A DNA stretch of 64,000 nucleotides. Origin: Naegleria gruberi (lineage: Eukaryota). Positions 1-64,000 of this stretch are shown piece after piece. The notes beneath the pieces are model-generated. The model was not told where the DNA came from. It saw nothing but the letters and a program-made list of their open reading frames with translations, and made no database searches. How positions within the stretch are numbered: the stretch's first letter is position 1; the number at the start of each line of letters is the position of its first letter. The stretch is from assembly GCA_000004985.1 (NCBI GenBank), contig GG738845.1, one strand, 5' to 3'. The position numbers were made by a program, and so were the translations under genes.

Positions 1-1468
1 CACAGAATTTTTCTACACCCTCAACACTTGAAAAATATTTTGCTGTCAGAATCAGATTACCATCATAAAGAGGATTACGAATATCCTTCTCGAGAGGAGT
101 TTCTCCCAATTGAGAAACTCTTAAATCTTCAAGAGAATATGACTTTTCTCTTAAGTACTCCTTAACAGCGATATATGTATCACATACTAATCTACCAGCA
201 AGAGACTCTTTTTCAGATTTGGTAGACTCATTCATACCTCCTGGCAATGGTTGAAGCATAGGATATCGACTTAATCTCAATCTGCCAACACGAGACCACA
301 AAACTCCATCTGTTCCCTTAAGAGCTTTCCAACGTTGCAATATAATATCAAGTTCAAAACTAAGGAAGCTGTGTCCAATATACATATCTGGGTCGTACTG
401 TTGAATTTGAGCCATCAAACGATTAATGAGGGATGTTTCATTAAATTCTAGTTCTATTCCATTAGAGTCAACTGAATTGTCATCAACTTTTCTGGCAACA
501 ATGAACTTCTTTCGTTGACTTTGCTGACCGGTAAAAGAATACTCTTGAAGTATGCAACAAACAGCAACTATTTCGTTAACTTTCTTTTCTTCGTTGTGGA
601 TAGTTTTAACTTTCAATGACATTAAAACCAATGGAGGTGGTGATCTATCATCATTGATAACAGAAATATTTGTTGGTTCATCTGTACTAACTTCAAATTT
701 ACACCAACTCAATTGACCGGATGATTTGACATGGAATTTTTGAATAGAAAGCCATGAAGGTCCCATCAACTTTCTTTTCAAAATAAATTCTTCCAATCCA
801 CTAGTAGTTGCGTGGAAAACCTTGCTGAATAACTTAGAACCTCTAAACTCTTGTAAATGTGGTTTTAAATTCTTAACATCAAATATAACAACTTTAACCA
901 TGGTAATGCTCTTGTTGTATGGTACATCAGCATCCTCAAATATGTATTTTCTTTCCTTGAATTTAAAACCAAATTTCTCTGGTGAAATTTTCAATACTTC
1001 AGATAATTCTTCTTGTATTCTTGATTCTTGTTCTTGATTGACAAGTTTTGCCTCTATTGGCTCACGAGGAAGAAAATAGATAGTTTTTTGTACTTTTTCA
1101 AGTCTGACACAGCAACTGGCGTAATTATTTGGAAGGGTTTCGATTTTACCAAACAAAATAATTCTACCATCAAGTTCACAAGAATCAACAAAATAAAAAT
1201 CCAGTTTGCTCTTTCCTTCTAAAGAAAATCCCACTGTCTGATTCTTGATGAATTGGTCCTGTTGTTCGATGAAGGGAATTTTGCTTTTAAAATCATCAGG
1301 AAGTATTGAAATTTCTTTCACATCACCCGATTTTGTACTACTAAATAATTTATGTCTCTTTTGTTGAGGGGAGGCTGATATTTCATCCTCATCGCTCATG
1401 GCAGAGGTGTTTACATCAAAATCTTCCTCTTGCTCACTGTCACTTTCTTCGTGTGAACGTCTTTTCAT
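1..1468 (-). CDS. POLA1: DNA polymerase alpha catalytic subunit, N-terminal ~490 aa including the exonuclease-like region; the gene continues past the left edge of the window
   Basis: A continuous minus-strand reading frame begins at the ATG around 1466-1468 with MKRRSHEESDSEQEEDF. It contains GHSFLSFELDIILQRWKALKGTDGVLWSRVGRLRLSRYPML...GRLVCDTYIAVKEYLREKSYSLEDL, which aligns with the human POLA1 region [40 protein letters not shown]...[25 protein letters not shown]. The + strand track ORFs 822..1222 lie antisense inside this frame and are spurious. Confidence 0.8.
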   Translation of the reverse strand, partial: MKRRSHEESDSEQEEDFDVNTSAMSDEDEISASPQQKRHKLFSSTKSGDVKEISILPDDFKSKIPFIEQQDQFIKNQTVGFSLEGKSKLDFYFVDSCELDGRIILFGKIETLPNNYASCCVRLEKVQKTIYFLPREPIEAKLVNQEQESRIQEELSEVLKISPEKFGFKFKERKYIFEDADVPYNKSITMVKVVIFDVKNLKPHLQEFRGSKLFSKVFHATTSGLEEFILKRKLMGPSWLSIQKFHVKSSGQLSWCKFEVSTDEPTNISVINDDRSPPPLVLMSLKVKTIHNEEKKVNEIVAVCCILQEYSFTGQQSQRKKFIVARKVDDNSVDSNGIELEFNETSLINRLMAQIQQYDPDMYIGHSFLSFELDIILQRWKALKGTDGVLWSRVGRLRLSRYPMLQPLPGGMNESTKSEKESLAGRLVCDTYIAVKEYLREKSYSLEDLRVSQLGETPLEKDIRNPLYDGNLILTAKYFSSVEGVEKFC

Positions 1469-1489
1469 TTTTTTTAACTGATTCTTTTA

Positions 1490-1520
1490 AAAGTGTGGCG
1501 GGAAAAATGTGGCGCCAAGT
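1490..1520. promoter_or_regulatory. Pair of E2F-like binding motifs (GTGGCGGGAAAAA and TGGCGCCAAG) 25-55 bp upstream of the DNA polymerase alpha start codon
   Basis: The sequence aagtGTGGCGGGAAAAAtgTGGCGCCAAGttt matches the E2F/DP consensus TTTSSCGC, which is typically found at DNA-replication gene promoters. A near-identical TTTGGCGGGAAAAAA occurs at 21409-21426. Confidence 0.5.
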
Positions 1521-1675
1521 TTGTTGTAAAACAAAGCAGCACTTTAAAAGACTTTACACTAATTGGAAAATTGAATAATTATAAGCAAATTCTTTAAAAG
1601 TAAAATATGATATCTGATTCTTGTACGTTATCTTGAAGTTTTTAGAGCAATCTTAAGGCATTCTAACAGAAAAAA

Positions 1676-2758
1676 ATGGAAGATCAAGCCGAAACTTCAC
1701 TGCACTATTTTGAATTTCAATCTCCTCTAAATAACAATAACTCTTTGACATTTGTTGATATGACAAAAGATGTTGCTTTCAAAATTAAGTACGAAGGACA
1801 TAAATGTTTAAAAGTTAACAAACACTTTAGAAACAATGAGCTTTTTCAAAATAACTTCTTTGTCTTTAAGAATGAAGATTCCAACGATTCAAGCTCATTT
1901 CCGCAACAAGAATGTGAAGATTTTAATATCTTAGAACCATCAGCCAATCAACTTGAAGGAGTATCAAGTATTTGTACACAAAGACAGAAGCAAAAGTCTT
2001 TCGATGAATCGAAACCTTCTCAAGAGAAGCCTTGTTCGTTTACATTCATTAGTTCTTCCCCTCACAACAATTTTACTGCCAATTACAATACATCCTTTGA
2101 AAAGCAGGCCTCAAAGAAAAGAAAGCAACAGTCCTTCAAGAATCAAGTTGAAACCTCTCCAAAAAAAAGGAAGAAAAGAAGAAATAGTGTGCATGCTGCT
2201 TCTGATCATTCAACCAAAGATAATAGAAAAAGAAACAGAGCTGGAAGTTTGGACTCTTCTACTTTCTATTCAATTGACCAAATTAATTCTTGCACATTTC
2301 CAGAAGATGAAGCTAATTTAGATAGCTCATACACAGATTTGAGAGAAGATCATGGTTTAATTTATTCACTCCTATTTCCCACTCAGCAAGAAAATGTCAC
2401 AGAAGATCATTTCCTTCCAAACACTCCTTCAATTCAACAGAACGTCGATCTCAATTTTAATGAAATTGATGAATTATTGAATGACTTTTCCATGGTGTCA
2501 GAATTGACCCTGTCTTCTAATGAACAATCTCTTCATTCTATTGATAACAATCTCATTGAAGAAGCTACTGAACTCAAAATACTGAATTCAGACGAAGAAT
2601 TCTGTGGTGATACTCTTATTGATTTTCAGCACGGCGAGGAAATAATTGAATCCATCAACAATTTACCACCACTCTTCGATATTCAATCAGACTTAATTGA
2701 AGAGCACGATATTTCTGATCTAGATACTCTCTTTGCAAATATTGAAAATAGTTTATAA
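1676..2758 (+). CDS. Hypothetical acidic protein with a basic NLS-like stretch (SPKKRKKRRNS) and an acidic C-terminus; possible nuclear or transcription-associated protein
   Basis: 360-aa ORF starting at an ATG in an AAAAAATGG context. The composition is low-complexity Ser/Asn/Asp/Glu-rich and I do not recognise a family. Confidence 0.45.
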   Translation: MEDQAETSLHYFEFQSPLNNNNSLTFVDMTKDVAFKIKYEGHKCLKVNKHFRNNELFQNNFFVFKNEDSNDSSSFPQQECEDFNILEPSANQLEGVSSICTQRQKQKSFDESKPSQEKPCSFTFISSSPHNNFTANYNTSFEKQASKKRKQQSFKNQVETSPKKRKKRRNSVHAASDHSTKDNRKRNRAGSLDSSTFYSIDQINSCTFPEDEANLDSSYTDLREDHGLIYSLLFPTQQENVTEDHFLPNTPSIQQNVDLNFNEIDELLNDFSMVSELTLSSNEQSLHSIDNNLIEEATELKILNSDEEFCGDTLIDFQHGEEIIESINNLPPLFDIQSDLIEEHDISDLDTLFANIENSL

Positions 2759-2899
2759 ATTAAATTCAAGTCAACTTTATGTCAATCTCGTTGTAAATCT
2801 TCAAGTTGTTTTACATGTTCTGCCGTCTCACGTATGACCTGTTTTCAATGAAAGGAGGATATGATGAGTGAGGTTGTGATGATCATTAAAATTCATCAA

Positions 2900-3055
2900 T
2901 TATTCATCATCGGAAAACTCGTCATCGCTGTCACCATCACTATCATCATTATCGAGGCCATTACCATCCTTAGCATCCTTTTTTCTATCTTCTTCAGCCA
3001 ATTTTTCTGCTTCTCTCATAATATTATGTTGTTTTCTAAGACTCATTGTACTCAT
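2900..3055 (-). CDS. Possible small (51 aa) acidic protein MSTMSLRKQHNIMREAEKLAEEDRKKDAKDGNGLDNDDSDGDSDDEFSDDE
   Basis: Minus-strand ATG-initiated ORF found by hand; it is not in the track because the track lists the longer antisense + ORF 2861..3094. It has a charged, coiled N-terminal half and an acidic tail, and no recognisable family. Confidence 0.3.
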   Translation of the reverse strand: MSTMSLRKQHNIMREAEKLAEEDRKKDAKDGNGLDNDDSDGDSDDEFSDDE

Positions 3056-3099
3056 TTGTCTTTCCAACTAAATATTTCCACAATAATAGGTTAAATTAT

Positions 3100-3468
3100 T
3101 TAAATTTTGAAACTAACCTCTTCCAAACTTTGAATTTCATCTGCCAATTGTTCATCACCAACTAACTTATCATCATACGACTCACAACATTTGGCACATT
3201 TTTTCTGTTTTTTGGCACAAGCATCACAGATAACGTGATAGGCCAGTGTGATAGTTTTTTGTTGACAAACATTACATCTTCTTGGTTGTGTTAGTGGTTT
3301 ATACTTTCTGTAAGCTTTCTTCCATTCAATAATGTCGTGACATCTTTTACAAAGTCCAACATTCGGAGTAGAAAGAATTTTAGCAGTTAATTTAGAAGCC
3401 TTGTTGTGTTTGAAAGCATAATCGTTTTGGTGGCGAGGTTTTGGACCATCTCTTCTGATTTGTGTCAT
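3100..3468 (-). CDS. C9orf85-like (DUF2039) zinc-binding protein
   Basis: MTQIRRDGPKPRHQNDYAFKHNKASK...CKRCHDIIEWKKAYRKYKPLTQPRRCNVCQQKTITLAYHVICDACA matches the C9orf85 family pattern of a basic N-terminus followed by CxRC...EW+.KY.KYKPL..P.+C..C..K.....YH..C..C. I placed the start at the second Met; the track ORF begins at an upstream Met (3501). Confidence 0.6.
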   Translation of the reverse strand: MTQIRRDGPKPRHQNDYAFKHNKASKLTAKILSTPNVGLCKRCHDIIEWKKAYRKYKPLTQPRRCNVCQQKTITLAYHVICDACAKKQKKCAKCCESYDDKLVGDEQLADEIQSLEEVSFKI

Positions 3469-3534
3469 TTTTATTAATATCGCAAATTGCTCATTTACCA
3501 AACATCAACTCAACAAGAATGATGAAGAAAAAAA

Positions 3535-4788
3535 ATGCTTTCTCGTTATTGTTCCGATAACAATGAACTAGAAAATAAAATAGTTGAAGGAAATAACCAT
3601 CTCGATAACAAATCATACCAGTTGGCTTTAGATTGTTTTAACAAATCATTAATTTTATATAATGATCATGTAGAAACAAGAAAATCTAATCCAATAACAA
3701 GTCCATCTTTTACGGCAACAACACTCTTGGCTGTTATTTACTACAAGGTTGGACTTGGTCACTTTTATTTAGATCAACAAGAACAAGCTATTCCGTATTT
3801 TGAAAAAGCAATTGAAAGCGATCCTACTGGATATGCCAATGCCTGTACAATGCTATTTAACTCATTATGGAAATTGAACAGTTGTGTTTATGCAATAATG
3901 GTTGTTCATGATTTTTTAAATAACTTCCCTCAAAAGAGGAAAGCTATTGAACCTATTTTGAATAATTTGAGAGAATCAAAGTTTTGGTATTTAGATCCAA
4001 GACTAAGAATTGTAAAATTGTCTCATGATAATTATTGTGTACAAGCTATTGAGGATATACCTGTTGAGGAAGTAATTAAAATTTATGATGAGAATGGAGA
4101 AAGAGAGGAATATAGAGGTGTCACAATTGTAAAAGATTCATTACTCTGTCATGATCAATTTATTACAGGTGCATGCTTATCATCAGATGAGAGTATTGTT
4201 ACTGTTGGTATTACTCTCAAACATTTGATTCAGAATTTAAAGAAATTCCAGAATGCATTGAGAGGATTACATCCTAGAAAAATTGATGAGGCTCCTAAAA
4301 TTTTTGACAAAGAATGGAGAGAATTCTTTTTCGAACATTTACAACTCGTAAAACAAAATATTGGTATAAAGGAGGAATTTGAAGGTATGTCACTGGAAGA
4401 AATTGAATATCTTGAAAACGACAAGGAAAGGCTTGAGGAAGTACTCAGACTTACCATGGCTATCAAATTGAATGGTTTTGTAGGAGGTGTGTATGGTTTG
4501 GCGTGCCTTTTCAATCATTCTTGTGAGGAAAATTGTGAGAAAATAGATGAAAAAATCGTAACAACCAGAAATATTAAGGCAGGAGATTTTGTTTGTTTAA
4601 ATTATATGGGATTTGATGATACATTGGGAAACAGAAGAAAGTATTTGATGGAACACTTTGCCTTTGAATGTGAATGTTCTAGATGTCAAAGAGAAATAAT
4701 GGCAGGTATGTCTCTAGACGCTGATGAAGAAGCAGATGATGTTATGGAAGAGCAAGAAGTTACAGTGACAGAAAAGGATTTGGAATAA
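3535..4788 (+). CDS. SET-domain lysine methyltransferase, SMYD-like, with an N-terminal TPR-like region
   Basis: The C-terminal region carries FNHSCEENC...GDFVCLNYMG...FAFECECSRCQ, which covers the NHSC and post-SET FxCxCxxC signatures. The first 150 aa are TPR-like. Confidence 0.55.
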   Translation: MLSRYCSDNNELENKIVEGNNHLDNKSYQLALDCFNKSLILYNDHVETRKSNPITSPSFTATTLLAVIYYKVGLGHFYLDQQEQAIPYFEKAIESDPTGYANACTMLFNSLWKLNSCVYAIMVVHDFLNNFPQKRKAIEPILNNLRESKFWYLDPRLRIVKLSHDNYCVQAIEDIPVEEVIKIYDENGEREEYRGVTIVKDSLLCHDQFITGACLSSDESIVTVGITLKHLIQNLKKFQNALRGLHPRKIDEAPKIFDKEWREFFFEHLQLVKQNIGIKEEFEGMSLEEIEYLENDKERLEEVLRLTMAIKLNGFVGGVYGLACLFNHSCEENCEKIDEKIVTTRNIKAGDFVCLNYMGFDDTLGNRRKYLMEHFAFECECSRCQREIMAGMSLDADEEADDVMEEQEVTVTEKDLE

Positions 4789-4797
4789 ACTCACATT

Positions 4798-5095
4798 TTA
4801 CTTTAGAAACAGTGTTACAAAATGCAAAGGATTATTTAGATCTCTCCAATCAGAATTTACAAAATTAAAAGTGGAAACAAGACAGTGACTGGTTTTAAGG
4901 ACTGTTGAATATTCAATCCAAATTGGGATTGATTTGAAAGCAGAACCGCCACCTCCTTTTGCTTCAGGTTCCTTGTTGAACAATTTCACTATATCAACAT
5001 TTGTACTTGTAATAGAAANNNNNNNNNNNNNNNNNNNNNNNNNNNNNNNNNNNNNNNNNNNNNNNNNNAATTGTTTTAAAATCCGACTTTGTCAT
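4798..5095 (-). CDS. Possible Tctex-1 family dynein light chain, interrupted by the assembly gap at 5019-5068
   Basis: The minus-strand frame ...IVKLFNKEPEAKGGGGSAFKSIPIWIEYSTVLKTSHCLVSTFNFVNSDWRDLNNPLHFVTLFLK* resembles the DYNLT C-terminal pattern (G.G...W..D.....W.N...C.V..F). A candidate ATG (MTKSDFKTI) lies on the other side of the N-run. The model is tentative. Confidence 0.3.
5019..5068. other. Assembly gap (50 N)
   Basis: Run of N characters. Confidence 1.
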
Positions 5096-5390
5096 GAAAG
5101 ATATCCAAGCAAATAATAATTCCAATATTCACAATCAGAAAATTTTTTCACTTCACAGTTTCGAGAAAGAGGATCACTGTTTAGGGATTCTATGAATTTT
5201 GCAAAGGTGGGATCGGAAGTTTTTGTTGGTGTGGTTAGAATATCTGTTAGTTGCATTTTTTTGGCAATGGTTTTTTAATTTATTGTTGTAACGTTTTAAA
5301 ATAGTTCCAACTATTTCTAAATTGTAATAATCTTTTACAAGAATCTCATTAAATAACTCATAGTCAGTCTGTAAATGTTGAAAAATCCAC

Positions 5391-6070
5391 TTAAAGGCCA
5401 GCCCCCATTCTGTCAACATCCTATGAAATTGATAAAGAAAATGTTCAATATGAAAAAAACCTACTGGAAGTCTTTCAACAGTGTATTGTCTACTTCTTAT
5501 GTACATTAGAGGAACGCCAGGAATTTTTCTTAATCTTCTTTTTAAATCCTTGTCACAAGTTCCAACAATATAAACAGGATTGGCACTAACTCTATTCACA
5601 ATACAATCGTCAGCATAACAACCCTTGTGTGTGCATTTTAGTCTAACAAAACGAGGATCTTTAGCAGCTCGGAGAGCTACTTTAAACTTTGGTCCAAGTT
5701 TCTCCAATTCTGCAATGACACAATCTGTGATACAAGGAATGCATTTAGCATAAAGACAATCCATACCAGCTTTGATAATGTCAAGTTTGTTTTGGATTGA
5801 AAAGTTAATAAAGTTGGTATCTAGAAGAATTCTGTATGGAGGTCCAAGGGCTTCGTTATGAGAGAAAAACATGCTGCTGACTTGTTGTGGTTTGTGTGTA
5901 ATCATTGGTTTAATTTTGCTTTGTTCCTTTTTTAAAATTTCCTCTTTCACTTGTTTTTTAATTCCTGTTGCTTTATTCCAAGTCTTGTTTTTTTCTATTG
6001 TTCTTGATGAAATCAACTTTTTGCGGAGTTTAGATCCAACGCTCACTTTCTTATTCTTTGAGACGACCAT
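5391..6070 (-). CDS. FCF1: rRNA-processing protein FCF1 (PIN-domain nuclease). Two exons: 6070..5465 and 5420..5391, with a roughly 44-nt GTAGGT...CATAG intron at about 5421..5464
   Basis: [22 protein letters not shown]...[22 protein letters not shown]+[26 protein letters not shown]...[26 protein letters not shown] is nearly identical to human FCF1. The track ORF 5174..6070 reads through the intron; splicing gives the expected short C-terminus [13 protein letters not shown] (human ERMPDDYGAPRF). Confidence 0.85.
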
Positions 6071-6113
6071 TGCTATTGTTGTGCTATTTTTTTTTTGAAT
6101 TTTATCAATAAAT

Positions 6114-8429
6114 TTGAAGTTGTACCAATTCCCTCCAATTTTAAATACGTTTTTAATTAATCAAAAAATGACAAAGAGTGGATGGAAGGCTAATCCAGAC
6201 TTTTTCAAACAACAACAAAACAATAATGATATACAGGTTTTTGTTGGAAAACGACCTACTACAAGCAATATTGCTTCATCATCTACAAAAATACAACAAG
6301 TATCCACAAGACCTTCAACAAGTATTCAACCGGAAGAGACAAAACTTTCATCAAGATTATTAAGTAACAAATCAAAACCAAGAAAAGAGCCAATACCCCC
6401 ACAACAGGAGTCATTATACGAGATGACAAAGTATTTAAACAAACAGACGAGGGATATTTACAATAATGAAGATAGTTTTCAGCTTGATGACTCAGATTCA
6501 CGACTTTTCAAGCCTGCCAGGCAACATACTCTACATATGGATGATTTAGAGGACTCTTTCAATGAAAGTGACACACAAGAGCAAGAAGATGAGTATGATC
6601 CGAGGAGCCCACAATCAATACATGAATCTCCAATTAAAAAACCACTTCCTTCCCATAGAAGATCATTATCGGCTAGAATGCTTCCTAATATGGGAAGGGG
6701 GTTTGCTACCACAAAAAGAGAAGAGTCAGAAGAAGACTCTCCCATTAAGGAGCAATTGAGAGAAGAAGTAATACCAAAAAGAAAGGCTCCTAGGTACCCT
6801 TCATCTCTTTTAAATAAGAACACTAACTCAGAGCAAGTAATGGAAGAAATTACTCCTTCAAATGCTCAATTAAGAAAATCACAGGAAGAAATAACCAAAC
6901 TTTCAGGAGAAGTTACCTTCCTAAGGAAAGAAAAGGCAGAACAATCAAAAAGTCACAACGAAAAAGTAAGATCGCTGCAGGAAAGACACACTGAAGAGCT
7001 TCAAATTCAACAAAAGCGATTTGAAACCATTCTTGGGGATAAGGAAACTAGAATAACTGATCTTCAACGTGAAAATGAAAGATTGAGAGAACAACTTGGT
7101 GTCATCGATAGGAGCAAAGATGGGCAGGATACGAATAAGTTATTAAATGATTTGGATAATAAGCGGAAATCAATAGCTAATATGGAAAATGAGAAGATGG
7201 TGTTGATGGATCAAATAGAAAAAATGAAATATGATCTGGGAGAATGCACTAGACAATTAAAAGAAAGTGAAGCCAAAATAAGGAACAAAGAGGAAACATT
7301 AAATGGGTTGTCAAACAAGATTGAAACTCAAGAAAAGGAGATTAAAAATTTAAAAGAAAGAGAATTTAAGGAAATTAATGAGCGAGAAAAGGCTTTAGCC
7401 ATGTACACTGAGAGCGACAAGACCAATCAACAACTTCAAGAAAAATTGAAGAACTTGGAATTCCAATCTAAACAAATTCAAAGAGAGAATGAGATTCTCT
7501 CTCAAAGATATAATTCTATAGAAACAACAAAGATTCAACTTGAAAAAACCAATGACCAATTAAGGGCTAAAATTCAAATTACTGAGGAAGAGTTAAATCA
7601 CAATTCTCAAGAGCAATCAATATTTCATCAAGATAGAGAACAATACCAACTCAATAAGCAAAGATCTCAACAGGAGTTGGAAAATTGTAGAAGAGAAATA
7701 CTACACCTTCGTGAAACAATTAACATTCTCAAGAATGAAAAATCTACTCACTCCAACAGTTACATGATAAAAAGTGTAAATGACCATGCCTCCTTTCCAA
7801 TTAATGATATTGAAAACAATACTCCAAACTATACCTACCACCAATCGAACTTGAATTACAACAGGAAAAATACAAACATTCCATTATCTTCATACTCAAC
7901 TCAGAGTTTAATTGGAAATGAAGCAACAACTTCATTTACAGGTACCTCCACAAATACTAACGCTAGAGAAGCTAGTCATTATGATTATGCTGCTAGAGAC
8001 CAAAATCTTCAGCGAACCCAAAATCTCCAAAATAATCGATATCAACAACCAGAAATAAGCAAAGAACATGCAATTGTTGATACCCCAAAACAAAGTGCCA
8101 CTACTGCGAAAGTAATGTCTATCATCAACAGAGAAAGCCCAAAAGAGAGGCAGTACAATAGAAACAAAATTATGGGTACTTCATACAGCCTTACTCCTTT
8201 CGCGCTGGATGATAATATTTCAAGTTTACAAACAGCTAACATTGATGAACAGTTAATGCAACTCTCTCTCGAAAAAACAAGATTAGAAGGTGATATGCAA
8301 AAGCTATTTTCAATGGGGATAAAGAGTATTGCAGCTAAAAAACAAAAAATGAGCTTGGAGCTAAGGTTAGAAGAAATTGAAAAACAAAGCTCCCAGCTTA
8401 AAATGAGATTGAGGAATATGAATTACTAA
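6114..8429 (+). CDS. Long coiled-coil protein with a Ser/Thr-rich N-terminus (about 770 aa); the true ATG is probably MTKSG at about 6168
   Basis: There are heptad-rich segments across residues 250-520 ([35 protein letters not shown]...). The track start is TTG. I recognise no catalytic domain. Confidence 0.5.
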
Positions 8430-9772
8430 TTTATTGATCCGCTTTGATAATTTGGGAAGGATTGGAAATTCTCATCATCAACATAAACATTTTCATCAAT
8501 TTCAGTAGGTTTCCTTCTCTTATTCTTTTTAATATTAGTCATTAAAGTTTGAATTCTTTCTTCTTCATTTTCTTCAGAAGGATCAAATACTCTGTCAATT
8601 GCAATTATATGAGCAGAAGGAGAAGAGGTCACATTGCCTGCATTATTATTCGCTTCTGTTTCAAGAGTAATTTGCTCATAAACTGATCTATTCAAATTGC
8701 CATCTAGGAATGTAAAATATAATACTGGTCCAAAAAGGGCAAAATAAAGTACCCTAGATGACATTGTAAAACAAATTCCAACGCTTTGACATGTTAGTAA
8801 TAGTACACCTCCAACGAAATTTACAGAATGTAGTGTCATTAAAAATAATATGTACAAATAAAATGATTTCCTCTGAGGAACTCTATCCTTCATAAATCCT
8901 ATACACGGTAAAATGATAATAACAATATACATAATGGTAAATAATCCTCTCACAATAGTTTCTTGTAGGGCTGATTCGAGAACATTTGTTGTCATAATTG
9001 ATGGAAAACCTGTTTCATTATAGAAAGGAAATATGAACATTACTGAAACAGCAGCTGCATTATCTAAAACAGAGACTAGTCCAGCAATAATTGCACTTCT
9101 AACTAAAACTTTAAGATTACTCAGTGATGCTATCAATTTTCTTGGAGAGAAATGATGCATCATATATACTACAACACAAAGTTCAATAAATTCCATCAAT
9201 AGATTAAGTATCGAGAGGCATACCTTTGTTGCAATATCCAACTCATTTGATGGAATGTTTTGAGTAGATATTAAAGAGATATGATTATTAGGATGTGGTG
9301 GTACAGGTTGGGAATTATTTACATTGTACTGATACAAGGGTGAGGTTTGTAAATTTTCTTCAATATAGAAAATATTTTCTCCAATTAATGCAACGCTTGC
9401 TGTTGACAAACACGTGACTAAATGCACTACACATACACACCATACAAATGTATAAAGGGCTGGCAGTAGTAAACTATCCGTTTTCTTTAAAATTTTAACG
9501 GAAATTTTTAATTTAAATAATAAATATAATATAAATATCAAGTTTGGAATTAATGTAATAAAATAATATAAATCTAATCCACCTAAAATTCTTAAAAACA
9601 TAATATCAACACAAAATTCCGATGTTCCTTGGTTGTTGTTGCTAGGAATATTATTAAAAAAAGGACAAACTGGAAGAAAATGATTTCCCGTTGAATGTTT
9701 ATGATGATGATTGTGGTGAGAGTGATTACTTGCAAAAACAAGACCTCCACCTACAGTCTTGTCGATAAGCAT
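8426..9772 (-). CDS. Multi-pass (about 7 TM) membrane protein with a His-rich N-terminus, receptor or transporter-like, family unassigned
   Basis: 448-aa ORF with an ATG start. There are several 20-25-aa hydrophobic segments, and the N-terminus carries SNHSHHNHHHKHS. The stop codon overlaps the stop of the convergent gene 6114..8429. Confidence 0.45.
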   Translation of the reverse strand: MLIDKTVGGGLVFASNHSHHNHHHKHSTGNHFLPVCPFFNNIPSNNNQGTSEFCVDIMFLRILGGLDLYYFITLIPNLIFILYLLFKLKISVKILKKTDSLLLPALYTFVWCVCVVHLVTCLSTASVALIGENIFYIEENLQTSPLYQYNVNNSQPVPPHPNNHISLISTQNIPSNELDIATKVCLSILNLLMEFIELCVVVYMMHHFSPRKLIASLSNLKVLVRSAIIAGLVSVLDNAAAVSVMFIFPFYNETGFPSIMTTNVLESALQETIVRGLFTIMYIVIIILPCIGFMKDRVPQRKSFYLYILFLMTLHSVNFVGGVLLLTCQSVGICFTMSSRVLYFALFGPVLYFTFLDGNLNRSVYEQITLETEANNNAGNVTSSPSAHIIAIDRVFDPSEENEEERIQTLMTNIKKNKRRKPTEIDENVYVDDENFQSFPNYQSGSIN

Positions 9773-9807
9773 TTTTTATTGAAAATGTGCCACTAAAAAT
9801 ACTAAAA

Positions 9808-10374
9808 ATGAAGCCAAACAGAACTCAAAACATTAAGAGGAAACACAACAACTCTCAACCACTACTACTATCATCATCAACTATTAAAAATTTTGAAATA
9901 AGGGACAATTTGTGGACATTAAAAGTATTATATTTCCTTTCATTAATTTATTTTTCTATAATTTCAATTGTTCATATTATTAATGCTCTTTCTGAGATTA
10001 AATTTTTCAAATCATTAGATATTCATGGTGAAATTATTCCGACCCTATTTGATTATCATCCAATACTGAACATTATTTTGTTGTTCGTTTATTTTGGTTT
10101 GATATCATTGAGCACTTTTCACAGTTTGAAATATTCAAGATCTTTGAATCTCTACTTGTTCATTCAATTTGGTTTGATGGGAATGACATTTGTTTGGTTT
10201 TTCTCTTTAATCAATCATGTTTTCTACTACTTTACAAGTTTGGAACATACATACTCCTATTTAACTCTCATTATTTCAAGTGTTTTGAATGGTTATGGTG
10301 TTTTTATTTCATCTATGATAGTTTATTACGGGTACAAACTCAAGAAATCGCTCAGATGTCAAACCTCTAAATAA
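9808..10374 (+). CDS. Small (about 188 aa) 4-TM membrane protein, hypothetical
   Basis: ATG at 9808; the track start at 9787 is GTG. Four hydrophobic helices. The start lies only about 35 bp from the divergent gene starting at 9772. Confidence 0.35.
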   Translation: MKPNRTQNIKRKHNNSQPLLLSSSTIKNFEIRDNLWTLKVLYFLSLIYFSIISIVHIINALSEIKFFKSLDIHGEIIPTLFDYHPILNIILLFVYFGLISLSTFHSLKYSRSLNLYLFIQFGLMGMTFVWFFSLINHVFYYFTSLEHTYSYLTLIISSVLNGYGVFISSMIVYYGYKLKKSLRCQTSK

Positions 10375-10376
10375 AG

Positions 10377-12230
10377 TTAAAAGTAATTAAGAGAAATGTT
10401 ATAATCAGTTTCTCCAGAATTCCAACGAGCTCCATTCAATAACAACTTTTCCTTACTCTTCTCCTTCTTCTTTGGTAATACCATTCCTGAGCTAATGATA
10501 CCTAATTCACTCTTCACTAGAGATAATTGTTTAAGTTGTGAAATACTGCTCTTAATTCTTGTTTGAATCGTTTGAATAACTTCTAAGCAATCCTTTTTAA
10601 GTAAAAATTCTCCAAAATGTGAATGAACCAATATTTGTGTCCAAACCATACATGATTCAATATGAACTGCTTCATCTTTCAATAAATTCAAAACCGTAAC
10701 AACTGCTTCAAAATCTAAAGTCTTGACAAATTTCATCATACTCAATAATTGTACATTTCTGTACTGGCTATTCAATACAAGTCTTAAACCTTCCTGATAA
10801 TTTTCTCTGTTGTAAATACTGATATAACGAATAATTTGTTCATCTGATAAAATGAGCAATTTTACAATGAGATTCAAACTTGTTCTATACTTTGCACTAT
10901 AATTGTCCAATAAATAATTAACTATCTTATTCATAATACCAATATGAATACTTGTCATTCCATCACTTCTTTCAATTTGGGTATAATTAGAAAGTAAATA
11001 ATCTAAGCAGGGTAAGACATTATCATTGGAAATATTATTGAAAACATGTTCCAATAAAATCTGATAATATTCAATCAATGGTAATTGTTTGATATATTCT
11101 AATAAATTAGAAGAATTCTTCAGTAAAGCATCTAGAATATTTAAACGTTTTTGTTGTAATTCTGTTTCAATCTTATTCCATTGAGATGAATCGTGAATAG
11201 AAAACACAAAACCATTATCAGTCTTGTGGGAGTCAACAAAAATGTTGGTCAATTTTCTATTCTTGATTTGGATAGCCTTTGTAAACTTTATACCATCAAA
11301 TTTGAACATTTTGAATAAACACTTATCAAAAATAACAAAAGGTTGGTTATAAGCAACAAATCTCAAATTATTCTTGATTAGTGCATATTTCATTACTGTT
11401 GTTAAATCCTTATTCCAAATTTGGATAATTGTGGAGTTTTGGTTGTTCATTGTAAGTAATAAGTAGTCATTGTCATATTTTGAAATATTAATATTCTTGA
11501 ACAATTTTTTGAAAGTAACCAATTTAGTATTTTGGTCTTTAATAAAATTATAGGAAAATAATGTATTGGTTGAAATATCTAAGTAAATCAAACATGATTC
11601 AGTACTATATTTATACTCGTATTGCTCAACATTGGTTAATAATTTCTTCAAAGAAATGCTAATAGATGATCCTTGAATTGTATGTAAAACATGTTCATGA
11701 TTAATGTGAATAAATTCATTTTCAAATATATTTTTAACTATTTGGTAGAATTTGATATCCTTTACATGATTTACAATCTTTGATTGATTACCATCTACAG
11801 TATGTTCCGTAATAGATGACTTATTCTTAGTATAGTAAACTAGCGAGTCATTATTAAAATATATTCTAGATGAATTACTTTTTGTGCTGTAGGTAGTCAA
11901 ATTTTCAATTTGGTCCTTCAACTTTTCAAATCTAGTGAATGAAAAGTTATCATTCTCTTGTTTCACGGAAAGAATATATTGTGATGATGATTCCAATCCA
12001 ATGATTTCTTTTATGGATTCATTATTAATTTTTCCTTCCAAAGATTTATCACAAGATAAGATACACTTGATTGAAGATGTATTATTAATTAAATCATAAT
12101 TTGTTGTATCACTTTCAACATTGTTACTAGTATTTGACTCCGTAATATTGTTGCTGGGTGGTAAACTTTTTGTTGGGCTGGTAATGTTTGGTGCTGCTTT
12201 TGAAGGTGTTGTGGAACGCTTTTTTGTCAT
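10377..12230 (-). CDS. Hypothetical 617-aa protein with a Ser/Thr/Asn-rich N-terminus and a structured C-terminal domain
   Basis: Long uninterrupted ORF starting at ATG. I recognise no family. The stop is 2 bp from the stop of the convergent gene at 10374. Confidence 0.4.
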   Translation of the reverse strand: MTKKRSTTPSKAAPNITSPTKSLPPSNNITESNTSNNVESDTTNYDLINNTSSIKCILSCDKSLEGKINNESIKEIIGLESSSQYILSVKQENDNFSFTRFEKLKDQIENLTTYSTKSNSSRIYFNNDSLVYYTKNKSSITEHTVDGNQSKIVNHVKDIKFYQIVKNIFENEFIHINHEHVLHTIQGSSISISLKKLLTNVEQYEYKYSTESCLIYLDISTNTLFSYNFIKDQNTKLVTFKKLFKNINISKYDNDYLLLTMNNQNSTIIQIWNKDLTTVMKYALIKNNLRFVAYNQPFVIFDKCLFKMFKFDGIKFTKAIQIKNRKLTNIFVDSHKTDNGFVFSIHDSSQWNKIETELQQKRLNILDALLKNSSNLLEYIKQLPLIEYYQILLEHVFNNISNDNVLPCLDYLLSNYTQIERSDGMTSIHIGIMNKIVNYLLDNYSAKYRTSLNLIVKLLILSDEQIIRYISIYNRENYQEGLRLVLNSQYRNVQLLSMMKFVKTLDFEAVVTVLNLLKDEAVHIESCMVWTQILVHSHFGEFLLKKDCLEVIQTIQTRIKSSISQLKQLSLVKSELGIISSGMVLPKKKEKSKEKLLLNGARWNSGETDYNISLNYF

Positions 12231-12427
12231 TTTTTTTTAATCAAAATTTTAGTTGATGTTTTTTTTCAATTAATTAAAAATATGAATCATCAAGTAAATA
12301 AATTAAATATTCTAAAAACCTGTTTTTCGTTTCCAAAATACAACTTGCAAGTGAAATACTAATACAAACTATTAAATATAAAATTAAATTGAAAACACGT
12401 AGTGATTCAATACAAATTGGTTAATAA

Positions 12428-12448
12428 TTTGTGCGCCCGCCAATATGT
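12428..12448. promoter_or_regulatory. E2F-like motif GTGCGCCCGCCAA (reverse complement TTGGCGGGCGC) about 55 bp upstream of the ATG at 12499
   Basis: Matches the TTGGCGGG core shared with the sites at 1494 and 21409. Confidence 0.35.
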
Positions 12449-12498
12449 TATTGAAAGCGCTCTAATTTAATTGCATTTCAATTAGATTTTCAAAAAAG

Positions 12499-14760
12499 AT
12501 GGCTGCAGTGATTCCGTTAAGATCCGGTTATGAATTCCTCCAAGATACATCATCAAAATTGGTGGACGAAGGAATGACCAAAGTAGTTGTTGCCATGTTG
12601 ATGAATCACATCTTACCACAACTCTATGTTAGTCAATTATCCAAATTCGAAACATTTTCTGTTCCTTCACCTCTTTCTATTGAGGGAGAAGAGAACAATG
12701 ATCACTTTTTACTATTTGAAAAAGAAGCATCAACAAGTGGCAACAATTGCTCCAAGTGCCGTTATTTTGAAAACCTTGCCTTTTCTTCTTCATTCAACAA
12801 GTATTGCCAAGTAAATTGTACAAATTGCGACTGTTGTAATAACTCCAAAGAATTAACTCTTGATTCTCCTACAAACAATTACAACTTTGATTCTTATCAT
12901 CAACCCATCATGGTTCTTCCAACCTCAAATAATAATCATTCAAGCAATGAAACAAATACTGGTAATTCTCAATATGTTAGAGATTACCTTCTCAACTCAT
13001 TATTTCAATCAGATTTGCATACTGGCAACTCTCTTTCCAACATGCAACAACAAACTCAAAATGACAAGAACTATTTCCTTTCGAATGAAGGTTCCACTAT
13101 TCAAGAACCAAAAAATATGGTTTTTCCAGATATAAATAGAAAAAACCAAAACGAAAAAAAATCAATGACAATACTACCACAAACAACCCAAACTTTATAT
13201 CAAAACTCATTCATAGAAACTATTAATAATACTCACTCAAGTGAAGAGGAAGATGCATCATCCAGTAGCTGTTTGAGCAATTCTTCTGCCTTTTCGAATC
13301 AATCTTTTAATGTTAAACGAGAGAGTTTCATCTCAAATGAAAGGTCATGGAAGGTTGCTTTTGAATCGGAGGAGTATAAAGGATTATTAAGAAATACATC
13401 ATTCAAAATCAAGACAAGAACTGACGATATTGAAGTAAACATTTCCTCTCAACTGTACTCCAGTTTAAAGTATCAGTTTAACATTTCAACATTTATTAAT
13501 AAGAAAAGAGCCACCGAATTGGCAATTAATCAAAAAAGTTATGGAGGTATCATAATAGCCACAGTAGAATCGCTTATTGTTAAAAATGAAGAGGATGACG
13601 ATACAGACGAAGAAACTTTGAAGAAGGACGAAATATGCCAAGATGTTTTGAAAGGTGAGTCAGAATTAGCACTACAACCTATAGAATCAATAGAAGCTAC
13701 TGAATCAAAAGCTTTCAAACCATTCCTTCAACAATTAAGAAGAGAAATAAGTAAAGAGGACAATGATTGTGATGAAAGGGAATGGATATGCCTATTAAAT
13801 AAGACTAAGATGCAATTTTCTGATCAATCACAACACAATAAGAAAAATTCCTACGTTATGAGAGTTAGTTTTTATCTCAACAAGGAATTTAAGGAAAGAA
13901 AACCAATAATTATTTTCGATAGTGCTCCTTTCAAAATATATGCAAGAAGAAGCAAGAAATTGGACGAATCAGAAGAACCTAGAAAGAGAAAGAGGAAAAT
14001 CAAAAGCAAAACAACCTCAAAGAAACAAAAAAGTAATGATATTTCTCTTTTATCAAAATTTGAATCGGAATTGGGAGAATTGGTTCAATTCATTGGTGAA
14101 ATGACAAATTCAACTGAAAGAAATAGAGCAGTACAAGCTTTTATCACCAATCTAGTTTCACTAGAAAGTATCCAAGATAGAGCAGAGCCCATAGCCCCAA
14201 TACATATAGATACATCTTTTGGAAGGCAACCAGGAACTGCAGCAAAACTATTGAATGAGAGGATTCCAGAACTGAATCCTTATCCATTTTTTGATAGTAC
14301 TTTCTATGGAAATTATTCAAATAGAGAAGAAAATTCATTAGAATCATCAATATCCAAGGATATGCTGCTTTCTATTGGTCAATCTAGTGTTCTAGATAGC
14401 CCACATACACCTGATCTAATGAAAGGAAGTGAATCAAAACCACATCAAAATCACCCTCCAAGAATTTTACAATTATTGAACCAACCAAGTAGTAGACTAG
14501 ATTTAAGTAAGGTGAAAAATATTGGTTCAATGAATCCTTCAATGCTAAATAAGTATTTGCAAGATGATGTACAAACTCCAACATTAATGAACTCACAACA
14601 ATCCAATAACTTGATCGGAATGGAAAATAGTTTAGATATATTTGATGTAAGCCCTTTACCTATTCAAGGAAATATCAGTAATAGTTTACCAAACGAAACA
14701 AATGCATTCGATCAGTTACTATTCGATATTCACAGAACCCAACCCAAGAAAGAGAAATAA
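12499..14760 (+). CDS. Ser/Asn-rich nuclear-type protein (753 aa) with an N-terminal Cys cluster and a basic KRKRK NLS
   Basis: ATG start in an AAAAGATGG context. Contains CSKCRYF...CQVNCTNCDCC and RRSKKLDESEEPRKRKRKIKSKTTSKKQK. Confidence 0.45.
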   Translation: MAAVIPLRSGYEFLQDTSSKLVDEGMTKVVVAMLMNHILPQLYVSQLSKFETFSVPSPLSIEGEENNDHFLLFEKEASTSGNNCSKCRYFENLAFSSSFNKYCQVNCTNCDCCNNSKELTLDSPTNNYNFDSYHQPIMVLPTSNNNHSSNETNTGNSQYVRDYLLNSLFQSDLHTGNSLSNMQQQTQNDKNYFLSNEGSTIQEPKNMVFPDINRKNQNEKKSMTILPQTTQTLYQNSFIETINNTHSSEEEDASSSSCLSNSSAFSNQSFNVKRESFISNERSWKVAFESEEYKGLLRNTSFKIKTRTDDIEVNISSQLYSSLKYQFNISTFINKKRATELAINQKSYGGIIIATVESLIVKNEEDDDTDEETLKKDEICQDVLKGESELALQPIESIEATESKAFKPFLQQLRREISKEDNDCDEREWICLLNKTKMQFSDQSQHNKKNSYVMRVSFYLNKEFKERKPIIIFDSAPFKIYARRSKKLDESEEPRKRKRKIKSKTTSKKQKSNDISLLSKFESELGELVQFIGEMTNSTERNRAVQAFITNLVSLESIQDRAEPIAPIHIDTSFGRQPGTAAKLLNERIPELNPYPFFDSTFYGNYSNREENSLESSISKDMLLSIGQSSVLDSPHTPDLMKGSESKPHQNHPPRILQLLNQPSSRLDLSKVKNIGSMNPSMLNKYLQDDVQTPTLMNSQQSNNLIGMENSLDIFDVSPLPIQGNISNSLPNETNAFDQLLFDIHRTQPKKEK

Positions 14761-14847
14761 TTTAGAAATACATCGAATTAATTCTTTGACACAACACCAA
14801 CCAAACATCTATAAAATAAATACAAATTAAACAAAATATGATAAAAC

Positions 14848-15201
14848 TTACTTTTCTAATATGAAATCAGAATTTACGAAAGCATGATATTCATCAAACA
14901 ACTTGGTGCAATCTTTTCCTAAAATTTCATCCAAAATATCAACCCCTCCTGGGTGATGTAGTAAAAAATCTGTTATATCATAAACATATCCTCGTAAAAT
15001 TACCCAAGCATCTGATCTGGTATTGTGTTTTACAATTTCACTGTTTGTTATTTGTTTAGTTTTGTTTTGAGTAGTTGTGGGCATTTTCATGGCTTGTCTG
15101 GACCAATGCATTAAACCAAAACCACTTGGAAGAGGTACTTTTTGGCGAGTTCTTGTTGTATTGCTGGTAGATGGCAATGAGTGAGGTTCCGAAGAAGACA
15201 T
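14848..15201 (-). CDS. Cytochrome b5 heme-binding domain protein (Ncb5or/CYB5R4-like N-terminal domain)
   Basis: LPSGFGLMHWSRQ...DAWVILRGYVYDITDFLLHHPGGVDILDEILGKDCTKLFDEYH carries the HPGG heme-ligand motif and aligns with CYB5R4 (LKPGHSLMDWIRL...[27 protein letters not shown]). A GTAAGT donor overlaps the stop codon, so a short spliced C-terminal extension is possible. Confidence 0.6.
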   Translation of the reverse strand: MSSSEPHSLPSTSNTTRTRQKVPLPSGFGLMHWSRQAMKMPTTTQNKTKQITNSEIVKHNTRSDAWVILRGYVYDITDFLLHHPGGVDILDEILGKDCTKLFDEYHAFVNSDFILEK

Positions 15202-15257
15202 TTTTCTTAATTCTAAAAATAAGTTGAATAAAAATTTAAAACATCACCACAGTAAAT

Positions 15258-15668
15258 ATGTTTAAAATTGTGGATGGTAGACTTTTGGTGGACATTAAAT
15301 TATATTCGGAACATATTATTCAAGATTTAATATTATATTTTTCGTATGAGAGAATTTTAATCGGATTTATTCTGTTATTTATTTCATATTATATTATCAA
15401 AAAGATTGTAAAGAGAAGAACACTTGTTGGCAAATGTTGGAATTGTGGAGAAACATTTTATTTAACAAAAAGACAAGTGAATTTGGGATGGAAATGTCCA
15501 ACGAGGAATTGTCACTCTTTTAATAGTGGTCCTTCTTCTAATTCACAATCCTTANNNNNNNNNNNNNNNNNNNNNNNNNNNNNNNNNNNNNNNNNNNNNN
15601 NNNNTTTCTATTTATTCCTTCTTTTTGATGAACTTGTTACATATTATACTATTATTGATTGGTGGTGA
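15258..15668 (+). CDS. Hypothetical protein with a zinc-ribbon-like CWNCG...CPTRNC, broken by the assembly gap 15545-15604
   Basis: The ORF spans an N-run and the model is unreliable. Confidence 0.25.
   Translation: MFKIVDGRLLVDIKLYSEHIIQDLILYFSYERILIGFILLFISYYIIKKIVKRRTLVGKCWNCGETFYLTKRQVNLGWKCPTRNCHSFNSGPSSNSQSLXXXXXXXXXXXXXXXXXFYLFLLFDELVTYYTIIDWW
15545..15604. other. Assembly gap (60 N)
   Basis: Run of N characters. Confidence 1.
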
Positions 15669-15996
15669 AAAGTGTAAAAGTTTATTTAGAATGTCAATAG
15701 AACAAGCTGAATTCAAACTCTATATTACACAATTAGTATTCTTATTGGCAACAATTTTTGGATGTACAATATGTGGTCACAGTATTGGATTTTGTGTATG
15801 TATTCAACTTGTTGATTTTTACTCAAATTTATAAGATCCTAATTGTTTTACTTACTTTCCTTTCCTTCAAATTTATTACATTTAAACTCTTTTTTATAGC
15901 CATCATTTCTGTGTTAACATTGATGGTAAGTAAATGAATATTTTTCAAATCTAGATTTTGTAGAAAATTCTTAAAATCAATTCTCAAACAATTGAA

Positions 15997-16641
15997 ATGG
16001 GTATGGGGGATGAACAAGATTTTGAAAGGTATGTGGAGGAGAGGTATCTTCAAAAGCAATATCAACAAGTAGAGGAACAAGTGGGTTCTCATGAAAGTAA
16101 TTCAGAAATTGAGGATGAAGATTTTTCTAAATTGTCACTAGCTGATCCTAATTCTGATTCTGAAGAATTATTCCTATCTGAAAGAGATATTAACCCATGG
16201 GCCAAAGAAGATAAATTCAAAAAACCTCCAAAATATGCTATAGATTCTCGACAATTATTTAATGATGCTCAATCAATAGTTAATCCTCCCAATGAAAGAG
16301 ATAACAGAGAAATATTAGAAGATGAAAACATGACAGATAGTGCTGACAAAACAGGAGAAAATCAAATTATTGATAAGAACATAGTGTCTTCCGATTTACC
16401 TCTTCAGGATATCATTTCTAACGAAAGTGACAAAAGAGAAATAATACCAGAAACACTGTTACCAAATTTTGAACAGCAAAACCTGATAGATTACAAGAAA
16501 GAAATCGTTGAATCATCAAATATTGAAAAAAAAACACTTTCAAGGTTGCACTGGATTGGCATTACATCATTCATGGTAGCAGTAATTTCTGTGCTTGTAA
16601 TCACATTTCTTGATATTTACCAAACAGCTAAACATGGATAA
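15997..16641 (+). CDS. Acidic protein with a single C-terminal transmembrane anchor (tail-anchored type), hypothetical
   Basis: ATG start. Asp/Glu/Ser-rich with a C-terminal LHWIGITSFMVAVISVLVITFLDIY. Confidence 0.4.
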   Translation: MGMGDEQDFERYVEERYLQKQYQQVEEQVGSHESNSEIEDEDFSKLSLADPNSDSEELFLSERDINPWAKEDKFKKPPKYAIDSRQLFNDAQSIVNPPNERDNREILEDENMTDSADKTGENQIIDKNIVSSDLPLQDIISNESDKREIIPETLLPNFEQQNLIDYKKEIVESSNIEKKTLSRLHWIGITSFMVAVISVLVITFLDIYQTAKHG

Positions 16642-16661
16642 TAATAATTTATTGGATAAAT

Positions 16662-19600
16662 TTACACTTTAAGGTTTGCTTCAAAGGCCTTAATAAGGTC
16701 ATCAGCCAAATCTTTGATAAGCATAGAGCTTTCAGTTTCTCTAATGCGGAAGATTACAGAATAAAGTTCGGTTGTCATAATCTTAGGATTTTCACACCAT
16801 TTGTATAAGCTTTGCACAATCTTAAGTTGATCAGATCGTACTTTTTTGTCAGAATGGGGTTGAAGAAGGGCATGTTTTACAACTTTGGTAATGAACTCGT
16901 TAGATTGACTTAAAGCCTTGCTTAATTTGACAGAGCTTGATATTATACTAAGAAGAGGAGACGAAACAAAACGAGAGGGTGCGCTACAAAACACGTCTAC
17001 TAGTTTGTTAATATTCTCTGATTTGGCAAGAACAGATTCTACACGTTCCTTGTCTTCATTTAACCATTTGCTCAAAGACTCCATAGCTTTAAGTTGCCAA
17101 TTTTGTACTCCTAATACTTTGATGTAGAACTCTAACATTTTGCTATCTTTCAACTCTTTTCTTACGCTTGGAACGTTCACTCTTACAATTTCACATAACA
17201 TGTCAACAGCAAAGGTTTTTAAAATACTATCATTACTGATAAAATATTGTATCTCAGGAACAATACCAGCTTCCACAGCAATGATTTGACGTTTTTTGTT
17301 AAAGCGAGTAAGGTGGAGTATGGCTGTTATCATTTGGTTACCTATGGAAGCATCTCTTTCGGCTAATATTTTTACAAGGACTGGAATACCATCAGCTTTT
17401 TCAAATGATTCAAATGTGACAGGATAGGTAGCGAGATTTTTTGTTACAATAGCTAGGCTTAGCTTGAATTCTTTCTGATCCTCATTGTTTGTATCGAGAG
17501 TAGAGAAAGATTGTAAAATTCTCTTGAGAGAAGCAACTTCTGCCATATGTGCTCTGACTACTGAATCCATATTTGAGAATAGCAAGAGAAGCGATATTGT
17601 CTTGTCCAAATACTTTTTGGTAACCACATCATTGGTGTTAAGAGAAAATCTTTTCACAAGTAATAACAAAACTTCGCTTAGTCTTGGCATTAACCCGTTT
17701 TTGGAGAATAATCTGCAAAAATCATTCTTTGGAGTTTTGATAGCTTCTTGAGGTAAATCAAAAACTTGTTCAATATTCTCTATTGTTTCGTAAACTAATT
17801 CTATACCATCTTCAAGACGATCATTGTCATGGGCCAACAAGTCAACAAGTACTCTAATTCCTTGACATCCAATAAACATTCTCACTGTAAAATGGCTAGT
17901 CTTGAAAATACTTCTAATAAACGATCCAGCTTGATATCTAACAGCATATGGATAGTTTTTGTGGCAAAATTGCATAATATTTGGAAGTATACCAACTAAA
18001 CACAAAGTCTCTTTAAAGTGAATACTCTCTTGAAACCAGGCAATATCATCCTCTAGAATGAATTGGTTGATGAGCTTTAGGGCTGCCTCTATAGTTTTGT
18101 ATGATGAAGAATACTGTTGAGACATTGAGAGAAGTTCTACAAATGGTATTGGAACAACTGATTTCACTCTACACTTTAATCTAGCGAACTCTGTAAGTAT
18201 GGAAATAAGTTTTTCACATTGCACAACAAACAAGTCTTCTGTCATTACATCCTGTTGAAATTTTTCCAAAAGCATGTTAAAATCCTTCTCTGGTTTTAAT
18301 AGTTCATCATCATTTTGTTTGTCCATATCATCAAAAATATCTTCAAATGTATCTTGGAAGAATAGATCATCCTCAATTGCTTCCTCTGCTCTTCCTTGAA
18401 CTTTTTGCATTTTTGCAAATAAATCTTCAGTAGAATTCTTGTCTCCTTTTCCATCCCATGGATCCAAATCATCCTCCCATTCATCATCGTCATCTTCAAC
18501 ATAGATTGATAAATTTTTCTTACTATTTCCTCCTGGAAAGAATGGTTTTGGAAGGAATTTTTCTTTATCCTTTGGAGCTATGTTAACCATATTTGAGAAA
18601 GGATTTACATCGTCATCATCATCAAAAGGATTATCCTCTCTAGGAGATTTAAGCTTGTTTCCGATTTTTAAAGCAAGTCCATCATCATCATCTCCAAAAT
18701 CAAAATTATCCTCTTCTTCATCTTCATTATATTTTTCGAGTTGTGTTGTCTTGATTTCGCCTTCCTTTTCTTTGGTTGTAACTGGTGTTGGTTGTGTTTG
18801 CTTTTTTCCTTGTAAAATCCAAGGATGTTGTAACAGTTGTTCAGCTGTTTTTCTTGATGTTGGATGCTTTTTAAAACAATCCATTAAAAAGTCTTCACAT
18901 TCCGCTGAGATACCTGTTGGTAGTGGAGGATGTTGATCTTGCACAATTCTATACAATGCAGGCATGGCATCCAAATTAAAATATGGAGGTTCTCCATTTA
19001 AAAGTTCAATAACAGTAGCACCCAAACTCCAAATATCAGAAGCAGGTGTGGAAGGGTTCATTTCAATAATTTCGGGAGCCACTATTAAAGGTTAAAATAA
19101 AAGACGATCAAAAGTTTTACTTACTCCAATACGGTGTACCAACAGGATTGTCATCCACATCTGCTAAAGTTGCAGCCACACCACTATGAAAAGTTATTAC
19201 AAAGGAATTAAATAGTTTTCACTTACAAGTCTGCTAGTTTAATGTCACCTTCCTTTGTTGTTAGAATGTTTGCACCTTTAATATCTCTGTGAATAACACC
19301 TTCAGAGTGTAGGTATTGCAAACCTTCCAATACTTGAGCAACATATTTGCAAACAACATTTTCCTTCATATTACCATATTTTTGTACAATATCCAACAAT
19401 GAACCAGTTTCCACAAACTCAATCACAATATATAATTTACTCTTAGAGGGTATATGATCCACATATCTTACTATTCTATTATGTTTTAACTTTTTCAACA
19501 AATTGATTTCGGTCTGCACATAGAGATCGGATCATGATAATAATAATTAAAACGTACATGAATTGTTTCTATTTGTTCTTTTGAACATTTCTTGACCGTT

Positions 19601-19805
19601 ATTCTTTTTACAGCAACAAATTCACCAGTGTCCGTATTGTAGGCTTTATAAACAACGCCAAAACCACCTCTACCTAATACCTCTCCCAATCTCTTTTAAT
19701 AACACTATTAACAACATACTAATATCATTAACCTACATATTTGTTGCCTATAGTTTTAACCTTGTCCTTCTTTTTCTTTGATTTCTTATCTGTCTCACCC
19801 ACCAT
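16662..19805 (-). CDS. Cdc7/Cdc15/sepH-family (MAP3K-epsilon-like) Ser/Thr protein kinase with a C-terminal ARM/HEAT repeat domain. Five exons: 19805..19737, 19692..19558, 19513..19227, 19183..19125 and 19081..16662
   Basis: The spliced N-terminus [23 protein letters not shown]|[19 protein letters not shown]...VAVKRI...|[15 protein letters not shown]...[22 protein letters not shown]|GVAATL...GTPYW|MAPEII...[14 protein letters not shown] restores kinase subdomains I-IX. The four introns are 43-44 nt with GTAGGT, GTACGT, GTAAGT and GTAAGT donors. Track ORFs 19495..19689 and 19223..19519 are exons starting at TTG and GTG. The approximately 800-aa C-terminal half is helical-repeat, as in S. pombe Cdc7 or Aspergillus SepH. 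Confidence 0.85.
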
Positions 19806-19891
19806 TTTATTAGAGCAGTTGGTTCCGGACAGATGAAACCGTCAATTTTTTCTAATTAAAAAATTTAATTGTTATTATTATTTACAAATTA

Positions 19892-21376
19892 TTATTCTTC
19901 ATCGTTATCTTGTGGTTCGTCCTTCTTTGGAGGGATAAACTTTTTCATGTCTTCTATTGTTGGATCTAATTGTTGGCATAATTTCACTTCTTCATATTCG
20001 TTCAATATTGGAAGTAAGAACTGTGGAGAGAATGCGCCACCCTTATAACCGTAACCAATGTAAACATTGGAAAATACCATATCTTTCGAGTTCCTCTTGT
20101 AACCAACCGTAAAGGCACCATTCCATAATCTATTTGAAAGACAAATAACCTCATTATCAAGACTTTGATGTGATGATCTTATTGTCCAATTTTCTTTTGA
20201 AATTGAGGATAATGGTTTAGGTATTCTTTCAACTGTTTTCTTCAATTGATCAAAGTCTGGGTTTTCTTTTTCCTCAGAAGTCCAGAAGAATGAACATCTT
20301 CCTTGTTTTCTTAGTATCGGTGGAAGAAGGTTAACCCAACTGTTATGTTTAGAAATATCTAGCTTTGCCAATTGCTCTTCAAATTCAGTATTTTGTTCAA
20401 TAGCAGCAAGGGTTTCATTTGCAATAGTTAAATTAGGTGGAAGATTCAATTCTGGATCTACCTCGTCTTCATCTGCGCTAAGCTTCATTCTTCCCAATGG
20501 AGCTAGGATGCAAGAGTGAGAGATTCTTGCAATCTGACATCTCAATAGTTCCATTTCTGTGCCTTTGAATGGAGGGTGTGACAAAACTTGTTGGTCCAAT
20601 CTTCCAGTAAAAAACTTTTTGATTTTTCTGCTTCTGTTAATGCTCTCTGGGTTTGAATCTGGAAGTCTTGTCCAAGTATCAGCATTTCCGCCAACATTAT
20701 TTGATACATAGTAAATGTATTTGTTTGTTCCATCAGTTTCGGGTGGAATTCCATTTTCCTTTTTTTCATTTTCATCATTGTCTTGTTCTGGTTCATCAGT
20801 CTTCTTAGTTTGTTCTGTCTCTAGTATGTAATAATTTTTCTCTATTCCCAGTATTTTGCCAAAGAAACGAATGGAATCTATGTCATTGTTTGATGAAACA
20901 ACTGATTTCATTGAAACCAATAACCGGATGAGTTCCATTTCTCCAATTCCAATACCTACATCCCTGAATAATTTTCCTTCATAGAGAATATCAGACATTT
21001 TGAGTGTATCCAATCCTTCCTCCCCTTCTTCTGTGTTGTCTACATCTTCATCTGTTTTTTTCTTTGGCTTTATTGGTGGATTTATAAGGGCAAGGTATTG
21101 TTCGGATCTCTTGAAATCCTTTTCCAAAATATTTTCATCATCTACTCCCATCCATGGTTTGTACAGTTTTGTTAAACGTTCAAAGGCTGATCTTTCCTTT
21201 GCAGGAACGAAGCTTCCTTCCTTTACTAAATTACAAAATTGTTCAATTTTAGAGAATGGATTTTTAGGCTTTTCTTGAAGTAATCTGAAAATTACTTCTG
21301 AAAAGAAATCCTCAATCGTAATTTTTTCCTTTTCCTCACCAAGATCCGTACATTTAACCTTTGATACAAAAGACAT
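19892..21376 (-). CDS. Radial spoke head protein 4/6-like (RSPH4A/RSPH6A family)
   Basis: 494-aa ORF with an ATG start. LYEGKLFRDVGIGIGEMELIRLLVSMKSV resembles the conserved RSP4/6 segment (LYEG.L..G.G.G.GE.E..R..L.LK), with an acidic N-terminus and an FWTSEE..NPDF region. The assignment is from memory of the family, not a database search. Confidence 0.55.
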   Translation of the reverse strand: MSFVSKVKCTDLGEEKEKITIEDFFSEVIFRLLQEKPKNPFSKIEQFCNLVKEGSFVPAKERSAFERLTKLYKPWMGVDDENILEKDFKRSEQYLALINPPIKPKKKTDEDVDNTEEGEEGLDTLKMSDILYEGKLFRDVGIGIGEMELIRLLVSMKSVVSSNNDIDSIRFFGKILGIEKNYYILETEQTKKTDEPEQDNDENEKKENGIPPETDGTNKYIYYVSNNVGGNADTWTRLPDSNPESINRSRKIKKFFTGRLDQQVLSHPPFKGTEMELLRCQIARISHSCILAPLGRMKLSADEDEVDPELNLPPNLTIANETLAAIEQNTEFEEQLAKLDISKHNSWVNLLPPILRKQGRCSFFWTSEEKENPDFDQLKKTVERIPKPLSSISKENWTIRSSHQSLDNEVICLSNRLWNGAFTVGYKRNSKDMVFSNVYIGYGYKGGAFSPQFLLPILNEYEEVKLCQQLDPTIEDMKKFIPPKKDEPQDNDEE

Positions 21377-21404
21377 TTTTTTTGTTGTTTACTGATGAAT
21401 ATGT

Positions 21405-21450
21405 ACAATTTTGGCGGGAAAAAATCGTTTATCCAATTACCGCCAAATCT
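21405..21450. promoter_or_regulatory. E2F-like motifs TTTGGCGGGAAAAAA (21409-21426) and ATTTGGCGG (minus strand, 21440-21448) inside a 116-bp divergent promoter
   Basis: The sites lie between the ATG at 21376 (minus-strand gene) and the ATG at 21493 (plus-strand gene) and are identical in core to the site upstream of DNA polymerase alpha. Confidence 0.45.
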
Positions 21451-21492
21451 ACATACAAATCAGTTTAGATAAAAAATACATTAGATTAAAAA

Positions 21493-23909
21493 ATGGACGT
21501 ACTCAAGGAAAAGCAATTCATGATAACCTCGGAAAGGTGGCAATTATTGGAGAAGGAAAGATTGGAGATGTAAGTGTAATCAATTAATGTAATACTTATT
21601 ATTCAGACTAAGGAAGAGAGAATTAATTGAACACAGGATTGATTTACGATATCACTCAGAGGAAGGATTGGAGCAACATAGATCTGATTATTATAAGAGA
21701 CTTTTGAAAAAGGTGGAAGACAATTTGGAAAAGAGTAAAATTAGGAACAAACTTTTGGTGAACAAAGCAGATGATCTTCTACAAAGCGTCTCAGTATCAA
21801 ACTCAAACAACCTTGTAAAGTCAAAAGTCAAGTTAGAGGTTGCAAAGGTAAGGAATAATTTCTCAAATTTCTTACACTCAAAAGAAACAATTTTTACAAT
21901 CCTTCCAGGACAGAGTAAAGGAATATGAGGAATTGGGGAGACACCAAAAACTCAAACAAATCAGAAAGACAGAAGAGGAAATTGAAATTGAGAGAAGGAA
22001 ATTGAGGGAGTCTACATTGGAATGGGAAAGAGAAAAGAAAGTTAATAATGATCTTCAAGAAAAAATTAAAGAGCTCATTGTAACAAAAGAAATATCAAAA
22101 AAAGAGGCTATTGAGAGGGAGGCAGAAAGAAAGGCTATTCTTGAAGGAGAGAGAAAAATCCAAAGAGCTGTTGAACAAACATCCGTTGATGCGTCAAAAA
22201 GATATTTGGAGAAAGAAGAAAAGAGGAAATTAGAAGCTGTTGACGGTAAAGATATTAAATACAAAGGTAAGAAGAAACTGGAAACATCTTTAATTTTAAC
22301 AACCTTAACAGGTCTTGTCGAAGAAGTGTACGAAGGAAAAATTGGAATTGCTGCTAGAGAAAAATTTGTGTCTCAAGAATCGTTTGAAATACAATCTCAA
22401 CAAGTTCAAAAACCTGTTGATGAATTATACTATAATGACGGATATAGCAGCTTTGAAGAAAAGCATAATCCAAACAGTTTTGCAAAATTTAAAGAATGGC
22501 AGAAAAAACAAACTGTTGACAAGAAGAAACCCGAAATGTCTCAAACACAAAAGCCAAAACATCAAACCCAGCAACAAACCCCAATTACTCAACCAATGAG
22601 GGAAAATTGTGTTGAAAAAAATTATAGACAGGAAGAGTTCAAAGAAATTAAGCCAGCACGAGAAGATTACAAAGAAATTAAGCACGAGGTCAGGGAGGAG
22701 GAAATAAAACCAACTCCTGTGTCCCAGACGACAAAGGACGTGCTTGGAGATAGCATTGGATCAATTGAAGATAGGGAATCTGAGAGTGATGACATCACCA
22801 AATCATTCTTGGAATCTATCAAAAAACCAATGTTGGTTTCAGCTTTGAGTAAGAAGGATGACAAGACTTCTCCCATCTCATCAATGATAAAACCATCAAG
22901 CCCAAAGAACATAGTTATCACTCCAGAAGAAACAAAGAATAATAACTTTGTTAAAATTCAGTCTCCTAAATCCTTTACAAGTACTTCACCACAACAAAAT
23001 AGAACAAACCAAACCTTTGCAAACCAACAAGCAACCTCAATCTCCCCAACAAAATCTACACCCCCTCCAAATCCTGTTATTGAAAAAAAGAAGGAAATTG
23101 AAACTAAAAAAGATCCAGAAAAAGATCCAGTAGAACACAAGGAAGGTGATTCAAAAACGAAAAAGATCAAAAGTTTCTTTTCTGCAGCATTCAAATTTAA
23201 TGGGAAGAAGAAGGAAGAAGAAAAATCAGAGGAGACTGAATCATCCTCTGAAAATGATTCAAATGCACAAGACAAAGAAGGAGACAATATGGTCCAACAA
23301 AGAGTCAAAAAGTTAAACCAATCAAAACTGGTTACAACTCTGTCTTCTTACATGCTAGAGTTAGAAAATCACCTTAAAGAACAAAAAGAAAGGTACAACA
23401 AAATGTCCTTAAACTACAAGCTGGAAAATAAGGAGAGTCAAGAAACGTTGGTATACTCAAACTGCCCAAAGATAAATGGGAAAAATAGAGTACTGAATAT
23501 TGAATCATCCAAGAAAGAAATTGAGCCAGTCATGAAGTGCGTGGCTTGTTTAGATATAATACAGTATCTCCCATCACCATTAATAAGTGTTGAAATATTG
23601 GATGAATATTTAGAAAAAGACACTGAGTATGAAATTGAACAACTTTCGAAGTATTTGAATTCATTTGGCTTAGAAGTTTGGCGATTAATAATAACACATG
23701 TTTCCAACTTGTCAAAGTTGGAACCCAAGTGGAGAGAGCCCTTACTGAAAGTGTTTTCTGAATCAATTTGCAAAACCCTTCCACCAAGTAAGAACACAAC
23801 TGAAGCTAAAAACAAAACAAAGACCCTGCTGAAAACTTATATTTCAACCAAAAAATCCAACACTACTATTCCTGACACAACAACACTCGAACAACCAAAA
23901 AAGAAGTAA
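21493..23909 (+). CDS. Coiled-coil protein, about 770 aa. Three exons: 21493..21569, 21607..21847 and 21909..23909
   Basis: The track ORFs 21668..21928 and 21933..23909 both start at TTG and join in frame across a 61-nt GTAAGG...TTCCAG intron. An upstream exon MDVLKEKQFMITSERWQLLEKERLE joins through a 37-nt GTAAGT...TTCAG intron. The N-terminus has heptad repeats, the middle is Ser/Pro/Lys-rich, and there is a structured C-terminal domain. Confidence 0.6.
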
Positions 23910-23949
23910 GTAACTTACTGTATTATTGCAATTAATGTTTTAAAGTTCT

Positions 23950-24333
23950 ATGGAAAAAACAAGAGAACCAGAAGCCAAGGAGGTCCCTAAAAAATCAATT
24001 TTGGATGACAGTGAGGAAGACAATATATTTGATAAACCATTAACGCAAGTGACAAGACCTCTTAGTTCAGCTGCAAATAACAAATTTAAAAAATCAACAA
24101 GACTCATAACAAGTGTCAGTGCTTTCAATCCAACATCGTTCGCTAAACTTAATAAGAATATTTTGAATGAAGATACTTCAGATTCAGATATTGACAATAT
24201 TATTGCAAGACCAAGAAATATTTCTTCAGCTCCAACAGAGAGAACCAGCAAATCAGTAACACCCGTTCCAGCTGTGACTGTAACATCTGGTAGTAACGCT
24301 AAGGATTTTGATGATGATGACCTGGATTTTTAA
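23950..24333 (+). CDS. Small acidic Ser/Thr-rich protein (127 aa), hypothetical
   Basis: ATG start, low complexity, C-terminal DFDDDDLDF. Confidence 0.35.
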   Translation: MEKTREPEAKEVPKKSILDDSEEDNIFDKPLTQVTRPLSSAANNKFKKSTRLITSVSAFNPTSFAKLNKNILNEDTSDSDIDNIIARPRNISSAPTERTSKSVTPVPAVTVTSGSNAKDFDDDDLDF

Positions 24334-24378
24334 AGCTGATCTTTGTGATCATAGACCTTTATTATCACATTTCTTAAG

Positions 24379-27300
24379 CTACCACAGTAAGTGGTAAAAG
24401 TGCAACTCTCTTATCAATAATTTCCTGTACTCATCGTATAAAAGTATTAGAATACCATAAAATACTGGAAGTAGCCAAAACAACCAAATCATATTTCTTG
24501 TTCCAAAAATATAATCACCAATAAAAGGTACATAAATAGCAATACAAGCTATGCATACAGAAAATATTATTCCCATGTAAATGGCCAAATTACTAAACAT
24601 TCCTTGCATAAGTAAAGATGTTCTTCTGGTTCTAGAGCTTACTAAAGCAAACCATTGACAAACAACTATTGCAAGGAAGTAAGCCGTTTGGGCTGTTGCT
24701 AGAATATTCCATTGGGCAGATGGAGATAGAAAAAGCCCTGTTTCTGCAATATACAAGTATTGGGTAGTCGAAAGAGAAAAAAAGCCAGGTACACTTCTAA
24801 ATAGGTAATGAGGAGGAATTCCATAGTAGGCCAAAGCAAAGAAGAAGGAGGTAAAGGCGGCCAATGTTTCAATAACACCAACCTGCATATATGAAAATGA
24901 AAGTACTCTCACACCAACAAGAAGCTCTGATTTTGGTCTTGGAGGAACTGTCATAATGTCGCTCTCTTTTGTCTCATACGATAAACTAATTGCTGCCACC
25001 AACTCAGTACCGAGGTCTATGCACAACACTAATAAACCAGTTATTGCTGGAGGCATTCCAATAATTATTACAAGTATTCCACAAAGTTCTGGGAGTAAAT
25101 GAATAAGAGTATAACTAATACTCTTTTTCAGGTTATCAAAAATCAATCTTCCTTCCTCTACTCCATTTACAATTGAGGCAAAATTGTCATCCATTAAAAT
25201 AATGGCAGCAGCTTCTTTTGAAACGTCTGAACCAGATATATTCATAGCAATGCCAATATCTGCCTTTTTTAGTGCTGGTGAATCATTTACACCGTCCCCA
25301 GTAACTGCAACACAATTTCCAGCTTCTTGAAATTTGCTAACAATGACCAATTTTTGTTGAGGAGAGGTTCTAGAAAATACAATCTGCTTTTTCTTCAAAA
25401 TATATTTCCATTCTATGTCTTTTAATTTATCTATTTCCTCTCCATTAAGAACCACTGCATCAACATCTGGTCTTTTGTACTCAATTATTTCTGGTGGAAA
25501 ACCCTCCTCAGCAGCAATGTCATCTCTCGTTTTACTATTTGATTCAAGAATACCAACCTGTTTTGCTATTGCTTTGGCAGTTGTGGGATGGTCACCTGTT
25601 ACCATTACAACTTGAATCCCTAAAAGAAATTAATTACAAATTTTCATAATGAATTCACTTACCTGCATGTTTACATTTGGTAATAGCATCTGTAACTCCA
25701 ACTTTTGGTGGGTCAGTCAATCCCACAAGCCCTATAAATGTAAACCCATTTAAAGGTAATTGTTGGTTAGTATCATCAGAAACTGCAATAGTACTACCGG
25801 TAGGATCTCCTCCAATCTTAACTGTACCTGTTTCTTCTCTCTCTTTTACTTGATTTACTAAATCAGTGGTGGTAAATCTTTGAGCTAATCCTAATACACG
25901 TTGTCCCTTACTGGCAAAAAAAGAGTAGGCATCTTGAAAGTGTTGTCTTAAATCATCATTGATGGATATTGCCTGACTATTCAAATAAATGGAATCACAT
26001 TTTTCCAATACTCTCTCTGGTGCTCCTTTCAACAGCATTAGTGAGTTCGCATTATCAAAACATTGACCTTGACAAGAGTGAATGGTGAGCATCCACTTGT
26101 TCTTTGAATTGAAGGGAATTTCATAAAGTTTTGGAAAACCATTTCTAATATCCATTAAGCTGGCATACTCTGATCTTGTTTCTACAAATTTTACAAGTGC
26201 TATTTCTGATGCATCTCCAATGCATTCCCTGTCTAGGATTGGTTTGTTTAAATTCTCTTCAGATTCAACGAAAATGGTCTTGGAACAGAGTGCGGAACAT
26301 CTAATGAGTTTTTGTGGAGTTGATAAATTTACCTCTTCAATGTTAGCAAAGTTTGGGAGTGATTCTACGTTTGGTTTGGATTTCATCATTCTATTTTGAT
26401 AACAGACATCTGAAAGTGATCCATCACACCACTGTTCTACAACCGTCATTCTGTTCTGAGTGAGGGTGCCTGTTTTATCAGAGCAAATTACATTTACACC
26501 ACCCAATGTTTCTACATGCTCTAATTTCTTTACCAATACGTTAATATCTGATAATCTCTTTGCAGAAACTGTCAAACATAATGTCATTGTTGCAATCAAA
26601 CCTTGTGGAATGTTGGCAGCAATAATTCCAGTACTGAAAAGAACACACTGAAACCATGGATTTCCTAATGCAAGCCCAATCACAAAAAATACAACAGCTA
26701 AAATTAGCGACATAGAACCTAAAGTTCTTACAAAAGTGTCTATTTGCCTTCTTAGAGGTGTTTTTAAGGGAGAAGCTTGGGCCATTAGAGCAATTTGGCC
26801 AATAACTGTTTGACCACCAGTCCTAATAACAATACCAATTGCACTCCCTTCAACAACAATAGTTCCAAAGAATGCAAGATTTGAAGATTCTAAAGGATTA
26901 TGAGAAGATGATTCAACAGTTCTGGACTGTGGCTCAGATTCTCCTGTCAATGAACTGTTATCCATTTTCAAACCATTTACGAATAATAGTCTTAAATCAG
27001 CTGGAACTTTAGAGCCAGGTTCAATATGAATCAAATCTCCGACTACAACTTCTGAAACATCTATTCTTTGTAAATTTCCCTCTCTTATAACCATACAGTT
27101 AGCTGTTTGTAAAGCTAAAAAGGCAGCAATAACTTTTTCAGAGCTATGTTCTTGCCATAGAGTAATTGTTGCGTTCATAACCACCACAAACCAGAGTATG
27201 GCCCCTAAAAATATATTTGGATAAGAGGCAGGTGTACGGTCAATGGCAACATTAATGAAACTCAATAACCCAGCAAATAACATTAGTAAAGAGAAGAGGG

Positions 27301-28006
27301 TTGTTAATTGATCGATAACTTTCCAAATAAACTTTTCTCGTTTTGGTGGAGTGAAAATATTTGGTCCATTGATTTTGAGTCTTTGGGTTGCTACTTCTTT
27401 TGAAAGCCCATACGAAGATTGTGGATTATCAATATTGAAAGAAGTATTATATAATTCACAAACTTTTTCAGAACTCATTTCATGCTCTTCAATAATTACT
27501 GCTTTCTTTTTTGCTTTTTGAATATGCTTTTTCTTGTGCTTTCGGTGGCGATGAATGACTTTATCCTTTCCTTTAGAAATTTCATCGTGCATAATATCAA
27601 TAGATTGCCTAACTTCTTCAAACAGCCTTGGAATCTCACTTACTTGAGGAGCTGTTGCAACATTCAGAGAAGGATTGGGAAGAAAGGTAGAAAGAACAGA
27701 AGATCTTCTTGTAAAGGTTGGAACTGTTTCGGTAGGTTGAGGTATTTTAGAAGGATTCATACTGTATCTTCTTCCCAACTCTGTCAAGTCTTCATCTGGT
27801 CTTACATTCGATAAATCTATTGAATAAAGTCTGTTAGGATCTATGAAGCTTGCTCTTCTTATAGGATAAGTGCTTGGAGATGGTAGAGGATAATCGGCAT
27901 CATTATTGGGAAAACTATCTTGAACAGGTTCATTCGAGTCATTTGATTGTGGATTATTCACCAAGTTGGTACTTGGAAAACGGAAGCTATCTAAATTACT
28001 GCTCAT
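24379..28006 (-). CDS. Type IIC P-type ATPase, Na+/K+-ATPase alpha-subunit-like, with a Ser/Pro-rich N-terminal extension of about 170 aa. Two exons: 28006..25663 and 25619..24379
   Basis: Contains CSDKTGTLTQNRMTV (phosphorylation site) and TGES. The 43-nt GTAAGT...TTTTAG intron lies inside the conserved segment DPPKVGVTDAITKCKHAG|IQVVMVTGDHPTTAKAIAKQVGIL, compared with Na,K-ATPase [37 protein letters not shown]. It also carries GDGVNDSPALKKADIGIAM. Confidence 0.85.
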
Positions 28007-28192
28007 ATTATGGCGTAGAAGTTTTAGTTGTAAAGTGAATAATTTTTATATTCTTGTTAATATCAAGCCTCCTCCATGCATCTACTCTTTTCAATTTGTT
28101 TAGAATGTCTATTTGGTAATTTGACATATTTGTATACATTATTTAAAATAATTTAGATTCCAGTAATGTATTGGATTAGGTTAAAATCCATT

Positions 28193-28983
28193 TTAATTAT
28201 CCTTAAATAAATACACTTCAATATTAGCCAGTGAATCTGCAAGTGTTAATAATTCTTTTTCCATAATATAGATCGCATCCTGAGATTGTGGAGCATAAGA
28301 ATATGCTTCAACTGCTAATAATCCTGCATCGAGTATTTCAAAAGGCTCTGGTTGATTTTTATCAAAATTTGTTGTAACATTAGCTCTCTTTTTCACTTTT
28401 TTCACAACAAATACGTCTACAAAATATCCAGTTTTAGATACAAAACGGTTTCCTTCTTTCACATATTCATGAGAAAAACTATTAAATCAAATATTTTCAT
28501 TAACATTATTAAATAAATTACTTACTCACAACCCATCATTTCCGACATTACAAGTGGATTGCCTCCATATATTGTACTTAGTGTGACAGTTCTAACAGTA
28601 GATTTGAAAGGAGCCTCCTTCTTTGGAATAACTATTTTTCCAAGTGATTTAATTTCTCTCCAAATAACTTGTTCAATAGATTTTGTTTGATTAAGCTTCT
28701 CTACCACAATATCAGCTAAAATATGAAATTCAACTTCTTTACTCTTAGAAAGAGAAATCATAGAGGCATCTTCTGATGTAGAAATATTGCTATTAGTAGA
28801 AACAACAGGAGGAAGGGATGATTTGGTACGGTAAACATTGATCCACTCTTTAAAAGGTTTTGGTTTTGATCCGATGATTGATGTTAATCTAGAGATTAGT
28901 ATTTCTTTTTGTTCATCTTGAATACAGCCTGTAATTTTAATTTCGTTGGTTATTGTATTTACAGGAAGGGAAGATAAATTCAT
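28193..28983 (-). CDS. Hypothetical protein of about 248 aa. Two exons: 28983..28526 and 28478..28193, with a 47-nt GTAAGT...TTAATAG intron
   Basis: A GTAAGT donor overlaps the stop of track ORF 28522..28983, and splicing continues in frame into ORF 28193..28462, which starts at GTG. No family recognised. Confidence 0.5.
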
Positions 28984-29004
28984 TTTTTTATTATTTTTTT
29001 AATA

Positions 29005-31992
29005 TTAATCGGTAATACTTTTAATAAAATTGAAAAATCGCCCTGCATACATGTTTGGATCAACCACACTCACACCACTTTCACCACCAAAATAGAGAGT
29101 TTTGATAAGGTTTTCTCCTCTCTTTTTTAGGCCATACTGAATCAAAATATCAATTATTCCAACAAAATAATATTCATCTCCTAGGCTTGATCTCATACCT
29201 CCACATTCTTCTTGATAGAATGTTCTTGGAGGAGGAGAAATATGGAAAGGATCATTATAATTAATTGGTTTTTCTCGTAACTTGTTGATTTCATGAACAC
29301 CAACAAGCATTGAATAATCTATTATTTCATTTGCCTCCAAAAATTTGGTGTCTGACTCAACCTGTCTCAAGAACCACTCCTTCTTGGATCCTAAATTTAA
29401 AGATTGCTCAGAATCTTTCCAATTTAAATCTTTTAATATTCCAACACCAGATGAATTGAATCTACCAATTGTACTTCCTTTCAAATCATAAATTTTGTCA
29501 ATAGGTAATTGAGTGTCAAAAGCATTTCCCATTACAATGAAGTAGGTATCATTAATTCTATGAAGACCGTATATTCTAGTAAGGAGTGTATTCCTGTTTC
29601 TATGTAAATAAGTATAATACTGAGATAAAAATACTAGTGCTGTTTCGAATTCTGATGTAGAAATAGTTTTACATAAAAATCTACCATTATTTGTATAGAA
29701 GAAGAAATTTCCACTTTTTCCATCAGTTAGTCTTTCACTCAGTGAGGTTAATCTTCCTACTAATAAATTACTAATAAACATTTCAGGCCCAAAAGACAAA
29801 GCATATTCCTCCTCTGAAACTCCAAATATTGCTCTAATATTTCTAAATACTAGAGGAGCAAAATCTGTAAATGTGATATGTTCATCAATGTACCTGGTCG
29901 ATTCATCATTACCACTAACTCCATCTTGCTTGATGCATGTCAAAAATTTTGCTAGTGGGATCTCAAAAGAATAAGTATATTTGAAATCTCTCATATAAAG
30001 ATAGTCATTTGAAAAGTTAGATCTATTTTCCTGTGCAGCTCTAATACCTAACATCATTGATAAAACCTTATGAAATGAAGGATGGCCAAATAAAACCGGA
30101 TACCCACCATTTCTCGGAAGATTTTTCATTAATTTGGATTGTAAATTTGAATCTATTGGAAATTGTGAAAATCCAAGTATTAAGAAGGGATTTTGTTTGA
30201 TTGCTTTCAAATAATCTTGAGCCGTAAAAGAATCATTGTTGGTAATACAGCTGAAAATTCTATCAGCTACACTACCAGCATAATTAAGAGTTTCACTAGT
30301 TCCTATTAGAACAAAGTTTGAAGGAGAAGTAGGACTTAAGGCCGAGTTGGAAACATAAAGTCCCATATATTCCAGAATTGAAAATATTTGTTGAAATAAC
30401 AATTTAAATTCTTGTCTTGTTACACTACCATTTCCTTCCTTATCCATAATATTGAATCCAAATAATATTTGTTCATCAACAATATTGTTAGAATATAACA
30501 ATGCAAGGTTTTCTTTGAAATCTGACATTTCTATTAATCCACTCCTGTTAGAATCAAATGCATTAAAAATTCTACCTCCAAAACTATTAAGAATTTTTGA
30601 TTTCTTCACTGTTGGATATGGTGCTGAAAAATCAAATAAAAACTCCTTATCAAACGCAACCAAGGATAAATGCTTTACAAATTCATGAATATCCAAAACA
30701 TTATCTTTTGTTTGTCCGTCTATATAACCAAATACAGCATTGAAATATTTGTGTTCTTCATCTGAAAGCTTATTAGTAAGCTCTCTTTTTTGAATATTGC
30801 TGATCATTCTTTGAGATAGTGACTTTCTCTTTGATTTTTTCTGAGTTACTTGGAATTCAGATTGAGATCTTTGTAAGTTCTTTTTTTCTTCAAACTTTGG
30901 TGTGCCTTTTGCGCTATCCATTGATTGGTTAACTGGTTGTATTGGTTGAGGCGGAAAATTAAGAGGAGGTATGACCGGTGTGCTCTTTATGGAGAGATTG
31001 TATGGATCATTACTGTTAGGAGAGGATTTTTGTTGAGAAGTTGGTGTTTGACTTTTCAGTTCCTTTTGTACTGGTTTTTCAGGGGTTGTGTTATTCATAG
31101 CTTGTTCAAAAAGAGCAGAAAGATGTTTAACTGATCCTGATGGTTTTGCTGATTTTTCATCTTCAACTGTTTTACAAAGTCTTTTTTCATCTTGAAGATT
31201 GTCCTTAGATACAATTTTAGGTGGAACCTTTGGCTTTGGTCTTTCAGGTGATTCTCTTTGAAGGGACAATGATGGCACTTCTGATAAACTCTTTCTTTTG
31301 AAAGGAGGGGGAGTTCTTTTTCTTGTTGAATTTTCATTAGTGGAAGGAGTATTGTTTACAGAAACGTTAGTGGGTGGTAAAGGTTTTGTCAGAGAAGTTC
31401 GATCTCCTCTGGGTGATCTATCTAAGATATAACTTGAACTATTAGTTACAGTAAGAGAGCTGGAGGAAGAAGTGTTTGAGCTGGTTGGTGGTGTGGAAGT
31501 TGAATTATTAGTGAAAAAGGATGATCCATTCTTTGTAAATATTTTGATTCTACTACTGTTAGAATCGGAGAATGATGAAGATGAGTGTAAACCAAACTCT
31601 TGATTGCCAAGTATTAATCCGCCACCACTTCCAATCTTTTTAGTGGATGATTCTACAGGTGTTCCTAATGAGGGATAAATTGTGGAGTCTTCTTCATTGG
31701 TTCCCCTCTCATCATTTGAATCATCAATACCACCAAAGTAACTTTTCCTATTCTTTAAAATTAATTCACTCCTATAGAGGCATTCTCTAGCAAAGAAGAA
31801 TAATTGTTGTGAACCCAAATCAACAGACCAAGATGTGCCCTTCTCCGATTTATCACCAGTAGTTAATTGTCTAAGTTGAGAGGTAATTAAATCAATACAA
31901 CACAAATACTGAGCAAACGCTTCTACATAATTCTTATCATCCTCATATTTTAAAGCATTTGAAAGTGAGAGTCTAACCTGATTCAGAGACAT
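29005..31992 (-). CDS. Phosphatidylinositol-4-phosphate 5-kinase (PIPK) with an N-terminal MIT-like helix bundle and a central EF-hand pair
   Basis: The C-terminal PIPK catalytic core includes ...MRDFKYTYSFEIP...DYSMLVGVHE...GIIDILIQYGLKKRGE. Two canonical EF-hand loops are present, DSNRSGLIEMSD and DKEGNGSVTRQE. The true ATG is MSLNQV at about 31990-31992; the track start at 32001 is TTG. Confidence 0.85.
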   Translation of the reverse strand: MSLNQVRLSLSNALKYEDDKNYVEAFAQYLCCIDLITSQLRQLTTGDKSEKGTSWSVDLGSQQLFFFARECLYRSELILKNRKSYFGGIDDSNDERGTNEEDSTIYPSLGTPVESSTKKIGSGGGLILGNQEFGLHSSSSFSDSNSSRIKIFTKNGSSFFTNNSTSTPPTSSNTSSSSSLTVTNSSSYILDRSPRGDRTSLTKPLPPTNVSVNNTPSTNENSTRKRTPPPFKRKSLSEVPSLSLQRESPERPKPKVPPKIVSKDNLQDEKRLCKTVEDEKSAKPSGSVKHLSALFEQAMNNTTPEKPVQKELKSQTPTSQQKSSPNSNDPYNLSIKSTPVIPPLNFPPQPIQPVNQSMDSAKGTPKFEEKKNLQRSQSEFQVTQKKSKRKSLSQRMISNIQKRELTNKLSDEEHKYFNAVFGYIDGQTKDNVLDIHEFVKHLSLVAFDKEFLFDFSAPYPTVKKSKILNSFGGRIFNAFDSNRSGLIEMSDFKENLALLYSNNIVDEQILFGFNIMDKEGNGSVTRQEFKLLFQQIFSILEYMGLYVSNSALSPTSPSNFVLIGTSETLNYAGSVADRIFSCITNNDSFTAQDYLKAIKQNPFLILGFSQFPIDSNLQSKLMKNLPRNGGYPVLFGHPSFHKVLSMMLGIRAAQENRSNFSNDYLYMRDFKYTYSFEIPLAKFLTCIKQDGVSGNDESTRYIDEHITFTDFAPLVFRNIRAIFGVSEEEYALSFGPEMFISNLLVGRLTSLSERLTDGKSGNFFFYTNNGRFLCKTISTSEFETALVFLSQYYTYLHRNRNTLLTRIYGLHRINDTYFIVMGNAFDTQLPIDKIYDLKGSTIGRFNSSGVGILKDLNWKDSEQSLNLGSKKEWFLRQVESDTKFLEANEIIDYSMLVGVHEINKLREKPINYNDPFHISPPPRTFYQEECGGMRSSLGDEYYFVGIIDILIQYGLKKRGENLIKTLYFGGESGVSVVDPNMYAGRFFNFIKSITD

Positions 31993-32204
31993 ATTATTCA
32001 ATACATTGATCAGTTCCTAATAATATTTTTTTGATGGACCAATGGAACAAGCTAAGAATATGAAGTGGAACCAAATTAAAACCTATTAATAAATATTTCA
32101 GTCAAAGTTCCTTACTTAAGAAAATATTTATTCTTTCTTCCGTAATTTTGTGATATTGTTCAATGTAATAATATTTATTAATTTTAATTTTTTAAATATA
32201 AAAA

Positions 32205-34082
32205 ATGATGCAAAGGGTATCACGCTCAATTTCAGCTCGTTTGCCAACCTTGGTTTTGTACTCAAAAAAATCAAGTTTCGGAAAGAGTATTAGTAAATTA
32301 CCTATTATTCATGTGGAACCTTGTGTAAAACAATATCATTCTAATTTTGTTAACTTGTCAATTAATCCAGAAAAATTTAAAATATTAGAATCAATTTACG
32401 ACCAATTAGTTAATGTGGATATTGTACAACTTTTTGAGAGAGTAGAAAAACACAAGCAACAATTGCAATTAATGTCACTGGACAGAGTTAAAAATTCCGT
32501 CACAACCGACAGATCCTCTTCAAATTCTCCAAAACCTAAATTAACTATTGAACCTCTTCAAGAAGATGTCAAGCTAAGAATATTAAAGAGTTTGGAAATT
32601 CTTGCTTCATTACCGATTCCTCAAGAAGAAACTTTGGATGAACAAGGCAAACGTATAAAATACATTAAGAGCCAAGCTTTAAAGGCCTTAGGTGCAATAT
32701 ACTCAGAGTTCTATCCATGGATGAAAATCGATAGAGATCCACATTTGGGTTTTTATTATATGCTCTCTTCTGCAAAACTTGACGATCCTGAGGCTTGTTA
32801 TCATGTAGGAATTACATTCATGAATGCACTTAACTACTTAGCTGAACAAGAGTTAGAACCAGAAAAGTACAATTATATCAAGTCTTCGAGTTTTATGTAT
32901 GGATCTGAGTATGATAAGGAAACAAGTACTTTTGTTTATATAGATGAAAAGTCCAGAAAGAAAAAGAACTTAATAGCTCAAGGAAAAGAAGAATTGTTAA
33001 AACAAAAAAAAACATCTGAAGAATACCTAAAGTATCCAGGAATTACAAAGGATGTTGTTTATATCAAGCTAAAGGAGAATGAAAAATTCTCTGTGGAATA
33101 TTTAAAAAAGGCTGCTGACTTAGGTGATGTAGATGCACAACTGATTATGTCTAAAATTTATTTGGAAGGAAAGGCTGGAGTTTCCTCAAATCTCAAATTT
33201 TCAATTCATTATGCGGAATTAGCAGCTAATCAACATAGTGGCCAAGCCCTTTTTAACTTAGGTAGTGTTTATCTGGTGGGAATGAGATCTCAAGTACCAA
33301 AACCTGGCTTTGAAGATTTTACTGACTATCAAATTCATACCACTCCAAATTCAACAGAGTTATTCGAAATTAAGAAAGATGTAGCAAAGGCAATCGAATA
33401 TTATGAACGTGCAACCCTTTGTAACTCCTCGGAAGCTGCATATTTCTTAGGGCATGCATACCATCACGGATTATATAATTTACCACAAAACACAGAGAAA
33501 GCCATCCTATATCTAAATCAAGCAATTAACTCAGCTCACAATGAAGCAGCTCACTACCTTTATTTAATGTATTTGACCGGGGAAAATTGCCAACAAGATT
33601 TACAAAAGGCTGAATACTATTTCAAAATAGCTATCCAATTACAGAGTCCAAATGCCCTTTTCGTTTTGGGTGATCGTTACTTCCATGGTAAAAATGGCTA
33701 TCCAGTTGACTATTCCAAGGCTTACGAGTTCTATACTATTGCTGGTGAAAGAAAGAATAAGAATGCATTGTATTGTTTGGGAGTTATGCATTATCATGGC
33801 ATCCATGTTGAGAAGAGCCACAGACTAGCTTACGAAAGGTATACACAGGCTGCTTCTGCTGGATCAAAAGAGGCTTACCTTGCCCTTTCTGATATGGTAC
33901 TTAAAGGAGAAGGTGGCGTACCTCGTGATGAACACTATGCAAAACAACTCAGAATAGCTCACGAACGTCTTGTGGCCATTGAAGAAGGAAGAGCAATTAA
34001 TCAATGTAAAGATACTGACCCAGCCATGGTTGCATCTGCAGGTTGTGGTAAATCAACTTGTCAATGTGCCCCACCACAGTAA
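32205..34082 (+). CDS. Sel1-like repeat (SLR) protein with a probable mitochondrial presequence
   Basis: There are repeated ~36-aa SLR units such as AAYFLGHAYHHG..., ALFVLGDRYFHGKNGYPVDYSKAYEFYTIAG and ALYCLGVMHYHGIHVEKS. The N-terminus MMQRVSRSISARLPTLVLYSKK is Arg/Ser-rich and amphipathic. The protein ends in a Cys cluster, CGKSTCQCAPPQ. Confidence 0.65.
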   Translation: MMQRVSRSISARLPTLVLYSKKSSFGKSISKLPIIHVEPCVKQYHSNFVNLSINPEKFKILESIYDQLVNVDIVQLFERVEKHKQQLQLMSLDRVKNSVTTDRSSSNSPKPKLTIEPLQEDVKLRILKSLEILASLPIPQEETLDEQGKRIKYIKSQALKALGAIYSEFYPWMKIDRDPHLGFYYMLSSAKLDDPEACYHVGITFMNALNYLAEQELEPEKYNYIKSSSFMYGSEYDKETSTFVYIDEKSRKKKNLIAQGKEELLKQKKTSEEYLKYPGITKDVVYIKLKENEKFSVEYLKKAADLGDVDAQLIMSKIYLEGKAGVSSNLKFSIHYAELAANQHSGQALFNLGSVYLVGMRSQVPKPGFEDFTDYQIHTTPNSTELFEIKKDVAKAIEYYERATLCNSSEAAYFLGHAYHHGLYNLPQNTEKAILYLNQAINSAHNEAAHYLYLMYLTGENCQQDLQKAEYYFKIAIQLQSPNALFVLGDRYFHGKNGYPVDYSKAYEFYTIAGERKNKNALYCLGVMHYHGIHVEKSHRLAYERYTQAASAGSKEAYLALSDMVLKGEGGVPRDEHYAKQLRIAHERLVAIEEGRAINQCKDTDPAMVASAGCGKSTCQCAPPQ

Positions 34083-34119
34083 ATAGCTAAATCAAGCAAT
34101 CAAATAAAATTTATATCTN

Positions 34120-34179
34120 NNNNNNNNNNNNNNNNNNNNNNNNNNNNNNNNNNNNNNNNNNNNNNNNNNNNNNNNNNNN
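34120..34179. other. Assembly gap (60 N)
   Basis: Run of N characters. Confidence 1.
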
Positions 34180-34187
34180 ACTCTTCT

Positions 34188-36620
34188 CTATATAAGGCTG
34201 GATTCCTCATTGGAAAGTTCATCAGAAAGAGTTTTTTCCATTGGACTAGTATTAACCTTTCTTTTGAAGGAAACAGAACAACCCCCATATAAATCCTTTA
34301 ACATCTTTTTGTTTAAAAGCATATATTGCTCAATTATCATCATTAGTAGAATGGTGAAATCCATAATCATCGATCTATTAATTCCAATAAAAACCCCAAA
34401 CAAATCCCAGCCAAATAAATAGGTTAACATAAATAAAGCACCAACCAGTATTAACAATAAGAAACAAATATCAGCAAATATCATAAATCTAGTAAACTGA
34501 GCAGCAAGGTTATTTAAGTAATGGAATATAATAAAAATTACCTTCAATCTGGCAAAAGAAACATTCTCTTTCATTGACTTTAGTTTGTAATACATTCTAA
34601 TCCCACTAAATAAAAATCCAATTGGGAAAATCCACAAATACATCATTCCAAATGCAATAAATACCATGAATATTATTGATAGTTTGGTAATAAAAAATGA
34701 CATGCAAATTACTGAAATAAGAAGAGCCAGTAAGGAAAGGTAAAATCCAGAAAGAATCAATTTGTTTCCAAGTGTAAGAGATTCTTGAGGACGTTCTTCT
34801 TTCTTAATTAGAGAAGATTTTTCAACTTGTTCAGACTTTTCCTCATCTTCAGGACAATCATTATTTTCTTGTTGGTCAGTTCTACTAGACCCTAATAAAG
34901 CTTTTCCAGTTGCTGCAATGCTTGCACTGATTCCAGAAATAAAATTATCATTTGTTGAGGTCATATGTTGCCAACTGACAAGCATACTTGCAAAGCTGCA
35001 ACATAAAAGTACCAAAGAAACCATTCTCATCATTCCATTACCCAATAGTAACATAAATCCGTTCTTTGATGTATTATCCTCTTGGTTATAAACATTTGAA
35101 AAAACATATAAATTAAAAAGATAGGCAAACACTTCCTGAGCGCTCATCCACAATATAGAAATAAATAAAATGGTATTACTTTGCATCCTTAAATCAAATA
35201 GAGATGTAACATAGGAATATTTACGATTATAATACTTAGTCCTGGCTTCTTTACATATTGCACAACATAAAGGTAATTGTAATAAGAAGATTGATGTAAA
35301 TAGCAGTAAAATAGTACATAAAAATATAAATATAGGTCCAAACTCGAATACAAACGGTATTATGAAATGTGAATAAACGTCACACTTATACCCAAATGTA
35401 AAATTTTTCATTCCTGGCACCAAGCTCAAACTATTACCCTCACAAAAGCAGTTATAAGGAAAATAAGATTGCTGGATAAACTTCATAAAATCATAAAATG
35501 ATAAAACATTTCTGAAGGCAGAAATATCCATTAAATCTGACGCCAAATAAAAAGTTCCTATTTTCATATTATCATTAACAGAATCTTCTATGCACTGTTG
35601 TTGAGCTTTTTGTACCACAATAGAGTTAAAAAGTGGGCAAGCATCTCTGTAGCCATCCCCATCACTGATGGTATTGTTAACTAAGAAAAATCTAAAATCC
35701 TTGCTATTATTGTTATTACAATAATAACAGTAATTATAAAACCATGAAAATTCATCCAATTGACTCCATGTTGTCAAATTCAATTTTCTATTTTCTACTT
35801 CATGATATTTTCCTGTTGATGTACAAAAAAATTGAATACATAGGTTTGATTCTTCATCAAATGTGTCATGTTCAACACTAAAAGGTAGATCAGAGACAGT
35901 AAGATAGTTTCTTGGAGGAGCATCAGAAGAGCACACATCTATCATTGGAGAATCAGGAGGATATAAGCTTACTGAATAATCCCCAACGCTGGCAAGTAAG
36001 CTATAGGAATAATTTGGAATGTAAAGTTTTGAATAAGAAGTACCATTTAGATCTGTCCTAACCCAAGGATTTTTAACAGTGTAGAGAGCAGGAAATTTTT
36101 TTGTAATAATATCAATCTCTGGAGAATATTGAACTGTGGGTGAAGCTGCGAAAAGGATGAGAATGATCATGGAGAAAGTGAGAATAAATACCAAATGTTC
36201 AATAAGAGGTCTAGATGTAAAGTAGGACAATAAAGAAGGATGAGAGGTTAATAGTAAAGACTTTTCGTTTGGTAAAATTGATGTCCTCCGCAACTTTTTT
36301 CTGTTAAGAAGTATTTGTGGTGGTGGTGGTGGGGAGGGATGTTGTTCTCTAAAGTGTTCTATAAAAACCTCTTTAAAAGATTTGGCTAATTGTTCAATAA
36401 TTATTTTTCTATTGTGATGACCCAGGACAATATTTGATGGTGTATCCAAATTGTTGGAAATACCATCTCCGAATGGTAGTATTGTAGATGATCGTGGAGG
36501 AGTTATGTGTTGTGAAGTACAATGAATTGGTATTGCCATTTTTTTAATATATATAACGGTTATTCTTAAAATCATAAGTAATATTAAAATAATAATACGC
36601 AATGTAGGACTCTGAATCAA
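34188..36620 (-). CDS. Large membrane protein (about 800 aa) with a Cys-rich, N-glycosylation-site-rich luminal or extracellular domain followed by multiple TM helices, family unassigned
   Basis: There is a signal-anchor segment, then about 330 aa with many Cys and NxS/T sites, then at least 7 hydrophobic helices. The stop codon lies immediately next to the N-run. Confidence 0.5.
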   Translation of the reverse strand: MIQSPTLRIIILILLMILRITVIYIKKMAIPIHCTSQHITPPRSSTILPFGDGISNNLDTPSNIVLGHHNRKIIIEQLAKSFKEVFIEHFREQHPSPPPPPQILLNRKKLRRTSILPNEKSLLLTSHPSLLSYFTSRPLIEHLVFILTFSMIILILFAASPTVQYSPEIDIITKKFPALYTVKNPWVRTDLNGTSYSKLYIPNYSYSLLASVGDYSVSLYPPDSPMIDVCSSDAPPRNYLTVSDLPFSVEHDTFDEESNLCIQFFCTSTGKYHEVENRKLNLTTWSQLDEFSWFYNYCYYCNNNNSKDFRFFLVNNTISDGDGYRDACPLFNSIVVQKAQQQCIEDSVNDNMKIGTFYLASDLMDISAFRNVLSFYDFMKFIQQSYFPYNCFCEGNSLSLVPGMKNFTFGYKCDVYSHFIIPFVFEFGPIFIFLCTILLLFTSIFLLQLPLCCAICKEARTKYYNRKYSYVTSLFDLRMQSNTILFISILWMSAQEVFAYLFNLYVFSNVYNQEDNTSKNGFMLLLGNGMMRMVSLVLLCCSFASMLVSWQHMTSTNDNFISGISASIAATGKALLGSSRTDQQENNDCPEDEEKSEQVEKSSLIKKEERPQESLTLGNKLILSGFYLSLLALLISVICMSFFITKLSIIFMVFIAFGMMYLWIFPIGFLFSGIRMYYKLKSMKENVSFARLKVIFIIFHYLNNLAAQFTRFMIFADICFLLLILVGALFMLTYLFGWDLFGVFIGINRSMIMDFTILLMMIIEQYMLLNKKMLKDLYGGCSVSFKRKVNTSPMEKTLSDELSNEESSLI

Positions 36621-36705
36621 AACTATATAAATATAATATAATGAATTCCTTGTAAAGAGTTTGTAATATTTAATTAATCATCAAAATAAATATTGCAATA
36701 AAAAA

Positions 36706-39700
36706 ATGATCTCAACACAAAAAGCTATTCATCACATTGTGTTGCTGAGAAAGAAGCCTTTGCTTTTGCATTGGAACATTCTCATTTTCATGATTTTATA
36801 TCCTTTAGCTTCTTTGGGAATTAATGTCTACTTACTTCCTGCCATGTTGCACTCTCATTCCGATCATTCTCACCATCATCATCATCACGAATCACATTCA
36901 GATAATTTATTTTTTTATCATCTTGTTTGTTTGGGTCCTTTGGCTTTGATACATTTAGTTACATTCCTCTCAGCCTATTGGAATGTTAATATCAAGGCTT
37001 TTTTTCAATACTCACCTGTTGGTTCTGATTCCATCAGTGAAGGAATTGTTGTTAAAGTTGTTCCGAACAAACACAAAGGGTTCACAGAATTATGCCCTCT
37101 AAAATTAATAAGAGAGGAAAATGGGCAACAGCGATATTATTTCGAATATCAAAAGCGAGGCTTTTATTGGGATGAAAATTTAAAACAATTCGTTAGAAAC
37201 CGTTTTCCATATCAAAATTTGGAGCAAAAATCCCAAACACTCAAGGAATGGATCACAAAGACTGAGAAACAAGGTTTAACTGATAAGGAAACACACGTTA
37301 AGAGAAGAATTTATGGTCATAATCAATTTGAAATTCCAATACCAAAGTTCCTTGAGTTATTTATCGAACATGCATTAGCTCCATTCTTTGTATTTCAAGT
37401 ATTCTGTGTATTGTTGTGGTGTTTAGATGAGTATTGGTACTATTCCCTTTTTACACTTGTTATGTTGTTCATGTTTGAGAGTACTGTTGTAAATTCGAGA
37501 TTGAGAAGTCTTAACCAAATAAGACAAATGGCCACAAAGCCTCAATTCTTAAATGTCTATAGAGATGGCAAGTGGATAGAAATTTCAAGTATTGATCTCT
37601 TACCTAACGATATAATTTCTGTTACTCATCATGCTGAAGAAGGCCAAGTAACACCATGCGATATTTTATTAATTAGTGGCAAATGTGTAACGAATGAAGC
37701 CCTCCTTACTGGTGAATCTACTCCACAAATGAAAGAATGTATTCCTGTGGAAGAGTTGAAGGATAGAAAGAAGCTTGATATCAAAAATATTGATAAGAGT
37801 CATGTTATATTTGGAGGTACAGTTGTTTTACAACACACAACAGGAACAGCATGTGGAAAACAAGCTCCAGACAAAGGTGCTGTTGGTATTGTGTTGAGAA
37901 CAGGCTTTGAGACGTCTCAAGGAAAGCTCATTAGAACCATTTTATATGCTTCTGAACGTGTGAGCGCTAATAACGTAGAAGCACTATTGTTCATCTTGTT
38001 CCTTTTAATTTTTGCAATTATTGCTAGTGCATATGTGCTATATGAGGGATTAAAGAATCCTGAAAAGAGCAGATACAAATTGGCACTCAATTGCATTTTA
38101 ATTATTACTTCTGTAGTTCCTCCTGAATTACCAATGGAACTTTCTCTTGCAGTCAATAACTCTTTATTGTCACTCTCCATGTTAGGAATTTTCTGTACTG
38201 AACCTTTCAGAATCCCATACGCTGGTAAAGTTAACGTTTGTTGCTTTGACAAGACTGGTACCCTAGTCAGTGATAAGATGACACTCAAGGGAATTGCAAT
38301 GTCAGAAAATGATTCTGATGAATTATTGGAGAAACCAAGTGAAAAGAGTAGAATGGTATTGGCTGGTTGTCAATCCCTCATCGATCTGAATGGAAAAATA
38401 TTGGGTGATCCTATGGAAGTTTCTGGTCTTTCTGGTGTTGAATATGAAATCAATAAGGATATTATTCAAAGTACTTCATCAAAGACCATCAAATCCATCA
38501 AAATACTGAAGAGATTTCCTTTCAACTCAGTCCTCAAAAGAATGTCTACTATTGTTCATGTTGTAGAGAAGAATGACTCTAAGGTTACTCGTGTTCTCGT
38601 AAAGGGAGCTCCAGAGTTAGTAAAGCCATTCCTTACTGGAAGTGAAGTTCCAGGCGCTCTTCAATCCTATGACACTAGATTCCAACATTTAACCCAAATC
38701 GGTATGAGAGTAATCACACTTGCCTATAAGGATTTGAACACCACCGATCTTAATGTAGTAGAAAAATTAACTAGAGAAGAAGTAGAAAAAGATTTGATTT
38801 TTGCTGGCTTTGCTTCATTCCAAAGTGATATTAAGCCAAATACCAAAGAAACTATTCAAAATCTTAAAAATAGCTCACACAAGGTTATTATGATCACTGG
38901 CGATAATCCTTTGACCGCCTCACATGTTGCAAAAGAATTAGAAATGACAAACAAGCCAATTCTGTCCCTCAAACAAGACAATGAAAAATATTATTGGTTC
39001 GGAAATACTAGCAGTGGATGTGACTCGGACACGCACAAAGATTTTGATATTAGTACTATTCCAACACTTTCAAAATCATTTGATTTTTGTGTAAGTGGTG
39101 AACAAATGGCTAACCTTTCAGCACTTTCGAATGGAAAAACTATTTTGGATGTCCTTTCTTCCCATGTTGCAATTTTCGCTCGTGTTAGCCCCGAACAAAA
39201 AGAATCCATCTTGACATCACTCAAATCACAAAATTATCAAACTCTCATGTGTGGTGATGGTACTAATGATGTTGGTGCCTTGAAACAAGCTCATGTTGGT
39301 GTGGCACTTCTCGAAAATAAGCCCCAACCAAAGAAGGAAAACGAAACCCAACAACCAAATACACCCCTCCATAAGAAGAGCGATATTATCAAGGAACTTT
39401 CTAAAGTTAATCCATCAGTTAGTCCTCAAGCTCAACAAAAGAAATCCTTCACAGAGTTGTTGAAAGAAATGAAAGAAAAACAAGAACAGTTGGCAGCTCA
39501 AGAAGAGGCTAATCTTGTTAAGTTGGGAGATGCTTCAATTGCTAGCCCTTTCACTTCTCGTAAATCCACAATAGAATCATGTGCTCATATTATCATGCAA
39601 GGACGTTGTACATTAGTTACCACAATGCAAATGTACAAAATATTAGCTTTAAATTGTCTCATTTCTGCCTATTCTTTGAGCGCTCTCTACTTGGATGGTG

Positions 39701-40305
39701 TAAAGTTTGGTGATTCACAAATGATGATAACTGGCTTTGGAGTTGCCTTGTGCTTCCTTTTCATTTCAAGATCCAAACCTTTAGATACTTTATCCAAAGA
39801 AAGACCACATATTACTATTTTTTCTCCTTACATGTTAGCAACTGTGATGGGACAATTTATTGTTCACTTGACAACACTAGCTCTCAGTGTTCAGGCTGCC
39901 AAACTTGCTGCTCCTGAAGTGTTATTCGAACCAAAAGAAGCAGATTTTAAACCTAATCTTCTTAATACTATTGTTTTCATTGTTACTTCCCTTCAAACAA
40001 TTGTCACATTTGCTACAAATTATAAGGGAAGGCCATTCATGCAAGGCTTGACAGAAAACAAACCTCTCTTCTTCATTTTGGCAGGTATAGGAGCATTATG
40101 CATGTTATGTGCAAGTGGTTTAGTACCAGAATTGAATGCAACCATGGAATTAGTAGACATTCCTGAGGGAATTTCAGTTTTCCACACTTTTTCATTTAGA
40201 AGTTTCCTTTTGGTTCTTCTCTTTGCTAATATTGGAGCTGTTTTATTGGTAGAAAAGATGTGTGCTACTTTCTTCCCTGCAAGTGATTCAATTGATAATC
40301 TTTAG
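36706..40305 (+). CDS. SPF1: P5A-type P-type ATPase (Spf1/ATP13A1 family)
   Basis: 1199-aa ORF with an ATG start. Contains CFDKTGTLVSDKMTLKG, VVPPELPMELSLAVNNSL (the P5A-type PPELP motif), GDGTNDVGALKQAHVGVAL and a His-rich N-terminus HSHSDHSHHHHHHESHSD. Confidence 0.9.
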   Translation: MISTQKAIHHIVLLRKKPLLLHWNILIFMILYPLASLGINVYLLPAMLHSHSDHSHHHHHHESHSDNLFFYHLVCLGPLALIHLVTFLSAYWNVNIKAFFQYSPVGSDSISEGIVVKVVPNKHKGFTELCPLKLIREENGQQRYYFEYQKRGFYWDENLKQFVRNRFPYQNLEQKSQTLKEWITKTEKQGLTDKETHVKRRIYGHNQFEIPIPKFLELFIEHALAPFFVFQVFCVLLWCLDEYWYYSLFTLVMLFMFESTVVNSRLRSLNQIRQMATKPQFLNVYRDGKWIEISSIDLLPNDIISVTHHAEEGQVTPCDILLISGKCVTNEALLTGESTPQMKECIPVEELKDRKKLDIKNIDKSHVIFGGTVVLQHTTGTACGKQAPDKGAVGIVLRTGFETSQGKLIRTILYASERVSANNVEALLFILFLLIFAIIASAYVLYEGLKNPEKSRYKLALNCILIITSVVPPELPMELSLAVNNSLLSLSMLGIFCTEPFRIPYAGKVNVCCFDKTGTLVSDKMTLKGIAMSENDSDELLEKPSEKSRMVLAGCQSLIDLNGKILGDPMEVSGLSGVEYEINKDIIQSTSSKTIKSIKILKRFPFNSVLKRMSTIVHVVEKNDSKVTRVLVKGAPELVKPFLTGSEVPGALQSYDTRFQHLTQIGMRVITLAYKDLNTTDLNVVEKLTREEVEKDLIFAGFASFQSDIKPNTKETIQNLKNSSHKVIMITGDNPLTASHVAKELEMTNKPILSLKQDNEKYYWFGNTSSGCDSDTHKDFDISTIPTLSKSFDFCVSGEQMANLSALSNGKTILDVLSSHVAIFARVSPEQKESILTSLKSQNYQTLMCGDGTNDVGALKQAHVGVALLENKPQPKKENETQQPNTPLHKKSDIIKELSKVNPSVSPQAQQKKSFTELLKEMKEKQEQLAAQEEANLVKLGDASIASPFTSRKSTIESCAHIIMQGRCTLVTTMQMYKILALNCLISAYSLSALYLDGVKFGDSQMMITGFGVALCFLFISRSKPLDTLSKERPHITIFSPYMLATVMGQFIVHLTTLALSVQAAKLAAPEVLFEPKEADFKPNLLNTIVFIVTSLQTIVTFATNYKGRPFMQGLTENKPLFFILAGIGALCMLCASGLVPELNATMELVDIPEGISVFHTFSFRSFLLVLLFANIGAVLLVEKMCATFFPASDSIDNL

Positions 40306-40307
40306 TT

Positions 40308-42212
40308 CTACAACAATACCTCTCCAATAAATTTACATGATTTAAGAATATCTTGTTTTCCTGATTTTGAAACACGACAATCTGTCAAATCTAAAAATCT
40401 CAAACTCCACGATCTTTTTAAATAATCAATAATCTCATCTCCTATCAGTGTGTGTGAAATAATGAGAAGTTGTAATCTTCTGAAACCCCTTTTTGAATCC
40501 ACAATTCTATTGAATATTGCCTCACAAGCAGTGTTTGCAGCGATGTTTGTATGGCTCATATCCAATGAATGCATTCTTGGAGGTAAGGAGATTGGACTTT
40601 TAAAACAACCATTACTTATCTCATTATTGCGAGCAAGATTTAAAACCTTCAATGTTGATATCTGAAATATGGCATGACAACCAATATCGGTAATGTTATT
40701 CATTGACAAATCCAATTCTTCAATACCCCTATTTTCCTTTTGTGACTGAAAGTGCTCTGATATTTTTTGAGCACTACTAGAGGTCAACCCAGTATCAATC
40801 AGTTTTAGTATCCTTAGTGGTATTTTGCAATTTTCCAAAATAGTTTCAATATGTTGATTTGATATTGTAAAACTATTAATTTCCAAATATCTTAGATTGC
40901 ACGATTCTCTCATACAAACATTATGGTTAATCTTTAATTTGGTAATAAATTTTGAAGGTATTAAATCCTTTTCATTCTGCAAGCTTTTTCGAACATCCAA
41001 ACATTTAATATTTGGAAGCTTTCTTAAAATTGTATTCATTGATTCTGTGAATAGAGAAAGAGAATAATTTCCAGCAATTTTTAATACTTTGCAATTATTG
41101 ATATTATCCAACAATGTTAAAAATCCAGTAAAATAATCAAGTGAACAAAATGATAGATCAAGGTACTCCAATGACTTGTTAGTACAAGTCTCATATTTTT
41201 CATGATCCAATTTGATACCAATATTGTATTTCAATGAAAGTTTCTGTAAATTTTTCATAGTGGTTAATATTTCAACCAAACTGTCGTCTGTTAAATCACA
41301 CCCATCCAATGATAACTCTTTTAATGATACTTTTGATGAGCATAAGCTATGTACAATTGATTTAAATAATATTCGAGTTTCTTTAGAATATTCATCCTCC
41401 AGCTGATTATTTTCAATCGAACCAAAAAGATAATTTAGTTTCAGTACTTGTAATTTGGGTGAATTGTAAAATAATTTATCGAACCATCCAACACAATTCT
41501 GAATATAATCCAGAGAATTTCTGTAAAACTTCCGTTGACATGGAAATGTCATCCCAGAGAGATCTAAATATTTTAAATTATCCAACTTGTTTTCAATTAA
41601 AGCGTTGAAATTATGCAATAAAGAACTTTCATCGGATTTAATATTTAAATATCTAATAATTGAAATAAAACTTTGTTCTCTATTAATTATATTCATTCTA
41701 CTTTTTAAAAATTCATTATTCCATAATTTTAAAACTCTATACGAATAGGGAGAAAAATCCAATTTCTCAATTGTTAAATTATTTTTTCCATGTTTTAAAT
41801 ATTGACTCATAAAATTGATGGGACTAGACAACTTGGAATTCAGAGTTAATCCCCTACAGTGTGATGGTATAAAGTTGGAAAGTACAGATATTGTAAGATT
41901 AAAATCTTGATTCTTTCCATAGGGCCATTCATATAAATTACAATATTTAATATTTGGCCAAACCAGAAATATTCTACTTCTTCCTCCTCCTTCCTTGTAT
42001 CCAAATAGTAATTTAATAAAATAGGATTTCAAATAATATAATGGTGTTGATTCATCATAGAGAGAATATAAATTTTCCAGTAATGATTGTTGTTGATTTT
42101 GAATTTTACAATCCTCCAAATATTCAATAACATAAATTGAAATATTCAATTCTAAATATTCCATAATACAATAAACAATTTCGATTGGTAAATCAACATG
42201 GGCACGAAGCAT
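40308..42212 (-). CDS. Leucine-rich-repeat protein (ribonuclease-inhibitor type) with an F-box-like N-terminus
   Basis: The N-terminus LPIEIVYCIMEYL is F-box-like, followed by repeated L..L.L..N.I units (LDLSMNNITDIGCHAIFQISTLKVLNLARNNEI...). Confidence 0.55.
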   Translation of the reverse strand: MLRAHVDLPIEIVYCIMEYLELNISIYVIEYLEDCKIQNQQQSLLENLYSLYDESTPLYYLKSYFIKLLFGYKEGGGRSRIFLVWPNIKYCNLYEWPYGKNQDFNLTISVLSNFIPSHCRGLTLNSKLSSPINFMSQYLKHGKNNLTIEKLDFSPYSYRVLKLWNNEFLKSRMNIINREQSFISIIRYLNIKSDESSLLHNFNALIENKLDNLKYLDLSGMTFPCQRKFYRNSLDYIQNCVGWFDKLFYNSPKLQVLKLNYLFGSIENNQLEDEYSKETRILFKSIVHSLCSSKVSLKELSLDGCDLTDDSLVEILTTMKNLQKLSLKYNIGIKLDHEKYETCTNKSLEYLDLSFCSLDYFTGFLTLLDNINNCKVLKIAGNYSLSLFTESMNTILRKLPNIKCLDVRKSLQNEKDLIPSKFITKLKINHNVCMRESCNLRYLEINSFTISNQHIETILENCKIPLRILKLIDTGLTSSSAQKISEHFQSQKENRGIEELDLSMNNITDIGCHAIFQISTLKVLNLARNNEISNGCFKSPISLPPRMHSLDMSHTNIAANTACEAIFNRIVDSKRGFRRLQLLIISHTLIGDEIIDYLKRSWSLRFLDLTDCRVSKSGKQDILKSCKFIGEVLL

Positions 42213-42234
42213 TTTTTTTCTAATAACTTTTTAA

Positions 42235-44130
42235 ATGTTCCACCAAAGAATGTTTTTTTCTCTAACAATATATTGTAAAGATATGTTTATTGGTATTTTT
42301 ATTGCCTTAGAGAGCAAATCCAACAAGATTTACCAACACAATTTAATCTTGATTTCAAGAGAGAATGAGATGATTCATGCACCCTTGCTGCTAATAATAA
42401 AAAATTATTTAGAAAAAATGAAATTAACACAAATCAACTATCAAGAGGACGAAATAACAAAGGATTATTTGATTGGAGATTCTTGTCTAATCAATAATTT
42501 CGAATTAAAAGATACTAGGAATGATGAAATGAAGAGTTTAGAATTTATTTCCGATAACAATTCATCAATTTGTTTGTATGGTTTCCTTCAAAAACATCCA
42601 AGAAATACAACAAATTCTTTCTTCGTTAAGATTTTACATTTAAAACAGTGGAATTTTAGTGAAAGTGGAGATATTATTGTACAATCATCAAGATATTGGT
42701 ACAAATTATTGAATCCATCCCCTGAATATGCTCCAACATTTGATTTGTTCGAGCAAAGACATAATCTATGGAGAGAATTAAAACCTATTTTGATGAGTTG
42801 GACGAGCGATTTATCTAGATGTGAGGAAGAAGATGAATTGAGCATGATTAAAAACAACATTACTATTGAAAAAGTTTTGCAAAAATTACCGAACACAAAT
42901 GAAGATTATCTATTAGACCATGCCCAATTTTTATATGATCAAATACTTCAAGATACCTCATCCTTTTCCATTCATGGATCTGATGTGAATCAAATGATGA
43001 ACACTCCATTACTATTCTCATTAAAAGAGAACCGATTCAAAAAGAAAGAAAATCAAATGATCAAAATTACAAAAGAAACTGCCTTGATGGATGGTATAGA
43101 GCTATCAGATTCTGACTCATATGACGAAAAGGATTTTGGTACCACATCTGAAGATGAAAGTGAGGATACTAATAGTGAGCCCACACAAAGTAAATCAAAA
43201 AGAAGAAAATATAAAAAGAGAGAAACTCCTAATAAGAAGAAAAAAACCAATCATGAAGAAAAGGGTAAAAGACAAAAGAAGGCTATGAAACAAGTATACA
43301 CAACAGCACACAAAATGGAAGAAGGAATACCTTCACGAAATTATTTTTTAGAAAAAGAATTTTCACCTCAACTCCTTTCTGAGTTGAGTGTGAAATATGA
43401 ACCTGGAATATGTCATTCTGGTAAGTTGATTGATTTTACATTCCTTAATAACTTGAATTTCTAAGTATGCTTCCAATGCAAAAAGAGAAGAATAGCTTGC
43501 TATAAAGAAAGGCCTGCATGTTCCAATTGTCTGAAAGAAGGTCTTCAATGTACATACCCAGAACTTATGAGGCTTTCACGTATGTTTCTTATTTTGTAAT
43601 TAAATATTTAATATATTTACCTCCCAATAATAGCATGTGTTCCATGTGGAGAACGCGGTGGTAAAGTATGCAATAGAGAAAAACCAACCTGTGATATCTG
43701 TATAGAACGTAAGTATGATATTTTAATTTGGCATTTTAACATTTTGATATCAGGAAAAACCAATTGTTACTATTTTAGCTCTGATACTTTTCTCATTCTT
43801 GCAGAAAAGAATATTAATTCAGCAAAGGAACAAAACGAAGAAACCATTGAAAAGAAAACTAATATCACCACATGGAACGATGAAGCTTATTCTGAAATTT
43901 TAAAGGAAATGAATGAAAAGATTAACAAATATTCCAATGTTAAAGAAACAGAAATCTCAAAAATCCTTGAAAAAACAACCACTCAACAAAAGGTAACAAC
44001 AATGGAAGATCTTGAAGATTTGGAAGAACAAGTGGTAAGATGGAAAGCAAAAGCTGAAAAGGAAAAGAAAAAAAGGATTGGAATCAAAGAAAAATTAGAA
44101 CAATATATTGAAAAACTTGATGAACAATAG
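42235..44130 (+). CDS. Fungal-type Zn(II)2Cys6 binuclear-cluster protein with two tandem Cys6 motifs near the C-terminus. Four exons (about 42235..43420, 43466..43579, 43634..43707, 43754..44130). An apparent 1-nt frameshift falls inside exon 3, so this is either a sequencing error or a pseudogene
   Basis: In frame after the track stop at 43462-43464: CFQCKKRRIACYKERPACSNCLKEGLQC (C-X2-C-X6-C-X6-C-X2-C-X6-C). A GTAAGT donor at about 43421 removes the stop. After a 54-nt GTATGT intron a second cluster reads CVPCGERGGKVCNRE, then a frame change in an A4 run, then PTCDICIER...C. The last exon is track ORF 43744..44130, which starts at TTG. Confidence 0.5.
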
Positions 44131-44141
44131 TAAATGTTACT

Positions 44142-45581
44142 TTATTCAAATTTTAAAACTAGCTTTCTAATTTTACACAAATCTCTAACCTTAGGTGGGG
44201 CAATTACAGGTTCGTAATGTGTGTTATCAACACCAAAATTAAATAATTCTTCGCGGTGTTGATTCACATTATTTTTAATATTGCCCATTTCTATCTCTGT
44301 AAAAATTCTACTTGATCTATAGTCATCTTCATTTTTCATTCTAATATTTGGTACTATTGAGTTTCTTTGACCTACCAAATCATCCCTCAAGATGATATTC
44401 GATAAATTCTTCCATTCTTCTTCAAAATTTTCAAAATCATCACTTTTAGAACTTGTCCATTTTCCAGTGACAAATGACGGAATAATTGGACCATATATTG
44501 TGTGGTCTTTTTCACCACCTCTTTTAACTTTTCTAGGGTGTAATGCTTTTGTTGTATAGTCAACATCCACAAAAGTCAATTTTGGTTTTTGTTGTTTTGA
44601 TGAATGTGAATTTTCATTAGCCTTATCTGAGTATGTATAAATGTTATTTTCGTTTTCATCGAGAGATTTATCACTAGAATCATCAGAAAAATCGATTTCT
44701 TCAACATCATTATCACTTTCATTTGCTCTTAATTGGGAGATAATGTTGATATCTACATCAAATTGTTCGTCATCATCTTTATCTGCAAACCGTTCTCTAG
44801 TCTCCTCGTTAACATATGTTTTTGAGGATGTGTTCTCCTGTTGTTGGGATAGAGTTTGACATTCTGCTGATTTCCAAAGATTTATCGCCCTTCTGGACAA
44901 GACATTAGTGACTGGTAACCTTGCTTGTGTGACAGTTACTTTTTCTTCAATTACTTCAGTAGCTCCAAACCAAAATCCTAATCCAATTAATAGTATTGAT
45001 ATGAGAATAATTACTGATATAAATCCTATAGAATAAAGAGTAAAATGAGAAATTATAAATCCACACGATATGCCAAACAATGTGCAAACAGATGTTATGG
45101 AAAGGTTAAATATTTTGTTAGGGTGAATTGACCGTTTTGTTGAAGTTGATTTTTGTTGAATCATTTCCTCATCCTCAAATTGGCTCAAGTTTTGGTAGTC
45201 TTGTAAGATTTTATCAACATCTATTACTGATTGAGGTAATTCTTGATCATTATTCTGTTCTGTGAAAGTGTCATCAGGTTTGTTTTGTTCCTTTTCATCA
45301 TCACTACTTTCAAAAAATTCCATGTCATCCGACGAATTTTCAGAATTATTAAAGTTTTTAATTTCCTGTAAGGAAGTAAACTGTGTTTTTTGATTTTTTT
45401 CTTCCAATTTTCTCCTTTGCTCAGATATAATATCATCATACTTATTGTCTATGCTAGTAGTCTCTATTTCTTGGTCACTTTCATCCCCTTCACTGTTGGC
45501 GAAAAATTCTTCTTCATCTATATTATCATCCTCTTGTGTTTCTTGAAGGGAATTTGAAGACATTTTTTTATCTGTTTTCAA
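44142..45581 (-). CDS. Acidic protein with one central TM segment, hypothetical
   Basis: 479-aa ORF with an ATG start. It has Asp/Glu/Ser-rich flanks and a central hydrophobic block, ITSVCTLFGISCGFIISHFTLYSIGFISVIILISILLIGLGFWF. Confidence 0.4.
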   Translation of the reverse strand: MKTDKKMSSNSLQETQEDDNIDEEEFFANSEGDESDQEIETTSIDNKYDDIISEQRRKLEEKNQKTQFTSLQEIKNFNNSENSSDDMEFFESSDDEKEQNKPDDTFTEQNNDQELPQSVIDVDKILQDYQNLSQFEDEEMIQQKSTSTKRSIHPNKIFNLSITSVCTLFGISCGFIISHFTLYSIGFISVIILISILLIGLGFWFGATEVIEEKVTVTQARLPVTNVLSRRAINLWKSAECQTLSQQQENTSSKTYVNEETRERFADKDDDEQFDVDINIISQLRANESDNDVEEIDFSDDSSDKSLDENENNIYTYSDKANENSHSSKQQKPKLTFVDVDYTTKALHPRKVKRGGEKDHTIYGPIIPSFVTGKWTSSKSDDFENFEEEWKNLSNIILRDDLVGQRNSIVPNIRMKNEDDYRSSRIFTEIEMGNIKNNVNQHREELFNFGVDNTHYEPVIAPPKVRDLCKIRKLVLKFE

Positions 45582-45667
45582 TAATAATAATTCTTTGTAT
45601 GCTAAATAATAACATAAAAATTAATTATTTTTTAATAATTTATAATTTTATTCTAGTGATAATGGAT

Positions 45668-46510
45668 TTATCTTCTTTCTCTTCTTTCTCTCTTTGGATA
45701 TTCCTTCTTAACCTTCTTTTCAGAAAGGAACTTTGAGTGTTCAGCGAATGGAGAAACGAGTTGAGGATTGACGGTCCACAAATCTGGAGTCTTGAAGTTG
45801 TAAGTCTTCTTGATGGCAGCGAAAGTAGCAGAAACAAAGTTAGCAAGAGTCTTGGTGTTACCAACAGATGAAGTGAAAACATCAGAATAACCACCCAATG
45901 ACAAGAGCTTCTTTGGAACAGGGGAAGCAACCAAACCAGAACCACGAGGAGCAGGAACCAATCTGACTCTGACGGAACCGCACTTACCAGTCAATTTACA
46001 TGGAACAGTGTGTGGTTCACCGATCTTGTTACCCCAGTAACCCTTTCTGGTTGGAACAATGGACAACTTAGCCAAAATGATGGCACCTCTGATAGCAGTA
46101 GCAACTTCAGAAGCAACCTTGATACCCAAACCACAGTGTTGGACGGAGTCACCAACAACAACGACAGCCTTGAAACGAGTTCTTTGACCAGCAGTAGTTT
46201 GCTTTTGGACTGGAGAAATTCTCATGACTTCATCAGACAACTTTGAACCCAAGAAGTGATCAATGATTTGGTGTTCCTTGACTGGGATAGAGTGGACAAA
46301 GATGTCTCTAATATCCTTGACCTTACCTTCCTTGACCAATCTACCGAGCTTGGTGGTTGGGACCCATGAGCCGCTTTCGTCCTTTCTTGGACCTCTCTTT
46401 GGACCTCTCTTTCTTCTATCACCACCCTTTTGACCGAAGGTGTTTCTTCCTCTTCTTTCGCCAGCTTCTTGCTTTTGAACGTCAGTTGTTTGTTGCTTGT
46501 TATCGCTCAT
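45668..46510 (-). CDS. RPS2: 40S ribosomal protein S2 (uS5)
   Basis: ...[29 protein letters not shown]..., [27 protein letters not shown] and [36 protein letters not shown] are near-identical to eukaryotic RPS2. The gene has no intron. Its codon usage is strongly biased (AGA, GGT, TTG, AAG, GCT, GTC/GTT) and it is locally GC-richer than its neighbours. Confidence 0.95.
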
Positions 46511-46850
46511 GTTGACTTTTTTTTTCGAACAAATTTTTAAAGTTGAGTCGTTCTTTTTCGCTTTTTACAATAATTTTTTTTATTCCAACAACAAACCTCG
46601 GTAAACAATTTGAACTTGCCGCCTTCAACAGAACAATTTTAATGAAAAACCAATCTTGTATTCTTATAATTAATAGGAAGATAAACATTATTCCTTTCTC
46701 TTTTCTGTTTTAAAAAGATTCATGATGACTCTACTACTTTTCATCGTAGCCATAACTAATAAAAATTTCATCTTTCAATCTCTACTGACATTTTATTAAA
46801 AAAAAGACTTTTGCACCTACCTGCCATCCTTCATCAGTGTACATTCAAAT

Positions 46851-47635
46851 ATGGCACCACAAAAACAAAGTTTGGATCATGTTCATGAAAAGATTGTTGT
46901 TCTCGGTTCTGGAGGTGTTGGTACGTACACAAATTTATTGTCACAATAATCCCACCAATTTGAAAAGGAAAATCTGCTGTCATTTTGCAGTTTATTCAAT
47001 CGGTTTTTGTGGAAGTTTATGATCCAACATTGGAGGATTCATACAAGAAGGAGATTATTATAGATTCCACTCCTGTTACTTTAGAAATTATTGATACAGC
47101 CGGACAAGGTAGGTTTAATTTTGAAAAAGAATAACTTATTATTATTATTTTGAATTTAAATAGAGGAGTTGACAAGGTAAGAGATTTTTATGGTGGAAAT
47201 ATTTACATACATTTCATCAGTTTACGTGATAATTATGTTAAAAATGGGGATGGATTTCTTCTTGTTTATTCAATAACTTCGAGTCAATCTTTTGAGGAAA
47301 TTGAAGATTTGATTGAACAAATTATGAGAGCTAAGAATATTGATTCTGAAAACCCAACAGAATTATCAAAAAATTTATCTGCTGTCATTATTGGAAATAA
47401 AGCAGATTTACAAAATGAGAGAGCAGTATCTAATCAATCATTACAAAAACTAGGAGAAAGATTCAAAGGTAAAATTCCAATATTTGAAACATCAGCAAAG
47501 GAGAAAATTAACATTGAGGAGTCTTTCATGGCATTGGCAAGACAAATTTTTGATAAAAAGACAGGTAAACAGCCTGCCAAAAAAGAAGGTGGAACATCTT
47601 CAAATAGCTCAGAATCGTGTTGTATTCTTTTATAA
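46851..47635 (+). CDS. Ras-family small GTPase (Ras/Rap-like) with a C-terminal prenylation motif (-CCILL). Four exons: 46851..46920, 46968..47108, 47164..47176 (a 13-nt micro-exon) and 47221..47635
   Basis: The spliced product reads MAPQKQSLDHVHEKIVVLGSGGV|GKSAVILQFIQSVFVEVYDPTLEDSYKKEIIIDSTPVTLEIIDTAGQ|EELT|SLRDNYVKNGDGFLLVYSITS...IGNKADL...ETSAKE. The G1, switch I, G3, G4 and G5 motifs are intact only with this splicing. Introns are 47, 55 and 44 nt with GTACGT, GTAGGT and GTAAGA donors. Confidence 0.8.
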
Positions 47636-47778
47636 ATAATTTTATTACCATACTTTAATTTTAAACTACGTTGCATGAGGAAATGCCTTATTGTTAGTAT
47701 TGATATTCATGTTGCTTTTTTCTTCAATTATGGAAATTTTCAAAATCGCAATTAATTGCGTTTGTATTATTTTAAAAA

Positions 47779-48528
47779 ATGATTAAACGTGTTTCATCAT
47801 CTGCTTTAAAAACTAAATTACCTTCTCTCAACCTCTTGTTAGAAAAGTGTTATCAGACAAAATCCTTTTCCACTGAAGTAAATAGTGATGGAGTAGATAA
47901 AAGTGGATTAATTTGGAGAGAACCGGAAGAACTTGAAGATGAAATGAATATCAAAGGAATGATAAGAGTAGATCATGCAGGTGAATTAGGAGCAGTGACC
48001 ATTTGCAAATCTCATAAAATTGTACTAGGAGAGGATCCGATTGTTAATGAAATTTTGAGTCAAGAGGTTGATCATTTTGCAACTTTTGACAAAATGATAT
48101 TGGAACGAAGAGTAAGGCCAACCATTTTCAGGTCATTATGGCAACCTGCTGGTGTCATGTTAGGTGTTGGTACTGCCATGATGGGTAGAAATTATGCTAT
48201 GGCTTGTCATGAAGCAATTGAAAATACTATTTTCGATCACTACAATGAACAATTAAGAGATATTTATGACATGTCTATTAAGAAGACAGAGGAAAAGAAA
48301 GAATCAGACTCGGAAACTGATTACTATTTCAAATCAGATCATCAAAGACAGGAAATTCAAGAAAAAGATCTCAGAGATATAATTAAACAATACAGAGATG
48401 AAGAATTACATCATCATGATATTGCAAGAGATGCCAATACTGAAAAGGAAAATTTACTTTACAAATTAACTTATGGATTTGTATCAACAGGATGTTCTAT
48501 TGTTATTGCTCTTACCAAGAGACTTTAA
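47779..48528 (+). CDS. COQ7: 5-demethoxyubiquinone hydroxylase COQ7 (Clk-1/Cat5), mitochondrial
   Basis: IRVDHAGELGAVTICKSHKIVLG...LSQEVDHF...RVRPTIFRSLWQPAGVMLGVGTAMMGRNYAMACHEAIENTIFDHYNEQLR...YRDEELHHHDIA includes the di-iron carboxylate motifs. The N-terminus is presequence-like. Confidence 0.85.
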   Translation: MIKRVSSSALKTKLPSLNLLLEKCYQTKSFSTEVNSDGVDKSGLIWREPEELEDEMNIKGMIRVDHAGELGAVTICKSHKIVLGEDPIVNEILSQEVDHFATFDKMILERRVRPTIFRSLWQPAGVMLGVGTAMMGRNYAMACHEAIENTIFDHYNEQLRDIYDMSIKKTEEKKESDSETDYYFKSDHQRQEIQEKDLRDIIKQYRDEELHHHDIARDANTEKENLLYKLTYGFVSTGCSIVIALTKRL

Positions 48529-48615
48529 CTCTAGTTAATAATGATTTTATCATTGTTCATTGGGTAATCAGGGACATTATTTCGAATAATTACTTGATTT
48601 TGAAAATCAATAAAA

Positions 48616-49545
48616 CTACACTTGTTGTGTGGGTACTTTTACAAATTTAAAAAAACAATCGCTGTTTGACCCTATGGTATTTTCACTTCCAAACCAATAC
48701 TCAAATCTCTTTTGTTTCATAATTTGTTTGATTTTGCAATGTGTTGTTTCCTCTTTCCTACTAATCTTGAAAATTTTACTCTTTTTAACTCTAACCTTCT
48801 CCCAACATATAAATTCTGATGGTGATCCATACTTGGAAGAAATGATTAACTTCATATTTTCAAGCAAACTAAAAGGAAAATTATTTGAAACATCACTTGC
48901 AGTAATTGTGACATTCAATTCTGGACAGGTGAGCATTGGAGGTTCCTTTACTTCATTCCTTTTGTCATTGAATTGGATAAGAAAGGCATTGATAGACTTA
49001 TCTTCTCCAACCATAAATGATGCTTGAATGATAGTCTCTCCTCTATTTACATCCAAATCATACATCATTGTATCCATGATACCAATATTTGTATTAGGCC
49101 CATTAATCGATGAATGAAAAGTTCTAAAAGCATTAATTCCAAATATTTGGATCAATTCTGAAAATGTACTAGAATCACAGAGAGCCAATTTGGAAAATGG
49201 ATCGAATATTATTGTTTCTCGATTGCCATCATCTTGCTTTTGTAATTGAATATATTGAATATATGTTAATGATTGAAAATATTCTTGTAATTTGGAAAAT
49301 ATTTGACCGTCAGGACTATAAAAATTACTCTTAATGATTGATTGTATTGGTGTAATACTCTTTTCCACATCCAGAATATGAGATATATGAATCCATATTG
49401 GATTTTCCTTGACCAATTCTCGTATTTCCTTATTGATATTGAATAAAACAGAAATAAAATCAATCTTATCCACTGCAAATTCCAAAACAGTTAAAATAAT
49501 TTCTTTTGGTAAATCCGTGAACTTTTGCTTGGTTGGTAGCAACAT
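48616..49545 (-). CDS. Hypothetical protein with an F-box-like N-terminus (LPKEIILTVLEF)
   Basis: 309-aa ORF. No other recognisable domain. Confidence 0.35.
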   Translation of the reverse strand: MLLPTKQKFTDLPKEIILTVLEFAVDKIDFISVLFNINKEIRELVKENPIWIHISHILDVEKSITPIQSIIKSNFYSPDGQIFSKLQEYFQSLTYIQYIQLQKQDDGNRETIIFDPFSKLALCDSSTFSELIQIFGINAFRTFHSSINGPNTNIGIMDTMMYDLDVNRGETIIQASFMVGEDKSINAFLIQFNDKRNEVKEPPMLTCPELNVTITASDVSNNFPFSLLENMKLIISSKYGSPSEFICWEKVRVKKSKIFKISRKEETTHCKIKQIMKQKRFEYWFGSENTIGSNSDCFFKFVKVPTQQV

Positions 49546-49663
49546 GTTAACAATAGCTTGATTTGATGCGATGGTAGTGTGGATGTTTTTTTAATTTTTT
49601 GAATTTAAAAATAGGATTCTGTATTACAATAAAATTCTAATAATAAAAATTGCTTGACAAAAT

Positions 49664-51385
49664 ATGACGGAACAATGCAACACAACAAACCAAAATTTGA
49701 ACATCACTATGGAAGATATCCAATTAACTACAACCCCTCCTTCGAAGCTACAAACAATAGATAGGAGAAAAAACTTTGTTAATAGAAATGATCTGGTGAG
49801 ATTGATTGTGCAAGCATTGTATACTTTGGATTATAAAGAAAGTGCAGATTTGTTGGAAAAAGAGTCTGGCATTGATTACCTTTCAAAAGATATTTTACAG
49901 TTAAAAAATTGTATTTTAAAAGGAGATTGGAATCAATCACTCAATATAATTGATCAAACACTAAACAACTCAAATTGTAAGAATATTAATGCCGTAAAGT
50001 ATTACATACTCGAGGAAAAATATATGGAACAACTTTGTGATAGAAATGCAGAAAAAGCATTGATTACTTTAAGAGAAGAGATTACTCCTCTTGTAGTATC
50101 AATTCCCACTCAAAACAATTATACTTCTACTGTTACTAACAATAGTACAATAACTGTACATAATTTACAACAATTAGCAAGTTATCTTGTTTGCACTAAT
50201 ATAGAAGATTTGAAAAATTTGTCTAAATGGAAAAGTATCGAAGGTGGATCAAGAAATGAACTTTTGGAACAAATTCAAAAATTGATTTCCCCTTCATTGA
50301 TTATTCCAGAAAACAAATTAGAACAACTATTATTAACTGCCGTAGAAAATCAAAAAAGAGATTCAATGAGTGATGAGGATATTGATGAAAATGATATGGA
50401 TGAGTCTGAAGATGGAGTTGTATTGTTGAGCAAAAAGTTTTCAATTAATGAAGAAACTTCCATTAGGAAAATTCCAAACAAGATACTACTTACTTTGGAG
50501 GATCACGGTGACGAAGTTTGGATATGTAAATTTTCTAATAATGGACAATTACTGGCAACTTCTAGTATTGACCATTGTATCAATATTTATTCTGTTGAAG
50601 AAGTGTTATCGATAGAAAAAACGAGCCCAAAATTCAAATTACTTTCCTCTGGAAATGTAGTATCACTTTGCTTTTCCCCGGATGATAAGGATTTGCTAGC
50701 TGCAACATGTGACGGAAACGTACACATCTGGAATATTGTTAGTGGTGAACAAAGGGCTTGTTTGAAAAATTTTTCAAATATTGTGGCAGCTTTTTGGAAT
50801 GAAAGTGGGAATCAATTTATTACTATTTCTTCTGAAAAAAGCTCACAAATATCTGTTTGGGAGAAAGATTCAGTTACCATTACAAAATCATTCAAAATTG
50901 ATACACGTATTCAGGATGCTTCTTTATTGAAAGATAATTTAATTATCGTGGCTACTCATGAAAGACAATTACTTTGTTACAATTTGGAGGAGAAAAAACT
51001 TGTAGAGAAAATGAGTGAGGATTATCTCATAACAAGTCTCTGTTCTAGTAAGACTGGAAGATTTGTATTGGTTTCTTTCTGTTCTGAAGATGAAGATGAA
51101 CCTGCTTTAATTCATTTATGGGATTTAAGGGAAAAGAAGATTATTTCAACATTTGAAGGTCTTTGGTCTTTAAAATATGTGATGAGACCAATTTTTATGG
51201 GAAGAGATTTGGTGAGTTGTGGAAGTGAAGATTGTAAAATTTATATTTGGAACAAATCTACTGGTGAGCTTATTGAGACTCTTACTGGTCATTCAGGAGT
51301 TGTAAACTCTGTCGATTACAATGTAAAGTTTGGACTGATAGCTTCTGCCAGTGACGATACAACAGTAAAGATTTGGCGTGATTAA
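49664..51385 (+). CDS. LisH-CTLH-WD40 protein (WDR26/Gid7-like)
   Basis: LisH-like RNDLVRLIVQALYTLDYKESADLLEKESGI, then a CTLH region, then at least 6 WD repeats (...LATSSIDHCINIYSV..., ...LAATCDGNVHIWNI..., ...IASASDDTTVKIWRD). Confidence 0.65.
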   Translation: MTEQCNTTNQNLNITMEDIQLTTTPPSKLQTIDRRKNFVNRNDLVRLIVQALYTLDYKESADLLEKESGIDYLSKDILQLKNCILKGDWNQSLNIIDQTLNNSNCKNINAVKYYILEEKYMEQLCDRNAEKALITLREEITPLVVSIPTQNNYTSTVTNNSTITVHNLQQLASYLVCTNIEDLKNLSKWKSIEGGSRNELLEQIQKLISPSLIIPENKLEQLLLTAVENQKRDSMSDEDIDENDMDESEDGVVLLSKKFSINEETSIRKIPNKILLTLEDHGDEVWICKFSNNGQLLATSSIDHCINIYSVEEVLSIEKTSPKFKLLSSGNVVSLCFSPDDKDLLAATCDGNVHIWNIVSGEQRACLKNFSNIVAAFWNESGNQFITISSEKSSQISVWEKDSVTITKSFKIDTRIQDASLLKDNLIIVATHERQLLCYNLEEKKLVEKMSEDYLITSLCSSKTGRFVLVSFCSEDEDEPALIHLWDLREKKIISTFEGLWSLKYVMRPIFMGRDLVSCGSEDCKIYIWNKSTGELIETLTGHSGVVNSVDYNVKFGLIASASDDTTVKIWRD

Positions 51386-51438
51386 AAATATTTTCAACAT
51401 AAAAAATCTATTACTTAGTTACACCTCGGAACGATACT

Positions 51439-52397
51439 ATGAACAATCAAGTTAATAATAAATCAAAGCCAAAGTACATGTATAAAATTATTTTTGTTGG
51501 AGATAGTACTTGTGGAAAGACGTATGTAATTTATGATCAAATAATAATTGATATTATTTTGGATTTTATTAAAGAGCATTTATTCAACAATATGTAAATA
51601 ATTACTTCTCCAAGACTTATAAATCAACTCTAGGTGTGGACTTCTCATATAAAGAGTATGACTATGATGAAAATACATGTTTTAATTTACAAGTAGGTTA
51701 ATATTTATGTAACTTATTAATTATTCCAAATCAAAGTTTTGGGTAAGTTTTGTATTTTCATATTATGTTTAATCGAATAATAGGATATTGCAGGACAGGA
51801 AAGGTTTGTTTTGGATATTATTAATTATTATAAAAATTGTTAAAGATTCGGAAGTAAGTACTTTCCCAATTGTTCCAATAATTAACAAAGATTAAAGCCA
51901 TGACAAGTGTTTTTTATAGAGATGCTGTTGTTGCTGTGATTATGTATGATGTGACAAATCCTGTGACATTTGATCATACTAAAGATTGGAAAATTGATAT
52001 TGATTCAAAAGTTTTTCTTCCACCACTCAATGAAAATGATTCTGATGATATTCCAATACCTTGTATTCTAGTTGGAAATAAGATTGATTTAAACAAACAT
52101 GAGAAGCTTAATTTCAAACCAAACGAATTGGATGAATATGTTAAAAAACATGGATTTGCTGGATGGGTTGAAACAAGTGCAAAAGATAGGACAAATATGG
52201 ATAAGGCTGTAAAAATGATAGTGGAACAGGTATTAAAATATCACGAGAAGGAAGTTCAAAGAGAAATTAGACCAGAAAATCCAATGGCAATCAATATCGA
52301 TAAGCTTGTTGGAGATATGCCAAAGAGTGACGATGGATTGAATTCTGAGGATGCCAAGAAAAAGAATTCGTCTTCAGGATCTTGTTGTTCTAAATAA
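51439..52397 (+). CDS. Rab32/38-like small GTPase. Six exons: 51439..51521, 51575..51692, 51737..51742 (6 nt), 51784..51803 (20 nt), 51846..51853 (8 nt) and 51898..52397
   Basis: Spliced: [98 protein letters not shown]...VGNKIDL...ETSAKD...GSCCSK. The reconstructed [13 protein letters not shown] matches Rab32 ([23 protein letters not shown]). Donors are GTATGT, GTAGGT, GTAAGT, GTTTGT and GTAAGT, and introns are 41-53 nt. The micro-exons are inferred from motif restoration. Confidence 0.7.
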
Positions 52398-52446
52398 TCA
52401 TTTATAAAACATATGGAAATTCCAAACTTGACATTCAAGTAAAAAA

Positions 52447-53068
52447 ATGACTTTAAGCAAACACACAATCATTCCTCCAACAATCATTAACTTCTTTTCC
52501 GATGATAATCATGAGTCACAATTTGTTATTGAGTATTCTATTCATAAATGTCCTCTACTGTTAAAATCCGATATGAACAAAATATTTCCAAGTGCCAAAC
52601 AAATATTCGAGAAGCAACAACTCTACATAATACCAACCTTTCAACATGTATCATGCCCTCTGTTCGTTTTTGATGAGGAAAGTAGTAAACAAAAAGATGA
52701 CAGACTTCATAAGGTTTGTTTTATAATTATTTGAGAGTTATATCGTTTCGTAGTTTTATTCATTTTCTAATTGTTTGAAAGAGTATATTGACACTTTATC
52801 ACAAGGCTACTGGAGTGATTATACGGATCCAGTAACTGGTTATCCAATGTTATCAGAGAGAGGAGGAATGCTTTACAGTGATGTGGATGGTTGTGAAATG
52901 TTTTTAAAGAGCTACACCGTTGATTATTCAATTGCAGAGTGTAGACTCATTTCCCATCCACTTTGGAAAACTCAAGTATATCCTGCTACCTTTTTTACAA
53001 CATGCCCTCCAGAACTACTTGCCGATTTTTTCAACCATTATAAACTTGTGGACAGTAATATTATTTAA
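52447..53068 (+). CDS. MMADHC: MMADHC (cblD) homologue, a cobalamin-trafficking protein. Two exons: 52447..52713 and 52784..53068, with a 70-nt GTTTGT...AAAGAG intron
   Basis: IEYSIHKCPLLLKSDMNKIFPSA...QQLYIIPTFQ and GYWSDYTDPVTGYPMLSERGGMLYSDVDGCEMFLKSYTVDYSIAECRLISHPLWKTQVYPATFFTTCPPELL align with human MMADHC ([23 protein letters not shown]... and [21 protein letters not shown]...[27 protein letters not shown]). The second track ORF starts at TTG. Confidence 0.7.
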
Positions 53069-53115
53069 ATTAAAATAAAAAATTAAATTATATTATTTTA
53101 AAATTAATAAAAAAA

Positions 53116-54801
53116 ATGAAAATCATCAAATCATCAACATCCTCCGTTTTGAATGCTTTTAACAGAGGAAGAACAGTATCACCTAAAGTTATTTTTCTTT
53201 CTGGAAATAAATTTACCATCAATAACAATAATTATCAAATAATTGCATTTAACAATGTTGGTGGAATGCTGAGAGCATTTTCTTCATTAAATTATTATAA
53301 TAATATTTCCCAAAGTTCTACAATTATTAATATCAATACTGGTATTGAACAAGACATTAGGAAAGCAAAAGACTTGCTCAAGGAGGGGTTTTCCGAGTTT
53401 GAAAATAGGCAATATTTAAAAAGCTATGAGCTTTTTATTAGGGCCTTTTTACTTTTTGACAAACATCAATTATTAACAAGAGAAATTAAGTTAAATGATG
53501 ATAATTTGACAGTTGACTCTTTATTAGCACTTTCAATTGGATTGAATAACTTTGCCGAAACTCTTAGATATATGGCAAAAAGTGGTATTGTGCCTCCAAC
53601 TTTGGCCAAATTGGGACTTAAAGCACCGTCAGTAACAACAGGAACTACAGCTCCTCTTGTTTATACCTCAAAAGATTCAATGAAATTTTATACACAGGCA
53701 GAACAATTATATGAACAGTATCAAAATTTTCTATTAAAGAACCAATCAAATAATAATAGAAAATTATTGGAATTGACACTTTGGAAAGGTACTTTATATA
53801 ACAATGTTGGACTTTATTTTATGGAAAATAGAAGAGATTTTTTCACTGCAACCAAATGGTTTGAAAAGAGTGCAACAGAAAGAGGAAAACTTGTGAAGGA
53901 ATTGGAGGAATTAGAAAATGACAAGGCCACCAAACACGAGGAAGTTGTAAATCAATATGGAGAATCTGAGGACCCATTGAATGCCAACGATCAAAGAATA
54001 CACTTTGCAATCACAAGAAACAATATTGCTCAATGCTATTCTAATTCTAAGCAAATTACTCTTGCCTTGGAAAGTTACAATTACGCTTTGAAGGTTTTTG
54101 AGGATATTAAGGCGAAATTGAAAGAGAAAGAAATCAAATGTATTACACCAGAGAGTAAGAATACTATTGCTAACAGACTTCACATAATTGTATTGAATAA
54201 TATGGGATTAATGTATCATGATCTTGGAAAGTATGAACAATCATTGACATACTTTTCTGAAGCATTTTTCATGTTCACAGGTGGACCAGTGAATGGAGAA
54301 AAACTTGGTGAAGAAGGGCTTATTGTTAATAATCAAATAGGAACTCAATATTTTGGAGAAGAGTTGGGTGTTACCTTGTCAAATATGGGTACAAGTTTAT
54401 TCATGTTAGGTAGATATAGAGAATGTGAACAATTTTACAGACAAGCTATGGGCTTATTTGATGTTATTTATGAAAATACTCCAAACCATAAGAATATTGC
54501 ACAAGTTAGTCTTCAATTAGCCCTTTGCTTGAAGCAAAAACATTCAGCAAAGGAGGGAGAAAAGCCAAACAAGGATTTACTGGCTGCTGCTACTTCATTA
54601 GCCCTCGCCAAACAGGACCCATCCTATTTTATCAAACTTGATTCGAATGCATCAGAAGAAATGATTGGAGATGAAAAGCAAGTTAGGCACTTGATAGAAA
54701 AGGCCAAGAAAATAACATCAACCTTTGCGGATGCAAATACAGAAGCAGTAGAGAATACCAAAAAGTCAATGTTTTCTAAAATGTTTGGAAAGAAAAAATA
54801 A
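53116..54801 (+). CDS. TPR-repeat protein (kinesin-light-chain-type repeats), about 560 aa
   Basis: Several 34-aa TPR units such as NNMGLMYHDLGKYEQSLTYFSEA and SNMGTSLFMLGRYRECEQFYRQA. Confidence 0.5.
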   Translation: MKIIKSSTSSVLNAFNRGRTVSPKVIFLSGNKFTINNNNYQIIAFNNVGGMLRAFSSLNYYNNISQSSTIININTGIEQDIRKAKDLLKEGFSEFENRQYLKSYELFIRAFLLFDKHQLLTREIKLNDDNLTVDSLLALSIGLNNFAETLRYMAKSGIVPPTLAKLGLKAPSVTTGTTAPLVYTSKDSMKFYTQAEQLYEQYQNFLLKNQSNNNRKLLELTLWKGTLYNNVGLYFMENRRDFFTATKWFEKSATERGKLVKELEELENDKATKHEEVVNQYGESEDPLNANDQRIHFAITRNNIAQCYSNSKQITLALESYNYALKVFEDIKAKLKEKEIKCITPESKNTIANRLHIIVLNNMGLMYHDLGKYEQSLTYFSEAFFMFTGGPVNGEKLGEEGLIVNNQIGTQYFGEELGVTLSNMGTSLFMLGRYRECEQFYRQAMGLFDVIYENTPNHKNIAQVSLQLALCLKQKHSAKEGEKPNKDLLAAATSLALAKQDPSYFIKLDSNASEEMIGDEKQVRHLIEKAKKITSTFADANTEAVENTKKSMFSKMFGKKK

Positions 54802-54859
54802 TTCTTCATCTCATTTTGGAATACTTACAAACTTGTAACGTTGTTTACAATAAAAACAA

Positions 54860-55213
54860 ATGAAACAAAACCTCTCTGCAGAACCCTCTACCGAACATAT
54901 TTTCCCAGTCTTTATTAACGCCCAACTTTTTAAACCTCTCTCAATTCAAAAACCAAAACGTTTACTCAAACGCTCTCCATCAATAATCACAACTGTCGAT
55001 GTGCAACATTTAGGAAGAGCCTTCTCTGCTCAATTAGTACTCCAGTTTAGAGGTGAGATTGACAATGATCTCATCTATAAGAATTTGATAAGAAAGGCTT
55101 TGAGACCTCTTAATCCGGAAGACTACAATCTAAATGTTCAACAATCAATTAGGGCATCTAGAGAACTTATTTCCAAGTTAAATGAAAATGTTACCACAAT
55201 GTTCTTTATTTAA
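54860..55213 (+). CDS. Small hypothetical protein (117 aa), possibly mitochondrial
   Basis: ATG start, basic. The stop codon overlaps the stop of the convergent gene at 55210. Confidence 0.3.
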   Translation: MKQNLSAEPSTEHIFPVFINAQLFKPLSIQKPKRLLKRSPSIITTVDVQHLGRAFSAQLVLQFRGEIDNDLIYKNLIRKALRPLNPEDYNLNVQQSIRASRELISKLNENVTTMFFI

Positions 55214-56892
55214 TAATTTGTTGATATTGGAGCTGCTAGAGCTGAGTTGATTGGATATGTATTTTTCGAACACTTGAATGTAGATCCTTTTTTGATCATG
55301 TAGTATGCTTTCTTTTGCTTTACCAGATCAACTCTTAAATCTTGTACCGCTTGATAGGACATGTGTGAATAGTCTCTAAAAAAGAAAATAGACCTCAAAA
55401 GTAAAACAGCACCAATAACAATTGAAGCAAAACGTAATTGATTTCTAATATTCCTGTAAATATTCTCATTCCAGATTAGTGAGTGTAATACTTTTTCTAT
55501 GATATAATTCACAGTAATTAACAAAAGGAGGTAAACTCTCGCCTTGCTAGTGCATTTTGTGCTTGTCAATAAGAATGACATAATTACTGAAAAGAAGTAA
55601 AAGAGAAACGATTTAAAGTCCATAAACTCTCCAATCAAAGTTGTGTAATTATGTGATATTCCAATAATCCCATCCAGAATTTCCCTTACATGTTCATGTT
55701 GCGCATTAATATTTTGAACGGTCTCTTGTGAGTTACTCAAAATTTCAACCAATGTTTTTTGTGCAGTTTTGAATAGATTGACCTGTTCACTTTTCAACTT
55801 ATCAATAAATATCTCATATTCTTTTTGTTTCTCCATTAAAATTTCTTGGTTTTTCATTGAAATTTCAATGTTGGATCCTATCTCGGTTGTATATTTTTCA
55901 ATAATGCCCAGCTTACTAGACGTTATTTGAGCTATACTATTCTGAAGATTTTGTAACAATTGTTGTCCTTTCAATAGCTTTTTTTGATTTTTCATAGATC
56001 TAACAGTGTTGTCACTAATAATACTTTGTTTTTCTTGGAATGAATTTAAAATGTTGAGAGTATGTTCTTGGTCTTTCCTTATTTTTGTTGAATGGGAGAT
56101 AGATTGTTCTAAAGATGTCACTAATTGCTGATTGGATTTGTCAATATGATTGAAACCATTTAAAACTTCTTGTCTCATCATTGATTGTTCATCTGAAATG
56201 AGTTTGGATTCTTCATATAAGGATTTCGACATTGAATGAATATGAGAAAATTCTTTTTTCAAGCTCTCATAAAACTCCAGCTCTAATTTTTTCATTAGCG
56301 AAAGTGCCTTGTCAAACTTGTTCTGCTCTTGCAAAATTCGGGTTTGAATTTCTTCTGAAAAGGAGAGAGTTTCCTTAATATTCATCGATTGCTCCTTTAG
56401 ATTTTCAATTTCACGGAGGGAGTTCTCTGTTTCATTTACCAATTGCTCCACTAGTCTCTCTGATTCTTCTTGAAAGGACTCTGATTTGATGTAGAAACAA
56501 ATTTGATCCACATGAGTGCTGAATTCAGTGTAAGCATTAAAAGCTATTGGAGATGATATCATGTCTTTTGTACACTCTTCTACAGTCATCATTTCAGTAC
56601 ACTCAAAGGTTTTCAGTCCAGATTTTGCTAAATGGCAGTTGGTTAATTGAATTGCAAGTTTACTTCTAATCTCTTCTCTTGTTTTAATTTCTTTGCATGA
56701 ACGAGTCATGGAATCAACAGCAACCTTCCAACAGTTCGACCAATCTGATTTAGCTTGATATTTTACTAACAAGGTTTTACCTTTGTCTTGTTGATCATGG
56801 AAATCTTGAATGTTGAAAATTGACCAACAGAAAACATCACTATTCAAACCAATAATGCAGATGGCTATTAGGGCTACTAATTGTTTGTTCAT
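55210..56892 (-). CDS. Secretory-pathway protein with a signal peptide, an 8-Cys N-terminal domain, long coiled coils and C-terminal TM helices. The architecture resembles Kar5/GEX1/Brambleberry nuclear-fusion proteins
   Basis: MNKQLVALIAICIIGLNSDVFCW is a signal peptide. A Cys-rich stretch of about 110 aa follows, then heptad-rich segments of about 300 aa and two C-terminal hydrophobic segments. The Kar5-like assignment rests on architecture only. Confidence 0.4.
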   Translation of the reverse strand: MNKQLVALIAICIIGLNSDVFCWSIFNIQDFHDQQDKGKTLLVKYQAKSDWSNCWKVAVDSMTRSCKEIKTREEIRSKLAIQLTNCHLAKSGLKTFECTEMMTVEECTKDMISSPIAFNAYTEFSTHVDQICFYIKSESFQEESERLVEQLVNETENSLREIENLKEQSMNIKETLSFSEEIQTRILQEQNKFDKALSLMKKLELEFYESLKKEFSHIHSMSKSLYEESKLISDEQSMMRQEVLNGFNHIDKSNQQLVTSLEQSISHSTKIRKDQEHTLNILNSFQEKQSIISDNTVRSMKNQKKLLKGQQLLQNLQNSIAQITSSKLGIIEKYTTEIGSNIEISMKNQEILMEKQKEYEIFIDKLKSEQVNLFKTAQKTLVEILSNSQETVQNINAQHEHVREILDGIIGISHNYTTLIGEFMDFKSFLFYFFSVIMSFLLTSTKCTSKARVYLLLLITVNYIIEKVLHSLIWNENIYRNIRNQLRFASIVIGAVLLLRSIFFFRDYSHMSYQAVQDLRVDLVKQKKAYYMIKKGSTFKCSKNTYPINSALAAPISTNY

Positions 56893-57089
56893 TTTTTTAA
56901 TGTTAATTGTAAAAAAGAACAAACTTACATCAATTAAACATTAATCTCCAACGAGTGGCAAATCTTTTTAAACACTTCTAAAGTTTGGTTGTTACACGAT
57001 GGATGGGAAAATGTATTTTTCAACAGTTCTAATGTTGGTCCTCTCTTTAGTACTCTTTTAGCCTTGAAAAAGTTAATTATGACTTCAAT

Positions 57090-60000
57090 CTAACAACTTA
57101 CATCAACATAAAGTGAAAGGTAGGTCCACATTAAGTTGGCGGAATAATACATGATGGATGTATTACCTTTGAGAAGTGTTGCTATTTTTAGAACTAAAAC
57201 ACACAATTCTTCCACTCTTAATATTAAGGTGCTCATACTTCTACAAAATAGTAGATTTCTGAATATTATAACGAGATATTCTTTCACTGCTTCGTTTGGG
57301 CTTTTTTCGAATTGTTCAAATAAATGGTCAATAGTATCAGATTGTAAGAAAGATTCATGGCAATCTTCAAAGAATGACAAATGAGACAACAGCTTTAAAC
57401 AGTATTCCATTCTTGTGTCATCTTTCTTCTTGATAAATATTTCTTTAAGACCATTGATGATTTTATCAACTAGTCCATACTTTAACATGGAATATCTAAC
57501 CTCTCCTGTACTAATCAGAGAACTTAATAACATGAAATAGGCATGACTATTAGTGAGCTTGCTTTTGGCTGATAATGATCCGCTAACAATATCAAGTAGA
57601 AGAGAATTGTTTTTGTTCTTGTTAATATCTTTTGCAAACTCAAGTTTGCTTCTCTCACAATTAGTGACCATATTTAGATAAACGTAAAGCAATGATAACC
57701 TTATTTCTGAGTCTGTAAAATCAGAGAACCAAATATATTTTAGATCTTGAAATAGGTTAAAGTCATTAGATACCTTCTTGGCATGGTTAGATAGAAATAA
57801 GTGTTGGAAAATGGAAAGGTTGAGGACAAGTTGATGTTTTAGCTTATCAATACTGTTACACTTTTCTGACCTGGAGGTGTGCATAAAATCGATAGAAAGG
57901 GAAGAAACAATCTTTCTGTTGAATGTACAATTACTCTCAATTATAGACTCTTGAACCTTTTCTTTTGTGGTTGTGTAAATGTTCAGAATCCAAGATAGAG
58001 ATTTACCAAGTATAAAACATTCCTCACAATCGATATTTGCAAAAAAGTTATCTTGACTTGAATAGTACAATCGTTGAATCTCGTCCACTATTTGCATCAC
58101 ATATTCATTTTCTCCTAGTTCAGAATTATATGGAAAACATTTTCTTCCAATTAGGGTTGTTACATATTTTGAAACTGTTATATTCACATTAATAGAGAGT
58201 GATGACTGGAGGGTAGCAGAAATAATTTTTAGAGTATTTTCCCTAGTTTTCAAATATTCTAGAGATAGATCATCATTTTTGGCAAATGCAACTAGATTAT
58301 TCATAATACAAAACGCTAATTCTATCAATTTGTCAGTTTTCTTAACTGTTAGTAATGTTCCAACAATCTTTTGTATATTATCCACCAATGTAGTGTCTCT
58401 GATCAGGTATGAAGCAATATCATTATTGTTTTGTATGATTTTCTTAACAACTTTCAATAAATTTTCTAAGGAATTATAAGAGATTGTTCCTAAATAGGCT
58501 ACATCCTCTAATTTTTGCAATATATAATTTAAAGAACTGTTTTCAAAGAGAACCTTACTCTGTGAAGATGGATCCCTCAGTAATAATTGATATATAAGAG
58601 CAGTTACAGATTCTAAATTTCTATCTCCTAGATTGAATAATTGTGGGAATGGAATACATTCCAAAAATCTATTCAAAGGCTCTGAGCTTAGAGAAATGTA
58701 TTTACATATTATCCAAATGCATTGATCCTTAACTATGTCAGTATCTGCGCTGGAAAGTTTGCTCACTATTAATTCTACCAGCTTTGGGTTTGATTTCTCT
58801 AACAGTCCAAAAGTTTCTTTGGTGTGCAATCCGTTCGAAATTATGCTGAAAATGCTCTCTCGTACATTAAAATTTTTCGAAAATATTAAAGAAAGAAATA
58901 TTTCGTGTTCTTTAACAATATCTATCCACGATATTTCGTATTTTCTTAATAATCCTGAAAGGGACTCTAACGACTTCAAACAAATGTGTTCGCAATGTGA
59001 CCCAAAACAAACTCCAGCTTCAAACGCTTCTCTTTCTTGTAAGAGTACTTGCAAAATATCTTCAAAAGTGGATTTCAATATCTCTAAACTATCAATAGAG
59101 AATATTTTACCACTCATTCCAATCCTACAAATACATCTTAACGAGTCTACTCTTAGATCATAGGGAATCTTCTTTTTGATAAAATTTCTTAGGGAAATAA
59201 GTAGCAACTCATCATTCAGTAATAATTTCAACTCATCTACACACTCTTCTTCCTGTAGGGATTGTGTGCAAAAATCTAAAAATTTCAGCATACAAGCCCT
59301 TAAGCTTGTACGATCATGAACCAGGTGATCTGTTTGGCTTGGTTGTAAAATAGTAATAAAGTTTTTGCAAAAACAATAAGAGAGTTCAGAAATCAAATCC
59401 CTCTCAAATCTCTTTTTTTTCGCTATTGTAGAGAAAAAACCTATTAAATTTTCCAAAACAAGATCATCTGCTTTGCTGGTAGGCGCTTTTTGTAAGAACT
59501 TGAAGATTACTCTTCTCCAGTCACTTTCACAAAAGATATCGAAACAATGTTCATCCATCATTAGAAAGTCCTGAAGAATTTGAAGATTTGTTAGGAATTC
59601 TCCATGACTTCTAGATTGTGAAAGCTTTAAAAGTGAGTTCTTAATAAAAATTTTTGGATGGATTTCATAAAGAACTTCAAATTGTTGGTCTTCTGAATTT
59701 TCGGTGAATGATTTGTTAAATTTGAAAAAATTCACTAATTCTGTTGAGTAGACTTTCGTATCACTTTCACATTCAATTTTGTAAAATGAGGAGTGTGGAA
59801 ATGTGTAAAATGATTCTGATATATTTTTTAGAATTGGATTTGCTTTCTCATTTGTTTCAAACACCATCTGTGTTTTGAATCCATTACTATTCCTTACATA
59901 TCTGTCCTTAGAAAACACTATTCTACTTAGAAACATAAAAGAGAGCTTTCTAACTACTAAATCAACATGGAAAAGTACTAAGGGAACTAAGAAAATAGAA

Positions 60001-62362
60001 TATGACCAATTAACTTACATTTGTATAGGGAGGAAAGTTTGGATTCTTCCATTGCAAATTCTTTGTTATCAAAAATAAGAATTAATAACACAAGCAACTC
60101 CTTAGAAATATTTTCTAATGTTCTGTTTAAGACTATTTCTGCTACCTCCTTAGATAAAATTTTGCTGTTGAGTGGTTGAATTCTCAACAGAGTACATAAT
60201 TGATTAGCAACTGATTTCAAAATAAGAGAGTCCTCTGTGTCTCTCATTAGTGATACTAGTGATTCAATATCAATATCAAAACTATCATTTGGGATGGGTG
60301 AATCAAAAAATCTATCCACATCCTCTAAATAGCAACTTAAAAAGGGATCACCTTCTTTGAGTTCGATATAATTTTCTGTTTTCAAATCTAAAATAAATAG
60401 AGATTTGAGGTTAACACTTGCTGTCTCTCTAATCCACTTATATTTGTGGAATAAAAATCTCGTGTGATAAGCCAATAGTTCTTCCTTTGTCATTAGTCTT
60501 TCAAATAATTGAAGAGTAGAAGTAACTTCATCTAAACTATCTTTAGCTGAGAGAATATTTTCAGAGTATTTGATAGTGCATTGTAATAAGGGAAGGTTTG
60601 GTAAAAATCCTCTTATTGAACAAGGACTGTTTTGAACGATATCCAAAGTAGTCTTTACCGATTCTTCCAATTCTATGGAGTGAAGAGATATTAGGTAGAA
60701 TATATCTTCAGAAGCAAGCTTTTCAAGAAACACATGTTGATCTTCTGCAATGAATTTAATTGCATAGCTTCTAATATCCTTATTATTACAAGAAAGCAAG
60801 TCCAACAACAACTCTCTACAAGAATCTTCTAAAAACTCGGATGTTATAAATAATTCTTGCATGTATCTTTCTAAAATTCGCGCATCGAATGTATGTGGTA
60901 GTATTAGAAATATGTTACGAAGCCTGCTTAGATGTGCTTCTGCATCAGGTAGTACATCACAATCTTCGTCCATCAATTGTTCCAACAGCTTGAAAGATTT
61001 TTCAATCTCTGGGAGTGTATTGAAATTGTTGCACGCCTTATTCTCAAAACGTTGAACTTGATTCAAAACTTGTTTGTGTATTTGAGGAAAACACAAATAT
61101 AAATTATTGTCAAATAAAAAATTCTCCAAAATAGGGCTAAGTTTTTCAATACAGTCCATTAACTGAAATTAGTTAATAAATAAGGATAAATATATTAGGA
61201 TACTTACGATGGTAGAGCTTGATCTGTTCAAAATTGTTGTTAGTAGATCGACAATTTTATAAGTATCCAAAATATCTAGTTTCTCGTGCAATAAATTTCC
61301 AATATCCTCATAAATATTTATCAAACTTTCCATTAATGTGAGCTTGTCTAATGAACAAATTTGTTCTAAGAAACAATTCAAAATCAATTTAAGGATATCA
61401 ACAAGTCTTCCCAGCAATGAAGGTTTAAGTTTGAAAATATATATAAATTTAGAATAACAATATTTGAAAATATATAGCATTGAATCAGTGTCAACAAATG
61501 TATAGCTCTCTAGAGAATTATTAAGAATTTTCAAAGACGCTTTGTCAAATAAAACACTCAAACATTCTAAAACTTGTAAATCTATTGCCATTCCAAAATC
61601 ACTCTGAATCGATGACACCAAGGACTACATAATTTAAGTCAATTAATTGATCTCAAACTTACCCTAATAATTTCTGGGCTTTGAACAAAGTATTCGATTG
61701 GAAACTCCAATAAGGGTGATTTTTTGAGATCTGAAAGAGCCTCTTGTATCAAGTCCACTCTCCTTTGTTGAAGTTTTACGTTGATTTCAAATAAATATTG
61801 TTTGTCCAATTCTGCCAAATCAGCTTTTTTAATAGCCTTCCTAGTATTTTTTGGTTCTTTCTGTGGCATGTTTTCTCTTGTAGAATATATCTGAAATCGA
61901 GAAGTATGTAAATCAGTAGATGATTGATTTAAAATAGATTGCTCTTGGTAAATAGTGACAATATTTTCCTTCTCATTTCTTACTTGTTTTAATACTTCCA
62001 CTATTGAATCAACATCGGAATGAATATCTTCAGGAGCATACAATCTCAAAGTTTGAAAAAATCCTATAGCTCCAATCTCTATCAAAATCAAAGCACTTGT
62101 TTTACTCTGTTCTGAGTTAGTGTTTTTGGATATTGTTACAAACCTTAGCAAATTCTCGCACAAGTTGTATTACTTGCCGATAATAAAAACAAGGATTATT
62201 GTTGAACCATTTCAACAAGGCTACTAATAGCTGCTCATCATCCTCGGAAGACTGCACATTAACAACTCCATATTTGAATTTATTTAATAAATTTGCCATT
62301 GCTCTCTTCTTAATTTCAATGTTGGGATTATCCAACTTTTCCAGCAATCCCGAACAAGTCAT
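57090..62362 (-). CDS. Rotatin (RTTN/Ana3)-like giant helical-repeat protein, about 1730 aa. Five exons: 62362..62144, 62106..61663, 61624..61208, 61162..60019 and 59986..57090
   Basis: The five minus-strand track ORFs join in frame through introns of 37, 38, 45 and 32-41 nt (GTTTGT, GTAAGT, GTAAGT and GTAAGT donors); each track stop falls inside an intron. The N-terminus MTCSGLLEKLDNPNIEIKKRAMANLLNKFKYGV...QLLVALLKWFNNNP...QVIQLVREFAK...IGAIGFFQTLR aligns with human rotatin ([28 protein letters not shown]...QLFLHLLEWFNFP...LLSRLVKYPP...VGAVEFLSKLR). Confidence 0.55.
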
Positions 62363-62399
62363 TTTTTTTTGTATTCTGGATTGTTTCTTTTATTAGAAC

Positions 62400-64000
62400 T
62401 TAGTTAGTGAATAGGCAAAGAATTCCATCATCACCTCCACTTACAAGGTACTTTCCATCAGGATCAAATTTTACTACTTGCACTCCTTCCTTGCTTCCCT
62501 TCAAATCTCCAAGAGTAAAGTTTGATTTAGAGCTTTCTTCTTGGTCTTTTACTCCATCTGGTGCAAACAATCTTACAGAACTATCTGATGAGGCAACCGC
62601 CAGCACTTTTCCGCTCTGATCAAACGTACACTTGTTTGCAGATACAGGTACATCACTTATGTTGAATTGATTTCTTATTTTTTGGGTTCTCATATCCCAC
62701 AACAAGACCAGACCATCACAATCAGTTGAGGCGATAGTATCTCCTTGGAGATTAATTGTAACACTATTACAACTATTCTTATGCCCATAATAAGTCTGAA
62801 CACAAATACTCTTACTGTCAACCCTCATATCCCAAAGAGAAAGTGTCTTATCTGCTGAAGCTGAGAGCAATAGATTTGTAAAAGGAACACAAACCACACT
62901 ATTTACACTGTCCTTATGTCCTCTAAAAGTTGTGACGCACTTCTCAGATCTAATATCAAACAACTTTGCTGTTTGATCCATTGAGCAACTCACTAAAAAA
63001 TCTCCTGAATGGTGGAACTGACATTCCCAAACAGGAAGTGTATGGTCCTCAAAAGTTGAAGAGCAACTGGCAGTAGTAAAATCCCACAACTTGACTGTAC
63101 AATCACCTCCAGAAGTTGCCAAATGAGTCCCAAAAGGATGAAAATCTATTCCACTCACCCAATCAGTATGACCCTCACCGCTCATTATCACTTTAGAGGT
63201 TGGTAATGACCAAGCTTTCCAGGTTCCATCATCTGAAGCTGAGGCCACTATTGGTTTTTTGGAGTGAACAGCTAAACCAGTTATTGCCATAGAATGACTT
63301 TCATAATTTTGAGTAAGAGTGAAGGTTTCAGCCATTACTCTTGAAAGCTTCTTTTCCTTATAAGGATTCTTTTTTTCAAGAGGAAGAGTTGAATCCTTTT
63401 TCTTTACAGATTTCTTTTGAGTGTTGGTAATTGATGATTTCATTTTCTTTTTTTCTATTTCTTGAGTATTTACACTAGAGATTGGCTCGGTTTGCTTAAA
63501 ATTGTCGAGCTCATTCAATCTATTAAGTAGCCTATCCCTTTCCAAACAAACGAGTGTCTTTTCTTTAAAAACCTTGTCATATTTAAGAGTAAGTTCAGCA
63601 ATAAAAGGTTCGTACTTGGCGCAGTGATTTCTCATTCTTTCTAATTCTTTCCTTAATTGATCCTTTGTTTGGACAGTTTGCATATGGTTCATTTTGTGGT
63701 GATCTTTCACCCTTTTGAGCTTTTCAAACTTTTGTACAATATTTCTATTTCTTTCAAACAATCATATAATAAATGATAAACTTACTCTGAGAGCTGTTTT
63801 TGTTGTTCCATTTGCTTTTTACAATAACTAAGCTCTTCTTCCACTCTCTGAAGTTGGATGTAAACATCAGGGACTGAATCAGCAAAATCCTCAATTTCTC
63901 CTTTTTGTTTTTTTTCATATAATTCATCATTGAACATTCGTAAACTGTCCTCCAAACCCCTTTTTGAAAGAAAATTTCTAATAAAATCTTCTACAACTTC
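62400..64000 (-). CDS. SPAG16: PF20/SPAG16 flagellar central-pair WD40 protein; the 5' part of the gene runs beyond the right edge. Exons >64000..63786 and 63750..62400, with a 35-nt GTAAGT intron
   Basis: EVVEDFIRNFLSKRGLEDSLRMFNDELYE aligns with SPAG16 EVIEDFLCNFLIKMGMTRTLDCFQSEWYE. AKYEPFIAELTLKYDKVFKEKTLVCLERDRL aligns with ASYEPTIRVLHEKHHTLLKEKMLTSLERDKV. The WD region GHTDWVSGIDFHPFGTHLATSGGDCTVKLWDF...LLSASADKTLSLWDMR aligns with GHTDWLSDCCFHPSGDKLATSSGDTTVKLWDL...LLTSSADKTLSIWDAR. The track start at 63761 (TTG) lies inside the intron. Confidence 0.85.

Follow-up and report, generated by a model that had tools for sequence, protein, structure and literature searches.

E2F-type sites upstream of DNA polymerase alpha and of flagellar genes in Naegleria gruberi and other protists

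Paired E2F sites near the gene start are found in animal G1/S promoters, including those of human POLA1, Drosophila DNApol-alpha, DHFR and p107. Plants have an E2F/RBR regulon with E2F sites in the PCNA, RNR, MCM and CDC6 promoters, and Chlamydomonas has a MAT3/RB–E2F1–DP1 pathway; these systems indicate that the logic of E2F at replication genes is older than animals. RB/E2F occupancy of DNApol-alpha genes has been reported in Drosophila (PMC3484676), and E2F, DP and RB have been inferred in the last eukaryotic common ancestor (Medina et al. 2016, PMC4862756). In animal multiciliated cells, E2F4/5–DP1 acts with Multicilin/GEMC1 (reviewed in PMC12183034), so that the E2F family there drives a centriole and cilium programme outside S phase.

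We analysed a 64,000-nucleotide stretch of protist DNA (the window) in which the gene for the DNA polymerase alpha catalytic subunit (POLA1) is preceded by two E2F-type sites. The locus has in common with animal G1/S promoters its target gene, its consensus (TTTSSCGC or TTCCCGCC) and the pairing of its sites near the gene start, and the source organism, like animals, has an E2F, a DP, an E2F7/8-type protein and an RB. It differs in belonging to a discoban protist with one E2F and one DP, and in its 207-bp promoter. Two window ORFs, a P5A-ATPase of 1199 aa and a radial spoke protein (RSP4/6), match Naegleria gruberi proteins at 100% identity, the first an NCBI entry and the second the predicted protein P0273; the source is therefore N. 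gruberi (Discoba, Heterolobosea). A preliminary description had used the E2F-type sites to argue for a protist or other non-Dikarya affiliation. That affiliation was right, and the E2F argument for it is superfluous, as protein identity decides the matter directly.

The features at the start of the window are as follows.

2..1468, minus strand: N-terminal 489 codons of POLA1, running off the window start; the A of the ATG is at 1468
1469..1675, no strand: divergent intergenic region of 207 bp shared by POLA1 and ORF360 (gap between the ORFs)
1497..1505, minus strand: proximal E2F-type site TTTCCCGCC, -29 to -37 from the POLA1 ATG
1510..1519, minus strand: distal E2F-type site CTTGGCGCCA with a palindromic GGCGCC core, -42 to -51 from the POLA1 ATG
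1676..2758, plus strand: orphan ORF360 (360 aa), divergent neighbour of POLA1

The minus-strand ORF matched Pfam DNA_pol_B_exo1 (1.2e-34) and, among PDB entries, polymerase alpha (6.7e-51) far better than polymerase delta (8e-4), which confirmed the gene assignment of the preliminary description. As presented, the flagged sequence is GTGGCGGGAAAAA at 1495-1507 followed by TGGCGCCAAG at 1510-1519. Sites were matched to the consensus TTTSSCGC or to its variants TTCCCGCC and TTTGGCGCCAAA; PMC3333892 defines TTTSSCGC as the classic motif and TTCCCGCC as that of E2F7. The proximal TTTCCCGCC is a full match to TTTSSCGC and also matches the E2F7 ChIP motif, and the distal site, cTTGGCGCCa on the POLA1 strand, matches the 7-mer core TTSSCGS in addition to its palindromic core. 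The tandem sites of the preliminary description are real, apart from a one-base shift, and occupy the proximal promoter of a G1/S (DNA replication) gene, 29-51 bp upstream of its ATG. The intergenic region contains three CpGs, two of them inside the sites. ORF360, for which Pfam and PDB searches found no match, is probably not their target. The same gap also holds CTTTTAAAAG (1484-1493) and two copies of CTTTAAAAG (1542-1550 and 1592-1600), a repeat whose 5 occurrences window-wide, against 2.5 expected, are not significant.

An orthologous promoter was available from a metagenomic relative of Naegleria. An exhaustive representative search identified P0124 as a POLA1 orthologue, 70% identical over all 489 residues from Met1 and encoded on a 7.2-kb ENA metagenome contig (L003), with its true ATG at 2920; a word-indexed homologue search with the POLA1 fragment had returned no Naegleria relative. 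The L003 promoter carries a distal site, TTGGCGCCCAAA, at -45 to -56 within AACTTGGCGCCCAAA, and a second site, CCGCCAAA, with a CCGCC core at -31 to -38, so that the pair spans 31-56 bp before the ATG as against 29-51 bp in N. gruberi. A textbook TTTTGGCGCGAAAT lies roughly 210 bp upstream of the same ATG. All five TTSSCGS matches of the contig fall within the 324-bp gap upstream of POLA1, a count that none of 200 shuffles reached. When the two promoters were aligned, the only extended conserved blocks were AACTTGGCGCC, identical in both species, and the A-run before the ATG; the remainder was largely unalignable, with a few scattered short matches, and the spacing and orientation of the proximal site differed. 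These data amount to a phylogenetic footprint, on one orthologue, and they uphold the E2F-type reading of the pair: the consensus fits, and type and position are kept. On the upstream side, L003 has an RGS-domain gene where N. gruberi has ORF360. Because L003 keeps the sites beside an unrelated neighbour, they belong to POLA1 and not to the adjoining gene. Further POLA1 promoters were sought by other routes. A 40%-identical POLA1 (P0132, on L008) from an unrelated, intron-rich genome was uninformative, its 5' end being uncertain; two scans of JGI metagenomes turned up no POLA1 relative; and synteny from the P5A-ATPase gene was too patchy to reach POLA1 in N. fowleri or Willaertia.

The preliminary description proposed looking for E2F and DP homologues. 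Medina et al. 2016 (PMC4862756) list in their source data an E2F, a DP, a DEL (E2F7/8-type) and an RB of N. gruberi, and we examined these proteins against Pfam and PDB. NgruE2F matched E2F_TDP (1.3e-28) and E2F_CC-MB (7.8e-32), NgruDP matched DP (2.7e-31) and E2F_TDP (1.8e-18), NgruDEL has two E2F_TDP stretches, and NgruRB matched RB_A (6e-45) and RB_B (2e-24); the E2F_TDP, DP, RB_A and RB_B matches were all above cutoff. The DNA-binding domain of NgruE2F, which is most similar to E2F4/5, matched that of human E2F4 in the E2F4–DP2–DNA crystal structure (1CF7) at 7e-25, and a 27-residue block that includes RRIYD is identical between them. Since the two domains are near-identical, NgruE2F would be expected to have the same DNA specificity. 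N. gruberi therefore possesses a cognate E2F and DP with the RRxYD DNA-contact motif together with an RB pocket protein.

The sites, their conserved type and position, the promoter-proximal enrichment of the motif described below and the cognate proteins with a conserved DNA-reading motif are all directly observed. We think it probable that the two motifs are functional binding sites for Naegleria E2F-family proteins in the POLA1 core promoter. The sites would be bound by the one E2F of the organism together with DP, and possibly by the DEL/E2F7-8-type protein, which has two domains. E2F–DP would sit on the sites 30-50 bp before the ATG, near the start of what would be a very short 5' UTR. Outside S phase, the RB pocket protein would hold E2F–DP inactive; RB release at G1/S would then let E2F–DP activate POLA1, with later repression possibly coming from the DEL-type factor. 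This mechanism is taken from animals and plants, and it is from them that we infer binding, RB dependence and cell-cycle periodicity in Naegleria. The POLA1 promoter has the textbook RB–E2F arrangement, and it extends the cis-element evidence to Discoba, which fits an RB–E2F network dating to the last eukaryotic common ancestor.

The preliminary description had also noted the same core at 21409 and 12433, as part of a putative cell-cycle regulon. Both recurrences exist, but neither lies at a replication gene: the first is upstream of a flagellar radial-spoke gene and the second upstream of an orphan gene. The features around 21409 are as follows.

19892..21376, minus strand: homologue of radial spoke head protein 4/6 (RSP4/6) of the flagellar axoneme, Pfam Radial_spoke 3.3e-82
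21409..21424, no strand: near-palindromic E2F-type site TTTTGGCGGGAAAAAA, reverse strand TTTTTTCCCGCCAAAA
21440..21447, minus strand: second site TTTGGCGG, 64-71 bp from the RSP4/6 ATG
21493..23909, plus strand: coiled-coil orphan gene (772 aa), divergent from RSP4/6, with two introns

The first site has its core, TTTCCCGCCAAAA, 33-45 bp ahead of the RSP4/6 start codon, whose A is at 21376. Measured from the divergent coiled-coil gene, whose ATG is at 21493, the TTTGGCGG site is 46-53 bp away. Pfam and PDB searches with the coiled-coil gene gave nothing usable; its introns, 21570-21606 (37 nt) and 21848-21908 (61 nt), are very short and of the form GTAAG...CAG.

An E2F-type site was present 22-73 bp upstream of RSP4/6 in all seven protists examined. 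The six besides N. gruberi are listed here, with positions given as the start of the TTSSCGS core before the RSP4/6 ATG.

N. fowleri: AACCCGCCAAAAA, -72 (L005 7927-7939), the only match in 17.5 kb
Naegleria relative: TTTTTGGCGCCGG, -53 (L006 5390-5402)
Willaertia: TGCCGCCAAAAT, -33 (L007 7966-7977)
GCA_016850925.1: AAAAGGCGCCAACG, -28 (L009 790-803), the only match in 4.7 kb
JGI metagenome organism L010: TTTTTGGCGCCTAAA, -59 (L010 1512-1526)
JGI metagenome organism L013: TCTTGGCGCCATTTTG, -57 (L013 9635-9650)

Start codons were checked by N-terminal homology. Against N. gruberi RSP4/6, the proteins of L009, L010 and L013 show 29-36% identity, with BLASTP and alignment giving different values, and the upstream neighbours of the gene differ among species. 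By conservative shuffles of each organism's own 110-bp RSP4/6 upstream region, the joint chance probability of the sites in these six non-discovery organisms is approximately 6e-10. A further axonemal gene bears the motif in Willaertia: the orthologue of AK7 (adenylate kinase 7; L007 1-3032, minus strand; PDB AK7 1e-84, with a Dpy-30 motif) has TTTGGCGCC 55 bp upstream of its ATG (L007 3085-3096). We considered whether the RSP4/6 site might be an RFX X-box and rejected this, as the GTTGCC-N(0-3)-GGCAAC inverted repeat is absent and in all seven organisms the sequence at the site is SCGCCAAA or TTGGCGCC.

With sites at RSP4/6 and AK7, the targets of the motif are not only replication genes. This pattern, which rests on two genes, suggests that in these protists flagellar genes, too, may be under E2F-family control. 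Naegleria reportedly lacks RFX and FOXJ1 (PMC12183034), and the same review describes the transcription factors of cilia genes as unidentified in Naegleria, Chlamydomonas and Tetrahymena, giving as the cause the absence of RFX, FOXJ1 and, in Naegleria, XAP5. Among the papers that could be searched, none connected E2F motifs with promoters of Naegleria or with flagellar genes of protists. We tentatively raise the possibility, which we would not yet favour, that E2F–DP or a DEL/E2F7-8-type protein directly controls axonemal genes in flagellates that lack RFX and FOXJ1, Naegleria included. If so, the RSP4/6 and AK7 sites would mark the missing cilia-gene transcription factor of these flagellates, and an ancestral coupling of flagellum building to the cell cycle would later have been echoed by E2F4/5–Multicilin in animal multiciliated cells, whose E2F-driven programme has a parallel in the motif at RSP4/6 and AK7. 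The parallel is partial: animal E2F4/5 targets are mainly centriole-biogenesis and FOXJ1/RFX genes, and animal radial-spoke genes are RFX/FOXJ1 targets, whereas the Naegleria link to E2F comes from cis-element conservation only. The RSP4/6 site is nevertheless a concrete and cheaply testable candidate for a cilia-gene regulator, and we regard it as the lead most worth following.

TTSSCGS occurs 13 times across the window, where 5.45 occurrences are expected; of 100 dinucleotide shuffles, one reached 13. Seven of the 13 lie outside long ORFs, in 15% of the sequence, clustered in four short intergenic regions, and six lie inside ORFs; the exact 10-mer TGGCGGGAAA occurs in the window only at the two promoter sites. 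The remaining intergenic features are these.

12433..12444, minus strand: E2F-type site ATTGGCGGGCGC (as presented, GCGCCCGCCAAT), 55-66 bp upstream of ORF 12499-14760
12499..14760, plus strand: orphan ORF753 (753 aa), downstream of the 12433 site
46616..46623, plus strand: weak variant TTGCCGCC, roughly 106-113 bp before the gene for ribosomal protein uS5

Pfam and PDB searches with ORF753 gave nothing usable, and TTGCCGCC may lie upstream of the uS5 gene by chance.

The motif was then followed in a pooled set of approximately 163 kb, made up of the window and loci from N. fowleri, Willaertia magna and the metagenomic Naegleria relative. Noncoding DNA of this set held 17 separate site clusters where 3.75 ± 1.9 were expected (maximum 9 in 300 shuffles), and coding DNA held 14 against 17.6 expected. 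For 58 upstream regions, each 120 bp long, an unbiased k-mer test ranked only E2F sub-words at the top, GGCGCC and TGGCGGG among them, and TTGGCG was present in 13 promoters against 1.7 expected; these figures are somewhat inflated, as 6 of the 58 promoters had been picked as belonging to motif-bearing genes or their orthologues. Sites mostly fall 27-112 bp before an ATG; for three, the closest ATG is over 200 bp away. No intergenic site was present in two control loci, of 44 kb and about 19 genes taken together, which surround the P5A-ATPase gene in N. fowleri and in Willaertia, so the element marks a minority of promoters.

Among the replication and chromatin genes seen, the only other one with a site was Willaertia SSRP1/POB3 (FACT), with TTTTTTGGCGCCATT 29-35 bp upstream of the ATG (L007 12640-12655); the RecQ helicase promoter of N. 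fowleri had no site. In L010, TTCCCGCCAA (3359-3368) stands 40-48 bp upstream of a 378-aa gene whose product has a faint but full-length match to CDT1_C (E 0.38), from which it may be a licensing-factor gene. A Willaertia WDR26-like LisH-WD40 gene has CCCGCCAAAAG at about -60 (L007 5286-5297), and its N. gruberi counterpart (window 49546-49663) has no such site, so not every occurrence is conserved. Because the motif is found at a flagellar gene, an orphan gene and the WDR26-like gene, it is not specific to S phase, and the predicted target set of the E2F family is wider than replication genes.

This breadth bears on an alternative, in which the motif is a general promoter-proximal element of heteroloboseans, bound by an E2F-family or other factor and acting constitutively, for example by keeping promoters free of nucleosomes or CpGs unmethylated, and not as a G1/S switch. 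It would account for about 10% of unselected promoters carrying the motif, for the E2F word being the top enriched one in promoters generally, for the mixed functions of the genes concerned (orphan ORF753, the WDR26-like gene, a MAPK/AK7 pair, the RGS gene) and for the sites holding most CpGs of a CpG-depleted genome. Against it, some 85-90% of promoters, including those of the housekeeping genes P5A-ATPase, Fcf1, COQ7 and HYOU1, have no copy of the motif, and its presence at POLA1 and RSP4/6 is gene-specific and kept across species while neighbours change. We therefore consider this alternative unlikely.

Less probable still is that a non-E2F factor, such as an Sp/KLF-like GC-box protein or a novel heterolobosean factor, binds sites that merely look like those of E2F. 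The consensus of 19 oriented sites was tTTTGGCGS(C/G)a. A CCCGCC/GGCGGG subset does overlap the core of a GC box, but 11 of the 19 read TTGGCGC or TTCGCGC, with GGCGC or CGCGC cores and no GGCGGG, and what the sites have in common is an SSCGS core with a 5' T-run, the form known for E2F from SELEX and ChIP. The near-identity of the N. gruberi E2F DNA-binding domain to that of E2F4 also argues against such a factor. The Sp/KLF GC box itself (GGGCGG/GGGGCGGGG core) was rejected, with GGGCGG in none of the 19 sites. That the POLA1 pair represents chance GC-rich words in an AT-rich intergenic region, or serves ORF360, is highly improbable, for although the region is shared with ORF360 and TTSSCGS also occurs inside ORFs, two sites fall in a 207-bp gap where 0.02 are expected at the window TTSSCGS rate, and the recurrence of the pair in L003 beside an unrelated RGS gene effectively refutes this reading. 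Binding by the E2F family thus remains our preferred explanation for the POLA1 sites.

The window as a whole is AT-rich (approximately 32% GC) and gene-dense. Its CpG observed/expected ratio of 0.39 is a strong depletion and suggests cytosine methylation. In the short promoters, many of the CpGs present fall inside E2F-type sites.

Assembly gaps (runs of N) occupy window positions 5019-5068, 15555-15604 and 34119-34179. The ORF at 42235-43464 has a weak match to the DNMT1 replication-foci domain (E 8.6e-5), just at the Pfam cutoff. Runs of A (AAAAAAATG) precede true start codons, for example at 1469-1476, 12231-12238, 21377-21384 and 36698-36705, and the A-run before the ATG helped us to separate real starts from those proposed by the ORF finder.

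What the first reader, a model, noticed from the sequence alone, without database searches (positions are those of the whole stretch)
8420..8435. Convergent genes with overlapping or abutting stop codons; microsporidia-like compaction
The TAA of gene 6114..8429 and the TAG of gene 8426..9772 overlap at 8426-8429. The same arrangement occurs at 55210-55213. Convergent stops are only 2 bp apart at 10374/10377 and 40305/40308. Divergent start codons are 22-100 bp apart at 42212/42235, 9772/9808, 6070/6114 and 3468/3535. The 3'UTRs must overlap antisense, and promoters must lie inside neighbouring genes. Density is about one gene per 1.9 kb despite a full flagellar and centriolar gene repertoire.
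Basis: seen in the sequence. Interest (0 to 1): 0.55.

Follow-up and report, generated by a model that had tools for sequence, protein, structure and literature searches.

The report
Abutting convergent genes in Naegleria gruberi
Two real genes on opposite strands of the Naegleria gruberi genome end in stop codons that overlap each other, an ordinary consequence of this amoeba's tightly packed genome and very short mRNA tails, not a new mechanism.

Summary
At 8426-8429 the + strand TAA and the - strand TAG share two bases. The same arrangement (TTAA) occurs at 55210-55213, and 2-bp spacers sit at 10374/10377 and 40305/40308.

The window is Naegleria gruberi NEG-M, not a microsporidian. It is about 86% ORF, with roughly one gene per 1.8-1.9 kb.

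At the focal junction both stops are confirmed by homologues, and a relative about 90% identical in DNA keeps the overlap. After I corrected several terminal introns, ten convergent spacers have a median of 14 bp. The four flagged junctions are therefore the low tail of a general pattern.

AATAAA lies within -8..+40 of 11 of 32 stops, against 1.7 expected. It overlaps 4 of 32 stops, matching published direct-RNA results for N. gruberi (AAUAAA signal, median 3'UTR 39 nt, 11-13% "dual-use" stops).

The best explanation is deletion-driven compaction, tolerated because poly(A) signals sit at or in the stop codon. Each mRNA would then end inside its partner's coding region. That overlap is inferred, not shown.

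Corrections: 6114 is TTG and the real start is ATG 6168. The + partner at 55213 is an orphan 117-aa ORF. Interest is low.

The parts
6168..8429 (+). CDS of the + partner at the focal junction (753 aa). It is a coiled-coil protein with an enkurin-like C-terminal domain and corresponds to N. gruberi NAEGRDRAFT_61133.
   Evidence: Uninterrupted ATG ORF. It is 100% identical to the 422-aa public model, which has the same C-terminus ...RLRNMNY. The last ~80 aa align to the extreme C-termini of at least 12 homologues. The tail after LKMxLR is the same length as in N. fowleri. The Enkurin match is below threshold.
8427..8429 (+). TAA stop of the + gene
8426..8428 (-). TAG stop of the - gene. It shares 8427-8428 with the + stop.
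   Evidence: In the relative L001 the stop is TAA and the overlap reads TTAA.
8426..9772 (-). CDS of the - partner (448 aa), a Tmemb_40 (PF10160) membrane protein
   Evidence: Pfam E=8.6e-31. Orthologue at 90% identity and full length in L001. The C-terminus YQSGSIN* matches N. lovaniensis YQGSIQ*.
8430..8435 (-). AATAAA (TTTATT on +) in the last codons of the - gene, ending one base before its TAG stop. Predicted poly(A) signal.
   Evidence: It is conserved in L001. The N. lovaniensis orthologue has AATAAA overlapping its stop. AAUAAA is the N. gruberi signal (PMC11529991).
9808..10374 (+). 188-aa multi-pass membrane protein gene, the + partner of the 2-bp junction
   Evidence: 202-codon open frame. 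76% aa identity to the ORF at the same place in L001. Codon usage is ambiguous. Its C-terminus is not covered by any relative.
10370..10375 (+). AATAAA that contains the TAA stop (10372-10374), a "dual-use" stop and poly(A) signal
10377..12230 (-). 617-aa gene with a Utp12-like C-terminal domain, the - partner of the 2-bp junction
   Evidence: There is no GT[AT][AT]GT donor near the stop. The first AATAAA is 52 nt past the stop, inside the partner's CDS.
36706..40305 (+). P5A-type ATPase (1199 aa), the + partner of the second 2-bp junction
   Evidence: Pfam. The C-terminal 299 aa align to Spf1 and ATP13A1 structures, with a similar unaligned tail of about 40 aa on both sides.
40326..40331 (+). 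AATAAA 20 nt after the ATPase stop, lying antisense in the last codons of the LRR gene
40308..42212 (-). LRR protein (634 aa). Its 3' end is 2 bp from the ATPase stop and its ATG is 22 bp from the ATG at 42235.
   Evidence: No relative was found in metagenomes, so its C-terminus is not checked by homology.
54860..55213 (+). 117-aa orphan ORF, the + partner of the second 4-nt overlap
   Evidence: The only database match is itself, in 99.9%-identical metagenome contigs. Codon usage is in the range of real genes. An ORF this long arises by chance in about 0.1% of simulated spacers. No intron joins it to the TPR gene upstream.
55210..56892 (-). 560-aa gene, the - partner of the second 4-nt overlap. 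Its stop is the complement of 55210-55212.
   Evidence: It has no Pfam match.
55205..55210 (-). AATAAA that starts in the third base of the - gene's TAA stop ("dual-use")
14761..14777 (.). 17-bp convergent spacer, found once the cytochrome b5 terminal intron (14809-14851) and its 31-nt last exon are recognised
16642..16661 (.). 20-bp convergent spacer. It holds the AATAAA of the - gene.
44131..44141 (.). 11-bp convergent spacer. The + gene 42235..44130 has several exons, and its apparent stop at 43464 lies inside intron 43421-43464.
42213..42234 (.). 22-bp spacer between divergent ATGs

Best explanation
This is the normal gene packing of the Naegleria gruberi nuclear genome, seen at its limit.

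Two unrelated, independently transcribed protein genes face each other tail to tail. All DNA between them has been lost, down to the last bases that can go without changing either protein. At the 4-nt overlap, only the third base of each last sense codon is constrained.

This is tolerated because Naegleria mRNAs need almost no private 3' flank. The AAUAAA poly(A) signal often sits in the last codons or in the stop codon itself. Cleavage follows about 20 nt later. The downstream context is supplied by the partner's coding sequence read antisense.

Each mRNA is therefore predicted to end inside the other gene's last codons or further in. That would give complementary 3' ends of roughly 90-125 nt at the three junctions where both ends can be predicted.

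**Shown:** the ORF geometry, the authenticity of both stops at the focal junction, the organism, the window-wide short convergent spacers, and the enrichment of AATAAA at stops.

**Inferred:** the positions of the mRNA 3' ends, the antisense overlap of mature transcripts, and deletion as the cause.
For: - **Organism.** The + gene is 100% identical to NAEGRDRAFT_61133 of N. gruberi.
- **Both focal stops are real.**
  - The + gene's C-terminal domain sits at the extreme C-terminus of homologues. Its tail is the same length as in N. fowleri.
  - The - gene's C-terminus matches N. lovaniensis.
  - The overlap is kept, as TTAA, in a relative about 90% identical in DNA.
- **The pairing is recent.** The two genes are not neighbours in N. 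fowleri, N. lovaniensis or Willaertia magna.
  - The N. fowleri orthologue of the + gene has a 100-bp spacer to a different partner.
  - The N. lovaniensis and W. magna orthologues of the - gene have spacers of 156 and 1380 bp to different partners.
  - The pairing therefore looks specific to the N. gruberi lineage, and the proteins did not change length to create the overlap.
- **General pattern.** Ten convergent spacers measure -4, -4, 2, 2, 11, 17, 20, 45, 87 and about 141 bp. The median is 14 bp, against 97 bp for divergent spacers (p=0.005). 86% of the window is ORF.
- **Poly(A) signals.**
  - AATAAA lies within -8..+40 of 11 of 32 stops, against 1.7 expected at random positions.
  - It overlaps 4 of 32 stops (12.5%).
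  - Each of the four tight pairs has a partner with AATAAA at -7 to +23 of its stop.
- **Published RNA data for N. gruberi (PMC11529991).** AAUAAA is the top signal. The median 3'UTR is 39 nt. 11-13% of stops overlap AAUAAA, and those 3'UTRs have a median of 22 nt.
Against: - No RNA evidence for these particular genes could be obtained. The only contigs matching the window at near-identity were genomic.
- The + gene at the focal junction has no AATAAA within 110 nt of its stop. The nearest variant is CATAAA at +55, so its 3' end is unpredictable.
- The C-termini of four of the eight genes (188 aa, 617 aa, 634 aa, 560 aa) are supported only by ORF length, codon usage and the absence of donor sites.
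- The 117-aa partner is an orphan ORF.
- An excess at exactly -4 or +2 bp is not statistically established from ten pairs.
- Deletion bias as the cause is inference.
Confidence: 0.8

Rival explanations
1. Gene-model artefact. One ORF at each junction is not a real gene end, because of an unrecognised terminal intron or a chance ORF, so the true stops are further apart.
For: Five other ORF "stops" in this window do lie in introns with GTAAGT-type donors: those at 3100, 14848, 23909, 28522 and 43464. The 117-aa ORF at 54860-55213 has no homologue. The 188-aa ORF has ambiguous codon usage.
Against: - At the focal junction both C-termini match homologues.
- No GT[AT][AT]GT donor lies at or just before any of the eight stops.
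- A terminal intron would place the last exon deeper inside the neighbour and so increase the overlap.
- The 117-aa ORF has gene-like codon usage and a chance probability of about 0.001.
- The 188-aa ORF is 76% conserved in the relative.
- Where introns were corrected, spacers became shorter (87 to 17 bp, 677 to 11 bp).
Confidence: 0.07
2. Selected antisense module. The overlap is kept because the complementary 3' ends couple the two genes, through double-stranded RNA and RNA interference, or through transcriptional interference, as proposed for convergent genes in fission yeast.
For: The 4-nt overlap is conserved in a relative about 90% identical in DNA. The predicted transcript overlap is about 90-125 nt (inferred).
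Against: - The pairing is absent from N. fowleri, N. lovaniensis and W. magna.
- The paired genes are functionally unrelated: enkurin-like with Tmemb_40, and P5A-ATPase with an LRR protein.
- Spacers form a continuum from -4 to 141 bp with no distinct class.
- No RNA structure stands out at any junction (z from -0.8 to +1.3).
- At 90% identity, retaining a 4-nt arrangement needs no selection.
Confidence: 0.1
3. Stop capture by read-through. One ORF lost its own stop and was extended until it met the complement of its partner's stop. [C/T]TA followed by A or G gives TAA or TAG in one frame.
For: The geometry allows it. By my own rough estimate, not a tool result, about one approaching ORF in six would stop exactly at the -4 position. 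It cannot be excluded for the orphan 117-aa ORF, which has no homologue for comparison.
Against: At the focal junction, the tail after the conserved LKMxLR motif is 4 residues in both N. gruberi and N. fowleri. The - gene ends at the same residue as in N. lovaniensis. Neither protein was extended.
Confidence: 0.05
4. Assembly or sequencing error that collapsed an intergenic spacer.
For: The window contains three runs of N, so it comes from a draft scaffold.
Against: The N runs are not at these junctions. L001 reproduces the focal overlap. L003 and L004 reproduce the 55210 junction base for base.
Confidence: 0.01

Closest known systems
Overlapping transcription of adjacent genes in compacted eukaryotic genomes (microsporidia and nucleomorphs; Williams et al. 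2005, cited in PMC3629993 and PMC2099475)
   Same: Intergenic spacers are too short to hold the 3' and 5' ends of mRNAs, so transcripts must run into neighbouring genes. Convergent pairs are among those affected.
   Different: Those are tiny, reduced genomes of intracellular parasites or endosymbionts, and transcript overlap was shown there experimentally. Here the host is a free-living amoeboflagellate with a genome of about 41 Mb and about 15,700 genes (from my memory of Fritz-Laylin et al. 2010, not checked). Introns and a canonical AAUAAA signal are retained. Overlap is only inferred.
"Dual-use" stop codon and poly(A) signal with ultrashort 3'UTRs in Giardia, Spironucleus and N. gruberi (PMC11529991)
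   Same: AATAAA overlaps the stop at 10374(+) and 55210(-), and ends one base before the stop at 8426(-). The window frequency of 4/32 matches the published 11-13%.
   Different: The paper does not discuss convergent neighbours or CDS overlap. Giardia uses WGURAA rather than AAUAAA.
4-nt tail-to-tail overlaps of convergent genes in bacteria (TTAA, CTAA, TTAG)
   Same: The sequence geometry is identical, and it is the largest overlap that leaves both proteins essentially unconstrained.
   Different: This is a eukaryotic nuclear locus with spliceosomal introns and polyadenylated monocistronic mRNAs. Termination works by cleavage and polyadenylation, not by intrinsic terminators. No hairpins are present.
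Convergent gene pairs with overlapping 3'UTRs in yeasts (from my own knowledge, not checked here)
   Same: Convergent spacers are shorter than divergent ones, and 3' ends overlap.
   Different: To my knowledge, yeast coding sequences rarely abut. Here the median stop-to-stop distance is 14 bp.

Membership tests
Tail-to-tail overlapping gene pairs of compact eukaryotic genomes | Adjacent protein genes lie on opposite strands with their 3' ends facing | tested here: met
   Both focal genes are validated by homologues.
Tail-to-tail overlapping gene pairs of compact eukaryotic genomes | The spacer is shorter than the two 3'UTRs together | tested here: met
   Spacers are -4, -4, +2 and +2 bp, against a published median 3'UTR of 39 nt, or 22 nt for dual-use stops.
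Tail-to-tail overlapping gene pairs of compact eukaryotic genomes | Mature transcripts are shown to extend into the neighbouring gene | not testable with these tools
   No transcript sequences for these genes were reachable. The contigs matching the window at near-identity are genomic.
Tail-to-tail overlapping gene pairs of compact eukaryotic genomes | Intergenic DNA is shortened generally, not at a single locus | tested here: met
   For the window only: 86% ORF and a convergent median of 14 bp. Genome-wide was not tested.
Dual-use stop codon and poly(A) signal (PMC11529991) | AAUAAA overlaps the stop codon | tested here: met
   Met at 10374(+) and 55210(-). At the focal - gene the hexamer ends one base before the stop, so strictly it is not met there.
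Dual-use stop codon and poly(A) signal (PMC11529991) | The resulting 3'UTR is about 20 nt | not testable with these tools
   This needs 3'-end mapping.
Microsporidian genome | The sequence belongs to a microsporidian | tested here: not met
   100% identity to N. gruberi NAEGRDRAFT_61133. Best other hits are N. fowleri, N. lovaniensis and Willaertia. A radial-spoke-head gene is present.
Prokaryotic convergent 4-nt overlap | Prokaryotic gene organisation without spliceosomal introns | tested here: not met
   GTAAGT...TAG introns are present in the window's second P-type ATPase (24379..28006, -), the cytochrome b5 gene and the Zn-cluster-like gene.

The most novel reading that the evidence does not exclude
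In N. gruberi, most convergent neighbours may produce mRNAs with complementary 3' ends tens to about 100 nt long. These may be used, through RNA interference or polymerase collision, to couple the expression of neighbouring genes, for instance during the amoeba-to-flagellate switch. That would make a free-living eukaryote with about 15,700 genes a natural system for studying pervasive convergent transcription.
Probability: 0.1. Interest if true: 0.5.

Novelty: new member of a known kind. Interest (0 to 1): 0.2.

Why it matters
It matters little as a discovery. Transcript overlap in compact eukaryotic genomes has been known since 2005. The short 3'UTRs and stop-overlapping poly(A) signals of N. 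gruberi were published in 2024.

Two things are modestly useful:
- In this 64-kb sample, stop-to-stop distances between convergent genes have a median of only 14 bp. That is comparable with parasite genomes, yet the organism is free-living and gene-rich. I found no paper that states this for Naegleria.
- Gene finders that forbid overlaps, or that miss short terminal exons, will mis-annotate such loci. The public model of the + gene here wrongly removes 332 residues.

The public direct-RNA data could settle the transcript-overlap question at once.

Tried and rejected
**Led nowhere**
- A concatenated query of six window proteins was sent to the 5.8-billion-protein search. The candidate list saturated at 8000 and nothing scored, so one of three searches was wasted.
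- Exact look-ups found no contig for the Tmemb_40 gene, for the N. fowleri protein P0002, or for the public N. gruberi model P0006.
- The ribosomal protein uS5/RPS2 (PF00333) look-up was meant to recover a transcript with a poly(A) tail. It returned genomic metagenome contigs only.
- The metagenome scan with the LRR protein found no relative.
- The supplements of PMC11529991 are not held, and the N. gruberi genome paper is not held.
- L002 never appeared in the Python data folder, so comparisons with it used the protein-comparison tool.

**Considered and rejected**
- Synteny at the focal junction: the convergent neighbours in N. lovaniensis and N. fowleri are unrelated genes. The 448-aa length match in N. 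fowleri is a coincidence.
- An intron joining the TPR gene to the 117-aa ORF: none exists.
- Hairpin or bidirectional-terminator structure at the four junctions: z-scores run from -0.8 to +1.3.
- An alternative genetic code: TAA, TAG and TGA all terminate long ORFs.
- Non-coding RNA or tRNA in the window: none found.
- A pile-up of spacers at the -4/+2 limit: not significant with ten pairs.
Full report
**What is there.** The sequence at 8420-8435 reads GAATTACTAATTTATT. The + strand ORF ends with TAA at 8427-8429. The - strand ORF ends with TAG, which is the complement of CTA at 8426-8428. The two stops share two bases, and the ORFs share four bases when stop codons are included.

- 55210-55213 is TTAA, with two TAA stops offset by one base.
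- TAA-AG-TTA sits at 10372-10379.
- TAG-TT-CTA sits at 40303-40310.
- Three of the four divergent ATG pairs are right: 22, 35 and 66 bp.
- The fourth is not. 6114 is a TTG, which the bacterial-code ORF finder accepts as a start. The first ATG is 6168, so that spacer is 97 bp.

**Which organism.**
- The window has about 32% GC and eukaryotic gene content. This includes a radial spoke head protein, a P5A-ATPase, PIP5K, ribosomal protein uS5 and COQ7.
- It has canonical GTAAGT...TAG introns.
- The - gene's best relatives are a 90%-identical protein from a sequencing-run assembly, then N. fowleri (71%), N. lovaniensis (63%) and Willaertia magna (45%).
- The + gene is 100% identical to NAEGRDRAFT_61133 of Naegleria gruberi.

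The window is therefore N. gruberi NEG-M, a free-living amoeboflagellate. It is not a microsporidian.

**Are the two focal gene ends real? The - gene.** This gene (8426..9772, 448 aa) is a Tmemb_40 membrane protein.
- A full-length orthologue exists in contig L001.
- Its C-terminus YQSGSIN* matches YQGSIQ* in N. lovaniensis.

**Are the two focal gene ends real? The + gene.** This gene (6168..8429, 753 aa) is a coiled-coil protein.
- Its last ~80 residues align to the extreme C-termini of at least a dozen homologues.
- After the conserved LKMxLR motif there are four residues in both N. gruberi and N. fowleri, and five in W. magna.
- The domain is a sub-threshold match to Enkurin.

Neither protein was lengthened or shortened to create the overlap.

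In L001, which is about 90% identical in DNA, the junction reads TTAA and the two called genes again overlap by 4 nt.

In N. fowleri, N. lovaniensis and W. magna the two genes are not neighbours.
- Each has a different convergent partner. The spacer is 100 bp for the N. fowleri orthologue of the + gene. It is 156 bp (N. lovaniensis) and 1380 bp (W. magna) for the orthologues of the - gene.
- In W. magna both lie on one contig, with locus tags 23 apart.

The pairing therefore appears to have arisen within the N. gruberi lineage.

**The other three junctions.**
- The P5A-ATPase ends at a normal length compared with solved Spf1 and ATP13A1 structures.
- The 188-aa membrane protein is 76% conserved in L001, although that contig does not reach its C-terminus.
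- The 617-aa, 634-aa and 560-aa genes are long ORFs with gene-like codon usage. None has a donor-like GT[AT][AT]GT at its stop. I could not check their C-termini by homology.
- The 117-aa ORF at 54860-55213 is the weakest partner.
  - Its only database match is itself, in metagenome contigs 99.9% identical to the window.
  - Its codon usage is in the range of confirmed genes.
  - An ATG ORF of that length arises by chance in about 0.1% of simulated spacers of that composition.
  - No intron links it to the TPR gene upstream.
  - I take it as a probable lineage-specific gene.

**The junctions are not outliers.** Several ORF "stops" elsewhere in the window lie inside introns. Correcting them made the spacers shorter, not longer.
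- The cytochrome b5 gene has a 31-nt last exon that encodes its tail anchor. Its stop then lies 17 bp from the neighbour's.
- The gene starting at 42235 has several exons, carries Zn-cluster-like cysteine motifs, and ends at 44130. That is 11 bp from the next stop.

Ten convergent spacers without assembly gaps measure -4, -4, 2, 2, 11, 17, 20, 45, 87 and about 141 bp. The median is 14 bp. Divergent spacers have a median of 97 bp (p=0.005) and tandem spacers 58 bp (p=0.02). ORFs cover 86% of the window.

An excess at exactly 2 bp or less is not significant with ten pairs. The four flagged sites are best read as the low end of a general distribution.

**How it most likely works.** Direct RNA sequencing of N. 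gruberi (PMC11529991) found three things.
- AAUAAA is the main poly(A) signal.
- The median 3'UTR is 39 nt.
- AAUAAA overlaps 11-13% of stop codons, and those 3'UTRs have a median of 22 nt.

The window agrees with this.
- AATAAA lies within -8..+40 of 11 of 32 stops, against 1.7 expected.
- It overlaps 4 of 32 stops (12.5%).
- Every tight pair has one partner with the hexamer at or near its stop: -7 for 8426(-), -2 for 10374(+), +2 for 55210(-) and +23 for 40305(+).
- The other partner's nearest hexamer lies 52-63 nt inside its neighbour's coding sequence, or is absent. For 8429(+) only CATAAA at +55 is present.
- The Tmemb_40 orthologue in N. lovaniensis also has AATAAA across its stop. This gene therefore carried a stop-proximal signal in a genome where it has a 156-bp spacer.

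My reading is that genes with their poly(A) signal in the last codons need no private 3' flank. Deletions can then remove the spacer completely, and the cleavage site falls within the partner's coding sequence. Mature mRNAs of a pair would share complementary 3' ends of roughly 90-125 nt where both ends can be predicted.

The ORF geometry and the signal positions are shown. The transcript ends and the overlap are inferred.

**Alternatives.**
- A gene-model artefact is excluded at the focal junction and unlikely elsewhere.
- An assembly error is excluded by independent assemblies.
- A selected antisense function is not supported. The pairing is recent, the partners are functionally unrelated, spacers form a continuum, and the junctions have no unusual RNA structure.
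- Stop capture by read-through is excluded at the focal junction by the conserved C-terminal lengths. It remains possible only for the orphan ORF.

**Comparison with what is known.**
- The phenomenon belongs to the well-described overlapping transcription of compacted eukaryotic genomes, known in microsporidia and nucleomorphs (papers citing it were found).
- It also fits the "dual-use" stop and poly(A) signals described for Giardia, Spironucleus and N. gruberi.
- In the held library I found no paper that reports stop-codon overlap or convergent spacer lengths for Naegleria.
- The gene models have been public since 2010, and the inference follows directly from published UTR lengths.

**Verdict.** It is a further lineage showing a known kind of arrangement, and interest is low.

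Noticed in passing
window 6168-8429 (+): The public N. gruberi model NAEGRDRAFT_61133 (422 aa) removes residues 249-580 of an uninterrupted 753-aa ORF as an intron. The Willaertia magna orthologue (676 aa) aligns straight through that coiled-coil segment (query 78-598), so the public model is probably mis-spliced.
   Followed up: partly
window 42235-44130 (+): This is a multi-exon gene. Introns lie at 43421-43464, at about 43580-43633 and from about 43709. The internal exons encode two CX2CX6C...CX2CX6C motifs that resemble fungal Zn2Cys6 clusters. The ORF "stop" at 43464 is intronic.
   Followed up: partly
window 14778-15201 (-): The cytochrome b5 gene has a 43-nt intron (14809-14851) and a 31-nt terminal exon that encodes the last residues ...CLVGVVSKN*. 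ORF-based reading misses this exon.
   Followed up: yes
window 54860-55213 (+): A 117-aa ORF has gene-like codon usage but no homologue in 5.8 billion proteins apart from near-identical N. gruberi-like metagenome contigs. It is a candidate lineage-specific gene.
   Followed up: partly
L003, L004, L005, L006 (ENA ERZ929261 / run ERR1078381, project PRJEB11402): A public "metagenome" holds contigs 99.9% identical to N. gruberi NEG-M (7 mismatches in 8112 bp). N. gruberi, or a nearly identical strain, was therefore present in that sample.
   Followed up: partly
L009 851-858 (JAESGV010003825.1): An unidentified organism (GC 38%) has a P5A-ATPase C-terminus 61% identical to the window's. It also has a convergent ORF whose stop lies 2 bp after the ATPase stop (TAA-TT-TTA). 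The partner ORF is not clearly related to the window's LRR gene.
   Followed up: partly
window 28983-29005 and 61159-61169 (-): Tandem same-strand pairs are just as tight. There are 21 nt between the PIP5K stop and the next ATG, and the upstream gene's AATAAA sits in that spacer. There are 9 nt between the stop at 61169 and the ATG at 61159, where TTTCAG just before the ATG could instead be an intron acceptor. The upstream mRNA's 3' end and the downstream promoter must overlap coding sequence.
   Followed up: no
window 5019-5068, 15555-15604, 34119-34179: There are three runs of N (50, 50 and 61 bases). Two of them fall in convergent spacers (4788/5174 and 34082/34188), which I therefore left out of the spacer statistics. 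The third lies inside the ORF 15258-15668.
   Followed up: yes
window 47150-47635 and 51900-52397 (+); 16662-19061 (-): Two Ras-family ORFs and a protein-kinase ORF match only the C-terminal parts of their Pfam domains. Their first exons must lie upstream across introns, so the ATG positions of these genes are not those of the ORF list.
   Followed up: no
L015 11732-11765 (N. fowleri): The N. fowleri orthologue of the + gene has a canonical AATAAA 22 nt after its stop and a 100-bp spacer. The N. gruberi gene has no AATAAA within 110 nt of its stop. Its poly(A) signal seems to have been lost or replaced when the spacer disappeared.
   Followed up: partly

Follow-up and report, generated by a model that had tools for sequence, protein, structure and literature searches.

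A Ras-family gene of Naegleria gruberi with a 13-nt micro-exon in switch II and a patchily distributed intron next to it

Results

A four-exon Ras-family gene

We read a Ras-family gene of four exons on the plus strand of Naegleria gruberi, running from an ATG at 46851 to a TAA stop codon at 47633-47635 of the window (the whole 64-kb stretch of DNA that was analysed), and spliced it mechanically (Table 1). The spliced coding sequence of 639 nt is in frame and encodes 212 aa, including both GSGGVGKSAV and DTAGQEELTSLRD. An earlier sequence-only reading had placed the gene, the end of its first intron and a 13-nt exon between introns of 55 and 44 nt, and all of its coordinates proved exact to the base. 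It had also claimed that the P-loop motif is completed only when the first intron ends at 46967, and that switch II requires the 13-nt exon. Splicing confirmed the former, with the remaining P-loop codons lying 3′ of the 46967 acceptor. The latter was borne out by enumerating the joins between exon 2 and exon 4, with all GT/GC..AG boundaries and one or two introns allowed. An open frame was kept in 15 of the 65 combinations, and a switch II with the length and sequence of the orthologs came from the 13-nt-exon solution only.

The 13-nt segment is an internal exon within the limit of 15 nt for a micro-exon, has canonical GT..AG introns on both sides and is needed for the reading frame. Skipping it results in a frameshift into stop codons, as does the use of an acceptor ending at 46990 instead of 46967, and each of the three introns, if retained, brings in a stop codon. 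An in-frame alternative is a single intron at 47113-47220 with a weak GTTTAA donor, which produces DTAGQGSLRD; judged from the sequence, this form may occur as a minor isoform. The Willaertia ortholog and the environmental relatives described below have the same residues EELTSLRD, and the 13-nt-exon model thus agrees with them far more than chance would allow. Scans for RNA genes, with Rfam over 44000-54000 and for tRNAs over the whole window, detected none, so the introns are not explained by an RNA gene. It is very probable, from the reading of the DNA, that all three short GT..AG introns of the four-exon gene are removed and that the product is the functional 212-aa G-domain protein XP_002683041.1.

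Table 1. Positions of the Ras-family gene, the small exons of the Rab32-like gene and the uS5/Ras gene pairs (window positions unless a contig is named)
Feature	Position	Strand	Description
Ras exon 1	46851..46920	+	70 nt; ATG to first base of Gly24; encodes MAPQKQSLDHVHEKIVVLGSGGV(G); exact match to XP_002683041.1
Ras intron 1	46921..46967	+	47 nt; phase 1, in the codon equivalent to Ras Gly15; GTACGT..AAAAG
Ras exon 2	46968..47108	+	141 nt; P-loop remainder (G)KSAVILQ, switch I YDPTLEDSY, DTAGQ and first Glu base
Ras intron 2	47109..47163	+	55 nt; 15% GC; phase 1, in the codon equivalent to Ras Glu62; GTAGGT..AATAG
Ras micro-exon	47164..47176	+	13 nt, AGGAGTTGACAAG; (E)ELT(S), Ras residues 62-66, switch II
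Ras intron 3	47177..47220	+	44 nt; phase 2, in the codon equivalent to Ras residue 66; GTAAGA..ATCAG
Ras exon 4	47221..47635	+	415 nt including TAA; SLRD..., NKAD (G4), TSAK (G5), C-terminal CCILL
Rab32-like 6-nt exon	51737-51742	+	TTTTGG, Phe-Trp
Rab32-like 20-nt exon	51784-51803	+	
Rab32-like 8-nt exon	51846-51853	+	
uS5/Ras pair, N. gruberi	45668-46510 (uS5); 46851 (Ras)	-; +	
uS5/Ras pair, Willaertia	L002:4598-5458 and 6001		
uS5/Ras pair, L009	L009:38-901 and 1507		

The spliced product scores 166.8 bits with the Pfam Ras profile (PF00071), for which the curated cut-off is 21.6; the match (E = 3.9e-49) covers positions 1-161 of the 162 in the profile. Its G motifs follow one another in order and with the correct spacing (G1 GSGGVGKS, G2 YDPTLEDSY, G3 DTAGQ, G4 NKAD, G5 TSAK), and only in the spliced product do they align gap-free to K-Ras and Rap1b. 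The alignment with K-Ras, Rap1b and ten heterolobosean homologs is gap-free across both of the splice-dependent motifs, the P-loop and switch II. The best solved relative is Rap1b (2e-49), followed by H-Ras and K-Ras. Unlike Rap, which has Thr at Ras residue 61 (DTAGTEQF), the N. gruberi protein has Gln there (DTAGQEEL), as Ras proper does, and we classify it in the Ras family without assigning it to a subfamily. The C-terminus CCILL contains the CAAX box CILL with another Cys before it, and geranylgeranylation is predicted from the CILL motif alone. As a member of the Ras family, the 212-aa protein would function as a canonical GTP/GDP switch.

Annotation status of the gene

An exact-sequence look-up found the 212-aa product to be identical over all residues to XP_002683041.1 (EFC50297.1, UniProt D2UXJ8), named "ras family small GTPase". 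Because the proteins are identical and only one GT/GC-AG model reproduces this RefSeq protein, the reference annotation must already contain the 13-nt exon. The gene model is hence already known and dates back, in the reference annotation of N. gruberi, to the publication of the genome. A literature search returned no paper on Naegleria micro-exons, on this micro-exon or on intron positions of Ras genes in Heterolobosea. The added value of the present analysis is modest and consists of the patchy distribution of intron 2, a possible hot spot in switch II and a correctable mis-annotation in the adjacent Rab32-like gene.

In the exact look-up, the 212-aa protein occurred in annotation-derived sources only (NCBI, UniRef, eukprot and MetaClust), with none from transcript assemblies. 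A 161-aa protein of 98% identity (P0001), the representative of the 90% cluster that includes the N. gruberi protein, was rejected as cDNA evidence: it is a prokaryote-style ORF call that reads through intron 3 and spans exon 4 on the metagenome contig L003. This contig (ENA ERZ929261, run ERR1078381, PRJEB11402; 706 nt) corresponds to 47050-47755 of the window and is the same DNA over the stretch compared by eye, so N. gruberi or a near-clonal strain was present in that sample. Public RNA-seq of N. gruberi is available under PRJEB23822.

Besides the 212-aa product, five ORFs of the window that have no introns match RefSeq proteins of N. gruberi NEG-M exactly, all from one scaffold of 1,555,553 nt, which establishes the origin of the window. 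Unlike these five neighbours, the long ORFs at 47779-48528 (+) (COQ7), 42235-43464 (+) and 40308-42212 (-) have no exact match in the protein collection, and the last two show weak or LRR domain matches; the annotated N. gruberi models for these three presumably differ in start site or introns. The other listed window ORFs of at least 180 aa are long and uninterrupted, and the Ras and Rab32-like genes therefore stand out locally for their intron density.

Splice signals around the P-loop

Eight short introns could be defined in the window, three in the Ras gene and five in the adjacent Rab32-like gene. With lengths of 41-55 nt, these introns begin with GTA(A/C/G/T)G or GTTTG and end with an A-rich AAAG, ATAG or TCAG, and the splice signals and intron lengths of the Ras gene match those of the five Rab32-like introns. 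As all eight introns end in this A-rich manner, AAAAG/GA at 46967 is a typical acceptor for N. gruberi. The P-loop had been described as hidden inside intron-looking sequence, which on this comparison is nothing unusual. The decoy acceptor TTTTGCAG (46983-46990) within exon 2 consists of the codons ATT TTG CAG for Ile-Leu-Gln, and the relative L001 encodes the same three residues as ATT CTT CAG, again just 3′ of the intron 1 acceptor. The intronic look of the P-loop codons arises from the expectation of an animal-type polypyrimidine-CAG acceptor, which the Ile-Leu-Gln codons resemble by coincidence.

Micro-exons in the neighbouring Rab32-like gene

The sequence-only reading had pointed to a second small GTPase gene nearby whose micro-exons cut through a conserved motif. 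A tblastn scan located this Rab32-like gene at 51439-52397 (+), and it does contain micro-exons in the same motif as the Ras gene, of 6, 20 and 8 nt. Our model comprises exons of 83, 118, 6, 20, 8 and 500 nt and introns of 53, 44, 41, 42 and 44 nt, and gives ...NLQFWDIAGQERFGTMTSVFYRD. The N. lovaniensis ortholog (XP_044552657.1; L010:1001-2044) is annotated with exons of 62, 118, 6, 20, 8 and 515 nt. All five introns lie at the same positions in the two species, which indicates that the micro-exon cluster is conserved within the genus Naegleria. The suggestion that such micro-exons are lineage-specific does not hold for this gene, because the five introns are not specific to N. gruberi and are old within Naegleria. 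The Willaertia Rab32-like protein encodes the same FWDIAGQERFGSMTS.

The N. gruberi RefSeq model (EFC50300.1 / XP_002683044.1; 243 aa) is built from exons of 83, 118, 24 and 507 nt. The 6-nt exon is left out, and with it the Phe-Trp of the invariant WDxAGQE; the 20- and 8-nt exons are mis-spliced through a weak GTTTTG donor, so that the protein reads ...NLQDIAGQERFIKAMTS. After correction the model encodes NLQFWDIAGQERFGTMTS, and its exon pattern of 118/6/20/8 equals the N. lovaniensis annotation. The N. fowleri protein (P0121, XP_044562610.1) is without Phe-Trp before DIAGQERF, whereas both residues are present in the orthologs of N. lovaniensis and Willaertia. Going by these protein sequences, the same 6-nt exon has probably been missed in the N. 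fowleri annotation. Exons of 6-8 nt thus escape the N. gruberi annotation and probably that of N. fowleri, and the missed exon takes away the invariant Trp of WDxAGQE, which matters for Rab phylogenies built from these proteomes.

Intron positions in relatives of the Ras gene

In the homolog search with the 212-aa protein, the closest sequences apart from P0001 were from Willaertia magna (63%) and from Naegleria paralogs (54-55%), and no N. fowleri or N. lovaniensis ortholog was among the matches. The high-scoring P0003, P0005, P0006 and P0008 were rejected as orthologs, being artefacts with tandem or duplicated Ras domains. Closer relatives come from three environmental contigs, L001 (JGI 3300002220), L008 and L009 (both ENA; samples ERZ27250632 and ERZ27315067), which represent one close lineage: their proteins are 97-100% identical to one another, 72-73% to N. 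gruberi and 61-62% to Willaertia. A metagenome scan with the ortholog alignment added only one distant Ras-like locus, L004 (31% identity), and no further close relatives.

Intron 1 is found at the identical position in all three contigs with the same GTACGTA start. Intron 3 is also at the identical position, with a length of 54 nt in L001 and L009 and 82 nt in L008; on these sequences, intron 3 was already in place before N. gruberi and the L001 lineage diverged. All three contigs lack intron 2 and have CAAGARGAATTAACAAG as a contiguous stretch, that is, GGACAAGARGAATTAACAAG/GT is uninterrupted and QEELT is encoded without a break.

The Willaertia magna ortholog ABK040_001758 (P0004; L002:6001-6862) has 62-63% identity, the identical DTAGQEELTSLRD and the same C-terminal CC-aliphatic-aliphatic-X ending as the N. 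gruberi protein. Its three introns, at Ras codon 31 (phase 2), codon 63 (phase 2) and codon 134 (phase 1), share none of their positions with N. gruberi, and the gene is without a micro-exon, its smallest exon being 96 nt. The Willaertia intron in the second Glu codon (phase 2) is located 4 nt downstream of the position of N. gruberi intron 2. No intron occurs at that position in three heterolobosean paralogs. In an Acrasis paralog the Gly codon of DTAG is split by a phase-1 intron, and in a Willaertia paralog a phase-1 intron lies at Ras residue 64. Rap1 of the sponge Ephydatia muelleri (L011:2147-2200) has codons 61 and 62 separated by an intron of phase 0, at a distance of 1 nt from the position of N. 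gruberi intron 2, whereas the positions of introns 1 and 3 are empty. The sponge intron and N. gruberi intron 2 make a near-coincident pair across supergroups.

The head-to-head arrangement of the gene for ribosomal protein uS5 and the Ras gene is kept in N. gruberi, Willaertia magna and L009 (Table 1), and the uS5 of L009 is 82% identical to the N. gruberi protein. Downstream of the Ras gene the neighbours differ: N. gruberi has COQ7 there, Willaertia a PKD channel and L009 a GST. When the L009 GST was searched for homologs, several Naegleria paralogs matched at 60-62% identity and Acrasis at 56%, values that do not assign L009 to a taxon.

Clustering of introns in switch II

We compared five heterolobosean Ras-family genes by their intron loci (46921-47220 of the window, L002:6135-6689, L005:1658-1817, L006:1727-1879 and L007:1648-1743). 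They have 11 distinct intron positions, five of which fall within the seven codons 60-66 of Ras in switch II; the only introns that coincide in this comparison are the pairs of N. gruberi and L001. A scan statistic over the G domain gives P of ~0.003, or ~0.03 when a 5′ bias of introns is allowed for, with a window size that was chosen post hoc.

Discussion

Origin of intron 2 and of the micro-exon

The 13-nt exon is what remains between two short, independent introns in the coding region of switch II that are 13 nt apart. Splice sites of introns as short as 41-55 nt would probably be paired across the intron (intron definition), in which case a tiny exon would pose no obstacle. Among the available sequences, intron 2 is seen in N. 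gruberi only, and intron 3 is common to the closest known relatives. The sequence-only reading had proposed lineage-specific gain or retention of introns at these positions and a comparison with other taxa. Intron 2 is indeed lineage-restricted, being absent at its position from L001, L008, L009 and Willaertia. The environmental relatives share introns 1 and 3 and lack only intron 2, and Willaertia shares none of its three introns with N. gruberi. As to gain or retention, however, the proposal was overstated: the environmental contigs without intron 2 amount to one independent lineage, and Willaertia has an intron only 4 nt away.

Intron 2 could be a recent gain in the N. gruberi lineage at a proto-splice-like site (CAAG/AG), 13 nt upstream of the older intron 3, so that the micro-exon would be a recent side effect of introns still being gained at a hot spot in switch II. 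We consider the case for this explanation evenly balanced. The position is empty in the three environmental relatives, the Willaertia outgroup, the three heterolobosean paralogs and the sponge Rap1. One gain therefore suffices to account for the distribution, instead of one gain and one loss, and on the sequences compared parsimony slightly favours a gain in the N. gruberi lineage. The clustering of five of the 11 intron positions within codons 60-66 also speaks for a gain, although this statistic is post hoc. The near identity of L001, L008 and L009 reduces the lineages without intron 2 to a single independent one, and the introns located 4 nt (Willaertia) and 1 nt (sponge Rap1) away make a shifted old intron conceivable. 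Furthermore, the 64-kb window contains no donor copy or introner-like repeat: short-word blastn searches of all eight introns against it returned only chance AT-rich matches of ~20 nt or less, which indicates the absence of an introner-like family at the scale of the window.

An explanation that we take seriously, while giving it a minority share of our confidence, is that an older intron 2 underwent precise loss in the lineage of L001, L008 and L009, for example by recombination with a reverse-transcribed mRNA, with the Willaertia intron 4 nt downstream as its shifted homologue. Precise loss is the commonest intron change in intron-poor protists. The relatives show the clean in-frame junction CAAGARGAA, and near-coincident introns are present in Willaertia (+4 nt) and in sponge Rap1 (-1 nt). 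However, loss mediated by reverse transcription usually takes adjacent introns together, and both flanking introns are kept in the relatives, including intron 3 at a distance of just 13 nt. In addition, the sliding of introns by phase-changing shifts of 1 or 4 nt is considered rare, which weighs against a shifted homologue.

That the 13-nt segment is not constitutive at all, the main transcript having the single intron 47113-47220 or being an unproductive skipped or retained form, and the annotation being a homology-guided artefact, seems to us very improbable: one single-intron model is open and in frame and the demonstrably wrong annotation of the adjacent Rab32-like gene proves the pipeline fallible, but this model relies on the poor GTTTAA donor and would delete three residues of switch II, whose length is invariant across all aligned Ras-family members, whereas both splice sites at the micro-exon fit the local consensus and the relatives encode EELT contiguous with DTAGQ.

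A broader version of the recent-gain explanation regards switch II (Ras codons 60-66) of heterolobosean Ras-superfamily genes as a recurrent and ongoing hot spot of intron insertion, in which the recent gain of intron 2 created the 13-nt exon and the same process produced the 6-, 20- and 8-nt exons of the Rab32-like gene. We put this forward tentatively and think it rather unlikely as a whole, with the five intron positions in seven codons as a hint of such a hot spot. If it were true, Naegleria would be a tractable system for catching the gain of spliceosomal introns in an otherwise intron-poor genome. The Ras gene itself is a clean case of a micro-exon formed by a pair of short introns whose second member is found in some close relatives and missing from others, and provides raw material for studies of intron gain and loss.

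Comparison with known Ras-family genes and micro-exons

Human Rap1b, H-Ras and K-Ras (solved structures such as 4m8n, 3brw and 4q21) have the same G domain with G1-G5 and the same CAAX tail as the N. gruberi protein, with 45-49% identity. The latter differs from human Ras and Rap in having Leu for Ile in the effector loop (YDPTLEDSY) and an insertion of 9-12 residues before the NKxD strand, which is common to other heterolobosean members. The introns of human RAS genes lie after codons 37, 97 and 150, and none of these positions coincides with an intron of the N. gruberi gene.

The Rab32-like genes of N. lovaniensis and N. gruberi resemble the Ras gene in that several introns of 41-66 nt are packed into the switch II region of a small GTPase. 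Their intron set is the same in both species, whereas that of the Ras gene differs even from its closest relatives. In plant genes, small micro-exons (≤15 nt) are supported by RNA-seq and often mis-annotated (PMC8831610); the main text of that study makes no mention of Ras, Rab or GTPase. The plant micro-exons and the N. gruberi Ras exon are both tiny frame-preserving exons in a conserved domain that gene finders easily miss. The N. gruberi exon, like the plant ones, would be constitutive; the plant cases have RNA-seq support, whereas the support for the N. gruberi exon is comparative only. The Rab32-like gene exemplifies the same kind of mis-annotation as the plant genes with micro-exons (PMC8831610).

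Follow-up and report, generated by a model that had tools for sequence, protein, structure and literature searches.

The window analysed in this study, a 64,000-nt stretch of the Naegleria gruberi contig GG738845.1, is AT-rich, with a GC content of about 30-35%, and its genes are eukaryotic, with introns that are short. Base-by-base reconstruction of positions 51439-52397 on the plus strand revealed a six-exon gene of the Rab32 family, with exons of 83, 118, 6, 20, 8 and 500 nt separated by introns of 53, 44, 41, 42 and 44 nt, all of the GT..AG form. A coding micro-exon is defined here as an internal exon of 30 nt or less lying between spliceosomal introns. The exons of 6, 20 and 8 nt fall within this size, are internal, are flanked by AG and GT, are required by the reading frame and by a conserved segment of the protein, and are conserved in orthologues whose introns diverge. 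The features of the gene are as follows.

51439..51521, plus strand: exon 1, 83 nt, from M1 to the first two bases of the T28 codon; P-loop GDSTCGKT
51522..51574, plus strand: intron 1, 53 nt, GTATGT...AAAG; retention gives a stop at codon 53
51575..51692, plus strand: exon 2, 118 nt, finishing T28 and running to Q67; switch I and beta2-beta3; ends ...CFNLQ in phase 0
51693..51736, plus strand: intron 2, 44 nt, GTAGGT...AAAG; phase 0 between Q67 and F68
51737..51742, plus strand: micro-exon A, 6 nt, TTTTGG, encoding F68 W69 at the end of beta3; AAAG before, GTAAGT after
51743..51783, plus strand: intron 3, 41 nt, GTAAGT...ATAG; phase 0 between W69 and D70
51784..51803, plus strand: micro-exon B, 20 nt, GATATTGCAGGACAGGAAAG, encoding D70 I71 A72 G73 Q74 E75 and two bases of R76; G3 box DxxGQ; ATAG before, GTTTGT after
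51804..51845, plus strand: intron 4, 42 nt, GTTTGT...AAAG; phase 2 in the R76 codon; length a multiple of 3, with an in-frame TAA inside
51846..51853, plus strand: micro-exon C, 8 nt, ATTCGGAA, encoding the last base of R76, F77, G78 and the first base of T79; AAAG before, GTAAGT after
51854..51897, plus strand: intron 5, 44 nt, GTAAGT...AAAG; phase 1 in the T79 codon
51898..52397, plus strand: exon 6, 500 nt including the TAA stop; remaining switch II, G4 NKID, G5 ETSAK and the CCSK prenylation motif

The spliced coding sequence is 735 nt long and in frame, giving a protein of 244 aa with CCSK at its C-terminus. All five introns (41-53 nt) are located inside the first 460 nt of the gene, four of them within 205 nt, and the 500-nt 3' exon is intron-free. 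As genes of N. fowleri have about two exons on average (PMC8296547), this intron density is unusually high, and it is biased towards the 5' end. The introns have a GC content of 19% compared with 31% in the exons, and a YTRAY-like motif (TTAAT, TTAAC or TTGAT) was found in each of them, 11-23 nt from the 3' end. Across the micro-exons the predicted spliced string reads ...TTTAATTTACAA-TTTTGG-GATATTGCAGGACAGGAAAG-ATTCGGAA-CCATGACAAG...; CAATTTTGGGAT is the predicted junction with the 6-nt exon, CAAGATATTGC the predicted delta-FW junction and AATTTGCAATTTTGGGATATTGCAGGCCAAGAAAGATTCGGAACCATGACATCGG the predicted N. fowleri spliced k-mer across the micro-exons.

An initial annotation, which had read these micro-exons from the letters and a list of open reading frames, proved exact in their coordinates and sequences, in the AG acceptors and GTAAGT or GTTTGT donors, and in placing them between introns of 41-44 nt (44, 41, 42 and 44 nt in the reconstruction). 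Its remark that open reading frames alone would miss G3 and switch II was likewise confirmed, given that the mechanical list contains only the last exon at this locus (51900-52397). The protein P0002 is an ORF-style call of exon 6 alone.

Identity of the spliced product and its orthologues

The spliced product is covered by the Pfam Ras family (E 1e-40, profile positions 1-161 of 162) and contains the G1-G5 motifs of a Ras-fold GTPase, including NKID and ETSAK. As for the alignment to Rab32 and Rab38 that had been put forward as a check on the spliced model, a PDB search returned human Rab32 (3e-51), Rab38 (3e-48) and Rab7L1 (Rab29; 6e-47), with Rab7 as the next family at about 3e-32, and the human Rab32 alignment runs without a gap through the whole G3/switch-II segment encoded by the micro-exons. 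The named database matches were Rab32 or Rab7L1. In a 25-sequence Rab32-family alignment D70, I71, A72, G73, Q74 and E75 are invariant, W69 occurs in 23 of the 25, and both Cys columns of the terminal ...GSCCSK are invariant as well. Other Rabs have Thr at the Ile position of WDIAGQERF, and the Trp of the switch region is part of a conserved hydrophobic triad in the Rab structure. By sequence, the predicted product belongs to the Rab32/Rab38/Rab29 subfamily, with the WDIAGQERF form of G3/switch II. Of three Rab32 paralogues reported in N. fowleri, one is upregulated following passage through mice (PMC8296547).

The closest named proteins are those of N. fowleri (76%), N. lovaniensis and Willaertia magna (62-63%), identity to the N. 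fowleri and N. lovaniensis orthologues being 76-78%. A search of the annotated N. gruberi proteome yielded paralogues only, the best at 44%. For a comparative test, orthologous DNA was fetched and spliced models were built for the following loci.

N. fowleri (L001): internal exons of 118, 6, 20 and 8 nt, intron phases as in the window
N. lovaniensis (L007): internal exons of 118, 6, 20 and 8 nt, intron phases as in the window
Relative from a JGI metagenome (L005): 6-nt exon, then a fused 28-nt exon; Arg-codon intron absent
ENA contig (L006): 8-nt exon seen, reading ATTTGGAA
Willaertia (L002): ...FWDI in a larger exon, then a single 14-nt exon, GCTGGACAAGAAAG; only the phase-2 Arg-codon intron is shared in the switch-II segment

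The search of related genomes that the initial annotation had suggested thus found the 6/20/8 pattern in both N. fowleri and N. lovaniensis. Exon 2 measures 118 nt in all four of the Naegleria-type orthologues. The intron position between exons 1 and 2 (phase 2, in a T codon) is common to N. fowleri, N. lovaniensis, L005 and Willaertia, that of intron 4 is shared with Willaertia and missing in L005, and that of intron 5 is shared with N. fowleri, N. lovaniensis, L005 and L006. TTTTGG with its AG and GT flanks is identical at positions 3348-3353 of L001, 3330-3335 of L007 and 2643-2648 of L005. Over the 34 micro-exon bases, 31-32 are identical to N. fowleri and N. lovaniensis and the differences are all synonymous; micro-exon B is 20 nt in these two species with synonymous changes only, and micro-exon C is identical in both.

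Intron identity, on the other hand, is 42-58% when the window is compared with N. fowleri or N. lovaniensis, and 62-69% when these two are compared with each other. The introns are also shorter in the window (41-44 nt) than in N. fowleri and N. lovaniensis (47-89 nt): the orthologues of intron 3 are 89, 66 and 49 nt long against 41 nt in the window and only 42-50% alignable, and across four taxa the introns flanking the 6-nt exon range over 38-59 and 41-89 nt. Retention of micro-exons while introns diverge is the pattern expected from purifying selection on a spliced coding sequence. Judged from these comparisons, the 6/20/8 layout is old, as at least three Naegleria-type species share the whole of it and two more taxa have partial versions. 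A metagenome scan for further orthologous loci gave one unrelated match, at 30% identity.

Two observations concern the surroundings of the gene. A metagenome contig (L003/L004; ENA ERZ929261, run ERR1078381, project PRJEB11402) encodes the same last-exon protein, and its first 400 bases match the window from exon 2 into exon 6, so that the organism of the window or a near-identical strain was present in that sample. The Rab gene has an RCC1/WD40_RLD gene on one side and an ArsA/Get3-type ATPase gene on the other in both N. fowleri and N. lovaniensis. In the window (49664-54801) it is located between a 573-aa WD40 ORF and unrelated ORFs, a neighbourhood unlike those of L001, L007 and L005. A look-up of the 573-aa ORF found no identical recorded protein.

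Deposited gene models and rival readings

Since the deposited N. lovaniensis protein P0121 (XP_044552657.1 / KAG2388665.1) is identical to the six-exon model and uses all three micro-exons, the 6/20/8 structure is already in public annotation. The expectation that such structures would be invisible to annotation was accordingly correct for ORF-style calling but not for eukaryotic gene finders, which recovered the structure in N. lovaniensis. The deposited Willaertia model contains a 14-nt exon. The deposited N. fowleri protein P0001 (XP_044562610.1 / KAF0977897.1) has the 20-nt and 8-nt exons and no 6-nt exon, and thus lacks FW, while the skipped TTTTGG is present between ATAG and GTATGT at L001 3348-3353 (VFQX01000033.1). 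Exons of this size are commonly overlooked by short-read aligners (PMC8831610), and this would account for the omission of TTTTGG from the N. fowleri model; the absence of FW is likely to be an annotation error such as has been reported in plants (PMC8831610). When heterolobosean genomes are annotated by ORF calling or under short-read guidance, catalytic residues of real genes are lost in this way, and the Rab32 paralogue model of a pathogen, N. fowleri, appears to contain a correctable error in which a conserved Phe-Trp pair is missing. Exact look-ups of the spliced protein and of the FW-restored N. fowleri protein in the protein collection returned none, so that the collection holds no assembled cDNA confirming the junctions, and the cluster members were all genome-derived.

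All GT..AG paths with introns of at least 30 nt were enumerated across the 205-nt gap between exons 2 and 6. The enumeration gave 286 paths, 64 of which are open and six contain DxAGQE, and a single one gives an ungapped Rab32 sequence. An 11-residue Rab32 motif is matched at 11/11 positions by the real sequence, at 4/11 by the best of 2000 shuffles, and at no more than 3/11 by the 159 other GT..AG stretches of the window; the single motif-giving path and the shuffle maximum of 4/11 exclude a chance origin. The reading frame depends on the structure throughout: retention of any one of the five introns leads to an early stop, and any skip that includes the 20-nt or the 8-nt exon, singly or together with others, puts the product out of frame. 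Skipping of the 6-nt exon alone is the only frame-neutral skip.

A decaying pseudogene, with micro-exons that are chance fragments, might be suspected from the fact that ORF calling alone recovers the last exon and nothing more. This is extremely improbable in view of the full motif set against 4/11 or less in the shuffles, the exclusively synonymous cross-species differences in the micro-exons, and the intact state of every G motif and of the prenylation motif, and it was ruled out by the path enumeration, the shuffles and the cross-species conservation together. Splicing along another path, either from a donor at 51752 (a 15-nt exon, with VSF inserted) or by reading through intron 4 to a donor at 51839 (a 55-nt exon), would leave the product open and containing DIAGQE in both cases. 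The residues so inserted are however present in no homologue, the donors are weaker (GTATTT at 51752 and GTTAAA at 51839), the introns would be very short (32 and 59 nt), and neither path is available in the orthologues, whose introns differ, so these alternatives are considered very unlikely.

It is also conceivable that the 6-nt exon is unused or confined to a minority form, the main mRNA joining exon 2 to the 20-nt exon and encoding a Rab without F68 and W69. Such a product would stay in frame, and the deposited N. fowleri P0001 has exactly this form. This is nevertheless unlikely: TTTTGG with an AG acceptor and a GTAAGT, GTATGT or GTAGGT donor has been kept in four taxa despite changed introns, the deposited N. 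lovaniensis model includes the exon, and P0001 is the sole sequence among 25 Rab32-family homologues with a gap at the Phe-Trp columns. The predicted inclusion of the 6-nt exon is based on this conservation and on protein homology. Very probably, the locus is a functional, constitutively spliced Rab32-family gene of a Naegleria-type heterolobosean, in which the 6-, 20- and 8-nt exons, when joined, would restore codons 68-79 (the end of beta3, the G3 box and the start of switch II). That the micro-exons rebuild the G3/switch-II motif had been the central proposal of the initial annotation, and it is upheld by the ungapped Rab32 alignment, the needs of the frame and the conservation in orthologues.

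Other small exons in the window

A second GTPase gene, Ras/Rap-like, was found at 46851-47635 on the plus strand, with exons of 70, 141, 13 and 415 nt and a product of 212 aa that has the CAAX end CILL. It also contains a micro-exon (slashes in the motif mark the exon junctions).

47164..47176, plus strand: 13-nt micro-exon, AGGAGTTGACAAG, in the switch II of the Ras/Rap-like gene, DTAGQ/EELT/SLRD; flanking introns of 55 and 44 nt

The spliced product matches its Willaertia orthologue across DTAGQEELTSLRD, and ORF calling gives a 161-aa piece running into an intron. No micro-exon is present in the Willaertia orthologue, whose one intron here is 4 nt away; a metagenomic relative shares the 3' intron alone. 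Two pattern scans of the whole window re-found both GTPase loci and gave no other convincing case among the candidates read. The suggestion that structures of this kind may be common in the genome thus gained one further gene, and the scans did not extend it.

Several candidates were rejected on inspection. Those at 40995-41446 are in sequence with an uninterrupted minus-strand translation, the one at 53372-53396 is inside the continuous ORF 53116-54801, and the one at 14852-14855 is really a single 43-nt intron. A cytochrome-b5-like gene at 15201-14780 (minus strand) seems to extend past its apparent stop via a 43-nt intron (GTAAGT...TATAG, about 14851-14809) into a short last exon, ...FILEK/CLVGVVSKN. 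A relaxed scan gave further candidates on the minus strand, at 61208-61223 and 59955-59977. They are placed near the start of, and in the space between, two large ORFs of that strand (59987-61159 and 57090-59936), which may be one gene joined by an intron. Runs of N at 5019-5068, 15555-15604 and 34119-34179 (50, 50 and 61 bases) are assembly gaps or masked stretches, and one of them interrupts ORFs near 15.5 kb.

Splicing of the micro-exons and comparison with known systems

The splice sites of the micro-exons are ordinary U2-type GT..AG sites, and the intron lengths match those of other introns in the window, so the claim that exons this small require unusual splice-site definition was not borne out. 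The U12-type 5' splice site has the consensus [AG]TATCCTT, which the donors of this gene (GTATGT, GTAGGT, GTAAGT, GTTTGT and GTAAGT) do not fit. A helper RNA structure bringing the splice sites together received no support from the fold of 51680-51910 (z = -0.97, no signal), and no match to any Rfam family was found anywhere in the window. An introner-like origin was also rejected, introns 2-5 having pairwise identities of 0.59-0.67 against a shuffle baseline of 0.58 (sd 0.05, maximum 0.72). The same applies to a proto-splice-site hot spot (MAG/R), which one of the four junctions fits (AAG/A) and the others (CAA/T, TGG/G and GAA/C) do not.

As would be expected at a length of about 40 nt, each of the introns is probably recognised individually, by intron definition. 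The introns have a GTWNGT donor, a branch-like TTAAT, TTAAC or TTGAT motif and a WAG acceptor. With only 6-20 nt between an acceptor and the next donor, neighbouring spliceosomes would probably be unable to assemble simultaneously. Because of this spacing, we infer that the four introns are removed one after another, so that every step joins a micro-exon to a larger exon. The same argument has been made for plant micro-exons, where two spliceosomes cannot occupy both flanking introns at once (PMC8831610). Having three micro-exons and four introns of about 42 nt in 205 nt, the gene could be used to study the order and handling of exons smaller than the spliceosome footprint under intron definition.

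Micro-exons in this segment are not confined to Naegleria. In the Rab7L1 gene of the cnidarian Nematostella vectensis (P0060, L012 3178-3193, OW051985.1), also a Rab32/38/29-type GTPase, LWDIA(G) is encoded by a 16-nt micro-exon, TTATGGGATATAGCAG, flanked by introns of 1400 and 357 nt. The upstream of these, a phase-0 intron, is placed between Q and (L/F)W, exactly at the intron 2 position of the window gene. Unlike the window gene, this Nematostella gene has one micro-exon, and the 3' boundary of the exon is elsewhere, in the G codon (phase 1). Micro-exons are absent from the canonical Rab32 paralogue of N. lovaniensis (P0006, L009), which has two introns only, at T/I and Q/E. In a Rab32-like gene of the cryptophyte Guillardia theta (JH993068.1, L011 about 651-707) a GC-AG intron interrupts DIAGQ/E, and this Q/E position and its phase 0 are those of the canonical N. 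lovaniensis paralogue (L009 about 706-806).

When the Rab32-family genes read are taken together, codons 67-79 (13 codons) contain at least seven intron positions, two of which are shared across supergroups. On the basis of these two shared positions it might be speculated, although we are inclined to doubt it, that the switch-II segment of Rab32-family genes, and perhaps of other small GTPase genes, preserves a remnant of a very old intron-dense structure. Were this so, no other survivor would be as complete as the Naegleria 6/20/8 cluster, which stands in an otherwise intron-poor genome, and the 6-nt exon between introns of 44 and 41 nt would be a natural test case for obligatory ordered splicing under intron definition. 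Intron positions shared or shifted among Naegleria, Willaertia, Guillardia and Nematostella also provide a convenient marker for intron gain and loss.

The exon of 6 nt had been thought near the lower limit reported anywhere, and this does not hold. A constitutive 1-nt exon (in Arabidopsis APC11) and 3-nt exons are documented (PMC4674806), and the thousands of plant exons of 1-15 nt include 2,398 of 15 nt or less in ten plants, mostly unannotated (PMC8831610). Like the exons described here, land-plant micro-exons (1-15 nt; PMC8831610, PMC4674806) are tiny, lie inside conserved domains and are conserved together with their intron positions. They are also often missed or misannotated, and loss of an intron can join them to an adjacent exon, as seen in L005. 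They differ in belonging to a different supergroup and in being supported by RNA-seq, the window gene being known from DNA and homology; the window gene in turn has three micro-exons in tandem within 205 nt, with introns of about 42 nt between them.

In animals, regulated neuronal micro-exons of 3-27 nt have been described (PMC4317164, PMC8378409), which share with the present exons the size class and the steric problem for the spliceosome. These are alternative cassette exons between long introns and have dedicated regulators, RBFOX and PTBP1 in human brain (PMC4317164) and PRP-40 in Caenorhabditis elegans neurons (PMC8378409). The window gene, by contrast, belongs to a unicellular organism and has very short introns, and skipping of either of two of its three micro-exons would shift the frame. 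A literature search for micro-exons in Naegleria found no paper describing them. The Rab32-like gene is a further example of a known phenomenon and leaves current concepts unchanged; what sets it apart is the tandem trio in 205 nt, its conservation and the error in the gene model of a pathogen.
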